Below, in pieces: positions 1 through 64,000 of a stretch of DNA of 64,000 bases. The position numbers were made by a program, and so were the translations under genes. Position 1 is the first letter of the stretch. Every line of letters begins with the position of its first letter. The notes under the pieces were generated by a model. That model was given only the letters and a program-made list of their open reading frames with translations. It had not been told where the DNA came from and did no database searches. The stretch comes from Candidatus Obscuribacteraceae bacterium (GTDB taxonomy: Bacteria; Cyanobacteriota; Vampirovibrionia; Obscuribacterales; Obscuribacteraceae): the NCBI GenBank assembly GCA_044226015.1, contig JBGAHS010000001.1, forward strand, positions 768,001 to 832,000, in the 5' to 3' direction.

Positions 1-150
1 ACCAATAACAGATAGAAATGAACTTCGTCACGCCATTACTGAATTACTTGCAAATCAACTTTAAGGCGCTGGTCAACAAGGTGCAAAAACTTAGCTTGCT
101 CAGTGTTAGTGATGTGGCGGTTCGTTTCGTAAGCCAGTAGCGGCATTCTT

Positions 151-3100
151 CTACAACATTGCGCCCACGTAAACTGGTGCTTGTGCTGTTCTTGGTTTGG
201 CTGTGTAAGCTCCTCTTTTGCCACCGGTGACAGTGTGAATAGCAGCTGCAGTTTTTAGCAGGCTGTTAATGAGTTTTTGTTTCTCGGCAGATTTGGAATT
301 CTTGATGCTTCCAAGATAGCTTGTGTTTTGTACAAACGAAATGATGGAAAAGTCAGAGACAGTGATGTGCGCTTTTTCACTGAGTTGATGACTCGAAACC
401 TGGCGTCTCCCAATTCCATCTGCTGGGGTAATTTGCTCGCTGCTGGGTTTTGCGTTTGTGATGAGCAATTCTTGTCCTGGTGAGATTTGAAGCTTTCGTC
501 CTGCAATTTCGACATGCACGTGGGTAGGCCCACTGCAAGCTTTTATTCTTACCGAATTGTCATTGGACTCGATGGCTACAAGCGCGCCCTTTTTGATTCG
601 TATTTTGCCAAATGATCCGTCTAGTTCCATGTCATCATCGGGTTGCAGAAGTGCTGCTGTAACCCGAGCTTCCGTGGAGTAGGCTATCGGCTTGTAAGCA
701 CTTACATTTACACGCAGCCCATCAAAGAAAACTGTAGGCGCTAATGGCACTGTATTTTTTACAGTGAAAACAATTGCCCCGCCATTTAGATTGAGCATCG
801 ACTGATTTTGAACTTCGTCTACCAGGTCAATAGCCGTCAGCGCTTGCGCTGTATTACTTGTAATCAATTTCAGTGAACCAGTTCCGCCGTTATCATTTAT
901 CAGAATCTCAGAGCTGGAACCACCGAGTTGGTTGGTTGATACGGTGCCTTTTGTGCCAAGAGCTGGGATTAAGTTCGAACTTGAAGAAGCTCCTGTGACA
1001 AATTCAACTCCACCGCCAATTGAGTCGGTCTTGCTGCTGCCATAGGCTCGTGCTGTTATGGTAGTAAAGCCAGGGTTTGATACTGCGCTATTATTGTCGT
1101 GAATCGTAGTTTTGGCAAGAATCTGGACATTACCACCATTCGACGTTATCGATACAGGGTTATCCATTTGTACATCTTTCGTAAACGATTTGATGGTGAT
1201 GTTACCTGTCGCGGAGAGTTGCGCTCCAGACGATAGCGTCACGGCTGCTACTGGTGACGTTGCCGTGCTGTTCCCTGCTGTAACCTCGATTGTACCTTGT
1301 CGTCCAAGCACATGTGCTTTTGTCAGAACGCCAGTTGATGGTGCTCCGGCAGCAAGAGTTCCTGCGCTGATGGTGTTGTCCAGAGTGACGCCCATTGGTC
1401 CCTTTATGACTAAGGCACCAGTGGCGGTGCTAAGTCCGCCGGTCGAGCCATACACTTGAACGATCGACGATTTCGATTCGAGCGACAGACCTTTACTGGC
1501 GCTAGCAAAGGAGTTCTCAATTCCCAATTGTTGGGTCGCAAGCACTCTGAAGCTTCCTTGACTCGAGCCGACCGTTGTATTGGTGTCGATGTCCACATAT
1601 CCATTGAGCGCTGAAATGGCTGAGTCGCCAGCACCACGGAATTGTGAATTTGTAATACTGACATTCTTCTGTGACGTGAGTGTTGCCTTTGCAGACGCTT
1701 GGGCTACTGTGCTATCAACATCTCCGGCTGAAAACTTTGAGCTAATGAGTCCAACCGGGCCGACAGAATCAATAAGCAGAGTCGTTTTTGACTTAACATC
1801 CGCCGCAAAAAAGTAAACAGGAGTGGGCACAGCACCGACAACGCTGCTGTTTGCCAATCCTTTAATTGAAACTGTTTCTCCGTGTATTCTTCCGACAATC
1901 GATGGGTCTGATCCAACACTCTGCCCATATTTGAATGTGAGGGCGACTGTGCGCTTGTTTGCAGCAAGAGGCAGCGCGTTTTCTGCCGCCTTGCCGAAGC
2001 TCAGCCCTAAGGGCAGTTCTTCAAAGTATAGGGGACGATTTCGTGCACCCGTACCGGCAGAGTTCGTGCTCAAATTCACGAAATTGATTGTTGGCAGTTT
2101 TCCGTTTGCAGGAAGCACCATTTTTGTATTGGCCAACGCGGCAGGAATGAGCCCGCCGAATGTTTGACTTGTGTATGTAAGAGCCGAGCCAGTCCCAAGC
2201 AAAACGAGCGCGTCAGTTTGAATGGTTCCAAGATTGGTCCAGGCAGCACCAGAGCCGGTAATGATCAACTGAGCCGCAGCGTTCGTCTTAATCGTGCCAT
2301 ACGCAGTGAGCGGTAGGCTCTTTGTTCCAACATTAATGAGCGCCCGCGCTCCATTGTCGGCGAAGTTTAGTGTCCCAGAGATATTTGAACTTGCTACTCC
2401 AGAGAGGTCAACCGTTGGTCTGGGACCAAGCACATTCATCTGAACTTTAGTTCCAAAAAATTCACTCTTGCCAAAAAAGGTGCTTGGTGAGCGCAAGTCG
2501 AATTTGGTAAAGGATGAACGCATATCACGCGCATCCACAGAAAAACTGTTGTCTACCGCATTGAAGTCAGTAGCGATTGATCCGTCAAGTTTGATTCCAA
2601 TCGATTGCGTTTGCTCATGTGTAACTTGATAGAGCGCAACTGCTGCTGCTGCGGGTACCTTGTTGCGAACACTGTTGGTTTGAATGTTTGCGGTGAAGCC
2701 TGGTGTTCCTGTTGCAATAGTTATTGGCACGTTGCTGCCGTGTACATTGACAGAGATTTCTGTTGATGGTGCCACTGAACTTGTATAGCGAATTTTGCCT
2801 TCAGTAATGGAGCCATTTTTTAGATAACCAGCTGTGCCATTAACCAGAGCTTCGCCTGCTGGTAGGCTAAGCGAACCAGAACTTGCTGAACCCTGGATTA
2901 TGAACAGTCCGCCCGGTAGTACATAATTGTTCTTCTCTGCTGAAACCAGATTGAAACTCGTCGGAAGGGGTTGCACAGCATAACTGTGAATAGTGATTTG
3001 ACCGAGGCTGCCGCTGCGAGTTTTGTCTGTGCCCGCAGTGCCAGGACTTGTGTCAACACTTGCCCCATTGCTTAGCTTCGCTGAAACGATTACGGTAGCA

Positions 3101-6100
3101 CCATTCAGATACGCGCTTCCACCGTCTCCGGTCTTACCGCCAGATATTGCAGCAGTGTTGCCTCCTTTTGCTTCGATAGTTCCATTAACGTAAATTTGAG
3201 CGGTCGCAAAATCATTCCCGGAGACGTTTACTGATCTGGTTGAATTGAGGAATATTGCGCCACCAGCGCCTCCCTTCGCCTCACTTCCAGGACTTGCTTT
3301 GCTGACACCTAAGGCGTCGCCACCATTAGCAATAAGGGTGCCGTTTACTTGAACTAATGAAGGAGATGCAAGTACGATGCTTCCGGCATCTCCACCGTTC
3401 ATAGAGGATGTTGCTGCAATATCGTTGCCACTGACGTCAATGCTCTTTGTAGTGACCTGGTCATCTATTGATAGGATTGATACATGTCCTGCACTGACGT
3501 TGCTTTTGCTTGCACTCTTTGCTGAAGCATTTATGTTTCCGGTTACGTCAGCACGACCATCAGTGTAAATCTCGATGTTGCCTGCGCTGCCATTCAGCCC
3601 ATTAGTGCTGATGGCTCCAACATTCACTGCAGCACCGGCACCAGCTCGCTCGGGGTAGGCGTCGAATCTTGCTGCGCTGCGATTGTATCCGTCTTGAAAG
3701 ACCATTGACCCGCCGACGATTTTTGATTCTGCACCGAGAACTCTAACGTTGCCACCTTCAGCGCCACTAGTTGTGATGGCGCCTACTTTTACTCCTCCTT
3801 GCCCGATGAGGAGAACGTCTCCGCCGCTTCCGTTGATTGAGCTGCCTTTTGCAGTGACGCTCTTGAGCATGATTATGCCCGGGTTGGTGCTACCCGCATG
3901 GGCGACGGCGACTACGTCGCCTGCTATAGCGCGCTCGCTTGTAGTTGTGCTGGAACTTGTGTCTATTGCAACTCCCGACAGAGCAATGGAGCCACCCGTT
4001 GCTGATGGACTGCTGAGCGTGTGGAGTACGCCATAGGTCGGCGTGGGACTTGCATTGCTCTGTCCGCTTTCCGTGAAGTTATAACCGGCAACAAGAGTGA
4101 CGTTGCCGCCTTGCCCTTTGCTGTTTGATAGGTTGATTGAAGTTACAGCAGCGCTTGCTGTGATATTGCCACTGGCCAGTATGCTCAGGTGGTGACCTGC
4201 TAGTACAATGTTGCTGGTCAGGTTCACATCACCAGATTTGTTGCTGATTGTTCCGACCCCATTGGGCGAGATAATTCGGATAGGATTGCCATTGAGCGTT
4301 CCTGCGCCTTGAAATCCTTTACCAAAGATCGTAACTTCATCTTGTCCTGATATGATCGAGCCTGAGCCAATGCTCACCGCCTGTTGATTGTCACCGTTAG
4401 AAATCAGGTTTAATGGTCCCAAGAAATCTTGATGTGTGTTATCAGCAAAGACAATTCCATTAGCATCAACAACGTTTCCGATTGCAGCCATTGTAGTGGT
4501 ACCGAAAGTGGTGCCATCGCCGGAAATAGTTAAGTCAGAACCAGAGACGCTGTAGACAGATGTGTTATTGCTGCTGATTTGTCCGTTGTTTGTCAGATCG
4601 TTTGTGAAAATTGTCGCTTGTCCACCCAGCGTGCCGACAGAAGCTTTATCATTAATCGTGACAGCACCGTTTTTTGCATTCAGGCTCAGCGATGACGACC
4701 CTGTCGTGGAACTGTCTATGGTGATATCACCGTTGCTCACTGTCATAGTTAGATCGGTGGCAGAAATAACATTCGTCGTTGTTATTCCATTGTCCGCAAG
4801 AATGTCTACAACTCCTCCATTCACTGCTCCTAAGTTTAGAGTTTGCCCTGTCTCTGAGCTGATGTAGGCATTGTTGCTTTCTGAAATACTTAGCAAATCG
4901 GTTTTGACCTTGATTCTTCCTGATGCATCAAGTCCAATGTTACCGTCAGTTGCGGCTAATTTTACGGTAGGAGATTCAAATGCGATGCCGCTAAATGCTG
5001 AGTATTCAATGTCGTGTCCGGCTGTAGCAGAAATGGTACCAGGTGAGCTTGTGACTGATCGAGCTCCAACCAGGATATTTTCGGCAGCATCAAGTTGAAT
5101 CGTGCTATTTGCACCTACGCTAACGGCGGTTCCTGATGCTCCGATCAGTGCGATGTCTTTGTAAGACTGTATGTCAACGGTAGAGCCATTTCCCGCTGTG
5201 AGATTGTTTAGTGTAATGGTTGATTTGTTCGACTGCGAAACGAAGTGAAACGTTTTGCCACTTCCAATAGAACTATTCAGAACTTCGATGTTAGCCAGCG
5301 GAATGTAATCTAATTCGCCGAGGACACCCATTTCTCCATCAGGGCGCTGAATCAGTTCAACATTTCCTGTGGTGCGTGCCTGCACTTTCGGAGTTGCGAC
5401 CCACATGCCCAGCTCTACATCGGTGACGCCTAGTATGGCGTTGGTCCATAGATTTCCCAGTCCGATATTTCCACTGCCCGATTCTAAAATCAGTTCAGAA
5501 CCAAACATGGCTATGATGCCATCTTGCCGGATGTTACCTGAACCGTTTGCGACCAGCTTAGTCGTGGCTGACGAGCCCTGTTCGTTGAAGCTTGCCATTG
5601 CTTTTCCGAAAAAGCTTACAAAGTAAATTTGTGGGTCATTACCCTTGAGAACAATATCGCCATTGTTCGTCGTTTGTACTTCTAAGTAATTTTGAATCTT
5701 ACTGCCGAGCACAGTGATATTTCCCTGCCCCTGTAACCAGGCGTTTTGCACGAATAGGGAAACTGATTTGTCTGCAGCAATTTTGACAGGAGACAATGCT
5801 GAGCCAACGTTTACACTGTTGCTGAATGTTGTTTGGCGTGCGTTAACAAGTCCGGTGACATTGAGGTCTGTACCCGCAGCTAATAACGCCTCGTCAGCAG
5901 TCACATTGTTAACCGTAAGCCCTGTTATTGCGCTGATAGAGACATCGTCGGCGAATACATTGTGAATAGATATGAGTCCTCCGGTCGATGTCACTTCAGC
6001 TGTTGGAGCATCAGTCGTAAGGTCCCCAATGATTGTGATGTTGCCATGTCCCTCTATGTTTACTTGCGGACTGCTCAGGAGGTTGAACTTGTCTAGTGGG

Positions 6101-7995
6101 GCTAAATCCTGAAAGGCTTGTCCGTTCGATTCATAGGTTACAGCACCGATAGTGATATCATCTCCTGCGTCTACGTGGATCGGCAAATAGCCCCCCGTCG
6201 CCTTGAGGGCGGTGGCGACAATAGAGTTATCTTGAAGTATGAGTCCACCAAGTCCGGTCGGAACATATTCGGGATAAAAGTAATTTCCTGTGGGTAGCCC
6301 ACCATTGTTGTCTACTAGAAGGGTAGAACTCAGTAACCCGTTCGAGAGCATCACAGGAGCTGCCGTGTATAGACGAATTGAGCCTTCTGGTCCAGCACCG
6401 CCAGTGGTGTCGACTGAGCCCAAGATAATCGCAGCAGATTGCGCAGATTTCTCCCCAGCAATTACCCAGAAATTACCATTGTTTCCGGAACCTTTGCCAC
6501 CGGTTGTAACTGAAGAGAGAAGTGGCAAGAGCACCGTGCCAGAAAAGATGCCCGAATTCACTCCGTCGCCACCAAAGGCAACAAGCTGAACGAATCCACC
6601 GTCCCCGTCAGAACCACTTGGAGATGTGTTCATTATTGCTAGTCCAGGGCCTGTTGATAGATCAATCTGTCCACCCTGTTTGGTGCCGCCATTTATCAAC
6701 ACCGAACCGTCGCCTTGAACCGTGAAATCGGCACCGGCAGCCATGAGGATTGTGCCGCCTGTCGTGGCACCGCCGGTGTCGATCACAACTGCGTTTCCTG
6801 GATTTAGCGGATCATCCCCAGTCAAGATATCTCCACCTGCGATAATCGCTAACGGATTTCCGTTGGTTGTGATTTCAACAGTGCCGCTTGTAAGTGTGAT
6901 ATTTCCAGTAGAAGCGATAATTGGGTCGCCGGTTAAGCAAACATTGCCTAAGTATAGAGAGGTGGAGTCCGCATACAGGTGAGCATTTTGTGCTTTCAGA
7001 TTCAGGGTGCCTGATACTTCGCCCACGTTGAGCAATAGCGACCCAGCGCTGTTGCTGATATTTAGTGTTTGGCTCAGCCAATCACCGCCATGCACGTCAA
7101 TTCTTAAATTGTCTGCGATTGGGTTTTGAATGTTGATTGAGCCTGCAAGGGCTTTTATTGTGCCAGAGCTTGCATTGACCTGGAGGTTGCTTGCAGAGCT
7201 GTTGGCAATATTGATATTGCCCATGGTGCTCTCGATGAATCCGGCGTTTGTTAGTTGTTGTGTGTTCAACACTATGTTCTGGCAGGCCTGCAACAATGGT
7301 GTAGAACTTGATGCTCCGGTTGGCAATGCATTGACGATGCTCACGCCTGCACTCGCGCTCAAGCTACCGGCACTGCTGATGGTGCCAGCATTTATTATGT
7401 TTGTGAGAGCGGTGAGATTAAGGTTAAGGTTGCTGATTGCGTTTGGATACCCAGTTAGACCTCCAGCCGGCAGCATTGTCGTTAAAAGGGCATTAGCGCT
7501 GTTAAAAATATTAGCAGCTGAAATATTCGCTGTATGAGTGGCCGGATTTGTAGAAACACCAAAGAATGTTCCGTTATTACTGAGGTTGCCCAGTAGGTTA
7601 AGAGTTCCAGCCGTGCGCGCAAAATCGTGAATTGCAGTGACGCCACCAGGAATTGCAAGCGATGAAATAGCATCTTGGGGAAGTTGGTGTGTTGCAAAAG
7701 ACCCGGAAACTGCACGCCCTGCGCCATCCAGCCCCAGGCTCTGGGCGCCACTATTCAAGACTTGGTGAAGTGCCGCGAATTCTGCAGGGGTGATGTAATC
7801 GCCGACATTTATCGTCTTAAGTACGCCGCCTACCTTCACGGTTACTGGTGAATTGATGATTGCATCTGTGACCTGCATCGATTTACCAGTACTGCCAAGA
7901 TCCATTCCTTGTGCAAGTGCCGAAGTGTCTAGAGTAAGTACGTTCAACGACAGGAATGCTAGTACAGCTCGATTCACCAAACTTAAGTTAGTCAC
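151..7995 (-). CDS. Giant secreted Gly/Ser/Asn/Thr-rich protein (filamentous-haemagglutinin-like, probable beta-helix adhesin) with conserved C-terminal domain
   Basis: 2614-aa ORF. GTG start with AAGGG upstream; Sec-type signal (NRAVLAFLSLNVLTLDTSALA-Q); long runs of G-x-I-x-L-x-A strands. N- and C-terminal regions align with the adjacent 8212..14841 ORF. Confidence 0.8.
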   Translation of the reverse strand: MTNLSLVNRAVLAFLSLNVLTLDTSALAQGMDLGSTGKSMQVTDAIINSPVTVKVGGVLKTINVGDYITPAEFAALHQVLNSGAQSLGLDGAGRAVSGSFATHQLPQDAISSLAIPGGVTAIHDFARTAGTLNLLGNLSNNGTFFGVSTNPATHTANISAANIFNSANALLTTMLPAGGLTGYPNAISNLNLNLTALTNIINAGTISSAGSLSASAGVSIVNALPTGASSSTPLLQACQNIVLNTQQLTNAGFIESTMGNINIANSSASNLQVNASSGTIKALAGSINIQNPIADNLRIDVHGGDWLSQTLNISNSAGSLLLNVGEVSGTLNLKAQNAHLYADSTSLYLGNVCLTGDPIIASTGNITLTSGTVEITTNGNPLAIIAGGDILTGDDPLNPGNAVVIDTGGATTGGTILMAAGADFTVQGDGSVLINGGTKQGGQIDLSTGPGLAIMNTSPSGSDGDGGFVQLVAFGGDGVNSGIFSGTVLLPLLSSVTTGGKGSGNNGNFWVIAGEKSAQSAAIILGSVDTTGGAGPEGSIRLYTAAPVMLSNGLLSSTLLVDNNGGLPTGNYFYPEYVPTGLGGLILQDNSIVATALKATGGYLPIHVDAGDDITIGAVTYESNGQAFQDLAPLDKFNLLSSPQVNIEGHGNITIIGDLTTDAPTAEVTSTGGLISIHNVFADDVSISAITGLTVNNVTADEALLAAGTDLNVTGLVNARQTTFSNSVNVGSALSPVKIAADKSVSLFVQNAWLQGQGNITVLGSKIQNYLEVQTTNNGDIVLKGNDPQIYFVSFFGKAMASFNEQGSSATTKLVANGSGNIRQDGIIAMFGSELILESGSGNIGLGNLWTNAILGVTDVELGMWVATPKVQARTTGNVELIQRPDGEMGVLGELDYIPLANIEVLNSSIGSGKTFHFVSQSNKSTITLNNLTAGNGSTVDIQSYKDIALIGASGTAVSVGANSTIQLDAAENILVGARSVTSSPGTISATAGHDIEYSAFSGIAFESPTVKLAATDGNIGLDASGRIKVKTDLLSISESNNAYISSETGQTLNLGAVNGGVVDILADNGITTTNVISATDLTMTVSNGDITIDSSTTGSSSLSLNAKNGAVTINDKASVGTLGGQATIFTNDLTNNGQISSNNTSVYSVSGSDLTISGDGTTFGTTTMAAIGNVVDANGIVFADNTHQDFLGPLNLISNGDNQQAVSIGSGSIISGQDEVTIFGKGFQGAGTLNGNPIRIISPNGVGTISNKSGDVNLTSNIVLAGHHLSILASGNITASAAVTSINLSNSKGQGGNVTLVAGYNFTESGQSNASPTPTYGVLHTLSSPSATGGSIALSGVAIDTSSSTTTSERAIAGDVVAVAHAGSTNPGIIMLKSVTAKGSSINGSGGDVLLIGQGGVKVGAITTSGAEGGNVRVLGAESKIVGGSMVFQDGYNRSAARFDAYPERAGAGAAVNVGAISTNGLNGSAGNIEIYTDGRADVTGNINASAKSASKSNVSAGHVSILSIDDQVTTKSIDVSGNDIAATSSMNGGDAGSIVLASPSLVQVNGTLIANGGDALGVSKASPGSEAKGGAGGAIFLNSTRSVNVSGNDFATAQIYVNGTIEAKGGNTAAISGGKTGDGGSAYLNGATVIVSAKLSNGASVDTSPGTAGTDKTRSGSLGQITIHSYAVQPLPTSFNLVSAEKNNYVLPGGLFIIQGSASSGSLSLPAGEALVNGTAGYLKNGSITEGKIRYTSSVAPSTEISVNVHGSNVPITIATGTPGFTANIQTNSVRNKVPAAAAVALYQVTHEQTQSIGIKLDGSIATDFNAVDNSFSVDARDMRSSFTKFDLRSPSTFFGKSEFFGTKVQMNVLGPRPTVDLSGVASSNISGTLNFADNGARALINVGTKSLPLTAYGTIKTNAAAQLIITGSGAAWTNLGTIQTDALVLLGTGSALTYTSQTFGGLIPAALANTKMVLPANGKLPTINFVNLSTNSAGTGARNRPLYFEELPLGLSFGKAAENALPLAANKRTVALTFKYGQSVGSDPSIVGRIHGETVSIKGLANSSVVGAVPTPVYFFAADVKSKTTLLIDSVGPVGLISSKFSAGDVDSTVAQASAKATLTSQKNVSITNSQFRGAGDSAISALNGYVDIDTNTTVGSSQGSFRVLATQQLGIENSFASASKGLSLESKSSIVQVYGSTGGLSTATGALVIKGPMGVTLDNTISAGTLAAGAPSTGVLTKAHVLGRQGTIEVTAGNSTATSPVAAVTLSSGAQLSATGNITIKSFTKDVQMDNPVSITSNGGNVQILAKTTIHDNNSAVSNPGFTTITARAYGSSKTDSIGGGVEFVTGASSSSNLIPALGTKGTVSTNQLGGSSSEILINDNGGTGSLKLITSNTAQALTAIDLVDEVQNQSMLNLNGGAIVFTVKNTVPLAPTVFFDGLRVNVSAYKPIAYSTEARVTAALLQPDDDMELDGSFGKIRIKKGALVAIESNDNSVRIKACSGPTHVHVEIAGRKLQISPGQELLITNAKPSSEQITPADGIGRRQVSSHQLSEKAHITVSDFSIISFVQNTSYLGSIKNSKSAEKQKLINSLLKTAAAIHTVTGGKRGAYTAKPRTAQAPVYVGAML

Positions 7996-8211
7996 AGTTT
8001 TACCCTTATGATTTCAAAACAAAAAACGAGCCCCGACAAATGCGACTGCTTCATTGGTGCAAATTGAGAACATACCTACGGCATCGATTATGCCATAGCC
8101 GCGAGGCTTCAGTAATAACATAAAAGTGACTTTTGCTTATTAGTAAGGTAAGAAGAATTTCTTGAGCAAGCGAAAGCATATTAAAGCAGGAATTAGCGCC
8201 AGCAACAGGAT

Positions 8212-11200
8212 TCAATGCATGGCCATGTACATTTCAGTCTTAGTTACTTGTCGATATGGACCTTGCTTATTGTTACTCATTTGAAAAATCGAAGCGGCAT
8301 TTTTCAGGCATTTCATCATGAGTACTCTGTGGGCTGGCGCCTTTGAATTACGAAGTTGCGTAAGCCCGGACAGAGCCGACAAAATGGAAAATTCTGAGCT
8401 AAATATTGTCATTCTGTTATTGCTTTCTCGGCGAATATTGCGATGTGCAATGCAGTCGATCGCATTCACTTGAGAAAGCTCGAGTATTTGTCCAGCTGCG
8501 ACGGTAAGATGTTGGCCGATAGGGATGCAAATTTGTTGACCGCTGGCGTCGAATCTAACTTCTCCAAGATTGCGATCGTGCAAGTTGAATATCGACAATG
8601 CTCCAGAGTCTTGCAGCATTGTTAGCACTGCGGCTCCGGCTCTTATTCTTAGTTCACCAAATGCTGTGAGAACCGTCAAGTCTTTTGATGGATTGAACAA
8701 GGTCGCTCCATAATTCAGCTTAAGAAGACTTCTCTTGTTTGCTAAATCCTGCTCGGCTGCTTCATTAGCTGGGGTGATCATGTTAACTGTCAGCAATTTG
8801 CCTGGAGCCGTGAAGGTCGTGTTGCATACAATATTTCCAGCTAAGCTAGCAGCTTCAGATTTAGTTCCTGTGCTCAAAGTATAACTCTTGTTGATTGCTT
8901 CCTGGTTTGCGGTTGAAGGGGTCAAAAGTGACTGTGTCGTGTTCGTATGAGCTTCTATTGCTGAGGCTGAATCAGTAAATTCAATGTGGCTAACTTTTTC
9001 AGGCAGCATATATTCGGTACGCGTTTCAGATTTGTTTGTTACTGCTAGTGTTCTGTCATTGTTGATGAGTGCGTTTGCGCCTGGAGGATCTGCCGTGACA
9101 GTCACATTGTCACCAAATTGAATCGAGCCTGAACTTGCCGAATTGAAAATTATGTTTCGTCCCTTTGCGTTCAGCGTGATAGCTTGCACTTTTGCACCAG
9201 TAGCCAGCAATGCATTTGGATTTACTCCGCCAAAGACGACTCCTGGTGCAGTGTTGTTAACAGTAAAGTTGCCGTTGCTGCTGAGTGGGTTGCTTGGGGC
9301 TGTTGGCGGCTTGCCAATCGCGATTTTGATCACTCCATTTGTAATTGGTGATTTGAGATCAACCATGGTGTTTGTGCTTACACCATCTGCAAAAACTATT
9401 TTACCGCCCAGGTCAAGGGCGTTGATGAGTACACTTCCGCCAGTGACATTTAGATCAGCGTTTAGTGAGATTGCACCATTGCTGCCTGTTTCAAGCAAGG
9501 TGAGATTGTTAGTTCTCTTTGCTAAGTCGCCAGCTTGTCCCACGGTAATTGCTCCGTCAATGGAGAGCTGTCCAGTGTTGTTTGCTATTTTGAATGATTG
9601 TCCACTCTGCGAACCATTTACAGATAGTGCGCTGCTTCCAGAATTCAGCAGGTTGACAGAACCTTTGTCAGTCTTTGCACTTACGACATTAGCTGATATT
9701 TTGATAGCAGCTAGTTCGCTGCCGAGATTGCCAGTTTGCCCGGCTCCACCCAGATTCAAAATTGATGCTTGAAGCAAGCCGTTTCCTGAAGTACTCAGGG
9801 CACCACTACCAGAGTTGAGGGTAAGAGCTACAGTTGCTTGAAGCGGAGCCTTAACGACTATATTTCCATTGTTAGTCAAGACGAACTCAGCACTGATGCT
9901 TGTTTTGTCTGGCGATACATTAATTGTACCGGGCAGTATGTCGACGATGAAAGCACTTCCGCCATTCTGCTTGATGATCAAATTGGACGCATCTAGTAGT
10001 AGATCATTATTCGACCCTATTGCTCCAATGTCACCACTGCCGGTGCTGAGTAGTACAGTAGCCCCAATAACAGTTGCTGAACTAACACGACTGATATTTG
10101 TCGCTGAAATGTTTGTTTTTCCGCCGATTTTGCCAGTGTTAGCAGCAATTATCACGTTTCCGCTTGCTGTAATACTCACGACTGGGCTAGTGATGGCACC
10201 ATTTACCGTTATGTTGCCTGCACCACTGGTGATGTCGAATCCGTTACCAGAAAATGCGTTTGTATTTAGATTCCCAGTGCTGCCTACATTGTTGATGAAC
10301 ACGATTCCTTTAGTATCTATGGTCAAATTACTGGCATCGACCTGAATGCGTGCTTGCGCTGTACCGAAGTTTGCAGCGCTTATTAAAGCCGGGCTGACAG
10401 CGCTGGAGAGCGACACTGTTGGCGCGGTGATGGCAACACTGTTGTTGCTCTGAGTTAGAGTCGATGTTGATGAGATGTTAACGACGCTATCGGAAGAGAG
10501 CTTTCCAGCAATATTCGTGCTGCCGACATTTTGGATGCTGAGCCAGCTGTCATTGCTGGCATTGTCGGAAGAGGATGTGTTCAGTGTGAGCTTGCCCGTG
10601 TTTCTTATGTAAGCGCTGCCATTGGTGCTGACTACAGTTATTGCTTTTGCCTTAGTCAGGACGGGGCTTGCTCCGCTTCCAATGTTTCCGTTCTGGCTCA
10701 TGAGGGACAATGCAATGGTGGCAGCCAGAGTGTGCTTCGAATTTGTCGATGCAACTATGTTGCCGTTTGCCGAAATTTGAATGTTTGGGCTGCTTATACT
10801 TCCTGCAATGCTAATATCGGCGCTTGCATCGCTTGTAAGATCGAATTGAGTTCCTGCAGCGCTGTCAGAAATAGTTGCCGAGTTCTTCAAATTTAGGAAT
10901 ACAGCTGCTGCTGTTTTTGCCAAAACAGTGCCGCTGCCAATCTGTAGTCGAGATGTATTGCTACCGATATTTCCGTTCGTGCTGAGAAGGTTGATAGTCT
11001 TGCTTGCGCTTAGAGTGGCTGTTCCGCTCAGGTCAGTGATCTTGCCTGCACCAAAAGCAGTTAAAGTGATGTTGTCCGCGTTAATCGAATTGCCATTAAG
11101 GTTAATGCTGGCATTGTTGCCTTTTGTTTGCAGAAGCAGGTCCTTTACTGCTGTGATAGGCGTGGAGAGAGAAATGTCTCCTGGGTCGCTGACTGTTCCG

Positions 11201-14200
11201 GTAGTTTGCAGGCTGAAGGTTCCACCCGGCGAGCCCGAATTTAGAAGGACGATGTTGCCCGCATTGCTTATGAAAACACTGCCATTTCCCGAAGTGCTGG
11301 CAGATAGCGTCTGTGACGAGGTTGAAATTGGAATCTTGGCGCTACCGATATTTTCGTCTTCGCTAAGCAAAATTGCTGTGGAACTGAGGATTGTTCCTGT
11401 GACGCGCACGATGTCTGCAGACCCAAAACTCGTTTTGTTGCCTGTATTTGATGCTGTTAGTGAGCTGCTTCCTGTTCCGCTGGTGCCAATGTTTGCTTTG
11501 ATGGTGATGTCTCGAGGAATGTCAGGTAAGACCGTGGCATCGTTAAACGTATTGATGCTTACGTTTTGCGCTGTGATTGCACCGGCTATAATGAGCGGAC
11601 CGTTTGCATTTATGCTCACGTCTTTGACGCTCGATGCCTTGACCGTGAGTGCGTAGCCAAACAGCGTAGATACAGAATTGGCGTTTGGCGCCCATCCTAT
11701 ATATGCATCGCCGGCCGTGTTGAGAGCCAAATTTATTGCGCTGGTCTGAAGCGGCGAACTCTTTGAACCTAAATCACCCGTGCCAGTCTTCAGGGTGACG
11801 TTCAGTCCCTCGATGACTCCCGGAATTGGTCCGGGAGGGTCAATCGTAGTTATAGTTCCGGTGCCCGCTGCGTTCAGATTCACCTGTCCAGAACTGGTGC
11901 CGCCTAAGCGACTGGAAACGATGATATTCCCATCGTTTTGGGTTTGGATATCGATGACAGGTCCACTCTGGAGTAACTGTGCGACGGTAACATCTCCATC
12001 ATTCACAAGTTTGTATGTGCCAGAAAATGCGAGAGAATTGAGAACTTTCAGATTGCCCGAGTTGGTTGCAAACGCTGAAACTGGAGAAATCATTCCCAGT
12101 CCTTGTGCTGTTGTACGTATAGGTAGCGCTGCCGAACCAATGTTGCCTGTTGATGAGTTCAATGAAAGGAAGACGTCACCACCAAGAATTCTAAAAACAC
12201 CAGCGGTTTGAGAAATTGAAGCAGCTGCTATTTTTATGTTGTTTCCAGCCGAGCTGAGGCTTCCCACCTGTGCAGCCAGTACGATGTTCTTTGGAGTTTC
12301 AAGCTCTACTCGTGGGGAAATTATGCCTCCGCCTTTTGCAATCGTTATGTCGCCTGTATTGAATAACTTAAACAGGTCTCCACTTCCGGAGGCATCTACA
12401 GCCAGCGTGCCCGAATTGTTGATGTTGACCAATGCACCGTTAGTGGTGACCGACAGCTGGGATGTTGAAGTACTGACAGGGCTAGCCAGTGAACCAATGT
12501 CTCCAGAGGCAGCGTTCAGGATAATGCTTTTGCCAATTATTTTTCCGGCTGATTGGCTTATGTTGCCATTACCACTTACAGTTAACTGCACAGACGCTCC
12601 TGCTTTTCCGATGTTGGCTCCGAGGGAAATATTGGCAGTTGCTGAGCTTGTCTTTATGCTTACTTGGGGCGAACTTAGAGGACCTGTCGTAGTTATGCTG
12701 TTGAGTGAGTCAATTTCAAATTTACCAGAGGGGGCGTTTGACGTTCCGATGAAACTGTCGCTAGCAGACTTATTTGTCAGTTTGATTGCCCCAGTTCCTG
12801 AAGTCGAGGCGACCATTGTGCCACCAGAATTGACCGCATAGTTTAGTGTAATATTGCCAGCATTTGAGTTAAAGCTCACGTTGTTGCCAGTCACCGTACC
12901 GTTGTGCACCGCTCCCAGAAAACCTATGCCCGATGCGGTTCCTGTCGTGTTAAGCGTGACGTTGCCTGTCGAGCTTATGTCGTTGACAATCAATCCAAAC
13001 TCTGAGGCGACTTTCGAAGGTGTTGAGCCCGCCGTTAGCATTACATCACCAGATGCTTTTATATCGCTGAATAATGCAGTACCACCTGTTTTTGTCGTGA
13101 AGCTGCCTCCAACATCACTGTTTGCATTTATTTGGATTCCATTTTTTGAATAGGTTCCAGGAAGAAATGCGCCACTGGTGATTGCTCCATCAACGATGCT
13201 AACGCCTGTGCCAACCAGGGGTGTAGCGGCGTGCACTTCGGCGTTGCCGCTAGGCAGGCTGCCAGCTCCGTTGGCATTGATGCCACCAATTGTAATGGCA
13301 TTGGAGTTGCTTGAGCTACCGTTTGCGATAATCAATATGTTTCCGTTTTTGCCGGCAGCAGCTCCACTGGTGTCAATGCTAAGACTATTGGGCAAGTTGA
13401 TGCTGCCGGAATTGGTAGCGGAGCCCTTAAACGCGATGAGCTTAATATCTCCACCGGATGCCCCAGCAAATGTGCTCGCTGAACTCAACTGTGTCACATC
13501 CTTATTGTTAGTTACGTTGAGGTCAATCTTGCCTCCAGTTGTAGAGCCTCCGGTAATTTTAAGCGTAGTTGCTGCGTCCGCTTTGCCCGGATATGCTGAT
13601 GATGTTGCAGGGTCAATTAAAGTGAAGTTGGCTCCAGCTACAAGGGTAATCGCCCCTCCATTTGTTGTGCTCGAGCTGGTGTTGATAGTCAGGTTGTCAC
13701 CATTTGCGGTGATATCTCCTTTTGCAATAATTGCTAGCGATTCGCCTGAAAAATTGAATGGGCTTGTGAAATCTATGTTGCCGAATTGGTTGTAGAAGCT
13801 TGGGTCGCCACTTATGTTTAGCTCACCAAGATTGAGACTTGCTGTTTTCGTAGCTATATGAACTTCACCGGCATGAACGTTTACCACACCGGTTAAATCA
13901 TGTACGTTGATACCCGCGAGACCGTCTCCGGAATTAACGTTCAACGTATCGCAGAGTATATTACCGCCAGTCAATGAGAAGTCTGATTTAGCGTTGAACA
14001 AAGTATCGCGGATGTTTATCAACAAGGCTTGCAAGGTACCGTTAACATTGTTGATGGAAATGCTGCCGCTGTTCAATGATGAGATATTGATGTTACCAGT
14101 TGCTGCTGTGATTAAGTTGCTATTCGTGAGCGTATTGCTGATCACGTTCAGGTTATTACTAGCTTGCAGAACCCCAGTGTTTATAATTGAGTCCCCTGCT

Positions 14201-14841
14201 GTTAGCGTCAAATTTCCAGCACTTCGAATGACTCCCGCATTCATGATGTTATGTACGGCACTTAAATTGAGACTCAAATGCGGATTTATGATTAGTCCGT
14301 TGAGTAATGAAGCGGGCACCATTGTGGAAAGTAGGCCGCCAGTGTTGTTGAAGATATTCTGGGCAGCAACATTTGCCGTCACTGAGTGGGCATCATTTGA
14401 ATAAAAGAAAATGCGACCGGAATTGCTCAGCGTGCCACTGATATTCAAGCTGCTCTGCGCTATGTTTTGAAGTGCCGTGACGCCTCGTGGAACGACCAGT
14501 CCTTCCATGTTATTAGCAATGTTGTCAATTCGGAAGGTGCCACCGCGTGCGGTGCCGAGGGCGTTCAGCAACAAGGTCTGCGCACCGCCAGCTGACACCT
14601 GATTCAAAGCCAATTGTTCTGCGTCAGTTAGAAGGTCTCCCGGTGCTATAGCCTTTACACCAGTTCCAACTTTGATAGTGCCTGCTATTGCTGCCACATT
14701 ATCTCTAGTTCGAGATGAGAGGTCGGTAGTAGGGTCTGCCCAAGTGGGTGCAATGCTTGAGCTCAAGCAAAGTCCTAAGCCCGAAGACAGCACCCTTTCT
14801 CTGATTTTTGCTTCGCGAACTTTTTTGTTTCCAGGACGCAT
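8212..14841 (-). CDS. Giant secreted filamentous-haemagglutinin-like protein, paralog of 151..7995
   Basis: Track ORF 8212..14892; ATG at 14841 (MRPGNKK...) preferred because a basic stretch and signal-like segment follow. Repeated 'GxIGxxxxP(I/V)xT' strand motifs; shared N-module and C-terminal domain. Confidence 0.8.
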   Translation of the reverse strand: MRPGNKKVREAKIRERVLSSGLGLCLSSSIAPTWADPTTDLSSRTRDNVAAIAGTIKVGTGVKAIAPGDLLTDAEQLALNQVSAGGAQTLLLNALGTARGGTFRIDNIANNMEGLVVPRGVTALQNIAQSSLNISGTLSNSGRIFFYSNDAHSVTANVAAQNIFNNTGGLLSTMVPASLLNGLIINPHLSLNLSAVHNIMNAGVIRSAGNLTLTAGDSIINTGVLQASNNLNVISNTLTNSNLITAATGNINISSLNSGSISINNVNGTLQALLINIRDTLFNAKSDFSLTGGNILCDTLNVNSGDGLAGINVHDLTGVVNVHAGEVHIATKTASLNLGELNISGDPSFYNQFGNIDFTSPFNFSGESLAIIAKGDITANGDNLTINTSSSTTNGGAITLVAGANFTLIDPATSSAYPGKADAATTLKITGGSTTGGKIDLNVTNNKDVTQLSSASTFAGASGGDIKLIAFKGSATNSGSINLPNSLSIDTSGAAAGKNGNILIIANGSSSNSNAITIGGINANGAGSLPSGNAEVHAATPLVGTGVSIVDGAITSGAFLPGTYSKNGIQINANSDVGGSFTTKTGGTALFSDIKASGDVMLTAGSTPSKVASEFGLIVNDISSTGNVTLNTTGTASGIGFLGAVHNGTVTGNNVSFNSNAGNITLNYAVNSGGTMVASTSGTGAIKLTNKSASDSFIGTSNAPSGKFEIDSLNSITTTGPLSSPQVSIKTSSATANISLGANIGKAGASVQLTVSGNGNISQSAGKIIGKSIILNAASGDIGSLASPVSTSTSQLSVTTNGALVNINNSGTLAVDASGSGDLFKLFNTGDITIAKGGGIISPRVELETPKNIVLAAQVGSLSSAGNNIKIAAASISQTAGVFRILGGDVFLSLNSSTGNIGSAALPIRTTAQGLGMISPVSAFATNSGNLKVLNSLAFSGTYKLVNDGDVTVAQLLQSGPVIDIQTQNDGNIIVSSRLGGTSSGQVNLNAAGTGTITTIDPPGPIPGVIEGLNVTLKTGTGDLGSKSSPLQTSAINLALNTAGDAYIGWAPNANSVSTLFGYALTVKASSVKDVSINANGPLIIAGAITAQNVSINTFNDATVLPDIPRDITIKANIGTSGTGSSSLTASNTGNKTSFGSADIVRVTGTILSSTAILLSEDENIGSAKIPISTSSQTLSASTSGNGSVFISNAGNIVLLNSGSPGGTFSLQTTGTVSDPGDISLSTPITAVKDLLLQTKGNNASINLNGNSINADNITLTAFGAGKITDLSGTATLSASKTINLLSTNGNIGSNTSRLQIGSGTVLAKTAAAVFLNLKNSATISDSAAGTQFDLTSDASADISIAGSISSPNIQISANGNIVASTNSKHTLAATIALSLMSQNGNIGSGASPVLTKAKAITVVSTNGSAYIRNTGKLTLNTSSSDNASNDSWLSIQNVGSTNIAGKLSSDSVVNISSTSTLTQSNNSVAITAPTVSLSSAVSPALISAANFGTAQARIQVDASNLTIDTKGIVFINNVGSTGNLNTNAFSGNGFDITSGAGNITVNGAITSPVVSITASGNVIIAANTGKIGGKTNISATNISRVSSATVIGATVLLSTGSGDIGAIGSNNDLLLDASNLIIKQNGGSAFIVDILPGTINVSPDKTSISAEFVLTNNGNIVVKAPLQATVALTLNSGSGALSTSGNGLLQASILNLGGAGQTGNLGSELAAIKISANVVSAKTDKGSVNLLNSGSSALSVNGSQSGQSFKIANNTGQLSIDGAITVGQAGDLAKRTNNLTLLETGSNGAISLNADLNVTGGSVLINALDLGGKIVFADGVSTNTMVDLKSPITNGVIKIAIGKPPTAPSNPLSSNGNFTVNNTAPGVVFGGVNPNALLATGAKVQAITLNAKGRNIIFNSASSGSIQFGDNVTVTADPPGANALINNDRTLAVTNKSETRTEYMLPEKVSHIEFTDSASAIEAHTNTTQSLLTPSTANQEAINKSYTLSTGTKSEAASLAGNIVCNTTFTAPGKLLTVNMITPANEAAEQDLANKRSLLKLNYGATLFNPSKDLTVLTAFGELRIRAGAAVLTMLQDSGALSIFNLHDRNLGEVRFDASGQQICIPIGQHLTVAAGQILELSQVNAIDCIAHRNIRRESNNRMTIFSSEFSILSALSGLTQLRNSKAPAHRVLMMKCLKNAASIFQMSNNKQGPYRQVTKTEMYMAMH

Positions 14842-15031
14842 GATGTCACCAAAGGGGCAGGAGGATTGAGCCCTACAAAGCGTCATCCTCAATACCTACG
14901 AATTATAGTTGAGCTGTCATGAGCCCAACTGCAAAGGTGCTTATTGTTAATAAATTGCAGACTTTTCGTCTAAGGTGCCAGGCGAACTTCTGCAAAAGTA
15001 TGAATTCAGAAAGATGGGACAGGCTTCGTAA

Positions 15032-15316
15032 CTAAGCGTTTACTAGATCCTGCGTTTCATTTTGAACTACAGTTTTTGTCTCGGCGCTTACTTGTTTTAG
15101 AGGACCGCTGCGAACTCGTTCAAATTCGTTTTCGCAATTGTGGCAGCGATAGTAGGTGATGAAATTCTGTCTCTGACCTTCAGCTGCAGTGTTGACTGAC
15201 TCTAAATGCTCGAGCTTTTTCTTCTTGCAGACTGGGCATTTGCTCTTCAGCAAAATTGGAAAGAATGGTGTCAGCATAATGGCTAACAAAACGAGAATCA
15301 TGTAATTGTCTTTCAT
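15032..15316 (-). CDS. Small membrane-anchored zinc-ribbon protein
   Basis: 94 aa; N-terminal hydrophobic helix, CPVC...CHNC; ATGA overlap with the upstream gene's stop. Confidence 0.75.
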   Translation of the reverse strand: MKDNYMILVLLAIMLTPFFPILLKSKCPVCKKKKLEHLESVNTAAEGQRQNFITYYRCHNCENEFERVRSGPLKQVSAETKTVVQNETQDLVNA

Positions 15317-17925
15317 TGTCCTTCACCTTTCGTTTTCGAGTTTCCTTCAGTGCTTTTGCTTGGTTCTGTTTTGGGTGCAGTTGCCCCCTGACTTTGTTCG
15401 GCTTTTGCCGAATCAGCCGGCGTTGTGCTGCCAGTCGCGGAGCTTGGCCCGCTAGTGCTAGAACTAGATGTTGCTGAATCTGGAGTGGTCGTTGTATTAG
15501 GCAGAGGATTCGGCATCGGCGAACTCACATCGCCAGTTCCAGTAGCCAGCGGATCTGGCATCAGTGTGCCAGGGTTAATCGATTGCGGACTCTGCTCAGC
15601 ATGATCAAGATCACTCAGAGGAAAGCTCGTTTCGATAGAAGCGTCTTCGTGCTTTGCGCGTTCCTCATATTTCTTAGCCTGGTCTTGCTTGGAAAAATGC
15701 TTGTACATTCGAGACATCATATACAGTGCTTTAGCGTTTTTCGGTGAGCGATCAAGCAGAGTCTGCAATTGGGTGCTCGCCTCTGTTTCGTCCTTATTGA
15801 GTATTGCTGCCTCTGCCATCATCAATCTGGAATCTTCGCAATCCATCGCGTCTACATACATTTTTCCGGCAAGCATAGCTTGTGGATACATGCCAACTTT
15901 GATCGCGCTTCTCACCATGTAGGGCAGGCATTCCGTCAATGAGGGGTCCATCCCCATTGCTTTGTCGAAGGTCTGTAATGCTTGCGAGTAGTTTTCTTGT
16001 TGGTATGCGGCAAGACCCACGATGTGGAATATTTTTGCGTCTCCCGCTAATTGCTCCGCGATTTTGCGAATCAATTCGTTTGCCTCGCTCTCTTTTTTAT
16101 CGACAACAAAGTACTCAAGCTTGGCCAGGCTACAGTCAGCTTGCACTGCTTTTGGAAGTTTCTGCTGCTTTGCAAACTCGATAGCGTCGTCAAATAATTT
16201 GCCTGCTTCCGCAAGTTTTCCCTGAGCCATAAGCACTTTGCCTTTTGCAAGGTTTGCTAACACATTCTTCGAGTCGAGCTTGTAAGCAAGTTCTGCCTCA
16301 GTCGCGGCAGCGGCCACGTCCTGTCTCTTTATATACTCTAAGGCAACGCTTGCATGTGCTATGGAACTCTCAGGGTTGAGGCTTATTGCAGATTGCCACA
16401 AGGTCATCGTTGATGACCACTGCCAATCGCGGTGAATGGTTAGTGCGCTGAGAGTCATTGAACCCACCAACAAAATGATTGCTGCGGCTTGTAGATTCTT
16501 TTCAGCGAATGCGCAGAGACCATAAGCTGCGAAAATCGCAACTCCGGTCAGGGGCAGATAGGCAACCCAATCTGCCACTGCATCCGGTTGTACGATGCAG
16601 AAATGTGGTAGAAAACCCGCTATGAAAAGTAGGGCGGCCAGTCCGAATATTGCCTGCCTGGTCTTGCTTGCAAGGAAGATTGCTAAGCCGATGAACAAGA
16701 GCAATGCAACGATTGCAAGCGGGTCGGAAGCTGTTTGAGCGATTGCAAATGGTGGGTCGATTGATAACCCAAGTGGAAGTACCAGGCATCTCAGATGGTA
16801 AAAGATGAGTGATTTAAACTGCGTCGCCACGTATGGAATTGTCGCTAATGTTGGAGTGAACAGGTTATTAGCTGTTGTTCGCTCAAGCCCAAGAAGGGGC
16901 AAGAAGGGCACTGCCAGTGCGCAAAATGCGGCACCTCCACTGAGGAAGGGGGCGTCCTTCATAGACTCTTGCCAATCTTTCAGTGGACCTTTGATGATCA
17001 ACAAAGTAAAGAAAGCCACCGCAGGTAATGCCATGCACTCAGGGTTGGAACCGATGGACATTGCTCCAGCCCATAGGGTTAGAACTACGAAGCAGAATTT
17101 TGCGATCGGTTGTCTTGTTAGAATTGCGACAAGAAAGAAATCTAAGCAAAGGAAGAAATTGTTCGTTCCTAAAAGCGATGACCGAGCTGAAAGATATGCT
17201 ACTGATTCGCTTGTGAGAGGGTGGCAGGCGAAAATCAGGGCACTTACTGTGGCTAGATAATGCGGTGTTATTCTGAGTCTTCCCTGATGGTGAAGGTGTC
17301 TGGCTACCGTGAGGACGAAAAGAAAGACGAACCCTGTCGTGACAGCATGCCAGAAAGCGTTGACTACGTGATACCAGGACATCTGTAGTCCGTATTCGCT
17401 GTGATCGCTGATAAACGATGACTTCAGCCAGGGCTGCGTCATGGGAGCGCCGCCTAACATGTCTGCCATTATGCGCTTTGCTGCTGCTTCAGCGAGCATC
17501 GGGTTGAGCATATACCGCAAGTTGAAGCGGTCATACAAAACCATTCCGCCGTTTATGCTGAATATGTGGTTGACCAGCCCAATGAAGACAACGGAGACCA
17601 TTGCAATGGATGAGAATTTCCAATCTGTTTTTGGACCGGCTGTGTCTCCCTTATTCCTGCGTCGGGTAGATGCGATCGTACTCCCTCTTTCGCTGTTGAC
17701 TTTCGGTGCTTGTGTCGAAATTGTGTTCTTAATTTTGTCCAGATCAAGCGGCCGCGATTTTTTTGCGCCGGACTCTTGCTGTTTTATTTTTTTTGCGGCA
17801 GGCGATTCAGTGGACTTTGGGCTGTTGTCATCTGAATCGGAATTCGGCTCGTCTTTCGACATTTCATGCTCCAAACTTGTCATGTAATTATCTACGATGC
17901 TTGAAAGCCTCTTACGAAAACCCAT
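15313..17925 (-). CDS. TMTC-like (GT-C type protein O-mannosyltransferase-like) multi-pass membrane protein with TPR repeats; conserved motifs diverged
   Basis: WYHVVNAFWHA, FACHPLTSESVAYLSARSSLL, LVLPLGLSID and WSSTMTLW resemble TMTC-family motifs; many TM helices, then TPRs and an S/T/P-rich tail. Confidence 0.75.
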   Translation of the reverse strand: MGFRKRLSSIVDNYMTSLEHEMSKDEPNSDSDDNSPKSTESPAAKKIKQQESGAKKSRPLDLDKIKNTISTQAPKVNSERGSTIASTRRRNKGDTAGPKTDWKFSSIAMVSVVFIGLVNHIFSINGGMVLYDRFNLRYMLNPMLAEAAAKRIMADMLGGAPMTQPWLKSSFISDHSEYGLQMSWYHVVNAFWHAVTTGFVFLFVLTVARHLHHQGRLRITPHYLATVSALIFACHPLTSESVAYLSARSSLLGTNNFFLCLDFFLVAILTRQPIAKFCFVVLTLWAGAMSIGSNPECMALPAVAFFTLLIIKGPLKDWQESMKDAPFLSGGAAFCALAVPFLPLLGLERTTANNLFTPTLATIPYVATQFKSLIFYHLRCLVLPLGLSIDPPFAIAQTASDPLAIVALLLFIGLAIFLASKTRQAIFGLAALLFIAGFLPHFCIVQPDAVADWVAYLPLTGVAIFAAYGLCAFAEKNLQAAAIILLVGSMTLSALTIHRDWQWSSTMTLWQSAISLNPESSIAHASVALEYIKRQDVAAAATEAELAYKLDSKNVLANLAKGKVLMAQGKLAEAGKLFDDAIEFAKQQKLPKAVQADCSLAKLEYFVVDKKESEANELIRKIAEQLAGDAKIFHIVGLAAYQQENYSQALQTFDKAMGMDPSLTECLPYMVRSAIKVGMYPQAMLAGKMYVDAMDCEDSRLMMAEAAILNKDETEASTQLQTLLDRSPKNAKALYMMSRMYKHFSKQDQAKKYEERAKHEDASIETSFPLSDLDHAEQSPQSINPGTLMPDPLATGTGDVSSPMPNPLPNTTTTPDSATSSSSTSGPSSATGSTTPADSAKAEQSQGATAPKTEPSKSTEGNSKTKGEGQ

Positions 17926-18320
17926 TTAAGGGAGACTTGTCCTGTTCGGAATCGAAAAGTCTCTTGAGCCCAAAGTGCTTTTGTCACAAGCTATTCGGGA
18001 TATTGCTTCTCCCAAAGCTGTTGATGTCAAGTGGATTGTCTGTATCAAATCTTGTAGCAACGAGCCCGGCTCTTCGTGCCAAATGAATATTAATCGGAGT
18101 AAAGCAAAGAAAATTGATTGATGGCGGAACATATCATCCAAGCCCGTCGTCGACAATTTTCGTGTCGCTTATCATAGTTTGAATCTATTTGTGAGTTTGA
18201 ACGGTGCCACCATCTATGGAGCAAATCTCTTCTTGCTGATAGACCAAGATTGACGTAAACTACGGGGGAGGCTATGAGTTCATCCAGAGCTTCGCTCACC
18301 AGTAACAGGAAGGATATTGT

Positions 18321-18779
18321 ATGAAACTGCTAGATCGCTCAGCCACTGCACTATTACTAGCGGCTACCTGTCTAAATGTTGCGCCGGTACTTGCGGATAC
18401 GATCCAGGGCGGTGTAACCAGAACGAACATCTCTAATAAGACTTATCTTCAGAGACATCCTGTAGTGAAGCGCACCGCAATTGGTGCTGGAGTAGGAGCC
18501 GGTGCCGGCGCATTAACCGGTATGGTAACTGGCAAAGGCGCTCTTCGTGGTGCTGCAATAGGTGCAGCGACCGGTACTTCCGTCGGGCTTATTAAATCCA
18601 GCAAGACGATGAAAGCTCATCCCACAGCTACCAAAGTAGCTGAAGGCGCTGCTATAGGCTTGGGACTGGGGCTTGCAGCCAGCAGAGGACATAATACTGG
18701 CAAACGTGCCCTGACAGCTGGCGGCATCGGAGCTGCGGTTGGTCTTGGAGCTGGATTACTCTCAAAAGAGTTCCAATAA
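18321..18779 (+). CDS. Secreted glycine-zipper protein
   Basis: Signal peptide (..VAPVLA-D); four GxxxG-rich hydrophobic helices arranged as two HP-led repeats; AAGGA RBS. Confidence 0.75.
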   Translation: MKLLDRSATALLLAATCLNVAPVLADTIQGGVTRTNISNKTYLQRHPVVKRTAIGAGVGAGAGALTGMVTGKGALRGAAIGAATGTSVGLIKSSKTMKAHPTATKVAEGAAIGLGLGLAASRGHNTGKRALTAGGIGAAVGLGAGLLSKEFQ

Positions 18780-18794
18780 AAGTTAGAGGTTACT

Positions 18795-20201
18795 TTGAAA
18801 CGGGCTAAGCGTCACTTTAGATTGATTGGCTGGCCCGTTTTGATTTTGTTTGCAATTGGTTCAATCACATCGGCTGTGCTTATCTTTAAGCATCCGCCGT
18901 CTTTTTCTGCACCCGAGAAATATTGCGTCGATACTGAGGTCAGAAGATTACCAGGCGGGTTCAATGACAGAGATTGTTTCAATAGTAATTCTCCTGAATT
19001 GGTTCTTTCGGAAGGTATCCTCCTTTCCACCTTTCCTGCCCAAGGAATGCGGCACCCCGAGGCTCATCTGAACCATGCCTTTGAAGGAGAGTTCAATCTC
19101 TTTTCTCACCATGTTGCCAAAAACGAAGACTCTGAAGACGACCGCTGTCTTTATCTGGGCTACGTGATGGGCAATCGAACTAATCGCAAAATCAAAATTG
19201 AAATTCAGGCAGGTGCATCCTATTTAAGCCAACCAGATGCTCCATTTATTAGTTTGCCAGAAGTATGTCTTAATGATGACGGTAAGGTATTTGCTGGTCC
19301 TGGTGACAGGGTCGCTCTTGAGGTTTTGCGAGGGCAAAAGCCCGCGAATATACCGGAATCTATCGTTTTAGAAGCAGGGGAAACTCGTCTGGTTTTTACT
19401 TTGCCGGTGCCAGTCAGGCATCTCAAGCCTGCCTTAAACGGGCGCTCGACACTACTGAAGTTGAAGTCTAATGGTCCCGTTTATATCGCGGGTATAGCAA
19501 AATTTTCCAAGCGTGGCGAAGAAGGTGTCTCACCCTCTGCCGCTGAGTATTTGAGTCTGCTTACTGATGCTGATTTTGTTCGTCCGCGAGATGAAGCTCC
19601 GACTCCCCCAGCAGAAACTTCACGCATTAGATATGGGCGAGTTGCTGGTATTCAACATGGTACCAGGTGGTCCGGAGTAATCAGTGACAAGGGCTCATCG
19701 GACTTGAAAATTCCCGAAGCTGGTCAGAGTATTAGCTACCCAATAAGCACAGTGAGTGGTGGCACATTTGGTACCAATCAAGTGCAAAGTGCGGAACTGC
19801 CATTTCGCTATCCTGATACTGCTTATCAGGCTCATGGCAATTATGGCGTGGAATATGATTTCGAGCTTCCGTTGACGAATGAAAGCCAAGAAGAGCGAAG
19901 TGTGCAAGTCTTATTTCAATCGGCCTTGAAAAGCAATGAGAAAAGTCCTCAAGTCTGCTTTTATAATAATGCCGCTCCCCGTGCTTTTTTCCGAGGGTCC
20001 ATTAGAGTTCGCGACGGCAGTGAAAGCAAATTCTGGCATCTGGTGCAAAAGCAAGGTGCTGAGGGCGCAAAGATAGCCGAATTCAAAATGCCCCCAAATT
20101 CTAAGCACAAGATTGAAGTGAGCTTTATTTATCCTGCTGATGCAACACCGCCGCAAGAGCTTACGATTAAGTCGAATGTCGTGGAATCTGATTCCAATTA
20201 G
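18795..20201 (+). CDS. DUF3370 family protein
   Basis: Motifs FNSNSPELV, GILLSTFP, SYLSQPDAPF, YGRVAG, AHGNYGVEY and YPADATPPQ are typical of cyanobacterial DUF3370. Confidence 0.8.
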   Translation: MKRAKRHFRLIGWPVLILFAIGSITSAVLIFKHPPSFSAPEKYCVDTEVRRLPGGFNDRDCFNSNSPELVLSEGILLSTFPAQGMRHPEAHLNHAFEGEFNLFSHHVAKNEDSEDDRCLYLGYVMGNRTNRKIKIEIQAGASYLSQPDAPFISLPEVCLNDDGKVFAGPGDRVALEVLRGQKPANIPESIVLEAGETRLVFTLPVPVRHLKPALNGRSTLLKLKSNGPVYIAGIAKFSKRGEEGVSPSAAEYLSLLTDADFVRPRDEAPTPPAETSRIRYGRVAGIQHGTRWSGVISDKGSSDLKIPEAGQSISYPISTVSGGTFGTNQVQSAELPFRYPDTAYQAHGNYGVEYDFELPLTNESQEERSVQVLFQSALKSNEKSPQVCFYNNAAPRAFFRGSIRVRDGSESKFWHLVQKQGAEGAKIAEFKMPPNSKHKIEVSFIYPADATPPQELTIKSNVVESDSN

Positions 20202-20208
20202 GGCGGAG

Positions 20209-22125
20209 TTATAAATCTGGGCTCAATTCTTTCAAGTCTTTTTCCCTGCCAATTTTCACTGCGATTTCTCGCATGTCTTCAAGTATCATTCGCTCGGTAG
20301 AGAGGTCTGAATGATTCGTTTCGCGCAAATGTGATTTTATATACTCATAGTCCTCGCTAGCCTTCTCGGGCTGCTTCAAAGCTACCAGTATGACAGCCCG
20401 CACAACCCGGACATAAAGGTAGGAGGGGTCGTAGTCTTTATCGTAGTGATGGTAATTTGAAATAGCTTTATCAATGTGTGTAAGTGCCTTTTCTAAGTCG
20501 CCATATTTTAGTTCAGCTGAGGCCAGCGTCGTAAGGGCCGAGGTTCCCAGGTATGTGGCTAGATCTTTTCGTTCCTGGCTAATCTCGAAGCTTTCCGTTG
20601 CTGTTTTGATTGCGTTTTTGAAATCACCAGATTGAGCCTGTGCGCTAGCAAGAGCATTGAGTGTAATGACCCGTAAGCCACGTATTTCCATGCTGGAACT
20701 TGGTGTGGACTCTGTTAGCAATAGGGCTTCTTTTAAGGTTTCTTTAGCAGACTTCGCATCTTTTAGTGAATTTTGTGCACTTGCTTGCGAGCAAATCAGG
20801 GCAATGTACATAGTGCTTCTCTTGTCGTTATTTGCACGACAGAGGTCGATCGCTTTTTGAATATTCGTCAGGCTGGTTTCGTAATCAGCCTTTCTTGCGA
20901 AAAGGTCCGCTAAATATTTGTGAGCACTACAAATTTGCTGCCATTTGTTGGTGGTGTTGTTTCGTTTCATCCACGATTGTATTAGCGAGATAGCGTCATC
21001 TATTCGTCCCGCGTTTGCTAGTTTAGTTGCCTGATTGTTAGTAGCCTCCAGGCTCAACGGGCGCAGCGGAGTGCTCAGGGATACTTTCTGATTCGATTCA
21101 GTCACTACCTCGAGAGCGGCCATTCGCTGTTTGACGATGATGGCTGCACATACTCCAACCACTGTCATTCCAATTAGCATTGTCCACAAATAGAATGTAC
21201 CGAACAAATCCTTTCCTGTTTTTTGTTCGGGTGGCAGCGCGAAATGCATGCCAGATTTTGTCGATGCGTCGCGCAGGCGCACAAGCTCTTCACGCAATTG
21301 CGTCGCTGTTTCCGTTCTTTTATCGGGGTCTTCCTCTGTTGCTTTTGCGATTAGTGAGCTTAGTGGTTCGGTAACTTTACCGTCTATGGCAACAGACTCA
21401 AACAGAGATACGCCTAACGCATAAATATCCGCACGCGCGTCCGCCTCGCGTCCAAGATATTGTTCAGGGCTTATATATTTTCTGGTACCTAGAATTTCGC
21501 CTTGTTGGGTGAGTTTCTGATGAGCCGCATCATCTTCGAGATTTAATTTCGACATTCCGAAGTCAACTACTTTAACGTTTGAGTTGAGGTCACCACTATT
21601 TAGAATCAGTATGTTTCCGGGCTTTATGTCTCTGTGTATCACATTTCTGGAATGAGCATGTTCGAGTGCCGCTGCTACCTGACAGAAAATGCTAACTGCT
21701 CGTTCGGGGGTGAGGACCTTCTCTTTAGCTAGAACTTCGGCAAGGTCTTGCCCTTCCAGGTATTCCTGTGCCATGTAGGGCACACCCTGTGCAGTCACTG
21801 CAAATGAATAAACTTTGGCGATATTTTCCTGTTCGAGGTGTGCTACTGAAATTGCTTCGCGCCGAAATCGCTGCAAGTCTATCAACTCAGATGATTTTAG
21901 GATTTTTAGCGCTAATATTCGGTTTAGCTCTTTGTGTCTCGCTTTATAAACACGGCTCATTCCACCCATACCGATAAAATCGAGAATCTCGTATTTGTCA
22001 TCAAATATGGTGCCAATTCTGGAGTCTCTTTCGCTTAGCCTGACCCTGTCAAATGGGCATTCCTGTACATCATTCGCAAACTGACGGTGGCAAACGATGC
22101 AAATTTTTCCAGGTGAGGTCGACAT
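20209..22125 (-). CDS. Hanks-type Ser/Thr kinase: N-terminal Cys knuckle, one TM helix, C-terminal TPR region
   Basis: GMGGMSRVY, ALK, HRDIKPGN, DFG, YISPEQ, DIYALG; TM segment LWTMLIGMTVVGVCAAIIV; TPR-like helices. Confidence 0.92.
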   Translation of the reverse strand: MSTSPGKICIVCHRQFANDVQECPFDRVRLSERDSRIGTIFDDKYEILDFIGMGGMSRVYKARHKELNRILALKILKSSELIDLQRFRREAISVAHLEQENIAKVYSFAVTAQGVPYMAQEYLEGQDLAEVLAKEKVLTPERAVSIFCQVAAALEHAHSRNVIHRDIKPGNILILNSGDLNSNVKVVDFGMSKLNLEDDAAHQKLTQQGEILGTRKYISPEQYLGREADARADIYALGVSLFESVAIDGKVTEPLSSLIAKATEEDPDKRTETATQLREELVRLRDASTKSGMHFALPPEQKTGKDLFGTFYLWTMLIGMTVVGVCAAIIVKQRMAALEVVTESNQKVSLSTPLRPLSLEATNNQATKLANAGRIDDAISLIQSWMKRNNTTNKWQQICSAHKYLADLFARKADYETSLTNIQKAIDLCRANNDKRSTMYIALICSQASAQNSLKDAKSAKETLKEALLLTESTPSSSMEIRGLRVITLNALASAQAQSGDFKNAIKTATESFEISQERKDLATYLGTSALTTLASAELKYGDLEKALTHIDKAISNYHHYDKDYDPSYLYVRVVRAVILVALKQPEKASEDYEYIKSHLRETNHSDLSTERMILEDMREIAVKIGREKDLKELSPDL

Positions 22126-24101
22126 CAGCTTCTATTCCATTCGTTTTGGCTGATGTTCTTCACCGAGCTAATCATCCAGCGCCCTTTTTTGCGAATGAGC
22201 TGAAATGCAAAATGACCAGTTCCACCTTTGCTGAAATATGCCATGTCCACCAGTGTTTTAGCACTGTCCTTTGACACTTTGATAACCTTGGTGGCATTTC
22301 CAGGAGCAATTTCTGAATCGGGGTTGTGATTTGATAATTTGAATCCGCGCTTGAATTCTTCAAAGTTGTTCTTTCTCAAACTCGAAGCCGGGTCAATGTT
22401 GTCGTAAGCTGCTTCCCATTGTCGTCGTCCTAATTGCCCGTAGTGTCGTCTCACCACGGAATCGGCATCTTTTACTATGGGGTCTACCACACCTGTGAAA
22501 TCGGCTGAGTCCAGCTCTAAACCGTTAATGCCCTGGTGATAAGTGAAGTTCCAGAGCGCTCCGTTCAAGAGCCCTTCAGGATTGCTGATTTTTACTGCTT
22601 CGTTATTATAAATTCCAAGCTTCAGCGTCTTGCCTTCTACGTTCAATTCGCATTCCGCATTATCACCATGGCGATCGTAATAATAGAGAACCCCATTCAC
22701 AGTGTGTTGTGGCGGGGCTTCCTTTTTTGATGGCATCAAAACTGCTGTTGCTGTGCAAATGAGGATAAGAGCTGCAGCAGCGAATCCCCAAAGTGCCATT
22801 CTGGCGCTATGACTTGTAATTCTGCTGATTTGAGAAACTTGTTCTTGTGATGAGTCCTTATCGGGACGAGCAGATTTTGTTTCCAAACCAGCGAACGTGT
22901 CAGCCTTGGGCGAGTCGGCTTGTTTCAACTCAGCATCTGACTCAATTGTTTTTTGTTTTGATTCAGAAATTACAACTGTGCTTTCGTCGGGTTTTTGTAC
23001 TTTTTTCTTTTGCTCAGCTTTGTTGCCGTTAGAAAGCACAGGCTTCTCCAGCTTTTGACTTGCGTCTGCAGCCCGGGTCTGAGGAGTTCCTTTTGATTGA
23101 CCCTGTCCGCCACCTTTATTCTCTAGCTGCAGAAATGCAGTCAATGCTGCGTTCAACTCACCCATTGATTGGAAGCGTTTCTGCGGGTCCTTTTCCAGGC
23201 AACGCATTACGATTGCTTCCATTTCTTTTCTTATGGTTTTGTTTTGCACCACATCTTTTAGTGCCGGCGGTTTCTCCTTTATTTGCATGCTGAGAACCTG
23301 CATTAGGTCCTCGGCTTCAAATGGAAGTTTGCCGGAGAGTGCTTCAAACATGCATACGCCAGCGGCATAAATGTCTGAACGCTGGTCAATTTTTAAGCCA
23401 CGAGATTGCTCGGGGCTCATGTAGTCCGGCGTGCCAAGGCATTCTCCTGTCCTGGTGATTTTTTCTTTTGAGTCGCCGCGAGCATTGAAAGCTTTTGCTA
23501 ATCCAAAATCCAGTACCTTGATATGCGGTCCGCGAGAGGTTGAACTTATGAAAATGTTCGTCGGCTTCAAGTCTCGGTGCAGAATTCCCATTCCGTGCGC
23601 ATGTTGCAGTGCATCACAAACTTGAGCAAAAATCTTGGCACATGCCCTTTCGTTGAGCTGCCCATTCAACTCAAGAAATTCCTGGAGACTGGCTCCCTCA
23701 AGATATTCCATCACCAGGTAAAGGTCACCGTTTTCGGTCACCCCAAAATCGTAAATCGTTATGATGTTTGGATGATTGAGCAGGCTTGCGCTCTTAGCCT
23801 CTTGCTCGAACCTCTTCCACATCGAAGGGTCGTAGGTCAAAACCTCGGCAATGCATTTAATTGCCACTGGGCGGTCTAATGCGACATGCTTTCCTCGATA
23901 GATAACACCCATGCCGCCGCGGGTGAGTACTTCTTGAACTTCATATTTCCCGGCGATTCGCGTGCCTACCATTCGGTCTGGGCGGCGGGAGATAAGTGGT
24001 CCGCCATCGTATGGGCAGACGGGGTGATCACCCGTAACCTCGCGCTGGCAGAGGACGCAAATCTGCGTCTTGCAAGGGGTTTCTTGTTCCGGGGTGGACA
24101 T
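22125..24101 (-). CDS. Hanks-type Ser/Thr kinase: N-terminal Cys knuckle, one TM helix, extracytoplasmic domain
   Basis: RGGMGVIY, VAIK, HRDLKPTN, DFG, GTPDYMSPEQ, DIYAAG. Start uncertain (24101 or track 24170). TGATG overlap with the next kinase. Confidence 0.92.
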   Translation of the reverse strand: MSTPEQETPCKTQICVLCQREVTGDHPVCPYDGGPLISRRPDRMVGTRIAGKYEVQEVLTRGGMGVIYRGKHVALDRPVAIKCIAEVLTYDPSMWKRFEQEAKSASLLNHPNIITIYDFGVTENGDLYLVMEYLEGASLQEFLELNGQLNERACAKIFAQVCDALQHAHGMGILHRDLKPTNIFISSTSRGPHIKVLDFGLAKAFNARGDSKEKITRTGECLGTPDYMSPEQSRGLKIDQRSDIYAAGVCMFEALSGKLPFEAEDLMQVLSMQIKEKPPALKDVVQNKTIRKEMEAIVMRCLEKDPQKRFQSMGELNAALTAFLQLENKGGGQGQSKGTPQTRAADASQKLEKPVLSNGNKAEQKKKVQKPDESTVVISESKQKTIESDAELKQADSPKADTFAGLETKSARPDKDSSQEQVSQISRITSHSARMALWGFAAAALILICTATAVLMPSKKEAPPQHTVNGVLYYYDRHGDNAECELNVEGKTLKLGIYNNEAVKISNPEGLLNGALWNFTYHQGINGLELDSADFTGVVDPIVKDADSVVRRHYGQLGRRQWEAAYDNIDPASSLRKNNFEEFKRGFKLSNHNPDSEIAPGNATKVIKVSKDSAKTLVDMAYFSKGGTGHFAFQLIRKKGRWMISSVKNISQNEWNRS

Positions 24102-24238
24102 AAATGCGTCAGGACTCCCATTTGGGGAGAATTTGTATGGATGTATTTTACCGCAATTAACTACTCCCAAGTCAGCTTACCCCCGGCAGCTCTTAATTAG
24201 CCGGATTCAGACCTTTGAAATCCAGCTATAGCGGTGTT

Positions 24239-27200
24239 TTATTTTTCGATATTTGAACCTGTTGAAGCCTGTTTTAACGGAAGCTTTACAATGAGTGCAT
24301 TCATTTCCTCTCTGTCTCTGTGGTATTCGAGGCTGCCTCCATGGGCGCTTATGACCCGATATGAGAGCACTGGGGAGAGTATCGAAAGGTGCAAAGAGCT
24401 AATTACAGAGTGATTTGCAGTTTTTCGTCTTAATAGATTGCTAATTAGATTGGCACTGGCTTGTCTATCAAATAGTCCGCTAATCTCCTCCTCTGTGAAT
24501 TGCTCCCCATTGTCTTTAATACACCAGAGCACATGTTCCGTCGTGTATTCAGCGCTCACTTGTACCGTTGCACCTGCAGGAAGCCTGGCTGCGCTGAGAG
24601 TTATGAGATTTGAAACTGCCTGAACTATTCGCTCAAACTCAAGAAAAAGAGTTATTTCATCTAAGGCTTCACGCAGGTCAATTTCAACCTCATACTGACG
24701 CGACTGGGCAATCTCACAGGACTTTTCCAGGCACTCTGCGGAAGATACTTCTGAGCGAACGAATGTCATTTTGCCAGACTCTATTTTTTCCAGGTCGAGC
24801 AGGTCGTTTATCAATTCAATCAATACTTCGCTCTGATAAATAATGTCTTCGAGCAGGGGTCTTGCATTCGCGCCGACGGGACCTGTGGCACCTTCATGAA
24901 TTAGCGCTGCTGTGCCAGTCATCGATGTTAAAGGGCTGCGAAGGTCATGGCTTACAACTGCAAGAAATTCTTCTTTCAATTGCTCTAGTTCTTTTCTTGC
25001 AGTGATATCATGTGCGATGCAATACAGGTAGTTTTGCTCACTTGTTCGGGAAAGAGAGACTAGCATGTATGCCATTTTTCCATCGCTGGAGCGGATCTTA
25101 ATCTCGCGATTCTCCGCTGAACTTAGCTCTGAACTCAAAAATCGAGTGAAGATATCGCTATCATCTTTTTCGACAAAATTGAAGATTGATTGATTTCTCA
25201 AATCATCTTTATTGCACGATAAAATATCTTCTGCTGCCGGGTTGGAACTGAGGAATCTTCCTTGATTGTCCAGTATGCAAATCAAATCTCTAGAATTGTC
25301 TAAAATTGCGCGTTCTTTCTTTCGCGCCGCAGCCAACTTTTCTGCTGTGTCGTGAAACGCCTTATCTAATTTTGATATTTCGTCGCTACCTTCTACCACC
25401 GGATTTAGCGGCAGCTCTCTTGCGACTCTAGATGCATTATCGGCTTGTATAGCAAGCCGTGAAGTGATATCTCTGCTGAAAAATCTTGCCAGAAACAATG
25501 ACAGCAAGAGATTGAAGAGTAATCCCGAGTTCAATGCTATTCCCTGCAGCTCGCGCAATTGATTTTGCTTTTGCGGGTTGATGAATTCGCGTCGCTCGGC
25601 TTCATCAATTAGTTTTCCTACTCTCTTGGAGATGCCCGTCGAAGTTGCCCAGAGTTCATACCTGTCTGGCTTATATCGCCCAATGTTGTTCTTCGTGTAA
25701 CCATTCTCTTCTAGAGCCCGTCGTGAGGCTTCGATGTGACTCACCATTCGGTCATGGAGTTTTTCGGCTGCCCCGAAAAGTTCTGCTTCTTTCGCGTCAT
25801 GCCTGACGAGTCTTTTCAATTTGTTGCCAGAGTCGATCAAGTGTTCATTTAGTTTGTCATACTCAAACCATTGCTTCTTCGTCTTAATATGTATCACTGT
25901 CACGCAGTTGGTGAAGTAGGCGTCGAGCAGCCTGTATGCGGTTTGTGCAATCTGTCTTTGTCTCGATTCCTCGACTCTGCTCTTTTGTGTTTGAATCAAT
26001 AGAGTAGTTATGCTCACCACGAAAATGAGTTCGAAAAGAATTGGAACCCCGATTAATAAAGCACCTTTTTGAAACAAGGACAGCTTTGAACCTGCTGACT
26101 TAGTCGTCTGCGATATGACAGGGAAAGCCTGGCTTCGCGCTGTTGCAGCTGATTCTGCCTTTGCTTTGACTATAAGCTTTTGTTGATTCTCCCAATTGGA
26201 AAAAATCGCTTCATTCTTTGGCAACGTAAATACGAATTCGCTGCCAACGCCCTCTTTGCTTTCTACATAGATTTTGCCACCGCTCGATTCAATTATGTCT
26301 TTGCAAATTGGCAGCCCAAGCCCGGTGCCAGCTTTTGCTTTGCCATCTCGCGCGTCAACTTGTTTGAACTTCTCGAATACGGACATTCTGTGTTCTTCTG
26401 GTATACCGCGACCTTTATCGAGCACGGACACTCGTATATATTCCTCTTCTTCCTCTCTGGCAATTAGAGTTACGCAGCTGTCTTGAGGAGAGAACTTGAT
26501 GGAGTTAGAACCCAGGTTTACTAGCACTTGAATAATCTTGTTAGGGTCAGCGTAGCAAGTCGTTGCATCGCATTCGATTTCGAACTTTATTTTTGACTTT
26601 TGAGCCATGCCTTCAAGGTCAGCGATTGCTCTTTCGAGAATTGGTTTAAGCGCAACTATTTGTCGGTTTGCAGATTGTTGTTCTGTTTCGGAGTCAGTTA
26701 ATTCAAGAAGCTCGTTTACCAGAGATAACAATCGTGCGCCGTTGCTTTTGATTGACTCTAGCCTGCTGATTGCTTTGCTACTCAGTTCGTTTTGCAGCGA
26801 CCCTACAAGGGTTTCCACATTTGAGGAAATTCTAAAAAGCGGTTCTCTCAAATCAGAACTCATCATCGAAATGAATGCGTGTTTGTTATGCTCAAGTTGT
26901 TTTCGCTCAGTTATGTCATGCACTACGCAGTAAAGTACATTCTCCTCTTCGGCAAAATAAATTGACCACAGCGTTTCTATCTTCTTTCCGCTGGGTCCAT
27001 AAACGCTACTTTCGATGTCTTGTTGTTCGTTTGTTTCTCGGGCTCGGCGAAATTTTGATAGAGCAGATTCTATTTCTTCCTTGTTCTCACCAAGAATTTG
27101 TGATACTGAATGTAGTAGCAGTTCGTCTTCTGCATATCCCCATACCCTGAGGCATGCTGGGTTGATCTTGCAGAACTTAAGGTCTGCATCAAGTACGCAG

Positions 27201-28051
27201 ATAACGTCGTTCGCACTTTCCAGGAGCAAGCGCTCTCTGTCCGCTGCATCTTTGAGGCTCTGATGCATTTTGTGAAAGGACTGGTCGAGTTGCGCTATTT
27301 CGTCGGCACCTCCAATCTGAGGCAACAACTCGTATCCCTCAGCAAGTCGAAGTGTATTGCTCATAATTGACTTGAGCCTGCTCGTGATGCTTGTGCGGTA
27401 GAAATATACGAGAGCAAGCCCAGCAAGAACATTCACTGTGAGTCCGACCGCAAGTATCTGGAATTGCAAATTTTGCAAGGTGGCGCTTCTTTTACGGCTA
27501 TCTTCAGCCATCTGTTCTTGCATTTGAGTGACTATAGACATGCGTTGCATAGTCACTTCTCGCTTTTGACCGAATTTGTCTTGTATTCTGTGTAAATCAG
27601 CCGCAATTCCGAAGAGGCTAGTTCCATGCCTAGCCGGTGCTATTACCTCATCTAGGATGGGTGAGAGATCGTCGATGCTTGTTATGAGTTGTTCGGCGGC
27701 TTGTTCAGCTTCTCGATTTCCTTGAGAACAGGCCCTGAGCGCCCTTTTTCTGTCCTCCATGCCTGTTCTGTCCTGGTCGAACAGTTTGATGAAAAACTGA
27801 GGGTCGCCCTGGTACGCTGCAAAAGCAGCAATGACAGCTTCGTTTGCTAATTGCATCAGCTTTGCCGAATGTGCTGATGCTTGCCTGAATCTATTCTCGC
27901 GAACGCTTTCTCTGTCAGACTCTGCTAGCAACAGGGCTAGTGAAACAATCAAGGTAATTTCAATTATTAGCGGGGCGGCGACAAGAATGAGCCCCTTGTG
28001 GAAAACTTGGAGCCCCATTGTTTTCTTAGGTATGTTGGCGACACTGCTCAT
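24239..28051 (-). CDS. Tandem double sensor histidine kinase: 2x (TM-sensor-TM-HAMP-PAS-HisKA-HATPase)
   Basis: Internal duplication (LQVFHKGLILVAAPL / LSLFQKGALLIGVPI; ITSRL..DEI; DVICVLD / DLICILD; HDITERKQLE / HDITARKELE); H-box, N, G1, F and G2 boxes are distributed across the two halves. Confidence 0.92.
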   Translation of the reverse strand: MSSVANIPKKTMGLQVFHKGLILVAAPLIIEITLIVSLALLLAESDRESVRENRFRQASAHSAKLMQLANEAVIAAFAAYQGDPQFFIKLFDQDRTGMEDRKRALRACSQGNREAEQAAEQLITSIDDLSPILDEVIAPARHGTSLFGIAADLHRIQDKFGQKREVTMQRMSIVTQMQEQMAEDSRKRSATLQNLQFQILAVGLTVNVLAGLALVYFYRTSITSRLKSIMSNTLRLAEGYELLPQIGGADEIAQLDQSFHKMHQSLKDAADRERLLLESANDVICVLDADLKFCKINPACLRVWGYAEDELLLHSVSQILGENKEEIESALSKFRRARETNEQQDIESSVYGPSGKKIETLWSIYFAEEENVLYCVVHDITERKQLEHNKHAFISMMSSDLREPLFRISSNVETLVGSLQNELSSKAISRLESIKSNGARLLSLVNELLELTDSETEQQSANRQIVALKPILERAIADLEGMAQKSKIKFEIECDATTCYADPNKIIQVLVNLGSNSIKFSPQDSCVTLIAREEEEEYIRVSVLDKGRGIPEEHRMSVFEKFKQVDARDGKAKAGTGLGLPICKDIIESSGGKIYVESKEGVGSEFVFTLPKNEAIFSNWENQQKLIVKAKAESAATARSQAFPVISQTTKSAGSKLSLFQKGALLIGVPILFELIFVVSITTLLIQTQKSRVEESRQRQIAQTAYRLLDAYFTNCVTVIHIKTKKQWFEYDKLNEHLIDSGNKLKRLVRHDAKEAELFGAAEKLHDRMVSHIEASRRALEENGYTKNNIGRYKPDRYELWATSTGISKRVGKLIDEAERREFINPQKQNQLRELQGIALNSGLLFNLLLSLFLARFFSRDITSRLAIQADNASRVARELPLNPVVEGSDEISKLDKAFHDTAEKLAAARKKERAILDNSRDLICILDNQGRFLSSNPAAEDILSCNKDDLRNQSIFNFVEKDDSDIFTRFLSSELSSAENREIKIRSSDGKMAYMLVSLSRTSEQNYLYCIAHDITARKELEQLKEEFLAVVSHDLRSPLTSMTGTAALIHEGATGPVGANARPLLEDIIYQSEVLIELINDLLDLEKIESGKMTFVRSEVSSAECLEKSCEIAQSRQYEVEIDLREALDEITLFLEFERIVQAVSNLITLSAARLPAGATVQVSAEYTTEHVLWCIKDNGEQFTEEEISGLFDRQASANLISNLLRRKTANHSVISSLHLSILSPVLSYRVISAHGGSLEYHRDREEMNALIVKLPLKQASTGSNIEK

Positions 28052-28068
28052 TGGTTTGAGCTTCCGCG

Positions 28069-28476
28069 TTATTTTAGATGAAGCGAGACCCCTACTAATT
28101 CAGGATACCCAGTTGTGACATCAAGTACTCGCTCAAACTTCCATTCTTTGCTGAAGTCGTGCACCACAATTTCGCATGTTGTGTAAACCAGATTGCCTGG
28201 CATCAAGTGCCCACCGAGTGTTTCACCGGTTGAGTTGGAAAACGAAGCATGAATATGCAAGCCAGATTTTCCAAGCGTGCCAGTGGCTGATACGATTTCG
28301 AGCGGACCCTTGATTGTGCTGGCTTCTGGCTGATCGGCAAAACGAAGACTTCCCGTTTTTAGCGAACCGACAAGACTGAGAACAACGCCTGCATCAATGT
28401 GCTGTTCGGCTACAAGCGCTTTCAGTTCGTTGTAAACGTCTTGGTCTGGTTTCAAGCGTTTTACTAGAATCGGCAT
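28069..28476 (-). CDS. PPC/DUF296 domain protein
   Basis: RLKPDQD, VGSL, EIVSATGTL, HIHAS, GGHL and TCEIV motifs. Confidence 0.88.
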   Translation of the reverse strand: MPILVKRLKPDQDVYNELKALVAEQHIDAGVVLSLVGSLKTGSLRFADQPEASTIKGPLEIVSATGTLGKSGLHIHASFSNSTGETLGGHLMPGNLVYTTCEIVVHDFSKEWKFERVLDVTTGYPELVGVSLHLK

Positions 28477-28477
28477 G

Positions 28478-29806
28478 CTAAAACTTTGGCTTTCCTGTTT
28501 TCAGCCATTCTCTGAAAGACGGTGCTTCGGTACTGCTTTGTTCGCTGGAAGATTCTTTCTTAGCGAGAAACTCGGCAAGCATTCTGTTGTACTGGGAGAT
28601 GTCCGACTCGCTGAACTTGTGTGCTGGAGGCGTGACCGCTTTGTTGGGATCGATCGTATTGCCGCCTGCTGACTCGGTTGTTCCAGCTGTTGCCGATGTT
28701 TCAGTGCCAGTCTCGGCATTCATTTTTTCAATTTCTGGAATAACTGGTATTGAGAGAACCTGGCGCTCGCTGAGTTCCCGAATAGCCGGTCTGCTGGTGT
28801 TTACAGGAGGCTGTTCTGCGCTTCCAAGATTAACTGGTCTTTGTGAGGATTCTTTTGTATCAGTGCTTGTGGACGGATCAGCCTTCTCTTTCGCGTCTTT
28901 ATTTTCTTGCACCGTGGGCGATACCGACTGCATAATTAGTTCTTTCGCTCTGGCAAAATGTTGAGAATCTGGCGGCACTTGATTCAGAAACTCTGTGCCT
29001 TTCTGTACGTCGCCAGCCTCTAATGCCTTTTCTCCCAACCTGAAAGCAGCTTCGCTAAACAGTGTCTCCTGTTGTTTGAAGTCTTCGGTTTTTCCCTGTG
29101 AGCGCAGCTCATTGAGTTTGTCGTAGACACCCTGATAGTTGTTTTTTGTGGCGTCATCTTTGACTTTCTCAATGATGGCACTCGCTGATACTACTGCCTT
29201 AGCATTTTTCTTTGCATCAACGTCTTTGTACATTTTATAGCCAACGAAAGAAAAAATGAGTCCGAAACCAACGATCGCGATAACGACGGCATTATTGACG
29301 AGGACCATGCCTGAGCCACCACGGTGACCCAGATCATTTTCAATAGGCTTGTCTTTACCGAATAGTGGCGAATGTAATTTTGTTTCTTCCTGGCTTTCAG
29401 GCGCTGCACCGCATGTGGTGTCAACTGTTGCACATATTGCTGTCTCAGATTCGACAGCTTGAACAGAAGAGTTGCTCTCCAGATCTGCGCTCTTGCAGCA
29501 GTTCTGGCTTAACGCTGTTTCAGCTTTGCTTTCATCAAGTGCTTCATCGCTGACAGCTTCTGACAGGTCTAGCTGATAATTAGAAAAATCATAGGTTTCG
29601 TTCTGAAGGCTATTGACCCGATAATCAGCTGTGCCTGCAGCGCTGCTTGGGTCTTCTAGTGCCGGCCAGTCAAAGTCAGACATGCCTTGTCCCACAGCGC
29701 TTTGCGCTGACTCGGGGCGCTTCTGCGTCAAGCCACATTCCTGACAGAAAGTATCTTTAACCGCTACTTCTGAGCCACATCTACGGCAGACTAATGTAAC
29801 TGGCAC
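28478..29806 (-). CDS. Zinc-ribbon-containing single-pass membrane protein
   Basis: CRRCG...FCQECG at the N-terminus, acidic linker, one TM helix, helical C-terminal part. GTG at 29806 has a GGAG RBS (track start 29851). Confidence 0.7.
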   Translation of the reverse strand: MPVTLVCRRCGSEVAVKDTFCQECGLTQKRPESAQSAVGQGMSDFDWPALEDPSSAAGTADYRVNSLQNETYDFSNYQLDLSEAVSDEALDESKAETALSQNCCKSADLESNSSVQAVESETAICATVDTTCGAAPESQEETKLHSPLFGKDKPIENDLGHRGGSGMVLVNNAVVIAIVGFGLIFSFVGYKMYKDVDAKKNAKAVVSASAIIEKVKDDATKNNYQGVYDKLNELRSQGKTEDFKQQETLFSEAAFRLGEKALEAGDVQKGTEFLNQVPPDSQHFARAKELIMQSVSPTVQENKDAKEKADPSTSTDTKESSQRPVNLGSAEQPPVNTSRPAIRELSERQVLSIPVIPEIEKMNAETGTETSATAGTTESAGGNTIDPNKAVTPPAHKFSESDISQYNRMLAEFLAKKESSSEQSSTEAPSFREWLKTGKPKF

Positions 29807-30035
29807 CGTTGTTCTCCCGCAAAACCAAATCTCTACTGCGTTATCGCTCATAGCTTTTCGGCATCTTCGCCGCCAGCATGAGTCTAGAAGAGAATAGCGA
29901 ATTCCTTCCTGCTTGTCAGCCCATCTTTTTCTAACTCAGAGCGGGTTTTATTTGTTTACACGCCTTCCTGTAACACAAGGTTGTTCGGATGCTAAGATTT
30001 GAAGCGTCGCATAGATTTTGGACCAGGGAAACAGT

Positions 30036-30368
30036 ATGAACGAAGTAGATAAGGCTGAGCTTATTCAAGGGTTGAAGGCGTTTCTTATACCCACCTGTTT
30101 GTTTATTTCCTGTCTCCTGGGCGCTGCGGGCATCTTCCTCATTCGCGAAGGCTACGGAGTCGGATGGGGATTCATCGCTGCCACAGTCACGATCATGGTC
30201 GCCTCGTTCGCAGCTTTCATAAACTTCCAGAACAAGCTGCGTTATGAAGGGAAGATGGTTGACCCTTATGATGAGCTGATTCCTGAAGCCGAAGCGTCCG
30301 AACCATCTGCTCTTGAGCAAAGCAGCGAAGTTAAAGCTGAGCCTCGCCAGAGGGCCGAAGTTAATTAG
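30036..30368 (+). CDS. Small two-TM hypothetical membrane protein
   Basis: Two hydrophobic helices and an acidic tail; AGGGA upstream of ATG 30036. Confidence 0.7.
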   Translation: MNEVDKAELIQGLKAFLIPTCLFISCLLGAAGIFLIREGYGVGWGFIAATVTIMVASFAAFINFQNKLRYEGKMVDPYDELIPEAEASEPSALEQSSEVKAEPRQRAEVN

Positions 30369-30399
30369 ATTTGCCCCAGTGTTTTGGCAAGCTTAGAGC

Positions 30400-30426
30400 T
30401 AATTCCACCATGCTGTGGTGGAATTA
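30400..30426. promoter_or_regulatory. Perfect 11-bp inverted repeat (possible operator or RNA hairpin)
   Basis: TAATTCCACCA-tgctg-TGGTGGAATTA, 64 nt upstream of the protease ATG; no U-tract on either side. Confidence 0.4.
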
Positions 30427-30490
30427 CCATTCTCGCCGCGATAGCCCACGCCTATGATGCTCGTACGGTTGGTTGCCGTGGGAGAGTCAT

Positions 30491-31699
30491 ATGGAAAATT
30501 CCAGGGATCAAATCCCTGTCTTAAAACCTGGGGAAAAGTTTGCGGAGCCAAACGAGCCTCAGTCTGAGTTAGAGCCTTCAGTTAGAAAATTGTACCTGGA
30601 TAGCCTGCCGAAGACTGTCCAGATTAGAGCAGACAACGCCACCGGAAGCGGTTTTTTCATGGACAAAGATGGAAGAATCGGAACGGCGGCTCACGTTATT
30701 CTTGGTTCAAGAGAGCAGTTTGCAATCACTAGCGATGGTACGAAGTACAAGTTGCAGATCGAAAAAATTGATGATCTGAACGACATCGCAATTATGAAGC
30801 CGCTTGGTTATAAATCGGGTTCCTACCCTGTAGCAGAGATGGGTGACTCGACTTCCATAAAAAAGGGAACTGAATTCTTTCCGATGGGGCATCCTCAGGG
30901 ACGACGCCCTGCGTATATCTCTCCAGGTGAATTTGGCTCCGAAATGAAGAATTCCCAGCTCTTGCTGGATTTCCATCAGATGACTCAAGAAGAGCTGGAC
31001 GAGCGAATCGGTGAAGCCATAACTCCGAAGGAAACGCCTTTCATGAAATCAGCTCTCGAGCGTGATCTATTGAATGGAGTTGTTCATATTCGTCCGGGTG
31101 ATTCGGGCGGACCAGCCTTTGATGCAAACGGCAAAGTAATTGGCATCAATGACATGATCACCTCGTTCGAGAACGGGTACTTTGTTCCGGTAGAGAAAAT
31201 TCGCGCTCTATATGAGCAGAAGAATACTGACTTTGAAATAAGCTATCATCGTTCGCCAACCGCCTGGGCAGAGTCATATCAAAATCAATGGACTCAGAAG
31301 CCGATTGCGGCAGCGACTGAAACTGCGACTTTTGCTGGAGCCGCTTATCTAGGTAGCAGGGTCATTGGAGCTTCGCCACGCATGGGAAGTCTTGCTGTTG
31401 GGCTGGGCGAAGGAATGATGCTCTACAGCGATGCGGGTCAACTCATGCGCAGCACCGACGGAAGAGACCAGCTCAAATATACTCTTGCAAGCGCAGCGGA
31501 TGCGTCTGGATTGTTAGGCAGTGCTGCATTTCTGACTCGAATGCGAACAGGCGGTGCAATTGGCATCGGAGTTGGCATACTCGGACGCATAGCGGCAGAT
31601 TTTATTCCGACTCGCATGGTTATGACAGATCTGGTACGTAAGTCAGACCCTACGATGCCGCCTTTTACACAAGACATTGAGAAAAATCTGGGACTTTAA
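30491..31699 (+). CDS. Trypsin-like (S1) serine protease with C-terminal hydrophobic Gly/Ala-rich helices; catalytic triad intact
   Basis: GSGFF, TAAHV, DIAI, PGDSGGP; no signal peptide; GGAG RBS before ATG 30491. Confidence 0.88.
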   Translation: MENSRDQIPVLKPGEKFAEPNEPQSELEPSVRKLYLDSLPKTVQIRADNATGSGFFMDKDGRIGTAAHVILGSREQFAITSDGTKYKLQIEKIDDLNDIAIMKPLGYKSGSYPVAEMGDSTSIKKGTEFFPMGHPQGRRPAYISPGEFGSEMKNSQLLLDFHQMTQEELDERIGEAITPKETPFMKSALERDLLNGVVHIRPGDSGGPAFDANGKVIGINDMITSFENGYFVPVEKIRALYEQKNTDFEISYHRSPTAWAESYQNQWTQKPIAAATETATFAGAAYLGSRVIGASPRMGSLAVGLGEGMMLYSDAGQLMRSTDGRDQLKYTLASAADASGLLGSAAFLTRMRTGGAIGIGVGILGRIAADFIPTRMVMTDLVRKSDPTMPPFTQDIEKNLGL

Positions 31700-31714
31700 T
31701 GCGGGTAATCAAAA

Positions 31715-32929
31715 GTGAGTGATTTAAATATTCCAGTGCTGAAACTTGAAGTTCCAATCGGTAATCCGAATGAACCGCAGCCAAAAGTCGATGAAGCTTC
31801 TAGTAAGCTGTATATGGACTCTCAGGATAGCGTCTTGAGAATACAAGCCGGCAACAAACATGCCAGTGGTTTTCTTATTGATGACAAACAGCACATAGTA
31901 AGCTCTGCACATAACATCATAGGCTCAAAAGAGCAGTTTGCTGTTGATCGTCAGGGCAACCGCTATAAGCTTGAAATCGAGAAACTCGACGACCTCGCTG
32001 ATATAGCCATTCTCAAAGTCAAGTCAGGCGAAGTCAAAAATGGGAAACCTCTTGAAGTAGGCAGCGTTGAGTCGTTGAATCCCGATGATAAAGTTGTAGC
32101 ACTGTCATATCCTGCTGAGCTTGACTCGAAAAATCCTTATCTCTCAACTGGTTATGTTAGAGGTGTAGAGGTTCCGATGGAATTGCTCACCCACATTGAC
32201 CCTTCGGTTCCAGAAGTCATTGGGAAGAACATGCAGAGCATACATAATCGAGAAATTCTTGAGGAGGCAAGATCATTCTTCATGCAGCCTCTGCTGGCTA
32301 CCAAGCTTCACATTGAAGCTGGCGGTGGGGGTGCGCCGGTTCTAGACAAGGATGGCAAAGCCGTTGGCTTTGTTGCTATGAGCGATGTAAGTCACGCTGT
32401 AAGCGGAGAGACGCTGGTAGCTCCAGCCGAGTACATAAAAGGTCTTAAATCAGATAGTTCGAAATTTGAATTCAAATATTCCGCGCATGCTGCGCCCTGG
32501 GCAGAAAGATATCTTTCTGATTGGCGAGATGATAAAACTGCAGCGTTGACAAACACTGCTATGGTAGCGGGCGCCGGCTTCTTGGGCTACTATGCTGGAA
32601 TGCGCTACCCAACGGTAGCTACCGCTTTGCTGGGTGGCTATGGAATTACTAGATTAGGTGCGGATCTTAGCCGTTTGATGCAAGCTACCGATTCAGCAGA
32701 TACGACAAAATACGGCTTGGCCGCAGCTAGCGACCTCGGCACCATTGGCGGTGCTGCGATGACTCTGGTTCCTCGTCTCAAGCCTTATGGGCTGGCGCTG
32801 GCTGGAGCAAGTTTACTTGGACATGCTGCTACAGATTTCGTGCAGAATCGCTGGGTGCTTGATTCAACTACAAGGTTGCAGGGCGATCCAAAAAGACCTC
32901 CATTCATGATGGATAATTTCTTGCGCTAA
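31715..32929 (+). CDS. Trypsin-like protease paralog lacking the catalytic Ser (pseudoprotease)
   Basis: ASGFL, SSAHN and DIAIL retained, but IEAGGGGAP replaces IRPGDSGGP; colinear with the upstream gene over its full length. Confidence 0.85.
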   Translation: MSDLNIPVLKLEVPIGNPNEPQPKVDEASSKLYMDSQDSVLRIQAGNKHASGFLIDDKQHIVSSAHNIIGSKEQFAVDRQGNRYKLEIEKLDDLADIAILKVKSGEVKNGKPLEVGSVESLNPDDKVVALSYPAELDSKNPYLSTGYVRGVEVPMELLTHIDPSVPEVIGKNMQSIHNREILEEARSFFMQPLLATKLHIEAGGGGAPVLDKDGKAVGFVAMSDVSHAVSGETLVAPAEYIKGLKSDSSKFEFKYSAHAAPWAERYLSDWRDDKTAALTNTAMVAGAGFLGYYAGMRYPTVATALLGGYGITRLGADLSRLMQATDSADTTKYGLAAASDLGTIGGAAMTLVPRLKPYGLALAGASLLGHAATDFVQNRWVLDSTTRLQGDPKRPPFMMDNFLR

Positions 32930-33658
32930 CTATTTCACTTTTCGTGATTGCATGGAATCGAGCGTTTTGGCTATGTCCCCATAGCCAGACCATGATTTTT
33001 GAATGCCCATGAGCCCTTTTTCGTACATGGTGGATGAAGCAGTTCCGGCTTCTGGATTGCTAAAGGAAGGGAATTGCGATGCCGCATCCTTTGCTGAGCT
33101 GATGCCGCCCGCCGCGAGTCCTGCAAGCCACGACTCGCCTTGTTGAATTGTTTCTGCACCTTCTGCCTGAATCTTGTTCAAAGTCAATTGCGCTTCATAT
33201 GCACCATGCTTTACAGCACTTTGAAGAAGCGTGACGCCTTTTTCCACGTTTTTCTCAATGCCGTCACCGGTGATATGCATGAGACCTAATCGGTGTTCTG
33301 CATCGTTGAACCCCTGCGAAGCTGATTTCTCCAGCCAAAATTTAGCACGCTTTGAGTCTTTTTTTGTTCCAATTCCCTTTTGATGCATTATTCCAACAAT
33401 GCACTGTGAGTAAGGACAGCCTTTTTTTGCTAACTTTTTGAATTGCTTATAGGCTCTTTTGTAGTCAGCGTTCTTTACGTGCTGATGCCCAAGGTTTAGC
33501 TCTTCCTCGCTAGATTGAGTCGAAAGAGAATTCACATTCTTAGTAGAGCTGCTTTCTTTGCTAATTTCTCCATCAGCCAACGCGACGGGTGCGGTGATGC
33601 TAGAGAGGAACAGTGCAAGCGAAACAAATAGAGAATTTCTATTGCGCATCATCGTCAA
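32930..33658 (-). CDS. Secreted Sel1-repeat protein
   Basis: Signal peptide; Sel1 repeats (SQCIVGIMHQKGIGTKKDSKRAKFWLEKSASQG; AEHRLGLMHITGDGIEKNVEKG). Confidence 0.85.
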   Translation of the reverse strand: MTMMRNRNSLFVSLALFLSSITAPVALADGEISKESSSTKNVNSLSTQSSEEELNLGHQHVKNADYKRAYKQFKKLAKKGCPYSQCIVGIMHQKGIGTKKDSKRAKFWLEKSASQGFNDAEHRLGLMHITGDGIEKNVEKGVTLLQSAVKHGAYEAQLTLNKIQAEGAETIQQGESWLAGLAAGGISSAKDAASQFPSFSNPEAGTASSTMYEKGLMGIQKSWSGYGDIAKTLDSMQSRKVK

Positions 33659-34728
33659 TCTTTCCCCAACACACGATTTGATATGTCTTCTTGCAGTTTT
33701 TCCAGCTCAGCGCGAATTAGAGTTTCTTGTCGCAGTGATATCCGTCCTGTTTTCGACATCATCACGTGCAGGTTCTTTTTCTGAGCCAATAGTCTTGAGG
33801 TAAAGGAGTCCATATCGAAGGAACCGATCTGATTTTTCTCGTGGTATTCCAGGAGATCGTTCTCAATCTTTTCCATTACTTTTATGACCGGCGTTGGAGC
33901 GGGTTTCTTGGGGTGATGCACTGCCGGTGCAAATTTTGTGTGTTCAAATTCAGGTTTTTTGAGGCCGCCATGTTCTTTCTCTGAACTTGAACCCAGTTCT
34001 CGACTCTTTGTATTTCCCGATTCGGGGCGTCTGATCCGATTATCTGTTTTGCTCAAATCGTCTCGTAAGTGAACCTTGTCACCAAAGTCTCTGTCAGTGG
34101 AGATCGAGGTATTCTTTCGATTTTTGAAGAGTACTCTGTCCACCATATCAAGGTGGACCTGTCTGATTCGTGCAAGAATGCTATCAATTTGATTATCGCC
34201 AAGCGCCAGAAACTCCTTATTAGTTTCTTCTTTAATAGCCTCTATTCTCCCGGCAATTTCAATCTTATCGTCAAAGTTAAGCGAAGATTCTTTGTTTTTG
34301 AAATCTGCATTAAGGCTGTTAACCGCAGTTTCTAGCTGCGCACGTTTTCCTAGCCCTTTCAGATTTGATTGAATTTCGCTTTCTAATTTCAAGGCAGCTT
34401 GATTGACGGTTGATGCATCTTCGCCACGAGAAAGTTCTAGTAAGGCACTCTGACGAAGGCTATATAGGCGGCTTTGAAAGTCATAGTATTCGGGCTTGCT
34501 TAGATTGTGTCCTGCTGAATTTAGCAAGTCGTCGATGCGTTGAAGAGTACCACTTGCTATTCCGTAGTTTCGGCTACTACTGACCACATTCTCTTTTGAG
34601 AAGTTATTTGATTCACTTGCCAATGCTGATTGAGCAATAAACGACAGCACAAATATTTGCAGCACAATTAAATGCTGTGCCATGATTCTTGTTTGGTAAA
34701 GGCTTTGATCCTGTCGGCTAAATTTCAA
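33655..34728 (-). CDS. Hypothetical secreted helical protein
   Basis: 357-aa ORF; AGGAG RBS before TTG; signal-like segment ending SALA; overlaps the next gene. Confidence 0.65.
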   Translation of the reverse strand: MKFSRQDQSLYQTRIMAQHLIVLQIFVLSFIAQSALASESNNFSKENVVSSSRNYGIASGTLQRIDDLLNSAGHNLSKPEYYDFQSRLYSLRQSALLELSRGEDASTVNQAALKLESEIQSNLKGLGKRAQLETAVNSLNADFKNKESSLNFDDKIEIAGRIEAIKEETNKEFLALGDNQIDSILARIRQVHLDMVDRVLFKNRKNTSISTDRDFGDKVHLRDDLSKTDNRIRRPESGNTKSRELGSSSEKEHGGLKKPEFEHTKFAPAVHHPKKPAPTPVIKVMEKIENDLLEYHEKNQIGSFDMDSFTSRLLAQKKNLHVMMSKTGRISLRQETLIRAELEKLQEDISNRVLGKD

Positions 34729-34783
34729 TATACAAACTCCTTAGCTCTTATTCTAGAGCAGAGTTGCAAGATTTGTAAGCGCT

Positions 34784-37700
34784 TCAATTCTTGCGTCTGG
34801 TCGGAGCCAGGTCAGCACCGAATAACTTGAGCATAGCCGGTATCATAACCAGCGTCAGGGTTGTAGAGCTAACCATGCCGCCCAGTATCACGATTGCCAG
34901 AGGTTGCTCAAGTTCTCGACCTGCCCCTCCCAGGACTGCAATAGGTAATACCCCAAGAGCTGCTGTCAAAGCTGTCATCAATACAGGGCTCAGTCTATCC
35001 AGAGCACTTGCCATAATGATGCCATCGTAGTCTGCCGCGGCTCCGCTGAGAAGGTCATTGAAGTGGGTCACTAGCATGATGCCGTTTCTGGTCGATATAC
35101 CAAATAAGGTGATGAACCCGACCATTGAACCAACGCTGATGACTGCACCCGAGAATAGAACTGCCCAGATTCCTCCAATTAGCGCAAACGGTAAGTTTGC
35201 CATGATGAGCACTGCAGCGCGCGCAGATTTGAAAGCTAGCGTTAAGAGCAAAAGCATGCCTATTAATGAAATGACCGCCAGGATGGAAAGTTGTTTTGTA
35301 GCAGCTTCTTGAGCTTCGAATTGACCGCCATAAACCACATAGTTGCCCACGGGGAGCTTTACTTGAGTTGCTATCTTTGTTCTGGCTTCATCGATTACAC
35401 TGCCGAGGTCTCGTCCTGAGACATTAGCCTGAATCACTACTCGCCTTGAAATGTTTTCGTGGCTGATTGTGTTGGGGCTGCTGCCTTCAGAAATTTTTGC
35501 CAGTGATGAAAGGGGGACTCTGGCACCGGTTGGCGTGTCAATGAGAAGTGATTGCATCACTTCTATTCTGTTTCTATATTCGGGTTTTAGCCAGACGTAA
35601 ATATCGAAAGTCTTCTGCCCCTCGATGACCTGGGCAACCGCGACGCCTTTGAAAGCTGCTTCTATAGATGTGGACAGGTCCTTCACCGTGATACCATATC
35701 TGGCGGCATTTGCCCTGTTCATTTTGATTGAAATTTGTGGAACCGGAATAATTGGCTCGACGTGGACGTCGACAGCACCTGATACGGATGAGAGAACCTT
35801 TTCGATTTCCAGTGCCTTGGAATGTAACTCTTCCAGGTCTGTTCCAAACAGCTTAATTGCTATAGCAGCATTAATGCCTGAGAGTGCGTGGTCCATTCGG
35901 TGCTGAAGATATGAGCCTGAGTCTGTAATCAGCCCGGGAACATGCGCAAACTCATGTCTTACGTGATAAAGAACATCCTTTTTTAGTTTGCTTTCGGGTT
36001 TGAGTCGAATGTCGTACTCACTAAAATTACTTGCACCATAGTCCTCTCCACCTTCAGCCCTTCCCGCTCTCTGGCTTGCAGCCAGTACGTCATGTCGTTT
36101 CAAAAAGTGTGAGAGCAGTTCCCTTCCAATGCTTGTAGTTGTGGATAAGCTGGTGCCAGGCATCGAGGTGCTTACGACTATCAAATTGTTTTCATCGAAT
36201 TGAGGCAAAAACTCGCTTCCTAGAACAAATAGGGGCACGAGTGAGCAAATAAACAAGCCCGCCCCGCAGGCAAGTATGCTCTTTGGATGTTCGAGGCTGA
36301 GTTTGACTACGGGTTTGTACGCGGACTTCAGAAGCTCTACGAGTTTACTTTCTTTGTCAGCAATCTGGCGCGGATACCTGAGCAAGAAATAGCAAAGTGC
36401 AGGTGTCACGGTGAGCGCCACCGCTAGTGATGACATTAAAGCAAGTAAGTAGGCAACTGCCAGAGGTCCGAAAATTTTTCCTTCAAGCCCACCCAGCGAA
36501 AGCACTGGCAAGAAGACTAGCGCTACTATGAATGTCGCGTAAACCACTGCGCTGCGCACTTCTATGCATGCATTAAGTACTACTCGAAACACTGTCTCCG
36601 GTTGAGCAGACAATTTATTTTCCCGTAATCTTCGATAGACATTTTCGACATCCACGATGGCGTCGTCAACCACTTCTCCTATCGCAATAGCAAGCCCGCC
36701 CAGTGTCATCGTGTTGATGCTTAGCCCCATAATTTTGAGCAAGATGATAGCTGATAAAAGAGACAGCGGTATGGCTGTAAGCGATATGAAAGCGGTGCGC
36801 CAGTTTTGCAAGAACGCAAAGAGAATAATCACAACTAGCACGCCCCCTAGTGCTACTGCCTCAGTGACATTTCGAATTGCAACTTCAATAAAATCTGCTT
36901 GTCTGAAAGTAAGTACTTGGGCTAGATCTGGAGAGTATGTGGTCTTAAGTTCGTTCAGAACCTTTTCGAGATTCTTACTTGTCTCAAGGGTATTCGCCCA
37001 GGGCTGCTTAAACACGGTCAAGACGACTCCGGGTCTTCCATCTACAATTGCATCGCCGATTTTGAACTCCGGACCTATGTTTACGTTTGCGACGTTCTTT
37101 AGTAAAACTGGCAGCCCTTTTCGTGTAGCGATTACCGTGTCGGCGATTTCTTCCGGTGACGAGACTCTGCCGAGTCCTCGAATCAGCTCCTCTTTTTCTG
37201 TGCCCCGAAGCAATCCCCCTGCAGCATTAACGCTGCTGCCCTGAGATGCTTGCAGAACCTGGGCCAGGGATATGTCGTATTCTCTGAGTTTATCCGGGTC
37301 AACGAGCACCTGGTATTGTTTGACTTCTCCTCCAATGATGACTACGTTGGAGACACCTTGCACAGCCATGAGGCGCAATCGAAGTGTCCAATCTGCAAGT
37401 GTGCGCAAATCCATCATGCTTGTTTTGCCTGACTTGCTGTAAAGTCCAATTTTAAGAACATCGCCTGTGGCACTGGTAATCGGAGCCAGTACAGGGTTGC
37501 TCACGCCAGCCGGTAATTTATTGTTGCCTGAATGCATTACCTTTTCAGCGACTAGCTGTCGAGCTGTAAAAATGTTGGTGTCATCCTGAAAAATAATTGT
37601 TATTACGGAGAGCCCAATTGTCGAAATTGATCTGACTGTTTTTATATTTGCAGTTCCGTTCAAACTTATTTCGAGCGGGCGAGTGACGAGACTTTCAACT

Positions 37701-37879
37701 TCCTCGGGAGCGAAACCGGCTGCCTCCGTTAGCACTACAACTTGAATTGGCGCAAAGTCTGGAAAGACGTCGACTGGCATCAATGCTGCCGTGTAAATGC
37801 CATAAAACAACAGCAGTAAGGAGAGGATGTTAACAATCCATCTATTTGCTAGTGACCACTTTATGATTCCGTTGAGCAT
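34784..37879 (-). CDS. Heavy-metal efflux RND permease, CzcA/CusA family
   Basis: MPVDVFPD, APEEVESLVT, AIAIGEVVDDAIVDVENV, GFITLFGISTRNG, PVLMTALT; 1031 aa. Confidence 0.93.
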   Translation of the reverse strand: MLNGIIKWSLANRWIVNILSLLLLFYGIYTAALMPVDVFPDFAPIQVVVLTEAAGFAPEEVESLVTRPLEISLNGTANIKTVRSISTIGLSVITIIFQDDTNIFTARQLVAEKVMHSGNNKLPAGVSNPVLAPITSATGDVLKIGLYSKSGKTSMMDLRTLADWTLRLRLMAVQGVSNVVIIGGEVKQYQVLVDPDKLREYDISLAQVLQASQGSSVNAAGGLLRGTEKEELIRGLGRVSSPEEIADTVIATRKGLPVLLKNVANVNIGPEFKIGDAIVDGRPGVVLTVFKQPWANTLETSKNLEKVLNELKTTYSPDLAQVLTFRQADFIEVAIRNVTEAVALGGVLVVIILFAFLQNWRTAFISLTAIPLSLLSAIILLKIMGLSINTMTLGGLAIAIGEVVDDAIVDVENVYRRLRENKLSAQPETVFRVVLNACIEVRSAVVYATFIVALVFLPVLSLGGLEGKIFGPLAVAYLLALMSSLAVALTVTPALCYFLLRYPRQIADKESKLVELLKSAYKPVVKLSLEHPKSILACGAGLFICSLVPLFVLGSEFLPQFDENNLIVVSTSMPGTSLSTTTSIGRELLSHFLKRHDVLAASQRAGRAEGGEDYGASNFSEYDIRLKPESKLKKDVLYHVRHEFAHVPGLITDSGSYLQHRMDHALSGINAAIAIKLFGTDLEELHSKALEIEKVLSSVSGAVDVHVEPIIPVPQISIKMNRANAARYGITVKDLSTSIEAAFKGVAVAQVIEGQKTFDIYVWLKPEYRNRIEVMQSLLIDTPTGARVPLSSLAKISEGSSPNTISHENISRRVVIQANVSGRDLGSVIDEARTKIATQVKLPVGNYVVYGGQFEAQEAATKQLSILAVISLIGMLLLLTLAFKSARAAVLIMANLPFALIGGIWAVLFSGAVISVGSMVGFITLFGISTRNGIMLVTHFNDLLSGAAADYDGIIMASALDRLSPVLMTALTAALGVLPIAVLGGAGRELEQPLAIVILGGMVSSTTLTLVMIPAMLKLFGADLAPTRRKN

Positions 37880-39396
37880 TATTTACCTTCAGGCTTTTTG
37901 CTAACGCGAATCATGATGATGGCGAATATTGCGATTATGATAGCTGCACCCAGCCCGAGACCGAAGCCCATCACTAATTCCGCTTTGGAGCTGACTGGCG
38001 CGCTTTCTTCGTGTTCATGCTGCACATGGGCATCATGCTTTTCGCCTTCGTGTTCTTCTTCCTCACCTGCCTTTAAAATCGATTGTGCCATCAATTGTGT
38101 TCCGCCAGATGACACCACAAGCTGCCCCGGCTTCATTCCTGCTATCACTTGAACCTGCCCGCCGGCTTTGTTTCCCAGGGTAAGTTCGCAAGGGATAAAA
38201 TCACTTTCGGACTTTTCATAAATGTATGCAAAAGGACGCTCTTTGTAATAAACAACGGCTGATTCTGGAATCAGCATTCCCGATTCTTTACTTTCGCCAA
38301 GAATAATTTCTGCCGTGACGAACATTCCAGGACGCAGCGTCTCGTGCTCGTTGTTTGTGATTATTCTTACGTCGAGAGTCTTGGTAATTGAATCTACAAT
38401 GGTACCAATTGAGGAAATCGATCCCTGTAATTTCTCTTTGGAGGGTGTTTCTAGCAACACTGGCTGCCCGGTTTTTATGCGCGGAATTTGCTCCTGATAT
38501 ATATCCACCAGCACCCAGATTGGTGAGAGGTTGACTATGGAAAAAATGCTTTTGCTGGGATCTACTCGTTCTCCCAGGGTTATCTGTCTGCTGACGACGC
38601 ATCCACTTACAGGCGCTCTAATTGAAAGATTTGGATCGACCGTACCTTTGTCCATTGCAGCTTCGATATCATCGTTGGCAACTCCGACTATTTTAAGTTG
38701 TCCTCTAGCGGTCTCTGTTGTAACTGCTAGTTGCTTCGAGAGTAAGATGTTTTCCTGTTCTGCCCTCTGTTTCAGCGAAGCTAATTTCACAGATGCTGTA
38801 TCGAATGCATTTTTTGTTTCCTGGAAAGTCTTACGAGCTGTGATGCCTAATTTCAACAATGACTCATCGCGCTCTAATGTTGTTTTTGCAAGGGCAGCCT
38901 GATTCTCTTGAATTGCAATATCTGCTGCGTATTGAGTTTTGACACGGGCCATTTCTGCTGCAATTTTGGTGCGCTCACTGAGCAATTGCGTCAAGCTGTT
39001 TGCTACTTCTACGCTCTGAATGACAGCGAGTTCTTGCCCTTCGTGTACGATGTCTCCTTGCTTCACAAGAACTTGTTTTACCACTCCGCTAATAGTCGGT
39101 GTTACATTGAAAGCCCTTGTCTGGTCAGCCTGAACATCTCCCGTTGCCCTTAGCGATTCTTTCAGTTTGGCTAAAACAACTGGCACTGTGTGGATATTGA
39201 GAGCCCTGATTCCTTGCTCATCAACTTTCAAAGTTTGAGGGCCCGCACTGTTGTTATCAACGAATTTCTCGTTGTCACCGCTGTGTGCCCATGTGCATAA
39301 CGGTAGTCCGAAGCTCATGCAGAGGAGCAGGCTTGAAACAATCTTATTCAATTGCAACTTAGAAAAACGCAAAGCAATAATCCTTATTCGAATCAA
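37879..39396 (-). CDS. RND efflux periplasmic adaptor (CzcB/CusB-like) with His-rich segment and C-terminal TM
   Basis: Lipoyl half-motifs (ISGVVKQVLVKQGD; APVSGCV..GERV), LRPGMFV, EEEEHEGEKHDAHVQHEHEE. Exact start uncertain. Confidence 0.9.
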   Translation of the reverse strand: MIRIRIIALRFSKLQLNKIVSSLLLCMSFGLPLCTWAHSGDNEKFVDNNSAGPQTLKVDEQGIRALNIHTVPVVLAKLKESLRATGDVQADQTRAFNVTPTISGVVKQVLVKQGDIVHEGQELAVIQSVEVANSLTQLLSERTKIAAEMARVKTQYAADIAIQENQAALAKTTLERDESLLKLGITARKTFQETKNAFDTASVKLASLKQRAEQENILLSKQLAVTTETARGQLKIVGVANDDIEAAMDKGTVDPNLSIRAPVSGCVVSRQITLGERVDPSKSIFSIVNLSPIWVLVDIYQEQIPRIKTGQPVLLETPSKEKLQGSISSIGTIVDSITKTLDVRIITNNEHETLRPGMFVTAEIILGESKESGMLIPESAVVYYKERPFAYIYEKSESDFIPCELTLGNKAGGQVQVIAGMKPGQLVVSSGGTQLMAQSILKAGEEEEHEGEKHDAHVQHEHEESAPVSSKAELVMGFGLGLGAAIIIAIFAIIMIRVSKKPEGK

Positions 39397-39418
39397 ACGT
39401 CGACCCTACGACGCAAGT

Positions 39419-39868
39419 TCAAATAAGAAGTGTTCGTTTTGCTAGATAAGTCTTTGTGCCAGGCTGTGTTTCTGGCGGTGGAGCGCGCGATGAATTGACA
39501 GAAATCGGTTTCTTGTCCTTGAATTCTGAAAGAAAATCGAACGTCTGTTTTGCTGCCGCATCGAACAAATTCTCATTTGCATCGACTGTGTTGATTGTGA
39601 CCAGGTCAGGTGAGTTGAAACAGTCAGCGCAACAATCATCTTTGCAAATACTCATGGATTGGCTCGCAGAAGAAACCGATTGCTCGTTGCTGAGTTCTGA
39701 TAACAGGTTTTGTTTTTCAAACTCAGCGTGTATTTGCGTCAATTTTTTCTGTAGCAGAGGATTGGCGAGACCCTGGCATTCGTCATTTTCAGAGCACATG
39801 CAGCTTGCTTGTCCAGCGCCGAAGCTAAACAAGAAAATGATATTCAAAACTATTGTCAGAAATCTCAA
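39419..39868 (-). CDS. Cys-rich exported leader protein with RAPP motif (DUF2946/HYC_CC_PP-like)
   Basis: Signal-like N-terminus; CMC, C and CKDDCCADC; SSRAPPP near the C-terminus; immediately upstream of the metal efflux genes. Confidence 0.65.
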   Translation of the reverse strand: MRFLTIVLNIIFLFSFGAGQASCMCSENDECQGLANPLLQKKLTQIHAEFEKQNLLSELSNEQSVSSASQSMSICKDDCCADCFNSPDLVTINTVDANENLFDAAAKQTFDFLSEFKDKKPISVNSSRAPPPETQPGTKTYLAKRTLLI

Positions 39869-39994
39869 AATCAGCTCGTACTCAGTTTTTGCCCTATGAC
39901 CTAATCATATCTTCTTCCCAACCCAATTGGAAATGAATCAGGCGAACAGCTGATAATTGCGTCAGCTTCGCAGTAATTAGGGTGCAAAAAAGCA

Positions 39995-41224
39995 CTATTT
40001 CGATTGACTGTCAGAGCCAGCCACTTGATTGTCTTTTGTTTTCTGGGCTTCGGTGCTGGCATCAGTTGCTGGCTCAGATGCACTCGCTTCTTTTGCTGGC
40101 TTTGGTCCATCCGTAGTTATATCGGTGCTGGCCGGAGCTTCGCTTGCTGCTGTAGAACTGGAATTGACCGTTGCCGGTAGTTCGACGTCTTTTACTGCTG
40201 CGCTCTTTCCACCGTCTGTGTTTACGGGATTTTCTGTGTTTTCGCTTTTGCCATTTGCTGTGCCTGAGTTGCTCGATTCGCTCTGGCTTGCTTGAGCCGT
40301 ACTATCTGTCTTGCTGGACTTATCTTTGCTGCTTTCGCCTTCTTTTTCCGCCGTGTCAGTGCTTGCTGTCGCTGGCTGTGGTTTGCCGCTAGCAGCCGCA
40401 AGAACTGACTCCATGTAAGGTTTGAATTCAGCTTCTTTTGCAATCTTTTCGCAAATTTCTTTCACACGAGGGTGTTGCTTGATGTTGCTGATGATCGACC
40501 AGCGAGCGCTGCTAGCAATCATCATTTTTGCAAGATCTTTTGAACCTTGTTTCGACCAGGTCAGAGTGCTGGCAAGTCGTCGTACGTACTTTTCATCACC
40601 GGTAGCGCAGAAACAAGCCCAGAGCATGTCTAGCAAATCTGGAGATTCTATCTCCATTTTGTCAATTTCCTGTGCTGAAGAGTCGATTTGTTTGTGAAAT
40701 TCAGCTTTAGCCTTGTCGGGCAAATTTGCTGCTATGGCATCGAGGACTTCTTTTGACTCCTTAGTGTTTGACCACCACATCGCAGTCAAAACAAGAGTTT
40801 TACTGCTGTTACTTATTGGAGCCAGTTGCAGGTACCAATCGCGGACTTTGCTTGGATTTTGGGCCATCACGCGACTAGCAAAAGCTTGCATCGGTGGTGC
40901 GGCATCGCCCTGAAGAAGACCCTGCTTATCGGCTAAAAGAAGTGCTGCCACTAGTAGGTCTGGTTGAGGGTGCAGATAGTAATAGGTCATCCACCTGTTC
41001 AGTGCGTCGACATTCACCATGTCTTTGAGGTCAACTGGCTTGCTTGCCTCTTTCAAATCAATGCTGTTAGTTGACGTGCTAGTAGCTTTGCTGCCAGCAT
41101 CATCGCTTGCTTTTGAATCATTCTTGCTCTTTTTTGCTAGCGCATCCGGTGCAACGAAAACATTGCCAAAAAGACTCAGAACTACTGCGCCGATGGTTAG
41201 TGAATTAGCTAGTTTCATTTTCAA
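39995..41224 (-). CDS. Secreted hypothetical protein (helical domain plus low-complexity S/T/A/E tail)
   Basis: Signal peptide; globular core (WMTYYYLHP...LDMLWACFCATGD...ARWSI); disordered tail. Confidence 0.7.
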   Translation of the reverse strand: MKMKLANSLTIGAVVLSLFGNVFVAPDALAKKSKNDSKASDDAGSKATSTSTNSIDLKEASKPVDLKDMVNVDALNRWMTYYYLHPQPDLLVAALLLADKQGLLQGDAAPPMQAFASRVMAQNPSKVRDWYLQLAPISNSSKTLVLTAMWWSNTKESKEVLDAIAANLPDKAKAEFHKQIDSSAQEIDKMEIESPDLLDMLWACFCATGDEKYVRRLASTLTWSKQGSKDLAKMMIASSARWSIISNIKQHPRVKEICEKIAKEAEFKPYMESVLAAASGKPQPATASTDTAEKEGESSKDKSSKTDSTAQASQSESSNSGTANGKSENTENPVNTDGGKSAAVKDVELPATVNSSSTAASEAPASTDITTDGPKPAKEASASEPATDASTEAQKTKDNQVAGSDSQSK

Positions 41225-41252
41225 CCTTCTGTTTTGCCGAATTAAATACGCG

Positions 41253-42638
41253 TTACGCCTTGGAGGATACCGAAGAATTCATTGCCTCCATTTTCTCTAA
41301 GTCTCTGTCTGGATGCTGGAAAAGGAAAACCAGTAGAGCGGAGCCAAAACTAAATGCAGCCAGCAACAAAATTCCAGAATTGAAGTTTCCAGTTGTTTGC
41401 GAGAGCCACCCTGTCAGTGCTGGAGCTGCGATGCCCGCTATTGCAAGATACGAATCCATGAGCCCCAGGCTGGTTGCGGCGCGGTCTTTTGCCAGGTCTG
41501 AGTTTAGAGCGTAGTATGCAGCATTTGGTGATAGCCCAAAGCCCAGTCCTAGCGACATAAACAAAATGACCATCTCCAGCGATCGCATCTGAGTGACAAC
41601 TATGAAGCAAACGGCAGAAAGCATTTGTGTTACCCAGATGATGTGTGTTCTGGATTTACGAATGCTCTTTGTTGTTCTGTATAAGTGATCTGAAACCGCG
41701 CCGGAAATTGCGACGAAGATCGCTGCAGTGAGCCATGGTGCGATGAGATAAATGCCTACTTCCTTTACCTTCATATGATAGGTTTGCTCAAGGAAACCTG
41801 GCAGCCAAATGGTTGCAAAAAACAGCAGATAACCGAAAGCAAAGAAAGAAAAATTGTTGGTCACCAGTGATGGGTTGAACAACAAAAACTTCCAGGTGGT
41901 GGCACCTACCGACAGGCTGTGCTTCCTGATTTCAGCATCGCTTCCATGCACCATTGGTGCCTGTCCGTCGTGAATGAAATCCAGTTCTTGCTGGGAAACA
42001 TGTTTACTATTTTGTGGATAATCTCTAAACATCATCCACCAGAAAACTGACCAGACCACGCCGAACGAGGCGAGTACAACAAACATTGCTCTCCAACCGA
42101 GCGAGACTATCAAATTCGAAATCAGCGGCGCGCCAATTACTGAAGCAAGTGGAACCGCCGCCAGGCATATCGCAGACGAACGTGCTCGTTCTGTTATCGG
42201 CAACCAGTCGGTCACTGCCCGAGTCATGGCTGGAAAACAAGGTCCCTCTGTTATTCCCAGCATTACCCGCAGTGCAATTAGATGACCATAGCCTGTCACT
42301 GCTGCAAGCAGTCCGGTGCAAATTGACCAGGTTAATGCTGCACCTGTCCAACATTTTCTAGCGCCCCAGGCATCTACCATCATGCCGCCACCCAGCGTCA
42401 TCACTGCGTAGCCGATTGCGAATGCAGAGCCAAGCAGTCCGAAATCAGTGTTTGATAAATGGAAAGTTTCTTTCAGTGGTGTCACAGCGTAAGAAATCGC
42501 TGTTCTATCCATGTAGTTGATAACGATAATAATGAAACTTAGTGCCACCACTGTCCATCTGTAGCTGGTCATTCCATTCGGGCGTACTGCTGCTGGTTTC
42601 GGCTCGATTGCCTGCTCTTCAGGCTTAATTGTGTCCAT
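41253..42638 (-). CDS. MFS transporter, anion:cation symporter (ACS)-like
   Basis: INYMDRTAIS, RVMLGITEGPCFP, WLPITERAR, WRAMF, WLP; 12-TM pattern. ATG 42638 preferred over track 42743. Confidence 0.9.
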   Translation of the reverse strand: MDTIKPEEQAIEPKPAAVRPNGMTSYRWTVVALSFIIIVINYMDRTAISYAVTPLKETFHLSNTDFGLLGSAFAIGYAVMTLGGGMMVDAWGARKCWTGAALTWSICTGLLAAVTGYGHLIALRVMLGITEGPCFPAMTRAVTDWLPITERARSSAICLAAVPLASVIGAPLISNLIVSLGWRAMFVVLASFGVVWSVFWWMMFRDYPQNSKHVSQQELDFIHDGQAPMVHGSDAEIRKHSLSVGATTWKFLLFNPSLVTNNFSFFAFGYLLFFATIWLPGFLEQTYHMKVKEVGIYLIAPWLTAAIFVAISGAVSDHLYRTTKSIRKSRTHIIWVTQMLSAVCFIVVTQMRSLEMVILFMSLGLGFGLSPNAAYYALNSDLAKDRAATSLGLMDSYLAIAGIAAPALTGWLSQTTGNFNSGILLLAAFSFGSALLVFLFQHPDRDLEKMEAMNSSVSSKA

Positions 42639-42794
42639 CGTAATTAAATGACCTTTTGTCGCGCGAGAATGGCGGCTCTTTACAAGTGCGCCGGCGGCTT
42701 TCGTTGCCCCGCAAGTAATTGTAGAGAAGTTTGGGAGGCACAAAAATGGGGAACTACTAATTTAGAGATAACTACTTTGTCAAGAGATTTGCAT

Positions 42795-42947
42795 ATGGAC
42801 ATCAAGGATCTGAAAAGAGCCGGTTTACTGGTCATGCTCGCTATGCTCATAGGCAGCGCGCCTCAGTGGTTAAATCCTGCAAATCAGCATGCTTCTAACT
42901 ACGATGCCCCCTGGGTCTACCCAGCGTTAGAACCACAAAGTCACTAG
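42795..42947 (+). CDS. Putative 50-aa exported or membrane peptide
   Basis: MDIKDLKRAGLLVMLAMLIGSAPQW...: basic N-terminus plus hydrophobic core; fills the intergenic gap. Confidence 0.45.
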   Translation: MDIKDLKRAGLLVMLAMLIGSAPQWLNPANQHASNYDAPWVYPALEPQSH

Positions 42948-43012
42948 CAACAGCTTCTAGAATTTGAGTTCGAACATTGTTATCATGCGCTTTCGTCACG
43001 CGGAGAAAGCCC

Positions 43013-44110
43013 ATGGTTGGTTCAACGTCCAGCAGTATCGACCCAATCAATCTATTTGAATTTGAAGAACGTGCGCGCGAAGTTATCGCGAAAATGGCGT
43101 ACGACTATTACTCTTCAGGCGCCAATGACGAAATTACTCTGCGCGAAAATCGCCAGGCTTATGAACGTATTGTCATTTATCCCAGAATGTTGCGCGATGT
43201 AAGTGGACGCAGCATCGTAGGGGCGGCTCTGGGGCAGCAGATTCAAATGCCAATTATGATCGCTCCCATGGCATTCCATAAGTTGGCTCATCCAGATGGA
43301 GAATTGGCAAGCGTAAGAGCTGCATCCAGAGCCGGAACCATTATGGTACTCAGTACGCTTTCGACTTGTTCGATTGAAGAAGTTGCTGCCGAGGCAAATG
43401 GCAATCTCTGGTTTCAGCTCTATGTATACAAAGATAGAGAATTGACTGCTTCGCTTGTTCAGCGGGCAGAAGCTGCTGGCTGTAAGGCTCTGGTTTTCAC
43501 GGTGGACTCGCCGCTTCTTGGGCGGAGAGAACGAGACATCAGGAATGCCTTGCACTTGCCTGAGGGTATTAGCGCTGCCAATCTTTTGTCGGCGGGTGCT
43601 GGCACGGTTCCAGGACGCAGCGGTGAGTCAGGGCTAGCCGCTTACATTCATTCTCTCTACGATCAAAGTCTGAGTTGGAAAGATGTTGAATGGTTGCGAA
43701 GTATAAGCAAGCTACCGGTTCTGGTGAAAGGTATTCTACGAGCTGATGATGCGGAACTTGCTGTGCAGCATGGGGCTTCAGGAGTCATTGTCTCAAATCA
43801 CGGTGGGCGGCAGCTTGATACCGCTCCTGCTACCATTTCGGTTCTGGAAAAAGTTGCTAATGCTGTTGCTGGTCGGGTTGAAGTTTTTGTTGATGGCGGT
43901 ATAAGACGGGGCACCGATGTGCTGAAAGCGATAGCTTTAGGTGCTCAAGGTGTATTTGTGGGGCGCCCTGTTCTGTGGGGACTTGGCTCAGCAGGAGAAG
44001 CTGGAGTGCTATCTGTGCTGAACCTCTTAAAAGAGGAATTTGATCTCGCCATGGCTTTGAGTGGCTGCAAAAGCCTCGATGAAGTAAACGCAAGTTTATT
44101 GTCACCCTGA
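43013..44110 (+). CDS. FMN-dependent alpha-hydroxy-acid oxidase/dehydrogenase (glycolate/lactate oxidase family)
   Basis: YDYYSSGA, WFQLY, TVDSP..GRRERD, SNHGGRQLD, DGGIRRGTDVLKA, GRP. Confidence 0.93.
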   Translation: MVGSTSSSIDPINLFEFEERAREVIAKMAYDYYSSGANDEITLRENRQAYERIVIYPRMLRDVSGRSIVGAALGQQIQMPIMIAPMAFHKLAHPDGELASVRAASRAGTIMVLSTLSTCSIEEVAAEANGNLWFQLYVYKDRELTASLVQRAEAAGCKALVFTVDSPLLGRRERDIRNALHLPEGISAANLLSAGAGTVPGRSGESGLAAYIHSLYDQSLSWKDVEWLRSISKLPVLVKGILRADDAELAVQHGASGVIVSNHGGRQLDTAPATISVLEKVANAVAGRVEVFVDGGIRRGTDVLKAIALGAQGVFVGRPVLWGLGSAGEAGVLSVLNLLKEEFDLAMALSGCKSLDEVNASLLSP

Positions 44111-44160
44111 GGGATGCTCAATTCGCTGCTCAAAATTACTCGATGCTGTTGCCCGCTTGC

Positions 44161-45303
44161 CTATGATTTGCTGAAGCTTATGCCAGGATAGTAAGTGCTC
44201 AGTATTTTTTTGTATGTGAACTTGGCTTTGGACATACCGCTGGCGCCCCATTGGCAAAGCCCTACACCATGCCCTGCGCCGCGCGAGCTGATGCTGACTT
44301 CTGGTCCCTTTCTTTTTACTACAAATCTGGTGCCTGGTGCCTTATCCCATCCAAGTTTTTGTCCGAGTCGAAGCCAGTAAGCGTAGGCGCGTTCTTCTCT
44401 GCCATCTTGATAGCGCAAAATCAATGGACGACCAAACGCATCACGTGCCGAGATCTCTGGAATTTCCCTGCCCATTGCCTTGCTGAAAACTGTGTTGGGC
44501 ACATGTGAAACGGTTTCTCTCCAGAAGCTAGATGCTCGGCAAAATTGACAGGGGACGCCTTTGTCATACTCTGCGGGGGGGGCTTTTCCTGTGAAATAGG
44601 CACTGCTAGTGGTGCCACCAGCGCAAGAGGAATGAAAGAACAACGTTGGTACTTTGCCCTTATAACGTATGGTTTCGCCCCAGGTTGATTCAACTGCGGT
44701 TTTAACTGTAGGTCTAACAAAGTCTTTGCCAAGGTACGCCTGTTTTTCGGTACTGTCGTTGAGTTGGTCGCCTAACTTATAGCGCAGCATTGCTGTTTGA
44801 ACAATGACAGATTGTGCTTTCAGCGCTTCAAGTGGAGCCTCCGGAAGCGTTTCGCTGCCTACAACTGATTCTACATAATCTCTCATTGACACAAGGTTGT
44901 AGCACGATAGCTCACCTGCATTTCTTCTTATTATGATTTTTCCATGGTATCGTCTCATGGCATTTTTTGATGCACCCATGGACAGGGAATTGCCTTGTGC
45001 AATCAATGTAATCTTGTCTGCATTTAGCAGCCGTTTGGCTGAGCCTTGCATAGAATTGCAAATGACAAATACGCTTTTGTCTGAAGCTATTGAGTTCAGT
45101 CCTGGTGCAAGCCTTTCCTTTGTTCCGCCAAATTCTAGAAAGCATGGTCCTGCTACAAGAAGCTCTTTGTAGCCATGATGCGAGTAGAAGAGTTCAACGA
45201 GAACTTCCTTCTCTTTTGAATGAGCAGGCAAAGAGCAGCAAAAAAATGTCAATGTGACAGGAAGAATTAGAGCCAGTGGCTTTGATGACAAAACTTGGCG
45301 CAT
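44161..45303 (-). CDS. SpoIID/LytB domain protein (lytic transglycosylase-like)
   Basis: YVESVVGSE, EALKAQ, FFHSSCAGGT, GAGHGVGLCQWGA, ILSTYYPG. Confidence 0.9.
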   Translation of the reverse strand: MRQVLSSKPLALILPVTLTFFCCSLPAHSKEKEVLVELFYSHHGYKELLVAGPCFLEFGGTKERLAPGLNSIASDKSVFVICNSMQGSAKRLLNADKITLIAQGNSLSMGASKNAMRRYHGKIIIRRNAGELSCYNLVSMRDYVESVVGSETLPEAPLEALKAQSVIVQTAMLRYKLGDQLNDSTEKQAYLGKDFVRPTVKTAVESTWGETIRYKGKVPTLFFHSSCAGGTTSSAYFTGKAPPAEYDKGVPCQFCRASSFWRETVSHVPNTVFSKAMGREIPEISARDAFGRPLILRYQDGREERAYAYWLRLGQKLGWDKAPGTRFVVKRKGPEVSISSRGAGHGVGLCQWGASGMSKAKFTYKKILSTYYPGISFSKS

Positions 45304-45344
45304 GCTCTATACTCAGCTCGCTTAAGCTTTTGCAGGAAAGTGCT

Positions 45345-46184
45345 GTGACGGAACTGTCCTTGAGTATAACACTCCTGCTAACTTCGTTTCTTGTAGGAAT
45401 ATTAGGTGCGATGTCAGGCTTGGGTGGGGGCTCCATTTTGACTCCCATTCTCTTCCTCTTTCTGGGAGTTGATTTGCGTTATGCGATGGGAACGTCGCTC
45501 GTAGCGGCGATTGCGACTTCCTCCGGTGCAGCAGCAGCCTATGTAAGGGAAGGATTTACCAATTTGCGAATTGGAATGTTCCTCGAGGTTGCCACTAGCG
45601 GTGGTGCTATCTTGGGGGCGTTTGCCGCTCCGTTCGTTCCAAAATCCTGGCTTTGTTTCATATTCTCCCTGGTCTTGTTTCAATCTGCCTGGTCAGCTCT
45701 AAGTGCTCGAGCTGAGCGATCTGACGATAATGCAAAGCCTGATGCGCTAGCCGCGAAGTTAAATCTGGATGGACACTATCCTGTTGCGGGAAAAATGGTC
45801 AACTACAAAGTTCATCGCGTCTTGCCCGGGTTCTTTGTCATGTTGCTGGCCGGCGTAAGCTCTGGTCTCTTGGGAATTGGCTCTGGACCCTTGAAGGTGC
45901 TTGCGATGGATCAACTCATGCGTTTGCCTTTTAAAGTTTCCACTACGACTAGTAATTTCATGATTGGAGTAACCGCGGCTGCAAGTGCCGGCGTTTATCT
46001 AAACCGGGGGTATGTCGACCCGGTTCTTTCCGCGCCTGTGATGATAGGCATGGTAGCAGGTTCTATGTTCGGAGCGCGAATCTTGCCGAAAATGAAGACC
46101 GAAAGTTTGCGCAAAATTTTTGCTGTTTTGATCATTCTTATTGGCGTTCAGATGTTATACAAAGGTCTGGGTGGAACCTTATGA
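45345..46184 (+). CDS. TauE/SafE (TSUP) family exporter
   Basis: GLGGGSILTP, GLLGIGSG, TTSNFMIGVTA; GTG 45345 preferred over track 45276. Confidence 0.88.
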   Translation: MTELSLSITLLLTSFLVGILGAMSGLGGGSILTPILFLFLGVDLRYAMGTSLVAAIATSSGAAAAYVREGFTNLRIGMFLEVATSGGAILGAFAAPFVPKSWLCFIFSLVLFQSAWSALSARAERSDDNAKPDALAAKLNLDGHYPVAGKMVNYKVHRVLPGFFVMLLAGVSSGLLGIGSGPLKVLAMDQLMRLPFKVSTTTSNFMIGVTAAASAGVYLNRGYVDPVLSAPVMIGMVAGSMFGARILPKMKTESLRKIFAVLIILIGVQMLYKGLGGTL

Positions 46185-46576
46185 AAAACGAGAAGCTAAC
46201 TGGAAACTCAGGAAATTCTGCCAGCAAATTGAATTTGTATATCTCTACGCTTTTGTTTGCAGGGTTGATTCTGTCTTTAGTTGTGGTGTTTGGCGGCGAA
46301 GTGCTTTCTCTGCTGAAACATGCTTCTGACCCAGTTCACTATCACATTTTTAGTGGTGAGCCGAAGAGCATGGAGAGTATCAGTGCAATAGTAAGAGACA
46401 GCTTGTCGGGAGACGCAAAAGGAATAATGCAATTAGGCGTTATTATTTTGATGGGAACTCCAATAGCTCGGGTGCTGGCGTCTCTCCTGGCTTTTGCCTA
46501 TGAGCGTGACGGGCAATATGTCGCGATAAGTGCGCTAGTGCTAGCCTCGCTTTTTTATTCCTTGTTTTTGTCGTAA
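46181..46576 (+). CDS. DUF1634 membrane protein
   Basis: MQLGVIILMGTPIARV...ERD motif; ATGA overlap with the TauE gene, its usual partner. Confidence 0.8.
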   Translation: MKNEKLTGNSGNSASKLNLYISTLLFAGLILSLVVVFGGEVLSLLKHASDPVHYHIFSGEPKSMESISAIVRDSLSGDAKGIMQLGVIILMGTPIARVLASLLAFAYERDGQYVAISALVLASLFYSLFLS

Positions 46577-46627
46577 GGCGACAACAGGTCGGACCATCAC
46601 ACAAGCGCTGCTGCTATAGTATTAGCC

Positions 46628-48382
46628 GTGAAACAGATGCGATTAGCAAACATCATTTCGTTCGACCCAGCCGAGTCGCATAAAACTGCGATGCTTCGGG
46701 CGGCATTTATTGGCATGGTGGCAGGTATTTCCGGGTTGTCATTGGAGTGGGGTGCTTTTTATCTGAGTCAGTGGCGCTTGTCTGCCTGTAACATTTACCC
46801 AGCGTGGATTGTGCTGCCAGCCGCCGGGCTTATCGGCGGACTGACATCGGGTTATCTAGTTCAACGTTATTCGCCGACCGCCTATGGAAGTGGCATTCCG
46901 CAGGTACGCGCGTATTTACTCGGCGCAAATCAACCACTGGCTTTGCGCCTTGCTGTGGTGAAATTAATTGCGGGCAGCATCGCTCTGGGTTCAGGACTTG
47001 TTCTGGGTCGAGAGGGTCCAACGGTTCACGTGGGCGCTGCGATGGCAGCAGAAGTAAATAAATGGTTCCCTGCAAACAAGATTCATCAAAAACAGCTCGT
47101 TGCAGCCGGGGCTGGGGCTGGACTTGCTGCCGCATTCAATGCACCAATGGCTGGAGTGTTGTTTGTTGCTGAGGAATTGTTGAAGGACGTTTCTAACTCA
47201 ACGATAGGAACTGCCATTCTTGCCTGTTTCGTGGCATCAGCCTTCACACATATTCTTAATGCGCCTCACACGAGCACAGCAGAACAGATTCGAGCGCTCG
47301 ATATGCAATTCAACTGGATAGATTGCGTTTTCTGGGTCGTTCTCGGCATCTTCGCTGGGGGCGCCGGCACATTATTCAATTATGGAGTCTTGTTTTTTCT
47401 AAAACAATATCGACGCTTGCCGAAAATTCCTGTGGCACTGCGAGTTGGTTTTGCAGGACTGATCTCCGGCGCTATACTCGCGGCGATGCCGCGTCCAGAC
47501 CATTTTCGTAGTTATTCGACGTTAACAGACTTGATAATAACCGGTCATACAGACTGGACTACTGCCCTTGCTGCTTTCGTTGCGTTCTTCTTTCTTTCAT
47601 TGCTGGCGTATGGATCTGGAGCCCCTGGTGGGCTTTTCGCTCCATCATTACTTCTGGGAGCTTCTCTTGGCTCACTGGTCTCTTACCTGGAGGGCTGGTT
47701 AGTTGGTTCGAGTTCTGAGCCGACAATGGCGATGATAGGCATGGGTGCGTTTTTTGCAGCTGTGGCTCGAGTGCCTATAACTGCAGTGGTAATTATTTCG
47801 GAGATAACGCATCACTATAATTTAGTGCCACCACTTATGGTAGTAACCGCTGTGGCTAGTTTTGTGGGGTCGAGGATTGAAAAGGGCTCTGTATATGACA
47901 TGTTGCGGGAATATAGCGGTCTTGATGAAGAAGTACGCAAGTTAAGGGAAGTGGAAAAGCAGCCAACTGCTGCAATGTTGATGAAGCCTGTTTTGACCAG
48001 TCTGGCACTAGATAGTTCGCATGATGATTTGCTGCTTGCCGTGAGAAACCTCAAGCTATCTGGTTTACCCATCGTTGAGAATGGAAAGTTTATTGGTTTC
48101 GTAGAAACGACTCTTTTGATGAAGAATGCACACATAGCTCTTCCCTCTGATGTTAATTTGAAAGACCTGTTAGCCTCTGAGAACTTCTCTGTGCTTCCAT
48201 CCACACGCCTGGAAGAAGTGCAGGCAATTTTTGAAAAGTCGCCTTGTAACACCATTGCAGTGATTGAAAACGAGCAGCTAATTGGGTTGATACATCGCGA
48301 AGATCTCGAATATGCTCTTTCTAGCTTGCTAGAGCGTACTGAGATGAACCTTGAGCCGATAGCTCTTCCGCCTGAAAGTTAA
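46628..48382 (+). CDS. clcA: ClC H+/Cl- antiporter with CBS pair
   Basis: GSGIP, GREGP (gating Glu), LFVAEE (proton Glu), GLFAP, SVY; C-terminal CBS domains. Confidence 0.9.
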   Translation: MKQMRLANIISFDPAESHKTAMLRAAFIGMVAGISGLSLEWGAFYLSQWRLSACNIYPAWIVLPAAGLIGGLTSGYLVQRYSPTAYGSGIPQVRAYLLGANQPLALRLAVVKLIAGSIALGSGLVLGREGPTVHVGAAMAAEVNKWFPANKIHQKQLVAAGAGAGLAAAFNAPMAGVLFVAEELLKDVSNSTIGTAILACFVASAFTHILNAPHTSTAEQIRALDMQFNWIDCVFWVVLGIFAGGAGTLFNYGVLFFLKQYRRLPKIPVALRVGFAGLISGAILAAMPRPDHFRSYSTLTDLIITGHTDWTTALAAFVAFFFLSLLAYGSGAPGGLFAPSLLLGASLGSLVSYLEGWLVGSSSEPTMAMIGMGAFFAAVARVPITAVVIISEITHHYNLVPPLMVVTAVASFVGSRIEKGSVYDMLREYSGLDEEVRKLREVEKQPTAAMLMKPVLTSLALDSSHDDLLLAVRNLKLSGLPIVENGKFIGFVETTLLMKNAHIALPSDVNLKDLLASENFSVLPSTRLEEVQAIFEKSPCNTIAVIENEQLIGLIHREDLEYALSSLLERTEMNLEPIALPPES

Positions 48383-48466
48383 AAGGATGCTAAGCTTTTC
48401 TGTGCTGTTTTGTCGCTTAAAGTAGCCCTCGGATGGGCATAAACAGATGCGTAAGGAGCATCGCCC

Positions 48467-49087
48467 ATGTCACATTTTAAGGATTTTCGGCCCAGTCGTA
48501 GTGCCTCAGAACCCGATTTGTCCGCCACTGTGCCGGATATTTTAGCTCCTGCAATGAGTAACCGTGCAGTTCCATCAGAGTGCACTGAGATATTCCTGTT
48601 TCCTTCTGGACTCCTGAATTTTCCAGGCTCCTGGGAAAAAATTGAGCACGGTGAAGGGTCAATGCTCCTGAAATACGCCGATAATTCTGCTGTGTGTTAT
48701 CGCGAAAAATATGGGCTGACGGCTTTGTTAGAAGTCGGTGGCAAAATTCCTGGTGAACGCGCTTCCATAATGTTGAAGAGGCATGCCGCTGCAGGACCAC
48801 GCATTCTCAAAGATTTTGAAATATCTGCATTGGATGCTTCGCTTAGTGCCTCCAATCCCGCAGTGGCTCAAGAACCGCTTACGGGTAGCTTCGAGGAGTT
48901 GAGCGGCAGGCTCATTCTTGTGTTGCAGCGTGAATTGAGCCAAATTCGAATGATAGAAGCCCAAATCGTTTACCCGCTGGAGAACGGAGATGACTTCGCG
49001 CAGTTTCGATTGCGTGCGGTTAAACCCGAGTTTCCCTTTTATTTCGATTTGCTGCGCTCTGCCCTAAGAACTATTGTTTGGTCCTAG
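48467..49087 (+). CDS. Hypothetical protein
   Basis: 206-aa ORF with AAGGAG RBS; no family recognised. Confidence 0.6.
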   Translation: MSHFKDFRPSRSASEPDLSATVPDILAPAMSNRAVPSECTEIFLFPSGLLNFPGSWEKIEHGEGSMLLKYADNSAVCYREKYGLTALLEVGGKIPGERASIMLKRHAAAGPRILKDFEISALDASLSASNPAVAQEPLTGSFEELSGRLILVLQRELSQIRMIEAQIVYPLENGDDFAQFRLRAVKPEFPFYFDLLRSALRTIVWS

Positions 49088-49283
49088 CTTGAGCTAAGCT
49101 TACTCGTTGCTTGAATGAGGTTTCGTTAGTAGGTGATATTGTGGTATCAAATCTGGTGCAAATCGCCTTCTTGCAGAGTATGAGTATTTTTTCCAGTGAA
49201 CTTGGAGTCGAGCAAAGCATAGTGATCGACAACAACCCACTTATAATGTAATTTGTTCTTGTAACTGCTTGTCATCGGGCGCC

Positions 49284-49412
49284 TTGGAAACAACTTCTAT
49301 TGATTTTATTTGGGAACTCGCCGTGGTGCTACTAGCCACGGGACTTCTCCTCTGGTTTATTCTGGTTTTTGTTCCGCAACACATTGAAGAAATTCGGCGC
49401 CCAAAAGACTAG
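49284..49412 (+). CDS. Putative 42-aa single-pass membrane protein (below ORF-track cutoff)
   Basis: TTG..TAG encodes METTSIDFIWELAVVLLATGLLLWFILVFVPQHIEEIRRPKD; TATAAT at 49242-49247. Confidence 0.55.
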   Translation: METTSIDFIWELAVVLLATGLLLWFILVFVPQHIEEIRRPKD

Positions 49413-49489
49413 CTTTGCTGCTCGTGTTAATGCTAAGTCTGTCTGATCGAGTATGATCTCCCTCACTAATCCTATTGCAGGGGGTTTTC

Positions 49490-50692
49490 ATGAGCATCGC
49501 GCCAGAGCTAAAAAAGATTGTTTCAACCAAAGCAAGCACTTTTACTGAATCTGTTATTCGAGAAATGTCTAGAATGGCAGCAAAGTATCAATCAGTGAAT
49601 CTGGCTCAGGGCATGCCTGACTTTCCCAGCCCGCCTGAGCTGAAGGAAGCTGCTTGCCGGGCGATAAATGACGACATTAATCAATACGCAATAACCTGGG
49701 GCGATAAGCCTTTTCGCGACGCTATCAGCGCAAAGAACAAAAACTACATTGGTGTTGAATACGAACCTGAGACTGAGATTACAGTCACGTGTGGCGCAAC
49801 CGAAGGCATGATCGCGACGATGCTTGCGCTGGTCGACCCTGATGACGAAGTTATTGCATTTGAACCTTATTACGAAAACTATGGTCCAGACGCAATTCTT
49901 GCTGGTGCGAAACCGCGTTATGTTTCATTGCACCCACCACACTGGTCATTCGATGAAGCCGAGTTGGAGAGCGCATTCAATGCCAAAACAAGGGCGATTG
50001 TTTTGAATACTCCACATAATCCTACGGGCAAAGTTTTCTCTCGCCAGGAACTTGAAGTGATTGCGCGTCTTTGCCAGAAATGGGGAGTTTATTGTTTTAC
50101 AGATGAACCATACGAACATATTCTTTATGATGGCGCGAAGCACGTGGCAATGGCGTCATTGCCTGGAATGAAGGATTTGACCGTTACTGTCAATTCTCTT
50201 TCGAAAACCTATAGTGTCACAGGATGGCGCCTTGGAACTGTCTGCGCCGCAGAAAAGGTCAGCACTGCTATTAGAAAAGTACACGACTTTCTGACTGTTG
50301 GTGCTGCAGCACCGCTACAAAGGGCAGGAGCTTTCGCGATGAGTCTTCCCGAAAGCTATTATGTGGACTTAGCCACTGCTTACCAGAAGCGTCGTGATAC
50401 CATGCTTGAGATTCTCGACGAAGTTGGAATTCCTTATTTCAAGCCATCAGGCGCTTATTACACCTACTGTGATATTTCCAAATTTGCTTTTGAAAACGAT
50501 GTTAAGTTCACCGAGTTCTTAGTGAAACAGGTCGGTGTTGCTGTTGTTCCAGGTTCCAGCTTTTTCAGACCAGGCGACCGTGGCAAGAATTATATTCGTT
50601 TCTGTTTTGCGAAAAAGCCGGAAACACTAGCTCTGGCAAAAGAAAAGTTGCTCATGCTGCCAGAAAAGCTAGAGGCTTTCAGAAAGGGCTAA
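49490..50692 (+). CDS. PLP-dependent class I aminotransferase (methionine/kynurenine aminotransferase-like)
   Basis: NLAQGMPDF, NTPHNPTGKV, DEPY, SLSKTYSVTGWRLG, RFCFAK. Confidence 0.92.
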   Translation: MSIAPELKKIVSTKASTFTESVIREMSRMAAKYQSVNLAQGMPDFPSPPELKEAACRAINDDINQYAITWGDKPFRDAISAKNKNYIGVEYEPETEITVTCGATEGMIATMLALVDPDDEVIAFEPYYENYGPDAILAGAKPRYVSLHPPHWSFDEAELESAFNAKTRAIVLNTPHNPTGKVFSRQELEVIARLCQKWGVYCFTDEPYEHILYDGAKHVAMASLPGMKDLTVTVNSLSKTYSVTGWRLGTVCAAEKVSTAIRKVHDFLTVGAAAPLQRAGAFAMSLPESYYVDLATAYQKRRDTMLEILDEVGIPYFKPSGAYYTYCDISKFAFENDVKFTEFLVKQVGVAVVPGSSFFRPGDRGKNYIRFCFAKKPETLALAKEKLLMLPEKLEAFRKG

Positions 50693-50763
50693 GTATTGGT
50701 GAGCTGCTGGATAGTATAATTACTTAAGCAGTTACCTGAACGTTTTTCGTGGGGTGCATTTGC

Positions 50764-51129
50764 ATGTACATTTGTCCGGCGTGTTCTGCTGAAAATCGCG
50801 AGAATGCAAATTTTTGTCGCCAGTGTGGTGAACGGCGCAGCGCTACAAACCCTCTGAATGAAGAGGACAGTCGAGACCGTTGTCCTTGCTGCTCGAGGCG
50901 CGTTCGGCACGCTGACCGATATTGCATGAGTTGCGGTGAGAAATTGCAAGTTAAGCCTGCTCCGCCAAGTAAGATGTGTCTGACTTGCAAGGTTGTATTG
51001 CCTGATAAGGCTACTTTTTGCACCGCCTGCGGCGAGTATGTCGCTGAGAAATCGACCAGGAAAGTGCAAATTCCAGCCGAATTGTTTGGTGATGATAATC
51101 CCGATTTCAGCCCACGCTACGAAGCATAG
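50764..51129 (+). CDS. Double-zinc-ribbon (DZR) protein
   Basis: Six CxxC motifs arranged as three pairs. Confidence 0.8.
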   Translation: MYICPACSAENRENANFCRQCGERRSATNPLNEEDSRDRCPCCSRRVRHADRYCMSCGEKLQVKPAPPSKMCLTCKVVLPDKATFCTACGEYVAEKSTRKVQIPAELFGDDNPDFSPRYEA

Positions 51130-51163
51130 AGCATAGCAATTAGATTCTTGTGGAGGTCTTCGT

Positions 51164-52150
51164 TTGGCTACGTCTCTCGTTGTGTTTTTGCTTGCTCAGG
51201 CGCTTTGGCAGGTTCAAACTTTTGCTGATTTTGAAAGAGTAAAAAATGAACCTGTACTGAGTCCACGTGCTGGATTATTTGATTCAGCTGGTGCTTTTAA
51301 CCCTGCTGTGGCTGAGTACAAGGGCAAAGTGATTATGCTATATCGTGCCCAAGACAAGGATGGCGTGTCGAGAATCGGGTTTGCTGAAAGCGATGATGGA
51401 ATCAATTTCAAAGCCGACCAAAAAGCTCTGCTTGATCCCAAAGAAGCTTATGAAAAAGATGGTGGATTGGAAGACCCTCGTTTAGTGAAGATCGATAGGT
51501 TCTATTATTTGACCTATACCGGATACAACAAGAAAGATGCACAGCTCTGTCTGGCTGTTTCAACAGACTTACGCAAGTGGAACCGTATGGGAGTTATAAT
51601 GCCCGCCGGAAAAGGCATCTGGAACGTTCGCTGGACTAAATCTGGTGCGATTATCCCGAAAAAAATAGATGGCAAATATTGGATGTTCTACATGGGTGAT
51701 GCCGCCAATGGTGGCAATGATCAGACGGGTATTGCTTGGTCGAAAGACCCAAGCAATACATGGCTTGATGCAAGCAAGGAACCTATTCTACCTCGTCGCC
51801 CCGGCATGTTTGACTCGCGAGTTGTTGAGCCAGGACCAGCGCCTATTTTTACAAAAGATGGAATACTGCTGATATATAACGGGGCTGACGACAATCTGGT
51901 GTATCGCACAGGCTGGGCGTTATTCGATAAGACTGATCCTCGAAAACTTATCGCAAGATGCAGCAAGCCGATCTTTGTTCCAGAGAAAAAATGGGAAAAA
52001 GAAGGACAGGTTCCGAATGTTGTTTTCGTGGAAGGTGCGCTGAAAAAGGGTGATAAATGGCTCTTCTATTATGGCGCTGCTGATACTCACGTTGGTGTGG
52101 CAGAATCAAAACTGCATGATTTGATTCTGCATGACGAAGCAAAAAAGTAA
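51164..52150 (+). CDS. Glycoside hydrolase family 130 (beta-mannoside phosphorylase/mannosidase)
   Basis: FNPAV, LYRAQD, EDPRL, TYTGY, WTKSG, VEPGP, VPNVVF, YYGAAD; GGAGG RBS before TTG. Confidence 0.9.
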   Translation: MATSLVVFLLAQALWQVQTFADFERVKNEPVLSPRAGLFDSAGAFNPAVAEYKGKVIMLYRAQDKDGVSRIGFAESDDGINFKADQKALLDPKEAYEKDGGLEDPRLVKIDRFYYLTYTGYNKKDAQLCLAVSTDLRKWNRMGVIMPAGKGIWNVRWTKSGAIIPKKIDGKYWMFYMGDAANGGNDQTGIAWSKDPSNTWLDASKEPILPRRPGMFDSRVVEPGPAPIFTKDGILLIYNGADDNLVYRTGWALFDKTDPRKLIARCSKPIFVPEKKWEKEGQVPNVVFVEGALKKGDKWLFYYGAADTHVGVAESKLHDLILHDEAKK

Positions 52151-52205
52151 ACTGCTGGACTAAGTCAGGCTATGAAGCAAGCAAATAGTCGTGAGTTTTT
52201 CCTGT

Positions 52206-52850
52206 TCAAATTTCAAATACTATGGGTGGATTTATGGGCACGTAGTCTTCATCACAGCTAGATGCATTTATCATTTTTATGATTTTTCCATCAGAGCGTT
52301 TGTGCTCAGCAATGCCGTAACCCAAATGGATATGACCAAATACCATATATTGTGGCGGATAACTCAATTGATTTGAAACCACTTCAAGCAAGTCTGCGCA
52401 TCCAACATGTTCGCCGCGCGGCACATAGTCCAGATAGCCGTAGGGTGGTCCATGCGTCATCAAAATGTCGACGCCTTCTGGAATCATTCTCCAGTGGCGT
52501 AGAATGTCTTCTCCGCGCTGGCGATTGAAAGCCCAGTCAAAGAACCAGGGAGTGATGGGCGAGCCCCAGATGCTTATTCCATCGAGTTCTATGCCCGAAT
52601 TTTCCAGATAGACAGTACCCGTTCTCTCGGCAATATCGTAGGCTGCCTGCGGGTTTTGCTCAATGCCGAATTCGTGATTTCCAGCAATCCAGACTTTGTG
52701 TTTCTGGGGCTGTTTTTGCAGCCAATCTTCAAACCAGGCCAACTCATGACGTTTGCCCTTAAACGTCATGTCTCCCGCCACAAGAAGCAAGTCTGCCTCT
52801 GGCGTGACAACATCACGCATATGGATGTCACTGACTGCCACGCATTTCAT
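52206..52850 (-). CDS. Calcineurin-like metallophosphoesterase (MPPED/239FB-like)
   Basis: SDIH, AGD, AGNHE, THGPP, GHIH. Confidence 0.9.
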   Translation of the reverse strand: MKCVAVSDIHMRDVVTPEADLLLVAGDMTFKGKRHELAWFEDWLQKQPQKHKVWIAGNHEFGIEQNPQAAYDIAERTGTVYLENSGIELDGISIWGSPITPWFFDWAFNRQRGEDILRHWRMIPEGVDILMTHGPPYGYLDYVPRGEHVGCADLLEVVSNQLSYPPQYMVFGHIHLGYGIAEHKRSDGKIIKMINASSCDEDYVPINPPIVFEI

Positions 52851-52892
52851 TTAGGCTTGCAACGCCCTGGGGCATTCCTTCCAATAAAAAAA

Positions 52893-52965
<73 letters not shown>

Positions 52966-53070
52966 ACAGGCTGTTATCGCACTCATCGAGTGCAACGCGG
53001 TTCAATATACCACAGAAAAACACCCTTTGCTTCTAAGGCAGAGTGCTTTATTAAGCCAAGAAAACAAGTT

Positions 53071-55644
53071 CTATAAAGCCATGCTGGTGGCGAGTTTCTT
53101 CAATTGAATCATGTCGTTTTGAACCATCAATGCGGCTCCGCGCCAGACCGTATGCGTTGGCAGAACATCCAATTTTTCGAAGATTACCTTGAGCTGAATT
53201 TTTCCATTTGCAAGTGCAATAATCTCTTTCATCGCCTTCTCTTCGTCAGGCGACGGTGGGTCTTTCATAGCTTTCATCTTGGCGAAACCCTCGCCATTTT
53301 TTGCGCTGGGCTGGGGCCATACATAGAGAGAGGTTTCTCTAATTACCTCTAATGCTGAGGTGTAATGGTCTCGTGCCAGGGCACCGTCCATCAAAGCTCG
53401 TTCCAGGCTGCCCGGAACATCGAACGCTTTCGGCAGTTTGCCAATGTCATCTAAGGTTTGTCTATCGATTGCTGTCAAATCGCTAAATGCAAACTCTCCA
53501 GATTCAAATAAGACGAGAAATTCGATGATTGATGCTGTTCCAGTAAACTTTCCTAATCTGGCTTTGGTCGGCTTTCCATTCTCCAGGAAGCACCAGAACA
53601 TTTTGCCTTCTGGGTGAGTTACTGTGAGAATGCCGCTCTTTCTACTTATTGAGAGTGATTGCATCAACGCTGCAGGGTCGAAGACATCTAGAGACCCACC
53701 AAGGTTGCTTGCCAGTTTTGCTGAACGAAAAGCTTTTGGAACAGAATTGATGTGGGCAATCTTGTTTCTTTCTGATTGACCACGAGCGTATGACAGCGCT
53801 GTCTCGACATTGATGATCAGCTCATCCATGCTTGTGGAATCTTCGGGGTAGCTAGTTATACCGATGCTCATGCCCCAGCGTCCGACACCACATGGATAAT
53901 CTTCGCCCTCGAGCACCTGTCTCAATCGTTGTGCAAAAATCGTTGCTTTTTTCGAATCTACCTGACGCAAAATAAGTAAGAACTGTGCGCCTTGATAGCG
54001 AATTAAATGATCGCCCCAGCTGCCCATGGTTTCTGTACGTCGTTGCTGCAAAAGTTTGTCTATGCGTCGTCCGAGTTCCTGAATGACGGTATCACCCGCG
54101 GGGCGTCCGAATTTTTCATTGATGGAAAGTACGTCGTGTCCTTCTACAAGAAAGACAGAGAAGGGACGCTTTTCTCCACTAGCTGATTCAGAAGAAGCAA
54201 GCAGTTGCTGAAACAAGTGAGGAACGTAAGCTTTGTTTGGCAAACCAGTGAGTTCATCTGTTCTGGTAGCTTCAACCTGCTCTTCATATATGACGATGTG
54301 ATGAAGAGCTTTAGCCGCAACGTTGGAAGCGCGATTCATTACTCTTGCAATATGCTCAAGGCTTTGATCTTGCCCTCTGAAGAACAAGACCAGAAGTGCA
54401 AGTCGACGTCCCTGAAAACGCAAAGGCGATTGAATAACATAGCGGGCGCCGGTAAGCTGTGCGATTTCTCTGAACTGTGATTCAGCTATATTGCTTGGTT
54501 CCATCACAGTGCACAGATCAGTGTCAGAGTCTTGCAGTCCCTTCATCACGCCGAGACCTTTGTACACTTCTAGAGGATTATTTTGAAATCCAATATGTGC
54601 TACTAGATTTGCTTCTTGCTTTTTGTTTATCGTGAAAAACAGCGCAAACTCAAACGAGTTCGGAAACTCACTATGAAACATTTCAAGCAAGGTATCGCTG
54701 ATTCCAGAAATTGTTGTGTGATCATCAAACGCGTGACCGAGACGATCGACGAACTGGTTTTCTGCTTCTTTCAAATAGAGTACTGTTTTTTCTTTCTTCG
54801 CCTGTGTGAGTTCTTGTTCAAAGCGAGAATTCAACTTCTTAATTGTGGTGTCGCGCTCACGTAGGGTTTCGTCTCGCTCTTCAATGATTTTGTATTTGGA
54901 ATCAATAAATAAGCGAGTATCGAGTACTTCCTTAGCTGCCCCGGCAAGGTTCAAGTTTGGTATAGCCATGCCGCCTGATGCTGCTTCTTTCTTGCGATAA
55001 AACGCGAACATTCGTCCAAGAGGAACGGTGACTGAAAGTGCATACGCTAAAGCTGTCAGAAAGAGCGTGCCCCCAGTCATACTGAGTGCTAAAGCTAGCG
55101 GTACATTCGTGTCTAGCATATCGCCCGACAATGACACATCGCTTGCGCGGAAACCGGCGTGGAGATTGAAACCTGGCGCGATTGTAGCTACTGACTCGTA
55201 GTAATTTTTGTCTTTGAGCGTTACGTTTCGCGAGCTTTCTTCGTATGTTGGAAGTGTTGGCGCATAGTCACGGGTTTGAGGAAGCACCTTGCCTTGCTGG
55301 TCTGTGATGTAATACCAGGCAAGGTTGTTCTCGGCCATAAGTCCCAGAATTGAGGGCAGTTCTTTTGGAAGAGTGGCTTTTGGCTCGGGCTTGTCTTGTT
55401 TTGGCGTGTCGGCGTTCTGATTCTTGTTTTTCTTGCCTTTTTTCTTTGGCGGTGGATTGTCTGGCTGTTTATCCGGCTGTGCTGGGGGCTGAACCATCTG
55501 TTGGCTTAGTTCAGCGGCTAGCTTTGCGCTGACAGCATCTCTGTGTCCGGCTAGCATTCCTGGCAGCAAAAGATTTGCCAAACCGGTGATTCCGAAGATA
55601 CCGATTAAAGCCACAATCAAAAGGCGTATGAAAAAATTACTCAA
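53071..55644 (-). CDS. Membrane protein with coiled coil, GAF-like region, degenerate GGDEF and DUF4388 (PatA-N-like) domain
   Basis: TDELTGLPN entry motif, INEKFGRPAGD, signature RYQGAQF, SIGITSYP; then LGGSLDVFDPAALMQSL..KSGILTV..GEFAF. Confidence 0.8.
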   Translation of the reverse strand: MSNFFIRLLIVALIGIFGITGLANLLLPGMLAGHRDAVSAKLAAELSQQMVQPPAQPDKQPDNPPPKKKGKKNKNQNADTPKQDKPEPKATLPKELPSILGLMAENNLAWYYITDQQGKVLPQTRDYAPTLPTYEESSRNVTLKDKNYYESVATIAPGFNLHAGFRASDVSLSGDMLDTNVPLALALSMTGGTLFLTALAYALSVTVPLGRMFAFYRKKEAASGGMAIPNLNLAGAAKEVLDTRLFIDSKYKIIEERDETLRERDTTIKKLNSRFEQELTQAKKEKTVLYLKEAENQFVDRLGHAFDDHTTISGISDTLLEMFHSEFPNSFEFALFFTINKKQEANLVAHIGFQNNPLEVYKGLGVMKGLQDSDTDLCTVMEPSNIAESQFREIAQLTGARYVIQSPLRFQGRRLALLVLFFRGQDQSLEHIARVMNRASNVAAKALHHIVIYEEQVEATRTDELTGLPNKAYVPHLFQQLLASSESASGEKRPFSVFLVEGHDVLSINEKFGRPAGDTVIQELGRRIDKLLQQRRTETMGSWGDHLIRYQGAQFLLILRQVDSKKATIFAQRLRQVLEGEDYPCGVGRWGMSIGITSYPEDSTSMDELIINVETALSYARGQSERNKIAHINSVPKAFRSAKLASNLGGSLDVFDPAALMQSLSISRKSGILTVTHPEGKMFWCFLENGKPTKARLGKFTGTASIIEFLVLFESGEFAFSDLTAIDRQTLDDIGKLPKAFDVPGSLERALMDGALARDHYTSALEVIRETSLYVWPQPSAKNGEGFAKMKAMKDPPSPDEEKAMKEIIALANGKIQLKVIFEKLDVLPTHTVWRGAALMVQNDMIQLKKLATSMAL

Positions 55645-55848
55645 CCAGCGCGCTCAGTTCTAATTAGAATCAACTTTTCGCAAGACGACCCGATCATTAT
55701 AACCAGCTGTGAAAATCTACGCAAAGTTTGACTTTGCTCGACTTGCGGATTCTTTATATTCAAAATGCCGCGAAATCGACATAACTTGCATGCTTACTAG
55801 CGGTATGGCTAGATTAAATGTATTGCAATTCCTACAATCGTTTTTCTA

Positions 55849-56553
55849 TTAGTAGACACTGTTTCCGGGAACGGCAGATGCCCGGTTGAAAAGTCCTCCG
55901 ATTCGGAGTCCTCCAGAGTCGCGTTTGACAAGATAGTCAGTACTTAGATTTTGCACTGATGGGCGAGGACCCTGTTGCAACATGAGCTGTCCGGTGACGT
56001 TTACAACTACACTGCCGTCTGGGTTTGCGGCGATTGGGGTCACTGAAGTCGGAGTAAAGGTGCCTCGAATTCGACCGGTCAAAATTGCGTCGGACATTTC
56101 GGGAGTCCAGAAAGCTTGGGTATAAGAGGGCTGAACCTGAGGGACCACCCACTGAACAGCTTCTTGTCTGTTTTGGGCAGCCGTTTGGGGGTTGAAGTCC
56201 ATGGCTTTACCAATCCACCAGGTTACGAAGTCGTTAGCTAATTTTGGAGAAAGGGGCTCTGTCGCTGGCGCTGCTGCCGCCGCCTTGTTTTGAGCAGCTT
56301 TTTGCTGAGGAGCTTGACTTTGAGGGCGATGCTCTGGGCCTTGCTTCGCTTGATTATCTTCAGCCTCGTCGTCCTTGCTCTCGCCGGTGCTTGCTTTTCG
56401 GGAATCGCGCGGTCCCGTGGCAATGCGGTCGCCACCGTGCCCACCGCCGAAGCCGCCTACAAAAATCGATAGAACGCCAACAATAACAAGGCCCGCAAGG
56501 ATCTTGTCTTGAAAAATCTTCTGAACAAATGCTCTGGCTAACTCGTAAAACAT
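55849..56553 (-). CDS. Single-pass membrane protein with C-terminal NTF2/VirB8-like domain
   Basis: ATG 56553 (the upstream track extension overlaps the divergent gene); TM helix, flexible linker, alpha+beta domain. The fold call is inference. Confidence 0.6.
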   Translation of the reverse strand: MFYELARAFVQKIFQDKILAGLVIVGVLSIFVGGFGGGHGGDRIATGPRDSRKASTGESKDDEAEDNQAKQGPEHRPQSQAPQQKAAQNKAAAAAPATEPLSPKLANDFVTWWIGKAMDFNPQTAAQNRQEAVQWVVPQVQPSYTQAFWTPEMSDAILTGRIRGTFTPTSVTPIAANPDGSVVVNVTGQLMLQQGPRPSVQNLSTDYLVKRDSGGLRIGGLFNRASAVPGNSVY

Positions 56554-56744
56554 GTGACGGGGAAACCAATGATCAACTTTATAGTTATCCTCTATTTTGT
56601 TAAAAAAGCCACAAAAATCAATCGTGAAGTTCCCATAATGCGGACAAATCAGCATGTTAAGCAGATTCTGGTTGTAGAATTTGAAGCGTCTGTGTAATGT
56701 CTTACTGACAAGGCACAATTCACAGCCTGACATGGTGGACGGAA

Positions 56745-57113
56745 ATGAGTGGCGAAAATCCGGACAAGGACACTCAATTGGTGAAGGATGAAGAGCTGGC
56801 AGAGGATGATGCTGCTGGTGATGATGCTTTCCCCTTTCCATTTTCTGCTGAAGATGCGCTGGCTGGAAGCAGGAAGTATGTGGCTTACACAGTGAAACTG
56901 CCATCAGAGCAGCTCGCTGCCTTACAAAGTATTTGGCTTGAACTGAAGCGCATGTATGGCACGCACTCTCCAGACAAGAGCGGAATAATTCAGCAAGCGA
57001 TTACTGAATGGCTCAAAAGATGGGACAGTGAAGGTCCAGAGAAAGCGCAGCTTCTGCGGCAACTTTTGGAAATTCGGCAAAACACAAGAAAACGTCAGTA
57101 TCGCAAGCAATAA
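56745..57113 (+). CDS. Small protein, possible ribbon-helix-helix DNA binder
   Basis: Acidic N-terminus; strand YTVKLP followed by two helices (DKSGIIQQAITEWL); basic C-terminus. Confidence 0.55.
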   Translation: MSGENPDKDTQLVKDEELAEDDAAGDDAFPFPFSAEDALAGSRKYVAYTVKLPSEQLAALQSIWLELKRMYGTHSPDKSGIIQQAITEWLKRWDSEGPEKAQLLRQLLEIRQNTRKRQYRKQ

Positions 57114-57255
57114 TCAGTTGATTGACATTGCTAAGAAATAGCTTTGATTGAAGTGATACCACATACGGTGATTTCGTGGGTCCTTCACCATGCATTCTCA
57201 CGATTGCTTTTCTGCTGATGCACTCTGAAGAACTGCGAGCGCTTAATTTAAAGGC

Positions 57256-57289
57256 AAACGGCAACGGACAAAGAAGTCCGCTGCCGTTT
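57256..57289 (-). terminator. Probable intrinsic terminator between convergent genes
   Basis: 14-bp stem AAACGGCAGCGGAC/GTCCGTTGCCGTTT on the minus strand (one G-U pair), downstream of the Spy/CpxP gene. Confidence 0.65.
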
Positions 57290-57321
57290 TGTTTCTCAAT
57301 CAGAGCTGGCTTGTGAGAGGC

Positions 57322-57876
57322 TTAAGCTTTGTCGTCATGAGAAGGACCACCTGGGCCGCCGGGTCCACCATGACCACCTTTGAAGTGGCCATGGTGACCA
57401 AAGCCGTGATGACCATGGCGACTACCGAAGCCCCCTTCGAGCATACGGTGTCTCATGCCATCACGTTGTTCTGGGGTTAACACAGAGAGCATGTCCAATT
57501 TAAAGTTCAGTCTTGCTTTGTCGAGGTCGGCTTTGACCGCTGAAATTCTCGATTCCAGATCATTTGCTTTATTGCGATCAATGTCCTTCGCTGTAAAAAC
57601 GTCTTTCATCTGGCGTCCCAGAGAATCCAATTCTGCGCGTTTGGAAGCCGTGCTATCAAGGAATTGATTCTTTAGTGAGCTCATCTTCTGCAACTGCTCA
57701 TCGGAGAATTTTGCACGATGTCCTCGCTCACAAGCGCCGTCCTTGCAGCCATCGATTTTCTTTGCAAAGCTCGGCTTTGCCTCATCTTTGCTGTCTGTGT
57801 CGGCTGCAAGAACTGGAGTTGCGACTGCCAGACTCGCAAGGACAATGTTGAAGATTTTTGTTTTCGTATCGGCCAT
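57322..57876 (-). CDS. Spy/CpxP/ZraP-like periplasmic protein with His/Gly-rich tail
   Basis: Signal peptide; FSDEQ and LTPEQR motifs; HGHHGFGHHGH tail; AAGGAG RBS. Confidence 0.85.
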   Translation of the reverse strand: MADTKTKIFNIVLASLAVATPVLAADTDSKDEAKPSFAKKIDGCKDGACERGHRAKFSDEQLQKMSSLKNQFLDSTASKRAELDSLGRQMKDVFTAKDIDRNKANDLESRISAVKADLDKARLNFKLDMLSVLTPEQRDGMRHRMLEGGFGSRHGHHGFGHHGHFKGGHGGPGGPGGPSHDDKA

Positions 57877-58170
57877 GATTTTTTCTCCTTTTCAAAATCA
57901 TCTTTCGAAACTTCATTCCAGGTCAAAGCAAGCTGCAAGGAACGGGAACCCAGTGCCCCTTACAATCAAAATTGTTATATGCCTGAAGCTTTTAGAGATT
58001 CAAAATTCGTTTTCGTTTTGGTCGCTCGTCTTTTTTGAACCTTACTCTTTCACTGACGCCGTGCTCACCAAAATGTTCGATAAAATAGATTAACTTGGAT
58101 TAATCTGTATCTGGAAAGTATTTGTCCATCAGGTGGCGGATGTGAATTGGTTTGTGTAGCTGATCAAATG

Positions 58171-58196
58171 AAAAGCGAGACCTCCTGGTCTCGCTT
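58171..58196 (-). terminator. Intrinsic terminator of dedA
   Basis: Minus strand AAGCGAGACC-AGGA-GGTCTCGCTT-TT, about 50 nt after the dedA stop. Confidence 0.75.
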
Positions 58197-58199
58197 CTA

Positions 58200-58233
<34 letters not shown>

Positions 58234-58245
58234 TTCGGACGGAGC

Positions 58246-58857
58246 TTAGTCGTGCTTCAAGTGATGATAGAGGTAGAATCCAAATCCACCCAGCACCACG
58301 AGGACAATAGCTATATCGAATTTATGCCAGAGATCACTGAACACTTCCATGTTCTCACCGAATTTGATACCAACCCAGGTGAGGAAGTAACACCAGATTA
58401 GCGAACCGACAAAAGTAAATAAGGTAAACATCCAGAAATGCGCTTTTAACATTCCTGCTGGGAATGAGATGAACGTGCGCACTACTGGAAGCATCCTACA
58501 AATAAAGAACGCCCAATCGCCCCACCGGTCAACCCACTTATCTGCATGTTCCAGGTCTTTTTCTTTCAGCAACAGCCATTTGCCGTGCTTTTCCACGAGA
58601 GGGCGTCCACCCCACATACCGAGGAAGTAAGAAGGTATAGAACCGAGCACGCAACCAATGGCTCCAGCAAGCGCTGCAAGGTGAATATTCATTTTTCCTT
58701 GCTGAACCAGAAGTCCTGCCGTGGGCATTATTGCTTCGCTAGGTAATGGAATATTGGCTGATTCAATAGCCATCATTATGATAATTCCTGTATATCCCCA
58801 AGATGCAACAGCATCTCTTATCATATGAAGAATAGGATCAATGAACTGGTGTAACAC
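58246..58857 (-). CDS. dedA: DedA family membrane protein
   Basis: IESANIPLPSEAIMPTAG, GGRP, FICRMLPVVRTFISFPAG. Confidence 0.92.
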   Translation of the reverse strand: MLHQFIDPILHMIRDAVASWGYTGIIIMMAIESANIPLPSEAIMPTAGLLVQQGKMNIHLAALAGAIGCVLGSIPSYFLGMWGGRPLVEKHGKWLLLKEKDLEHADKWVDRWGDWAFFICRMLPVVRTFISFPAGMLKAHFWMFTLFTFVGSLIWCYFLTWVGIKFGENMEVFSDLWHKFDIAIVLVVLGGFGFYLYHHLKHD

Positions 58858-59021
58858 GGCAGACCTCTGCGTTAGGATATTGTTGGCATTCTATACGTTT
58901 GGCTTCGGTCTTACTGGAAACCAAGTTCAGAAAGGGATTTCAAGCGGAGCCTTTTGCGTGAAATCACGGGAATACTAAAAGAAATCGCTCTAATCTAAGC
59001 AATCGATAATTTAGGTGGGAA

Positions 59022-60980
59022 ATGACAGCAACTCAAGTACAGTTCAATGCCTCCACTCGCTTCTTTACTATAGCCACCGCGGGTCATGTCGATCATGGCA
59101 AAACTAGCTTGTTGCGCAGGCTTACTGGTATTGACCCTGACCGCCTCAAAGAGGAAAAAGAGCGGCAGATGACCACTGATCTTGGCTTTGCTTATCTACC
59201 CTTAGATTCCAATCTGGTACTCGGTTTCGTGGACGTTCCTGGCCACGGCAAGTTTTTGAAGAACATGTTAGCTGGAGTCGGGGGAATTGACCTTGCACTG
59301 CTGGTGGTGGCGGCAGATGAGGGTCCTATGCCTCAAACTCGCCAGCACGTGAGAATTCTTAGTATGCTCGGAGTGAGCAGAGCCCTTGTTGCTGTAACGA
59401 AAATAGATCTTCTGCAAGACCGAGAAGAAATAGAGCTGGTCATTGATGATACTCGTGAGATGCTGGAAGCGCATGGAATTAAGGCACTCGACTTCATCCC
59501 GATATCTTCAAGCAGTGGTGAAGGCTTTGATGTTCTGCAACTTGCATTAAAAAATGTTTTGTCGGAGCTGCCAGAGCGAGACCTTCGTTCGACATTGTTT
59601 TTGCCGGTCGACAGAGTTTTTAGCAAAGCGGGCTTCGGGACTGTAATCACTGGTACTGTTGTCTCTGGAAAAATTGCCGTCGGGGATCAATTGTTCATTG
59701 AACCGGGTGATATTTCAGCTCGTGTCAGACGATTGGAAACGCATGGTCAAACTGTAAATGAGGCTCATCCCGGACAACGTGTTGCTTGCAATCTCGTGAT
59801 TAAGGAAGGAGAGAAGCTCAGTCGTGGGTTCGTGTTGACTGGTGCTGCGATCAGTCCATCGCGCTCGCTGATTGTCAGTTTGTCTGATCGCCCCCGTCTT
59901 TTGACTCAGCCGCTTAGCGAGCGACTCTCCGACCAACCTATTCGTCTCTACCATGGCACAGCCGAATACCAGGGCTACCTGCGTTGGGTGGAAGATGAAG
60001 AACTTGATGCGGCAGAAAATTCTAAATATCAGCAGGGCTTGGGCTTTGTTGCATTGCAAGATGACGGAGTACTTTCTGCTCAGGATAAGTTTGTGATTCG
60101 CTTGACGGATGACACCATATATGGTGGCTCAATCCTTTTGCGGGATAGACCCAAATGGCTAAGTAAAGGCGAGATTCTTCAACTCGCAAGAATGCTCGAT
60201 AAGGAACAGTTTGCAGAGTCGCTGAAGCTATTTCTAGATGAGGCTCCGGCAATGATGCTTCGAGAAGCGCAGCTCTCGATGATAATTCCTGAGTCAATAT
60301 TAAAAATACAAATTGAGCAAGGACTAAAAGACGGTTCTCTGCTTCGCTTGAGCGAGTTCATACTAAGTAAAGACGCTCGCAAAACACTCAAGGAAAGGTT
60401 ATTACACGCTCTCACCGAGTTACTTGCGCTTCCTGAAAATGAGGAGGGTGCAAACATCGAAGTCTTGCGTCAGAAACTTCAACCGAAAATTGAGAGAATT
60501 GCATATCAAGCTTTAATCGAAGAAGAAAGCACCCAGAATTCTATCGTTCGCAAAGGCGAGTTTGTGCTTCTACCTGGAACCACTTCCAGCAAGGCGGCTT
60601 CTCCGGCGTTGGCAGAGGCTGAGCAAAAAGTGCTTGCTGTGTTGGACAATTGCTGGTGCCTTGAACTTGATGAAATCGCTCAACAATCTGGTTTGGATCT
60701 CAAGACAGTTAAGTCTGTTGTGAATAAGCTGACAAAGGCGGAAGAGCTTGTTGTTGCTAGCTTCGATTTTATTGCGCGAAAATCGAAAATCGACGAGGCA
60801 CACCAGGTGCTGGCAGACTTGTGGACAGCAAAACGAAGTATCGCACCGACTGACTTCAAAGAGAAAATTGGGGTGACACGCAAATATGCGATGGCATTGT
60901 TGCAATACTTCGACGATAACAAGATTACTCGCAGGCTTGAATCAGGAAGGGTTTTGCTAAAGGGCCCAACCCGCCGTTAA
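59022..60980 (+). CDS. selB: Selenocysteine-specific elongation factor SelB
   Basis: [59 protein letters not shown]-terminal winged helix [17 protein letters not shown]. Confidence 0.93.
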
Positions 60981-61135
60981 GCGCTCCCTCCAAATTTAAT
61001 CAGCGCCACGTTAATTCTGATCTTTGGACTTCAAATTTAATCGATTATTCCAAGCGAATAATTACGTTCAGTGTTTTAATGGCATTGGGTTGGCTTGATT
61101 TATTTTGGTCCTAACACTTGTTCAGGAGATAGCAA

Positions 61136-62506
61136 ATGAATCGTCCCGGTTCCAACCTTTGTCGCGCTTCTTTCGTTTCAGCCAGACCAAAGCATCTGAT
61201 GTTAGCAGCTCTAATATCACTGGCTTCAGCGATGCAGCTATCTGACGCAAGTTTTGCTGCTAAAGAAAACGTTCCGCAGAAACCGAGCATCGCAGCGTCT
61301 GCAGATGTGGATTTTGGACCGTACATGGCTGATTTGCAGAAAAAGATAAAAAAAGCTTGGATGCCGCCGCGGCAACAAAGCTCAAAACGAGTCACAACTT
61401 GCTTCAAGGTACACCGCGACGGTAGCGTTAGTGATGTGAGAGTTGACTCTTCTTCAGGTGATTCTGCCACCGATGAGGCCGGGCTGAATGCTGTAAGAGA
61501 CGCATCTCCTTTTCAGAAGCTACCAGAAGGAAGTCCCGACCTGGTAGACATTCAATTTACCTTTGATTACAACGTCATGGGCAAGCACGCAGGCTCAAGC
61601 GGTGCTGCTGCTGCCAGTGCTGATGCCTTTGATGGAGGCATCTCTAACACTGAAGCGAAGTCCCACGAGTCAAACATAAAAATGCAAGCCGAATCTCTTG
61701 CTAGAGACGGAATGAAGCTGTTTAATTCTGAACACCAGGAAGATGCTCTTCCAGAGCTGGAAGAGCTTTATAGTTTGGTTAGCAAAAACAATTTGTCAGA
61801 TTACACAGAAGAGTTGAGTAGTCTTGGTGATATTTACTACAACAATGATGATTATGAAAAGGCATTGCCAGTTTATCGAAAGGTCGATGAGCTCCTGGCC
61901 AAAAAACGCTCACAAGATTACTACGCTCAAGCGTCAAACAAGCGAGATATCGCATACACTTTGTTGTATTCAGATTTAAGCAAGATTGACGAGTGCCAAA
62001 AATATTTCCACAGCGCGCAAGAATTGAGTAAGAAAGTAGATGATCTTGATTTGAGCAGTGATATTGCATGTGGTGTCGGGCATTGTCTCTGGCAGAAACA
62101 TCAGTACAACGAGGCTAAGCTTCAATATGAGCAGTCCGCTGAGCTTGCCTTGAAAAGTAGTGGGCAAGAGAATCTGGACTATGCGCAAAAGCTCAAAAAT
62201 GTTGCAGACTGCCAATACAAACTTCATGACGATAGCGCTGCATTTGATACCTATTCAAAAGTTGAAAGAATAGATCGAGAGTTCGGTCATTTGGCTGCCG
62301 ATGATGAGGACAAGGAGTTGCATGCAAACCTGAAGGCACTTAGTGCATCAGTAAAACCATCAATCACTCATGAACTGGGCAAGAAAGAAAACAATTGGTG
62401 GTACTACGCCTTTGGCGGCATAATCACTGCGATTGTTTTGCTTTATTTGGTTGGCAGACCGCAAGGAAGCGTCTTTGGCAACTTGAGCGCTAAGAATTTC
62501 AAGTGA
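61136..62506 (+). CDS. TonB/TolA C-terminal domain plus TPR protein with C-terminal TM anchor
   Basis: VDFGPYMADLQKKIKKAW.PP, SSGD...DEAGLNAVRDASPFQKLP, IQFTFDY; TPR helices; WWYYAFGGIITAIVLLYLV. Confidence 0.82.
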   Translation: MNRPGSNLCRASFVSARPKHLMLAALISLASAMQLSDASFAAKENVPQKPSIAASADVDFGPYMADLQKKIKKAWMPPRQQSSKRVTTCFKVHRDGSVSDVRVDSSSGDSATDEAGLNAVRDASPFQKLPEGSPDLVDIQFTFDYNVMGKHAGSSGAAAASADAFDGGISNTEAKSHESNIKMQAESLARDGMKLFNSEHQEDALPELEELYSLVSKNNLSDYTEELSSLGDIYYNNDDYEKALPVYRKVDELLAKKRSQDYYAQASNKRDIAYTLLYSDLSKIDECQKYFHSAQELSKKVDDLDLSSDIACGVGHCLWQKHQYNEAKLQYEQSAELALKSSGQENLDYAQKLKNVADCQYKLHDDSAAFDTYSKVERIDREFGHLAADDEDKELHANLKALSASVKPSITHELGKKENNWWYYAFGGIITAIVLLYLVGRPQGSVFGNLSAKNFK

Positions 62507-62557
62507 AACATTTCCTGATATACTGAACCCCTTCAGTAGATATATAGGAATGTGAGT

Positions 62558-64000
62558 ATGACTAGTCGCAAGACAGCCTCTTTTGGCGCCTGGCAGTCCC
62601 CAATCAGCGCAGAAATGCTGAGTTCCTCAGCTCTGAAAGTAGGACAGACTTTTATTGACTCAAACCGGGCTTACTGGATTGAAACCAGAGCTGCTGAGAA
62701 AGGTCGTAGTGTAGTCGTTTCTGCAAGATTTGATGGCTCTGATGTCGCTGACTTTAGCGCACCTGACTTCAATGTTCGAAACGCTGTTCATGAGTACGGC
62801 GGTGGTGCGGCAATAGTTGAAAATGGAGATTTGTACTTCAGCCATTTTGCCGATCATAAAGTCTATGTTCAGAAAGCCGGCAGCAAGAGCGCTAGTGCTC
62901 TGTGTAAAGAATCAAGCTCACGTTATGCTGATTTTTGTTTGGATTCGAAACGCAATCGTTTGATAGTGGTTCGCGAAGAACATTATGGTCCTGGAGAAGA
63001 ACCACTCAACTTCCTGGATGTTTTGAACCTGGATGGCAGCAGTGAACCTGGAATGTTACTTGCTGGAAGTGATTTCTTTTCTTCTCCAAGAGTCAGCGAA
63101 GACGGACGTTTGTTGGCCTGGTTAAGTTGGAACCATCCCAACATGCCCTGGGACGAAACGAAATTGTGGACGGGCAATCTTGGAAATGATGGCTCTTTGT
63201 CAAATATCCAGTTAGTCGCAGGCGGAAATGGAGAATCAGTCACGCAACCGGAGTGGGGACCAGACGGTACGCTCTACTTTGTTTCTGACAAGAATGGTTG
63301 GTGGAATTTGTGTGCATCTTACAGTGGTCTGGTTGAGCCACTTATCGAGATGGAAGCTGAGTTCGCATATCCTCAATGGGTCTTTGGATTATCGAATTAC
63401 GCTGTGCATAAGACAAGCAATAACATCATTTGCTCTTACAATAAGCATGGTGTATGGAGTCTGGCTGAGTTTAACTCCGAAACGAGAACTCTTTCAGAGA
63501 TAGCAACGCCCTATCAGGACATAAGTTATGTCCGCTGTTCTGAGGACAAAGTTGTGTTTCGAGCTGGCGCATCAGACCGCTTTGCTGAGATAGTTTGTCT
63601 CGATTTGAATAGCAGAGAAACGCAGGTCTTACGACGCTCAAATGTCTGTGATATTGATGCAAAGTATTTTTCTACGGCCGAACCAATCGAGTTTGCTGCA
63701 AAAGATGGTGGCAAAGCCTACGCATTTTACTATCCAGCAAAAAATCCTGACTTTGAAGGTCCTGCTGGCAGCTTGCCGCCGCTGATAGTGAAGAGCCATG
63801 GAGGACCAACCTCTGCGTGCAGTAGCACGCTGGAATTGTCAATTCAGTATTGGACTACACGCGGATTTTCTGTTGTGGACGTGAACTATGGTGGCAGCAC
63901 TGGGTTTGGCCGTCCGTACAGGGAAAGATTGAAAGACAACTGGGGCATAGTGGACATTGATGATTGTGTTAGCGCTGTCGAATATTTGAGCAAAGCTGGA
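62558..64000 (+). CDS. S9 family peptidase (prolyl oligopeptidase/acylaminoacyl peptidase-like), truncated by window end
   Basis: Absent from the track because it has no stop in the window. My translation: MTSRKTASFGAWQSPI.., VHEYGGG, WNHPNMPWD, SHGGPT, DVNYGGSTGFGRPYR..WGIVD; the checked motifs are in frame. Confidence 0.9.
   Translation, partial: MTSRKTASFGAWQSPISAEMLSSSALKVGQTFIDSNRAYWIETRAAEKGRSVVVSARFDGSDVADFSAPDFNVRNAVHEYGGGAAIVENGDLYFSHFADHKVYVQKAGSKSASALCKESSSRYADFCLDSKRNRLIVVREEHYGPGEEPLNFLDVLNLDGSSEPGMLLAGSDFFSSPRVSEDGRLLAWLSWNHPNMPWDETKLWTGNLGNDGSLSNIQLVAGGNGESVTQPEWGPDGTLYFVSDKNGWWNLCASYSGLVEPLIEMEAEFAYPQWVFGLSNYAVHKTSNNIICSYNKHGVWSLAEFNSETRTLSEIATPYQDISYVRCSEDKVVFRAGASDRFAEIVCLDLNSRETQVLRRSNVCDIDAKYFSTAEPIEFAAKDGGKAYAFYYPAKNPDFEGPAGSLPPLIVKSHGGPTSACSSTLELSIQYWTTRGFSVVDVNYGGSTGFGRPYRERLKDNWGIVDIDDCVSAVEYLSKAG

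Follow-up and report, generated by a model that had tools for sequence, protein, structure and literature searches.

Histidine kinases are textbook homodimers, and half-of-sites asymmetry as well as the need for the second site have usually been probed with engineered mixed dimers. Pseudo-symmetric assemblies in which only one of two composite sites is functional include the laboratory-built EnvZ proteins (complementation pairs and a single-chain form) and, from other enzyme families, ABC transporters with one degenerate site and the C1/C2 pair of mammalian adenylyl cyclase. ChpT and Spo0B are homodimers whose DHp carries a His but whose CA domain is dead, and they receive phosphate from a receiver domain.

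The closest precedent for the kinase described here is the two-gene FasB/FasC heterodimer of sensor kinases in Streptococcus pyogenes, in which, according to its authors' model, the FasB kinase domain phosphorylates H246 of FasC and the FasC kinase domain is dispensable (PMC12675982). FasBC comprises two separately encoded proteins of six TM helices apiece, with FasA as the known regulator, and a cis site in FasB was not excluded; the tandem kinase, in contrast, is a single ORF, has lost the His of the donor half, and belongs to a split that recurs in both polarities. ATP-binding and phospho-acceptor functions likewise reside on separate partners, active only together, in the split CheA3/CheA4 of Rhodobacter sphaeroides (PMC3591291) and in Hik36/Hik43 (PMC7656254). 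Those are CheA-type proteins whose partners meet transiently and use an HPt domain as acceptor, whereas the four-helix bundle proposed here would be shared by two complete HisKA modules. Split CheAs are marked by an HPt (P1) acceptor, a CheW-like P5 domain, and a chemotaxis locus, and none of these domains was among the 12 Pfam families matched.

The trans-acting HisKA homodimers CpxA (PMC3904827) and HK853 (PMC7005713) share domains and fold with the tandem kinase, and active CpxA is itself asymmetric, one CA being mobile while the other is sequestered. In the tandem kinase, in contrast, the asymmetry is fixed in the sequence, each pair retaining a single His and a single ATP site. A His-less DHp, as in the first module of the tandem kinase, is also found in the pseudokinases DivL and PsmA (PMC12963549), and RetS-GacS is a heterodimer of sensor kinases comparable to the proposed pairing of the two DHp domains. 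All three are regulatory or inhibitory and are not known to have a built-in complementary partner; furthermore, DivL and PsmA are marked by the absence of any phosphorylatable His, while the tandem kinase retains His1035 with D at +1 and S at +4. A literature search of limited reach, without subscription journals, returned no report of a single-chain complementary HisKA kinase or of Obscuribacterales histidine kinases.

Two fused modules with complementary lesions

The window, i.e., the whole 64,000-nucleotide stretch of Candidatus Obscuribacteraceae DNA that was analysed, encodes on its minus strand a tandem double histidine kinase of 1270 aa (24239-28051), for which Pfam matched HisKA, HATPase_c, and PAS twice each. 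The class I sensor histidine kinase architecture (HisKA and HATPase_c behind sensor, TM, and HAMP/PAS) is present twice, as two fused sensor-HAMP-PAS-DHp-CA modules, and a hydropathy scan placed TM helices at aa 22-40, 199-217, 663-681, and 837-855. Based on Pfam, hydropathy, motifs, conservation, and AF2 predictions, module 1 comprises TM1, a four-helix-bundle periplasmic sensor and TM2 (aa 22-217; 27401-27988), HAMP1 and PAS1 (aa ~219-383; 26903-27397), DHp1 (26687-26902), and CA1 (26213-26548). A linker of ~49 aa (26066-26212) leads to module 2, with TM3, a second four-helix-bundle sensor and TM4 (aa 663-855; 25487-26065), HAMP2 and PAS2 (aa ~859-1021; 24989-25477), DHp2 (24773-24976), and CA2 (24266-24640), all on the minus strand. 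The co-oriented upstream genes (28069-29851, minus strand), encoding by Pfam a PCC/DUF296 protein and a protein with weak zinc-ribbon/TPR matches, are syntenic in 4 genus relatives, and 3 genus relatives also have the first of the two co-oriented downstream Ser/Thr kinase genes (20209-24170, minus strand; Pfam) behind their tandem kinase gene(s). No partner response regulator gene was found in the locus, and promoter and terminator scans gave site numbers no higher than in shuffles.

The H-box of DHp1, FISMMSSDLREPL (nt 26875-26837), carries Ser399 (nt 26857-26855) in place of the His, with the codon TCT being two changes away from CAT. The usual residue at +4 (replaced by Glu) and other helix-1 residues are lost as well, and helix 2 keeps N437 and R440 and has Asp453 at +54. 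CA1 displays the motifs NLGSNSIKF, DKGRGIP, and GTGLGL and reaches 7/7 in an ATP-site score that counts two N-box Asn (N512, N516), the D/G/G of G1 (D545, G547, G549), and two G2 Gly (G577, G579). In module 2, the H-box VVSHDLRSPLTS (nt 24958-24923) bears the predicted phospho-acceptor His1035 (nt 24949-24947), accompanied in DHp2 by D1036, R1038, S1039, and K1089. CA2 (motifs NLITLSAAR and DNGEQF) scores 3/7 and lacks the second, Mg-binding N-box Asn; its predicted Bergerat-fold secondary structure is kept, and this inactive-looking domain selectively retains structural residues. A phospho-acceptor His and intact N, G1, and G2 boxes thus occur together in neither module, and the description in the earlier note, a His-to-Ser exchange beside a canonical CA in module 1 and a canonical His beside an eroded CA in module 2, was borne out. 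Its further claim that reciprocal loss is hard to explain by random decay agrees with the same polarity being found, with differing substitutions, in 11/12 two-core kinases of this genome; the lesion pattern is not attributable to chance.

Recurrence of the split among tandem relatives

The pattern is conserved among tandem relatives, as the earlier note had proposed to check. The 143 non-redundant tandem relatives comprise 87 forward proteins (His-less, ATP-competent half first), 15 reversed mirror versions, 37 intact tandems, and 4 partial ones. A wholly dead module, loss of both His, or loss of both ATP sites was seen in 0/143, with the caveats that a module without any function might already have been deleted and thereby go uncounted and that relatives are not independent samples. 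A smaller earlier set of 109 tandems was distributed as 67 forward, 19 reversed, 19 intact, and 4 partial, again with no other class. Throughout the 102 complementary proteins, the His-less half reaches the full ATP-site score of 7/7, whereas D/E at +1 and T/S/N at +4 are retained in the His half, and in 14 reversed relatives the CA of the His half is missing altogether; with ATP site and His on different halves and the second CA expendable, the likeness to FasB/FasC holds at the level of sequence. Unfused complementary gene pairs are also present among the relatives, while the 20 loci first examined for unfused PAS-type half-kinases held intact kinases only.

A single clade of His-less halves was rejected on CA domains alone (p-AU 2.5e-7). 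The reversed PAS-type protein P0136 nests within intact PAS tandems, and both the forward L087 and the reversed P0157 have an intact protein as sister (each SH-aLRT 99). These trees indicate that the complementary split arose several times independently among intact relatives. A FastTree analysis of whole cores had joined many His-less halves, probably through long-branch attraction, and CA-only and sensor-only trees were used instead. The likely history would be a duplication, followed by obligate pairing of two intact kinases and then by a loss, possible in either direction, of the second site that had become redundant.

Helix 2 and the pairing of the modules

DHp position +54, counted from the His, aligns to R314 of HK853, which binds a sulfate mimicking phospho-His260 (PMC7005713). 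K or R occupies this position in 97/102 His halves vs 9/102 ATP halves, and R at +41 shows the opposite distribution (91/102 ATP halves vs 17/102 His halves). The same split is seen in the forward, reversed, and unfused classes, with the exception of R+41, which is weak in the non-PAS forward class (4/14 donors). This reciprocal erosion of helix-2 residues points to one composite site formed from both halves, where the assignment of R314 to its HK853 subunit is presumed. Which residues each half keeps or loses, and the recurrence in both polarities, can be read directly from the proteins.

We therefore propose, with a probability of roughly two in three, that the two membrane sensor-kinase modules form a one-chain pseudo-dimer with a single working site, at which CA1 acts on His1035. 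The modules would pair in register from sensor through DHp, and CA1 would bind Mg-ATP and phosphorylate His1035 across the bundle in trans geometry, with N512 engaging D1036 as Asn356 engages Glu249 in CpxA (PMC3904827). The site around His1035 would be composed of module 2 helix 1 and K1089 on one side and of N437/R440 and CA1 from module 1 on the other. Phospho-His1035 could then pass its phosphate to a response regulator encoded elsewhere, the genome having 116 ORFs for receiver proteins. S1039 would keep the ability for phosphatase activity at that site, and CA2 would be a structural passenger, probably fixed in a docked inactive position. Regarding the earlier suggestion that CA1 acts only on the module 2 His within an intramolecular DHp1-DHp2 pseudo-heterodimer, conservation, mirror versions, unfused pairs, CA-deleted forms, and helix-2 erosion all argue for transfer from CA1 to that His across a DHp1-DHp2 pair; pairing within one chain, which sequence alone cannot separate from pairing between chains, is probable, with indirect support from structure prediction.

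AF2 on residues 1-1200 gave a pTM of 0.58 (score alone). For unpaired halves, such a value would require almost no error across 640 residues, although AF2 would tend to pair two similar kinase modules in one chain by likeness to homodimers. A first model (pTM 0.52) was not diagnostic, and Foldseek and VIA searches with it returned ordinary HisKA/HATPase/PAS matches only, which cannot address in-chain pairing. The stalks are in register, with 181 vs 180 aa from TM to H-box in the PAS type and 66 vs 65 aa in proteins without PAS. Covariation (MI-APC, 79 sequences, Meff 68) gave no inter-half signal, with 10 of the top 200 inter-half pairs in register vs ~8 expected and the top pairs being invariant-column artefacts. 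The longer CA1-TM3 linker of the PAS type (median 57 aa vs 37 aa in the non-PAS type) was discounted as support for in-chain pairing, since every model requires the chain to come back to the membrane.

The same composite site and chemistry could also form between chains, with module 1 pairing with module 2 of another molecule in swapped dimers or membrane strings. All residue-level evidence fits this arrangement equally well, the unfused pairs demonstrate that a tether is not needed, and the linker varies from 43 to 127 aa in the PAS type; however, a tether should favour the in-chain partner by local concentration, and the AF2 score suggests that one chain can close on itself, so that we consider pairing between chains rather unlikely. 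Still less probable is that each half homodimerises separately, module 1 as a DivL-like pseudokinase and module 2 as a ChpT/Spo0B-like phosphotransferase or phosphatase, with no autokinase activity. Either half alone does resemble these known types, module 2 fits the anatomy of ChpT and Spo0B, and the best structural matches to module 1 include DivL. Yet a homodimeric His half would need both flanking helix-2 faces and loses R+41, which the His-less half keeps, while DHp1 has given up its helix-1 residues at +4 and elsewhere and the ATP site of the His-less half has stayed intact in every complementary protein. A decaying duplicate or an assembly artefact might be suspected from CA2 being the least conserved domain and from two relatives (L167 and L174) whose reading frame is split in two between the modules. 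The ORF is, however, without indels and in a single piece in contigs of 2/4 runs (the other two yielding fragments only, and both intact runs possibly being the source of this DNA), synteny extends to 4 genus relatives, 87 divergent proteins share the polarity, and the dead CA2 is selective in what it keeps; these conservation data refute the decay reading, which we regard as highly improbable.

Sensors and implications of a one-site kinase

A search with the module 1 sensor alone gave no Pfam match. This sensor resembles 4HB_MCP_1/CHASE3/TarH, and both sensors are helical in the AF2 model, in line with the four-helix-bundle class. Among the 11 closest homologues, mean identity is 43% for both sensors, 30% for CA2, and 17% for the linker. 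This equal conservation, along with the divergence of the two sensors from each other, would suit the earlier idea of a composite two-domain sensor acting as an AND gate, in which two different signals are both required for output. Four-helix-bundle sensors such as Tar and NarX bind ligand at the dimer interface, though, so the conservation is accounted for equally well by one asymmetric site or by a single structural partner. In addition, the membrane region of FasB is dispensable in FasBC (PMC12675982). The AND gate, an add-on to the one-chain pseudo-dimer, is not supported and seems rather unlikely, and the sensors could instead form one composite binding site.

On balance, we lean towards the tandem kinase being a natural single-chain kinase with one composite site and the end-point of a repeated path from intact tandems through one-way reciprocal loss to deletion of the ATP domain. 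Trans geometry and the composition of the site could then be read directly from the pattern of loss, and the two different sensor halves would constitute an asymmetric receptor beyond the reach of homodimers. Evolution would have produced the mixed dimer repeatedly, in either polarity and within one chain, and left intact relatives beside it, a natural series on which cis/trans rules, one-site signalling, and signal passage through asymmetric HAMP/PAS stalks can be tested. Receptor engineering may also profit from a single-chain kinase with separately editable halves as its chassis. Such kinases account for a major share of signalling in this lineage: of 85 kinase ORFs detected in this genome, 17 carry two DHp domains.

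Complementary lesions in a tandem kinase and its relatives

The gene at 24239-28051 on the minus strand was read as an ORF encoding a tandem double histidine kinase of 1270 aa, which contains two HisKA, two HATPase_c and two PAS domains (Pfam) as well as four TM helices. The earlier note had described a His-less but ATP-competent module 1 and a His-bearing module 2 with an eroded ATP site, and this description holds: Ser399 (codon TCT) occupies the H-box position that is His1035 in module 2, and of seven scored ATP-site residues, all are present in the ATP-binding domain of module 1 (CA1) and three in that of module 2 (CA2). The two halves share 27% identity (563 aligned residues). The gene is unbroken and free of indels in assemblies from two of four sequencing runs, either of which is possibly the source of this DNA, and all close homologues bearing a name belong to Candidatus Obscuribacterales.

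Among 109 non-redundant tandems of a first census, 67 show this arrangement (forward), 19 its mirror image (reversed; 14 with CA1 deleted), 19 have His and ATP site in both modules (intact), and 4 are partial. A single-kinase-core profile, run over 1.84 billion representatives, added 142 proteins in a search that is biased to intact proteins because multi-core proteins rank first; 39 of these carry the tandem family's sensor (23 intact, 12 forward, 3 reversed, 1 partial). Pooled under a stricter sensor filter, which removed several CA-deleted reversed proteins of the first set, the census (n = 143) comprises 87 forward, 15 reversed, 37 intact, and 4 partial proteins, so that the pattern proposed in the earlier note proved conserved, with no class of random lesions. 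No protein in any census set has a module with neither His nor ATP site, and none lacks the His, or the ATP site, in both modules, bearing in mind that relatives are not independent and that the census would miss a wholly dead module that had been deleted.

The other 103 of the 142 proteins are two-core kinases outside the tandem family; in most, a receiver domain separates the cores, and named examples come from Omnitrophota and Nanoarchaeota. The complementary pattern was found in none of these 103 proteins from the intact-biased search. A separate two-core family of ~880-900 aa without the tandem family's sensor (P0161, P0185, P0192, P0230, P0257) lacks the first N-box Asn in the second core and keeps both His. 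All 8 genomes examined from the genus carry the tandem family itself. Across 151 genomes of the class (five candidates scored each), stop-free matches spanning both modules were found only in six genomes of its own family, the source genome included, and 250 further genomes of the phylum (three candidates scored each) gave no match at 1e-75.

Further arrangements and origins of the split

The source genome (G000) encodes 85 kinase-core ORFs, 17 of which have two DHp domains. Eleven of the 17 share the polarity of the 24239-28051 gene, and the residue in place of the His varies among these eleven; a twelfth is intact in both modules. The first CA is absent altogether in five, four with His in module 1 only and one with His left in a degenerate second H-box. 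An ~850-aa family combines a first module made up of a His-bearing DHp without any ATP domain with a second that has a usually His-less DHp and an intact CA (G000 C10:374995-377559, C8:228042-230612, C8:604429-606969, C12:264098-266764; P0095-P0108). The 1504-aa ORF at C6:370708-375222, with a long repetitive N-terminus and no predicted TM helix, has adjacent DHp domains (His in the first, none in the second) before a single CA, by sequence a soluble form of the complementary design; a receiver protein adjoins it.

Unfused complementary pairs were found at eight places (G000, L071, L072, L073, L075, L058, L077, L144), that of L058 in reverse gene order. At C8:205401-208467 of G000, the genes overlap, a His-less kinase with intact CA preceding a His-bearing one with partly eroded CA. 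Such half-kinase genes overlap or abut, and both orders occur. Seven of these pairs were scored, and the His partner has the weaker CA (median 94 vs 157 bits), although in L071 and L075 it retains all seven scored residues. Intact single kinases of the tandem family also stand in adjacent pairs or quartets (L003 (G076), L020, L076, L081, L082), possible precursors of fusions.

Origins were assessed in midpoint-rooted quick searches without bootstrap. In a tree built from CA domains only (85 rows), forward PAS-type proteins join module 1 of the intact PAS tandems with SH-aLRT 95, apart from one long-branched member, and the reversed class joins intact P0109 (SH-aLRT 95); the data reject a clade uniting all 34 His-less halves (p-AU 2.5e-7). 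In a tree of sensor, HAMP and PAS only, which is free of lesions, reversed P0136 lies inside intact PAS tandems. Within a well-supported non-PAS clade (n = 14), two sister pairs each join a split protein to an intact one (forward L087 with P0130, reversed P0157 with L089; 99 each). The rejected clade and the placement of forward and reversed proteins beside intact ones argue that the split arose several times, in both directions, out of intact tandems. Apparent intermediates have His in both modules and lack the residue at +4 from the H-box His in module 1; CA2 is dead in P0045 and P0048 and still intact in L181:4708-8415. In two relatives (L167:5586-9306, L174:4637-8892), a break between the modules leaves two reading frames, through fission or assembly error.

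A probable composite site around the surviving His

In 102 complementary proteins, reciprocal loss reaches beyond the catalytic motifs. D/E at +1 and T/S/N at +4 are present in 102/102 His halves, the +4 residue being kept in 22/102 His-less halves. K/R at +54 is found in 97/102 His halves vs 9/102 His-less halves, while the reverse applies to Arg at +41 (17/102 vs 91/102) and N/S at +38 (38/102 vs 96/102); single ordinary kinases of the family have both K/R+54 (102/103) and R+41 (92/103). This helix-2 split is common to the forward, reversed, and unfused classes, except for R+41 in the non-PAS forward class (4/14 donors). HK853 is a cis-acting kinase whose R314 is supplied by the other subunit. 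Position +54 aligns with R314, and +38/+41 align with Q298/H301, neighbours of V294 and D297, the rewired interface residues according to the title of PDB 4JAS. As described in PMC7005713, R314 contributes to binding a sulfate that mimics phospho-His260. Given the reciprocal helix-2 losses and the location of R314 at this mimic, the surviving His appears to lie between helix 2 of its own module and, on the opposite side, helix 2 and CA of the other one. Hairpin handedness sets cis vs trans phosphorylation, and in CpxA, Glu249 acts together with the CA-domain Asn356, as passages of PMC3904827 and PMC6798134 state. The losses are those a trans-acting kinase would leave. If the two modules instead formed separate homodimers, the His half would have to supply both faces itself.

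Pairing of DHp1 with DHp2, whether in-chain or between chains, is probable. Within one chain, the stalks are in register (181 vs 180 aa from TM to H-box), and AF2 gave pLDDT 84.9 and pTM 0.58 for residues 1-1200 (scores only, no coordinates). For halves that do not pair, the expected pTM is 0.50 if the internal error is 5 A and climbs to 0.586 only if that error is zero. This indicates indirectly that the two halves probably pack together in the model, with the caveat that similar modules may be paired by default; pTM for residues 191-1267 (0.52) is not diagnostic, and covariation between the halves was uninformative. Altogether, we give odds of about two in three to an in-chain pseudo-heterodimer with a single trans-acting site, from CA1 to His1035.

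In 49 forward PAS-type proteins, CA2 has mostly lost the second N-box Asn (kept in 3/49) and the last Gly of G1 (0/49) and G2 (1/49), and keeps D, R and Q where the N-box helix begins (46, 49 and 44), the first F-box Phe (46/49), and the G2 Leu (46/49). The latter matches, by our reading of motif position, Leu419 of CpxA, which anchors CA on the bundle according to PMC3904827. With structural residues kept and a full Bergerat pattern predicted (AF2), CA2 probably serves a structural role while permanently docked. Outright loss of the CA in the His half also occurs, as reversed relatives show.

Inputs, locus and precedents

Both sensors are predicted four-helix bundles (AF2) without a Pfam match, sensor 1 resembling 4HB_MCP_1, CHASE3 and TarH clusters. 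They are equally conserved (43% each vs 30% for CA2), and so both matter; nothing shows two ligands, however, and the AND gate of the earlier note is a guess. A receiver-domain profile matched 116 ORFs across the source genome and none within the window. In four genus relatives, the syntenic locus comprises a zinc-ribbon/TPR gene, a PCC gene, and one or two tandem kinases, followed in three by a Ser/Thr kinase (no match in L167). Across G000, a Ser/Thr kinase query matched 157 ORFs. Two paralogous ORFs at 30473-32929 (plus strand), with trypsin-like serine-protease motifs by eye, are syntenic with the tandem kinase in genus relatives, and a 2226-aa ORF with beta-rich repeats at 8212-14892 (minus strand) is presumably akin to large secreted filamentous proteins.

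The working principle, the ATP site of one kinase and the His of another, has a precedent in Streptococcus pyogenes FasB/FasC, where, in the account of PMC12675982, phosphorylation of one kinase's His by the other is proposed and the CA of the His-bearing partner is deletable; split CheA systems, as treated in PMC3591291 and PMC7656254, provide a second. The tandem kinase, one chain with two full HisKA modules, falls outside both groups, and our literature search, of limited reach, found no description of a single-chain protein with two complementary HisKA modules. This arrangement is genuine, conserved and of repeated origin, and unlike the two-gene precedent, it adds a single-chain variant to the complementary heterodimeric kinases.
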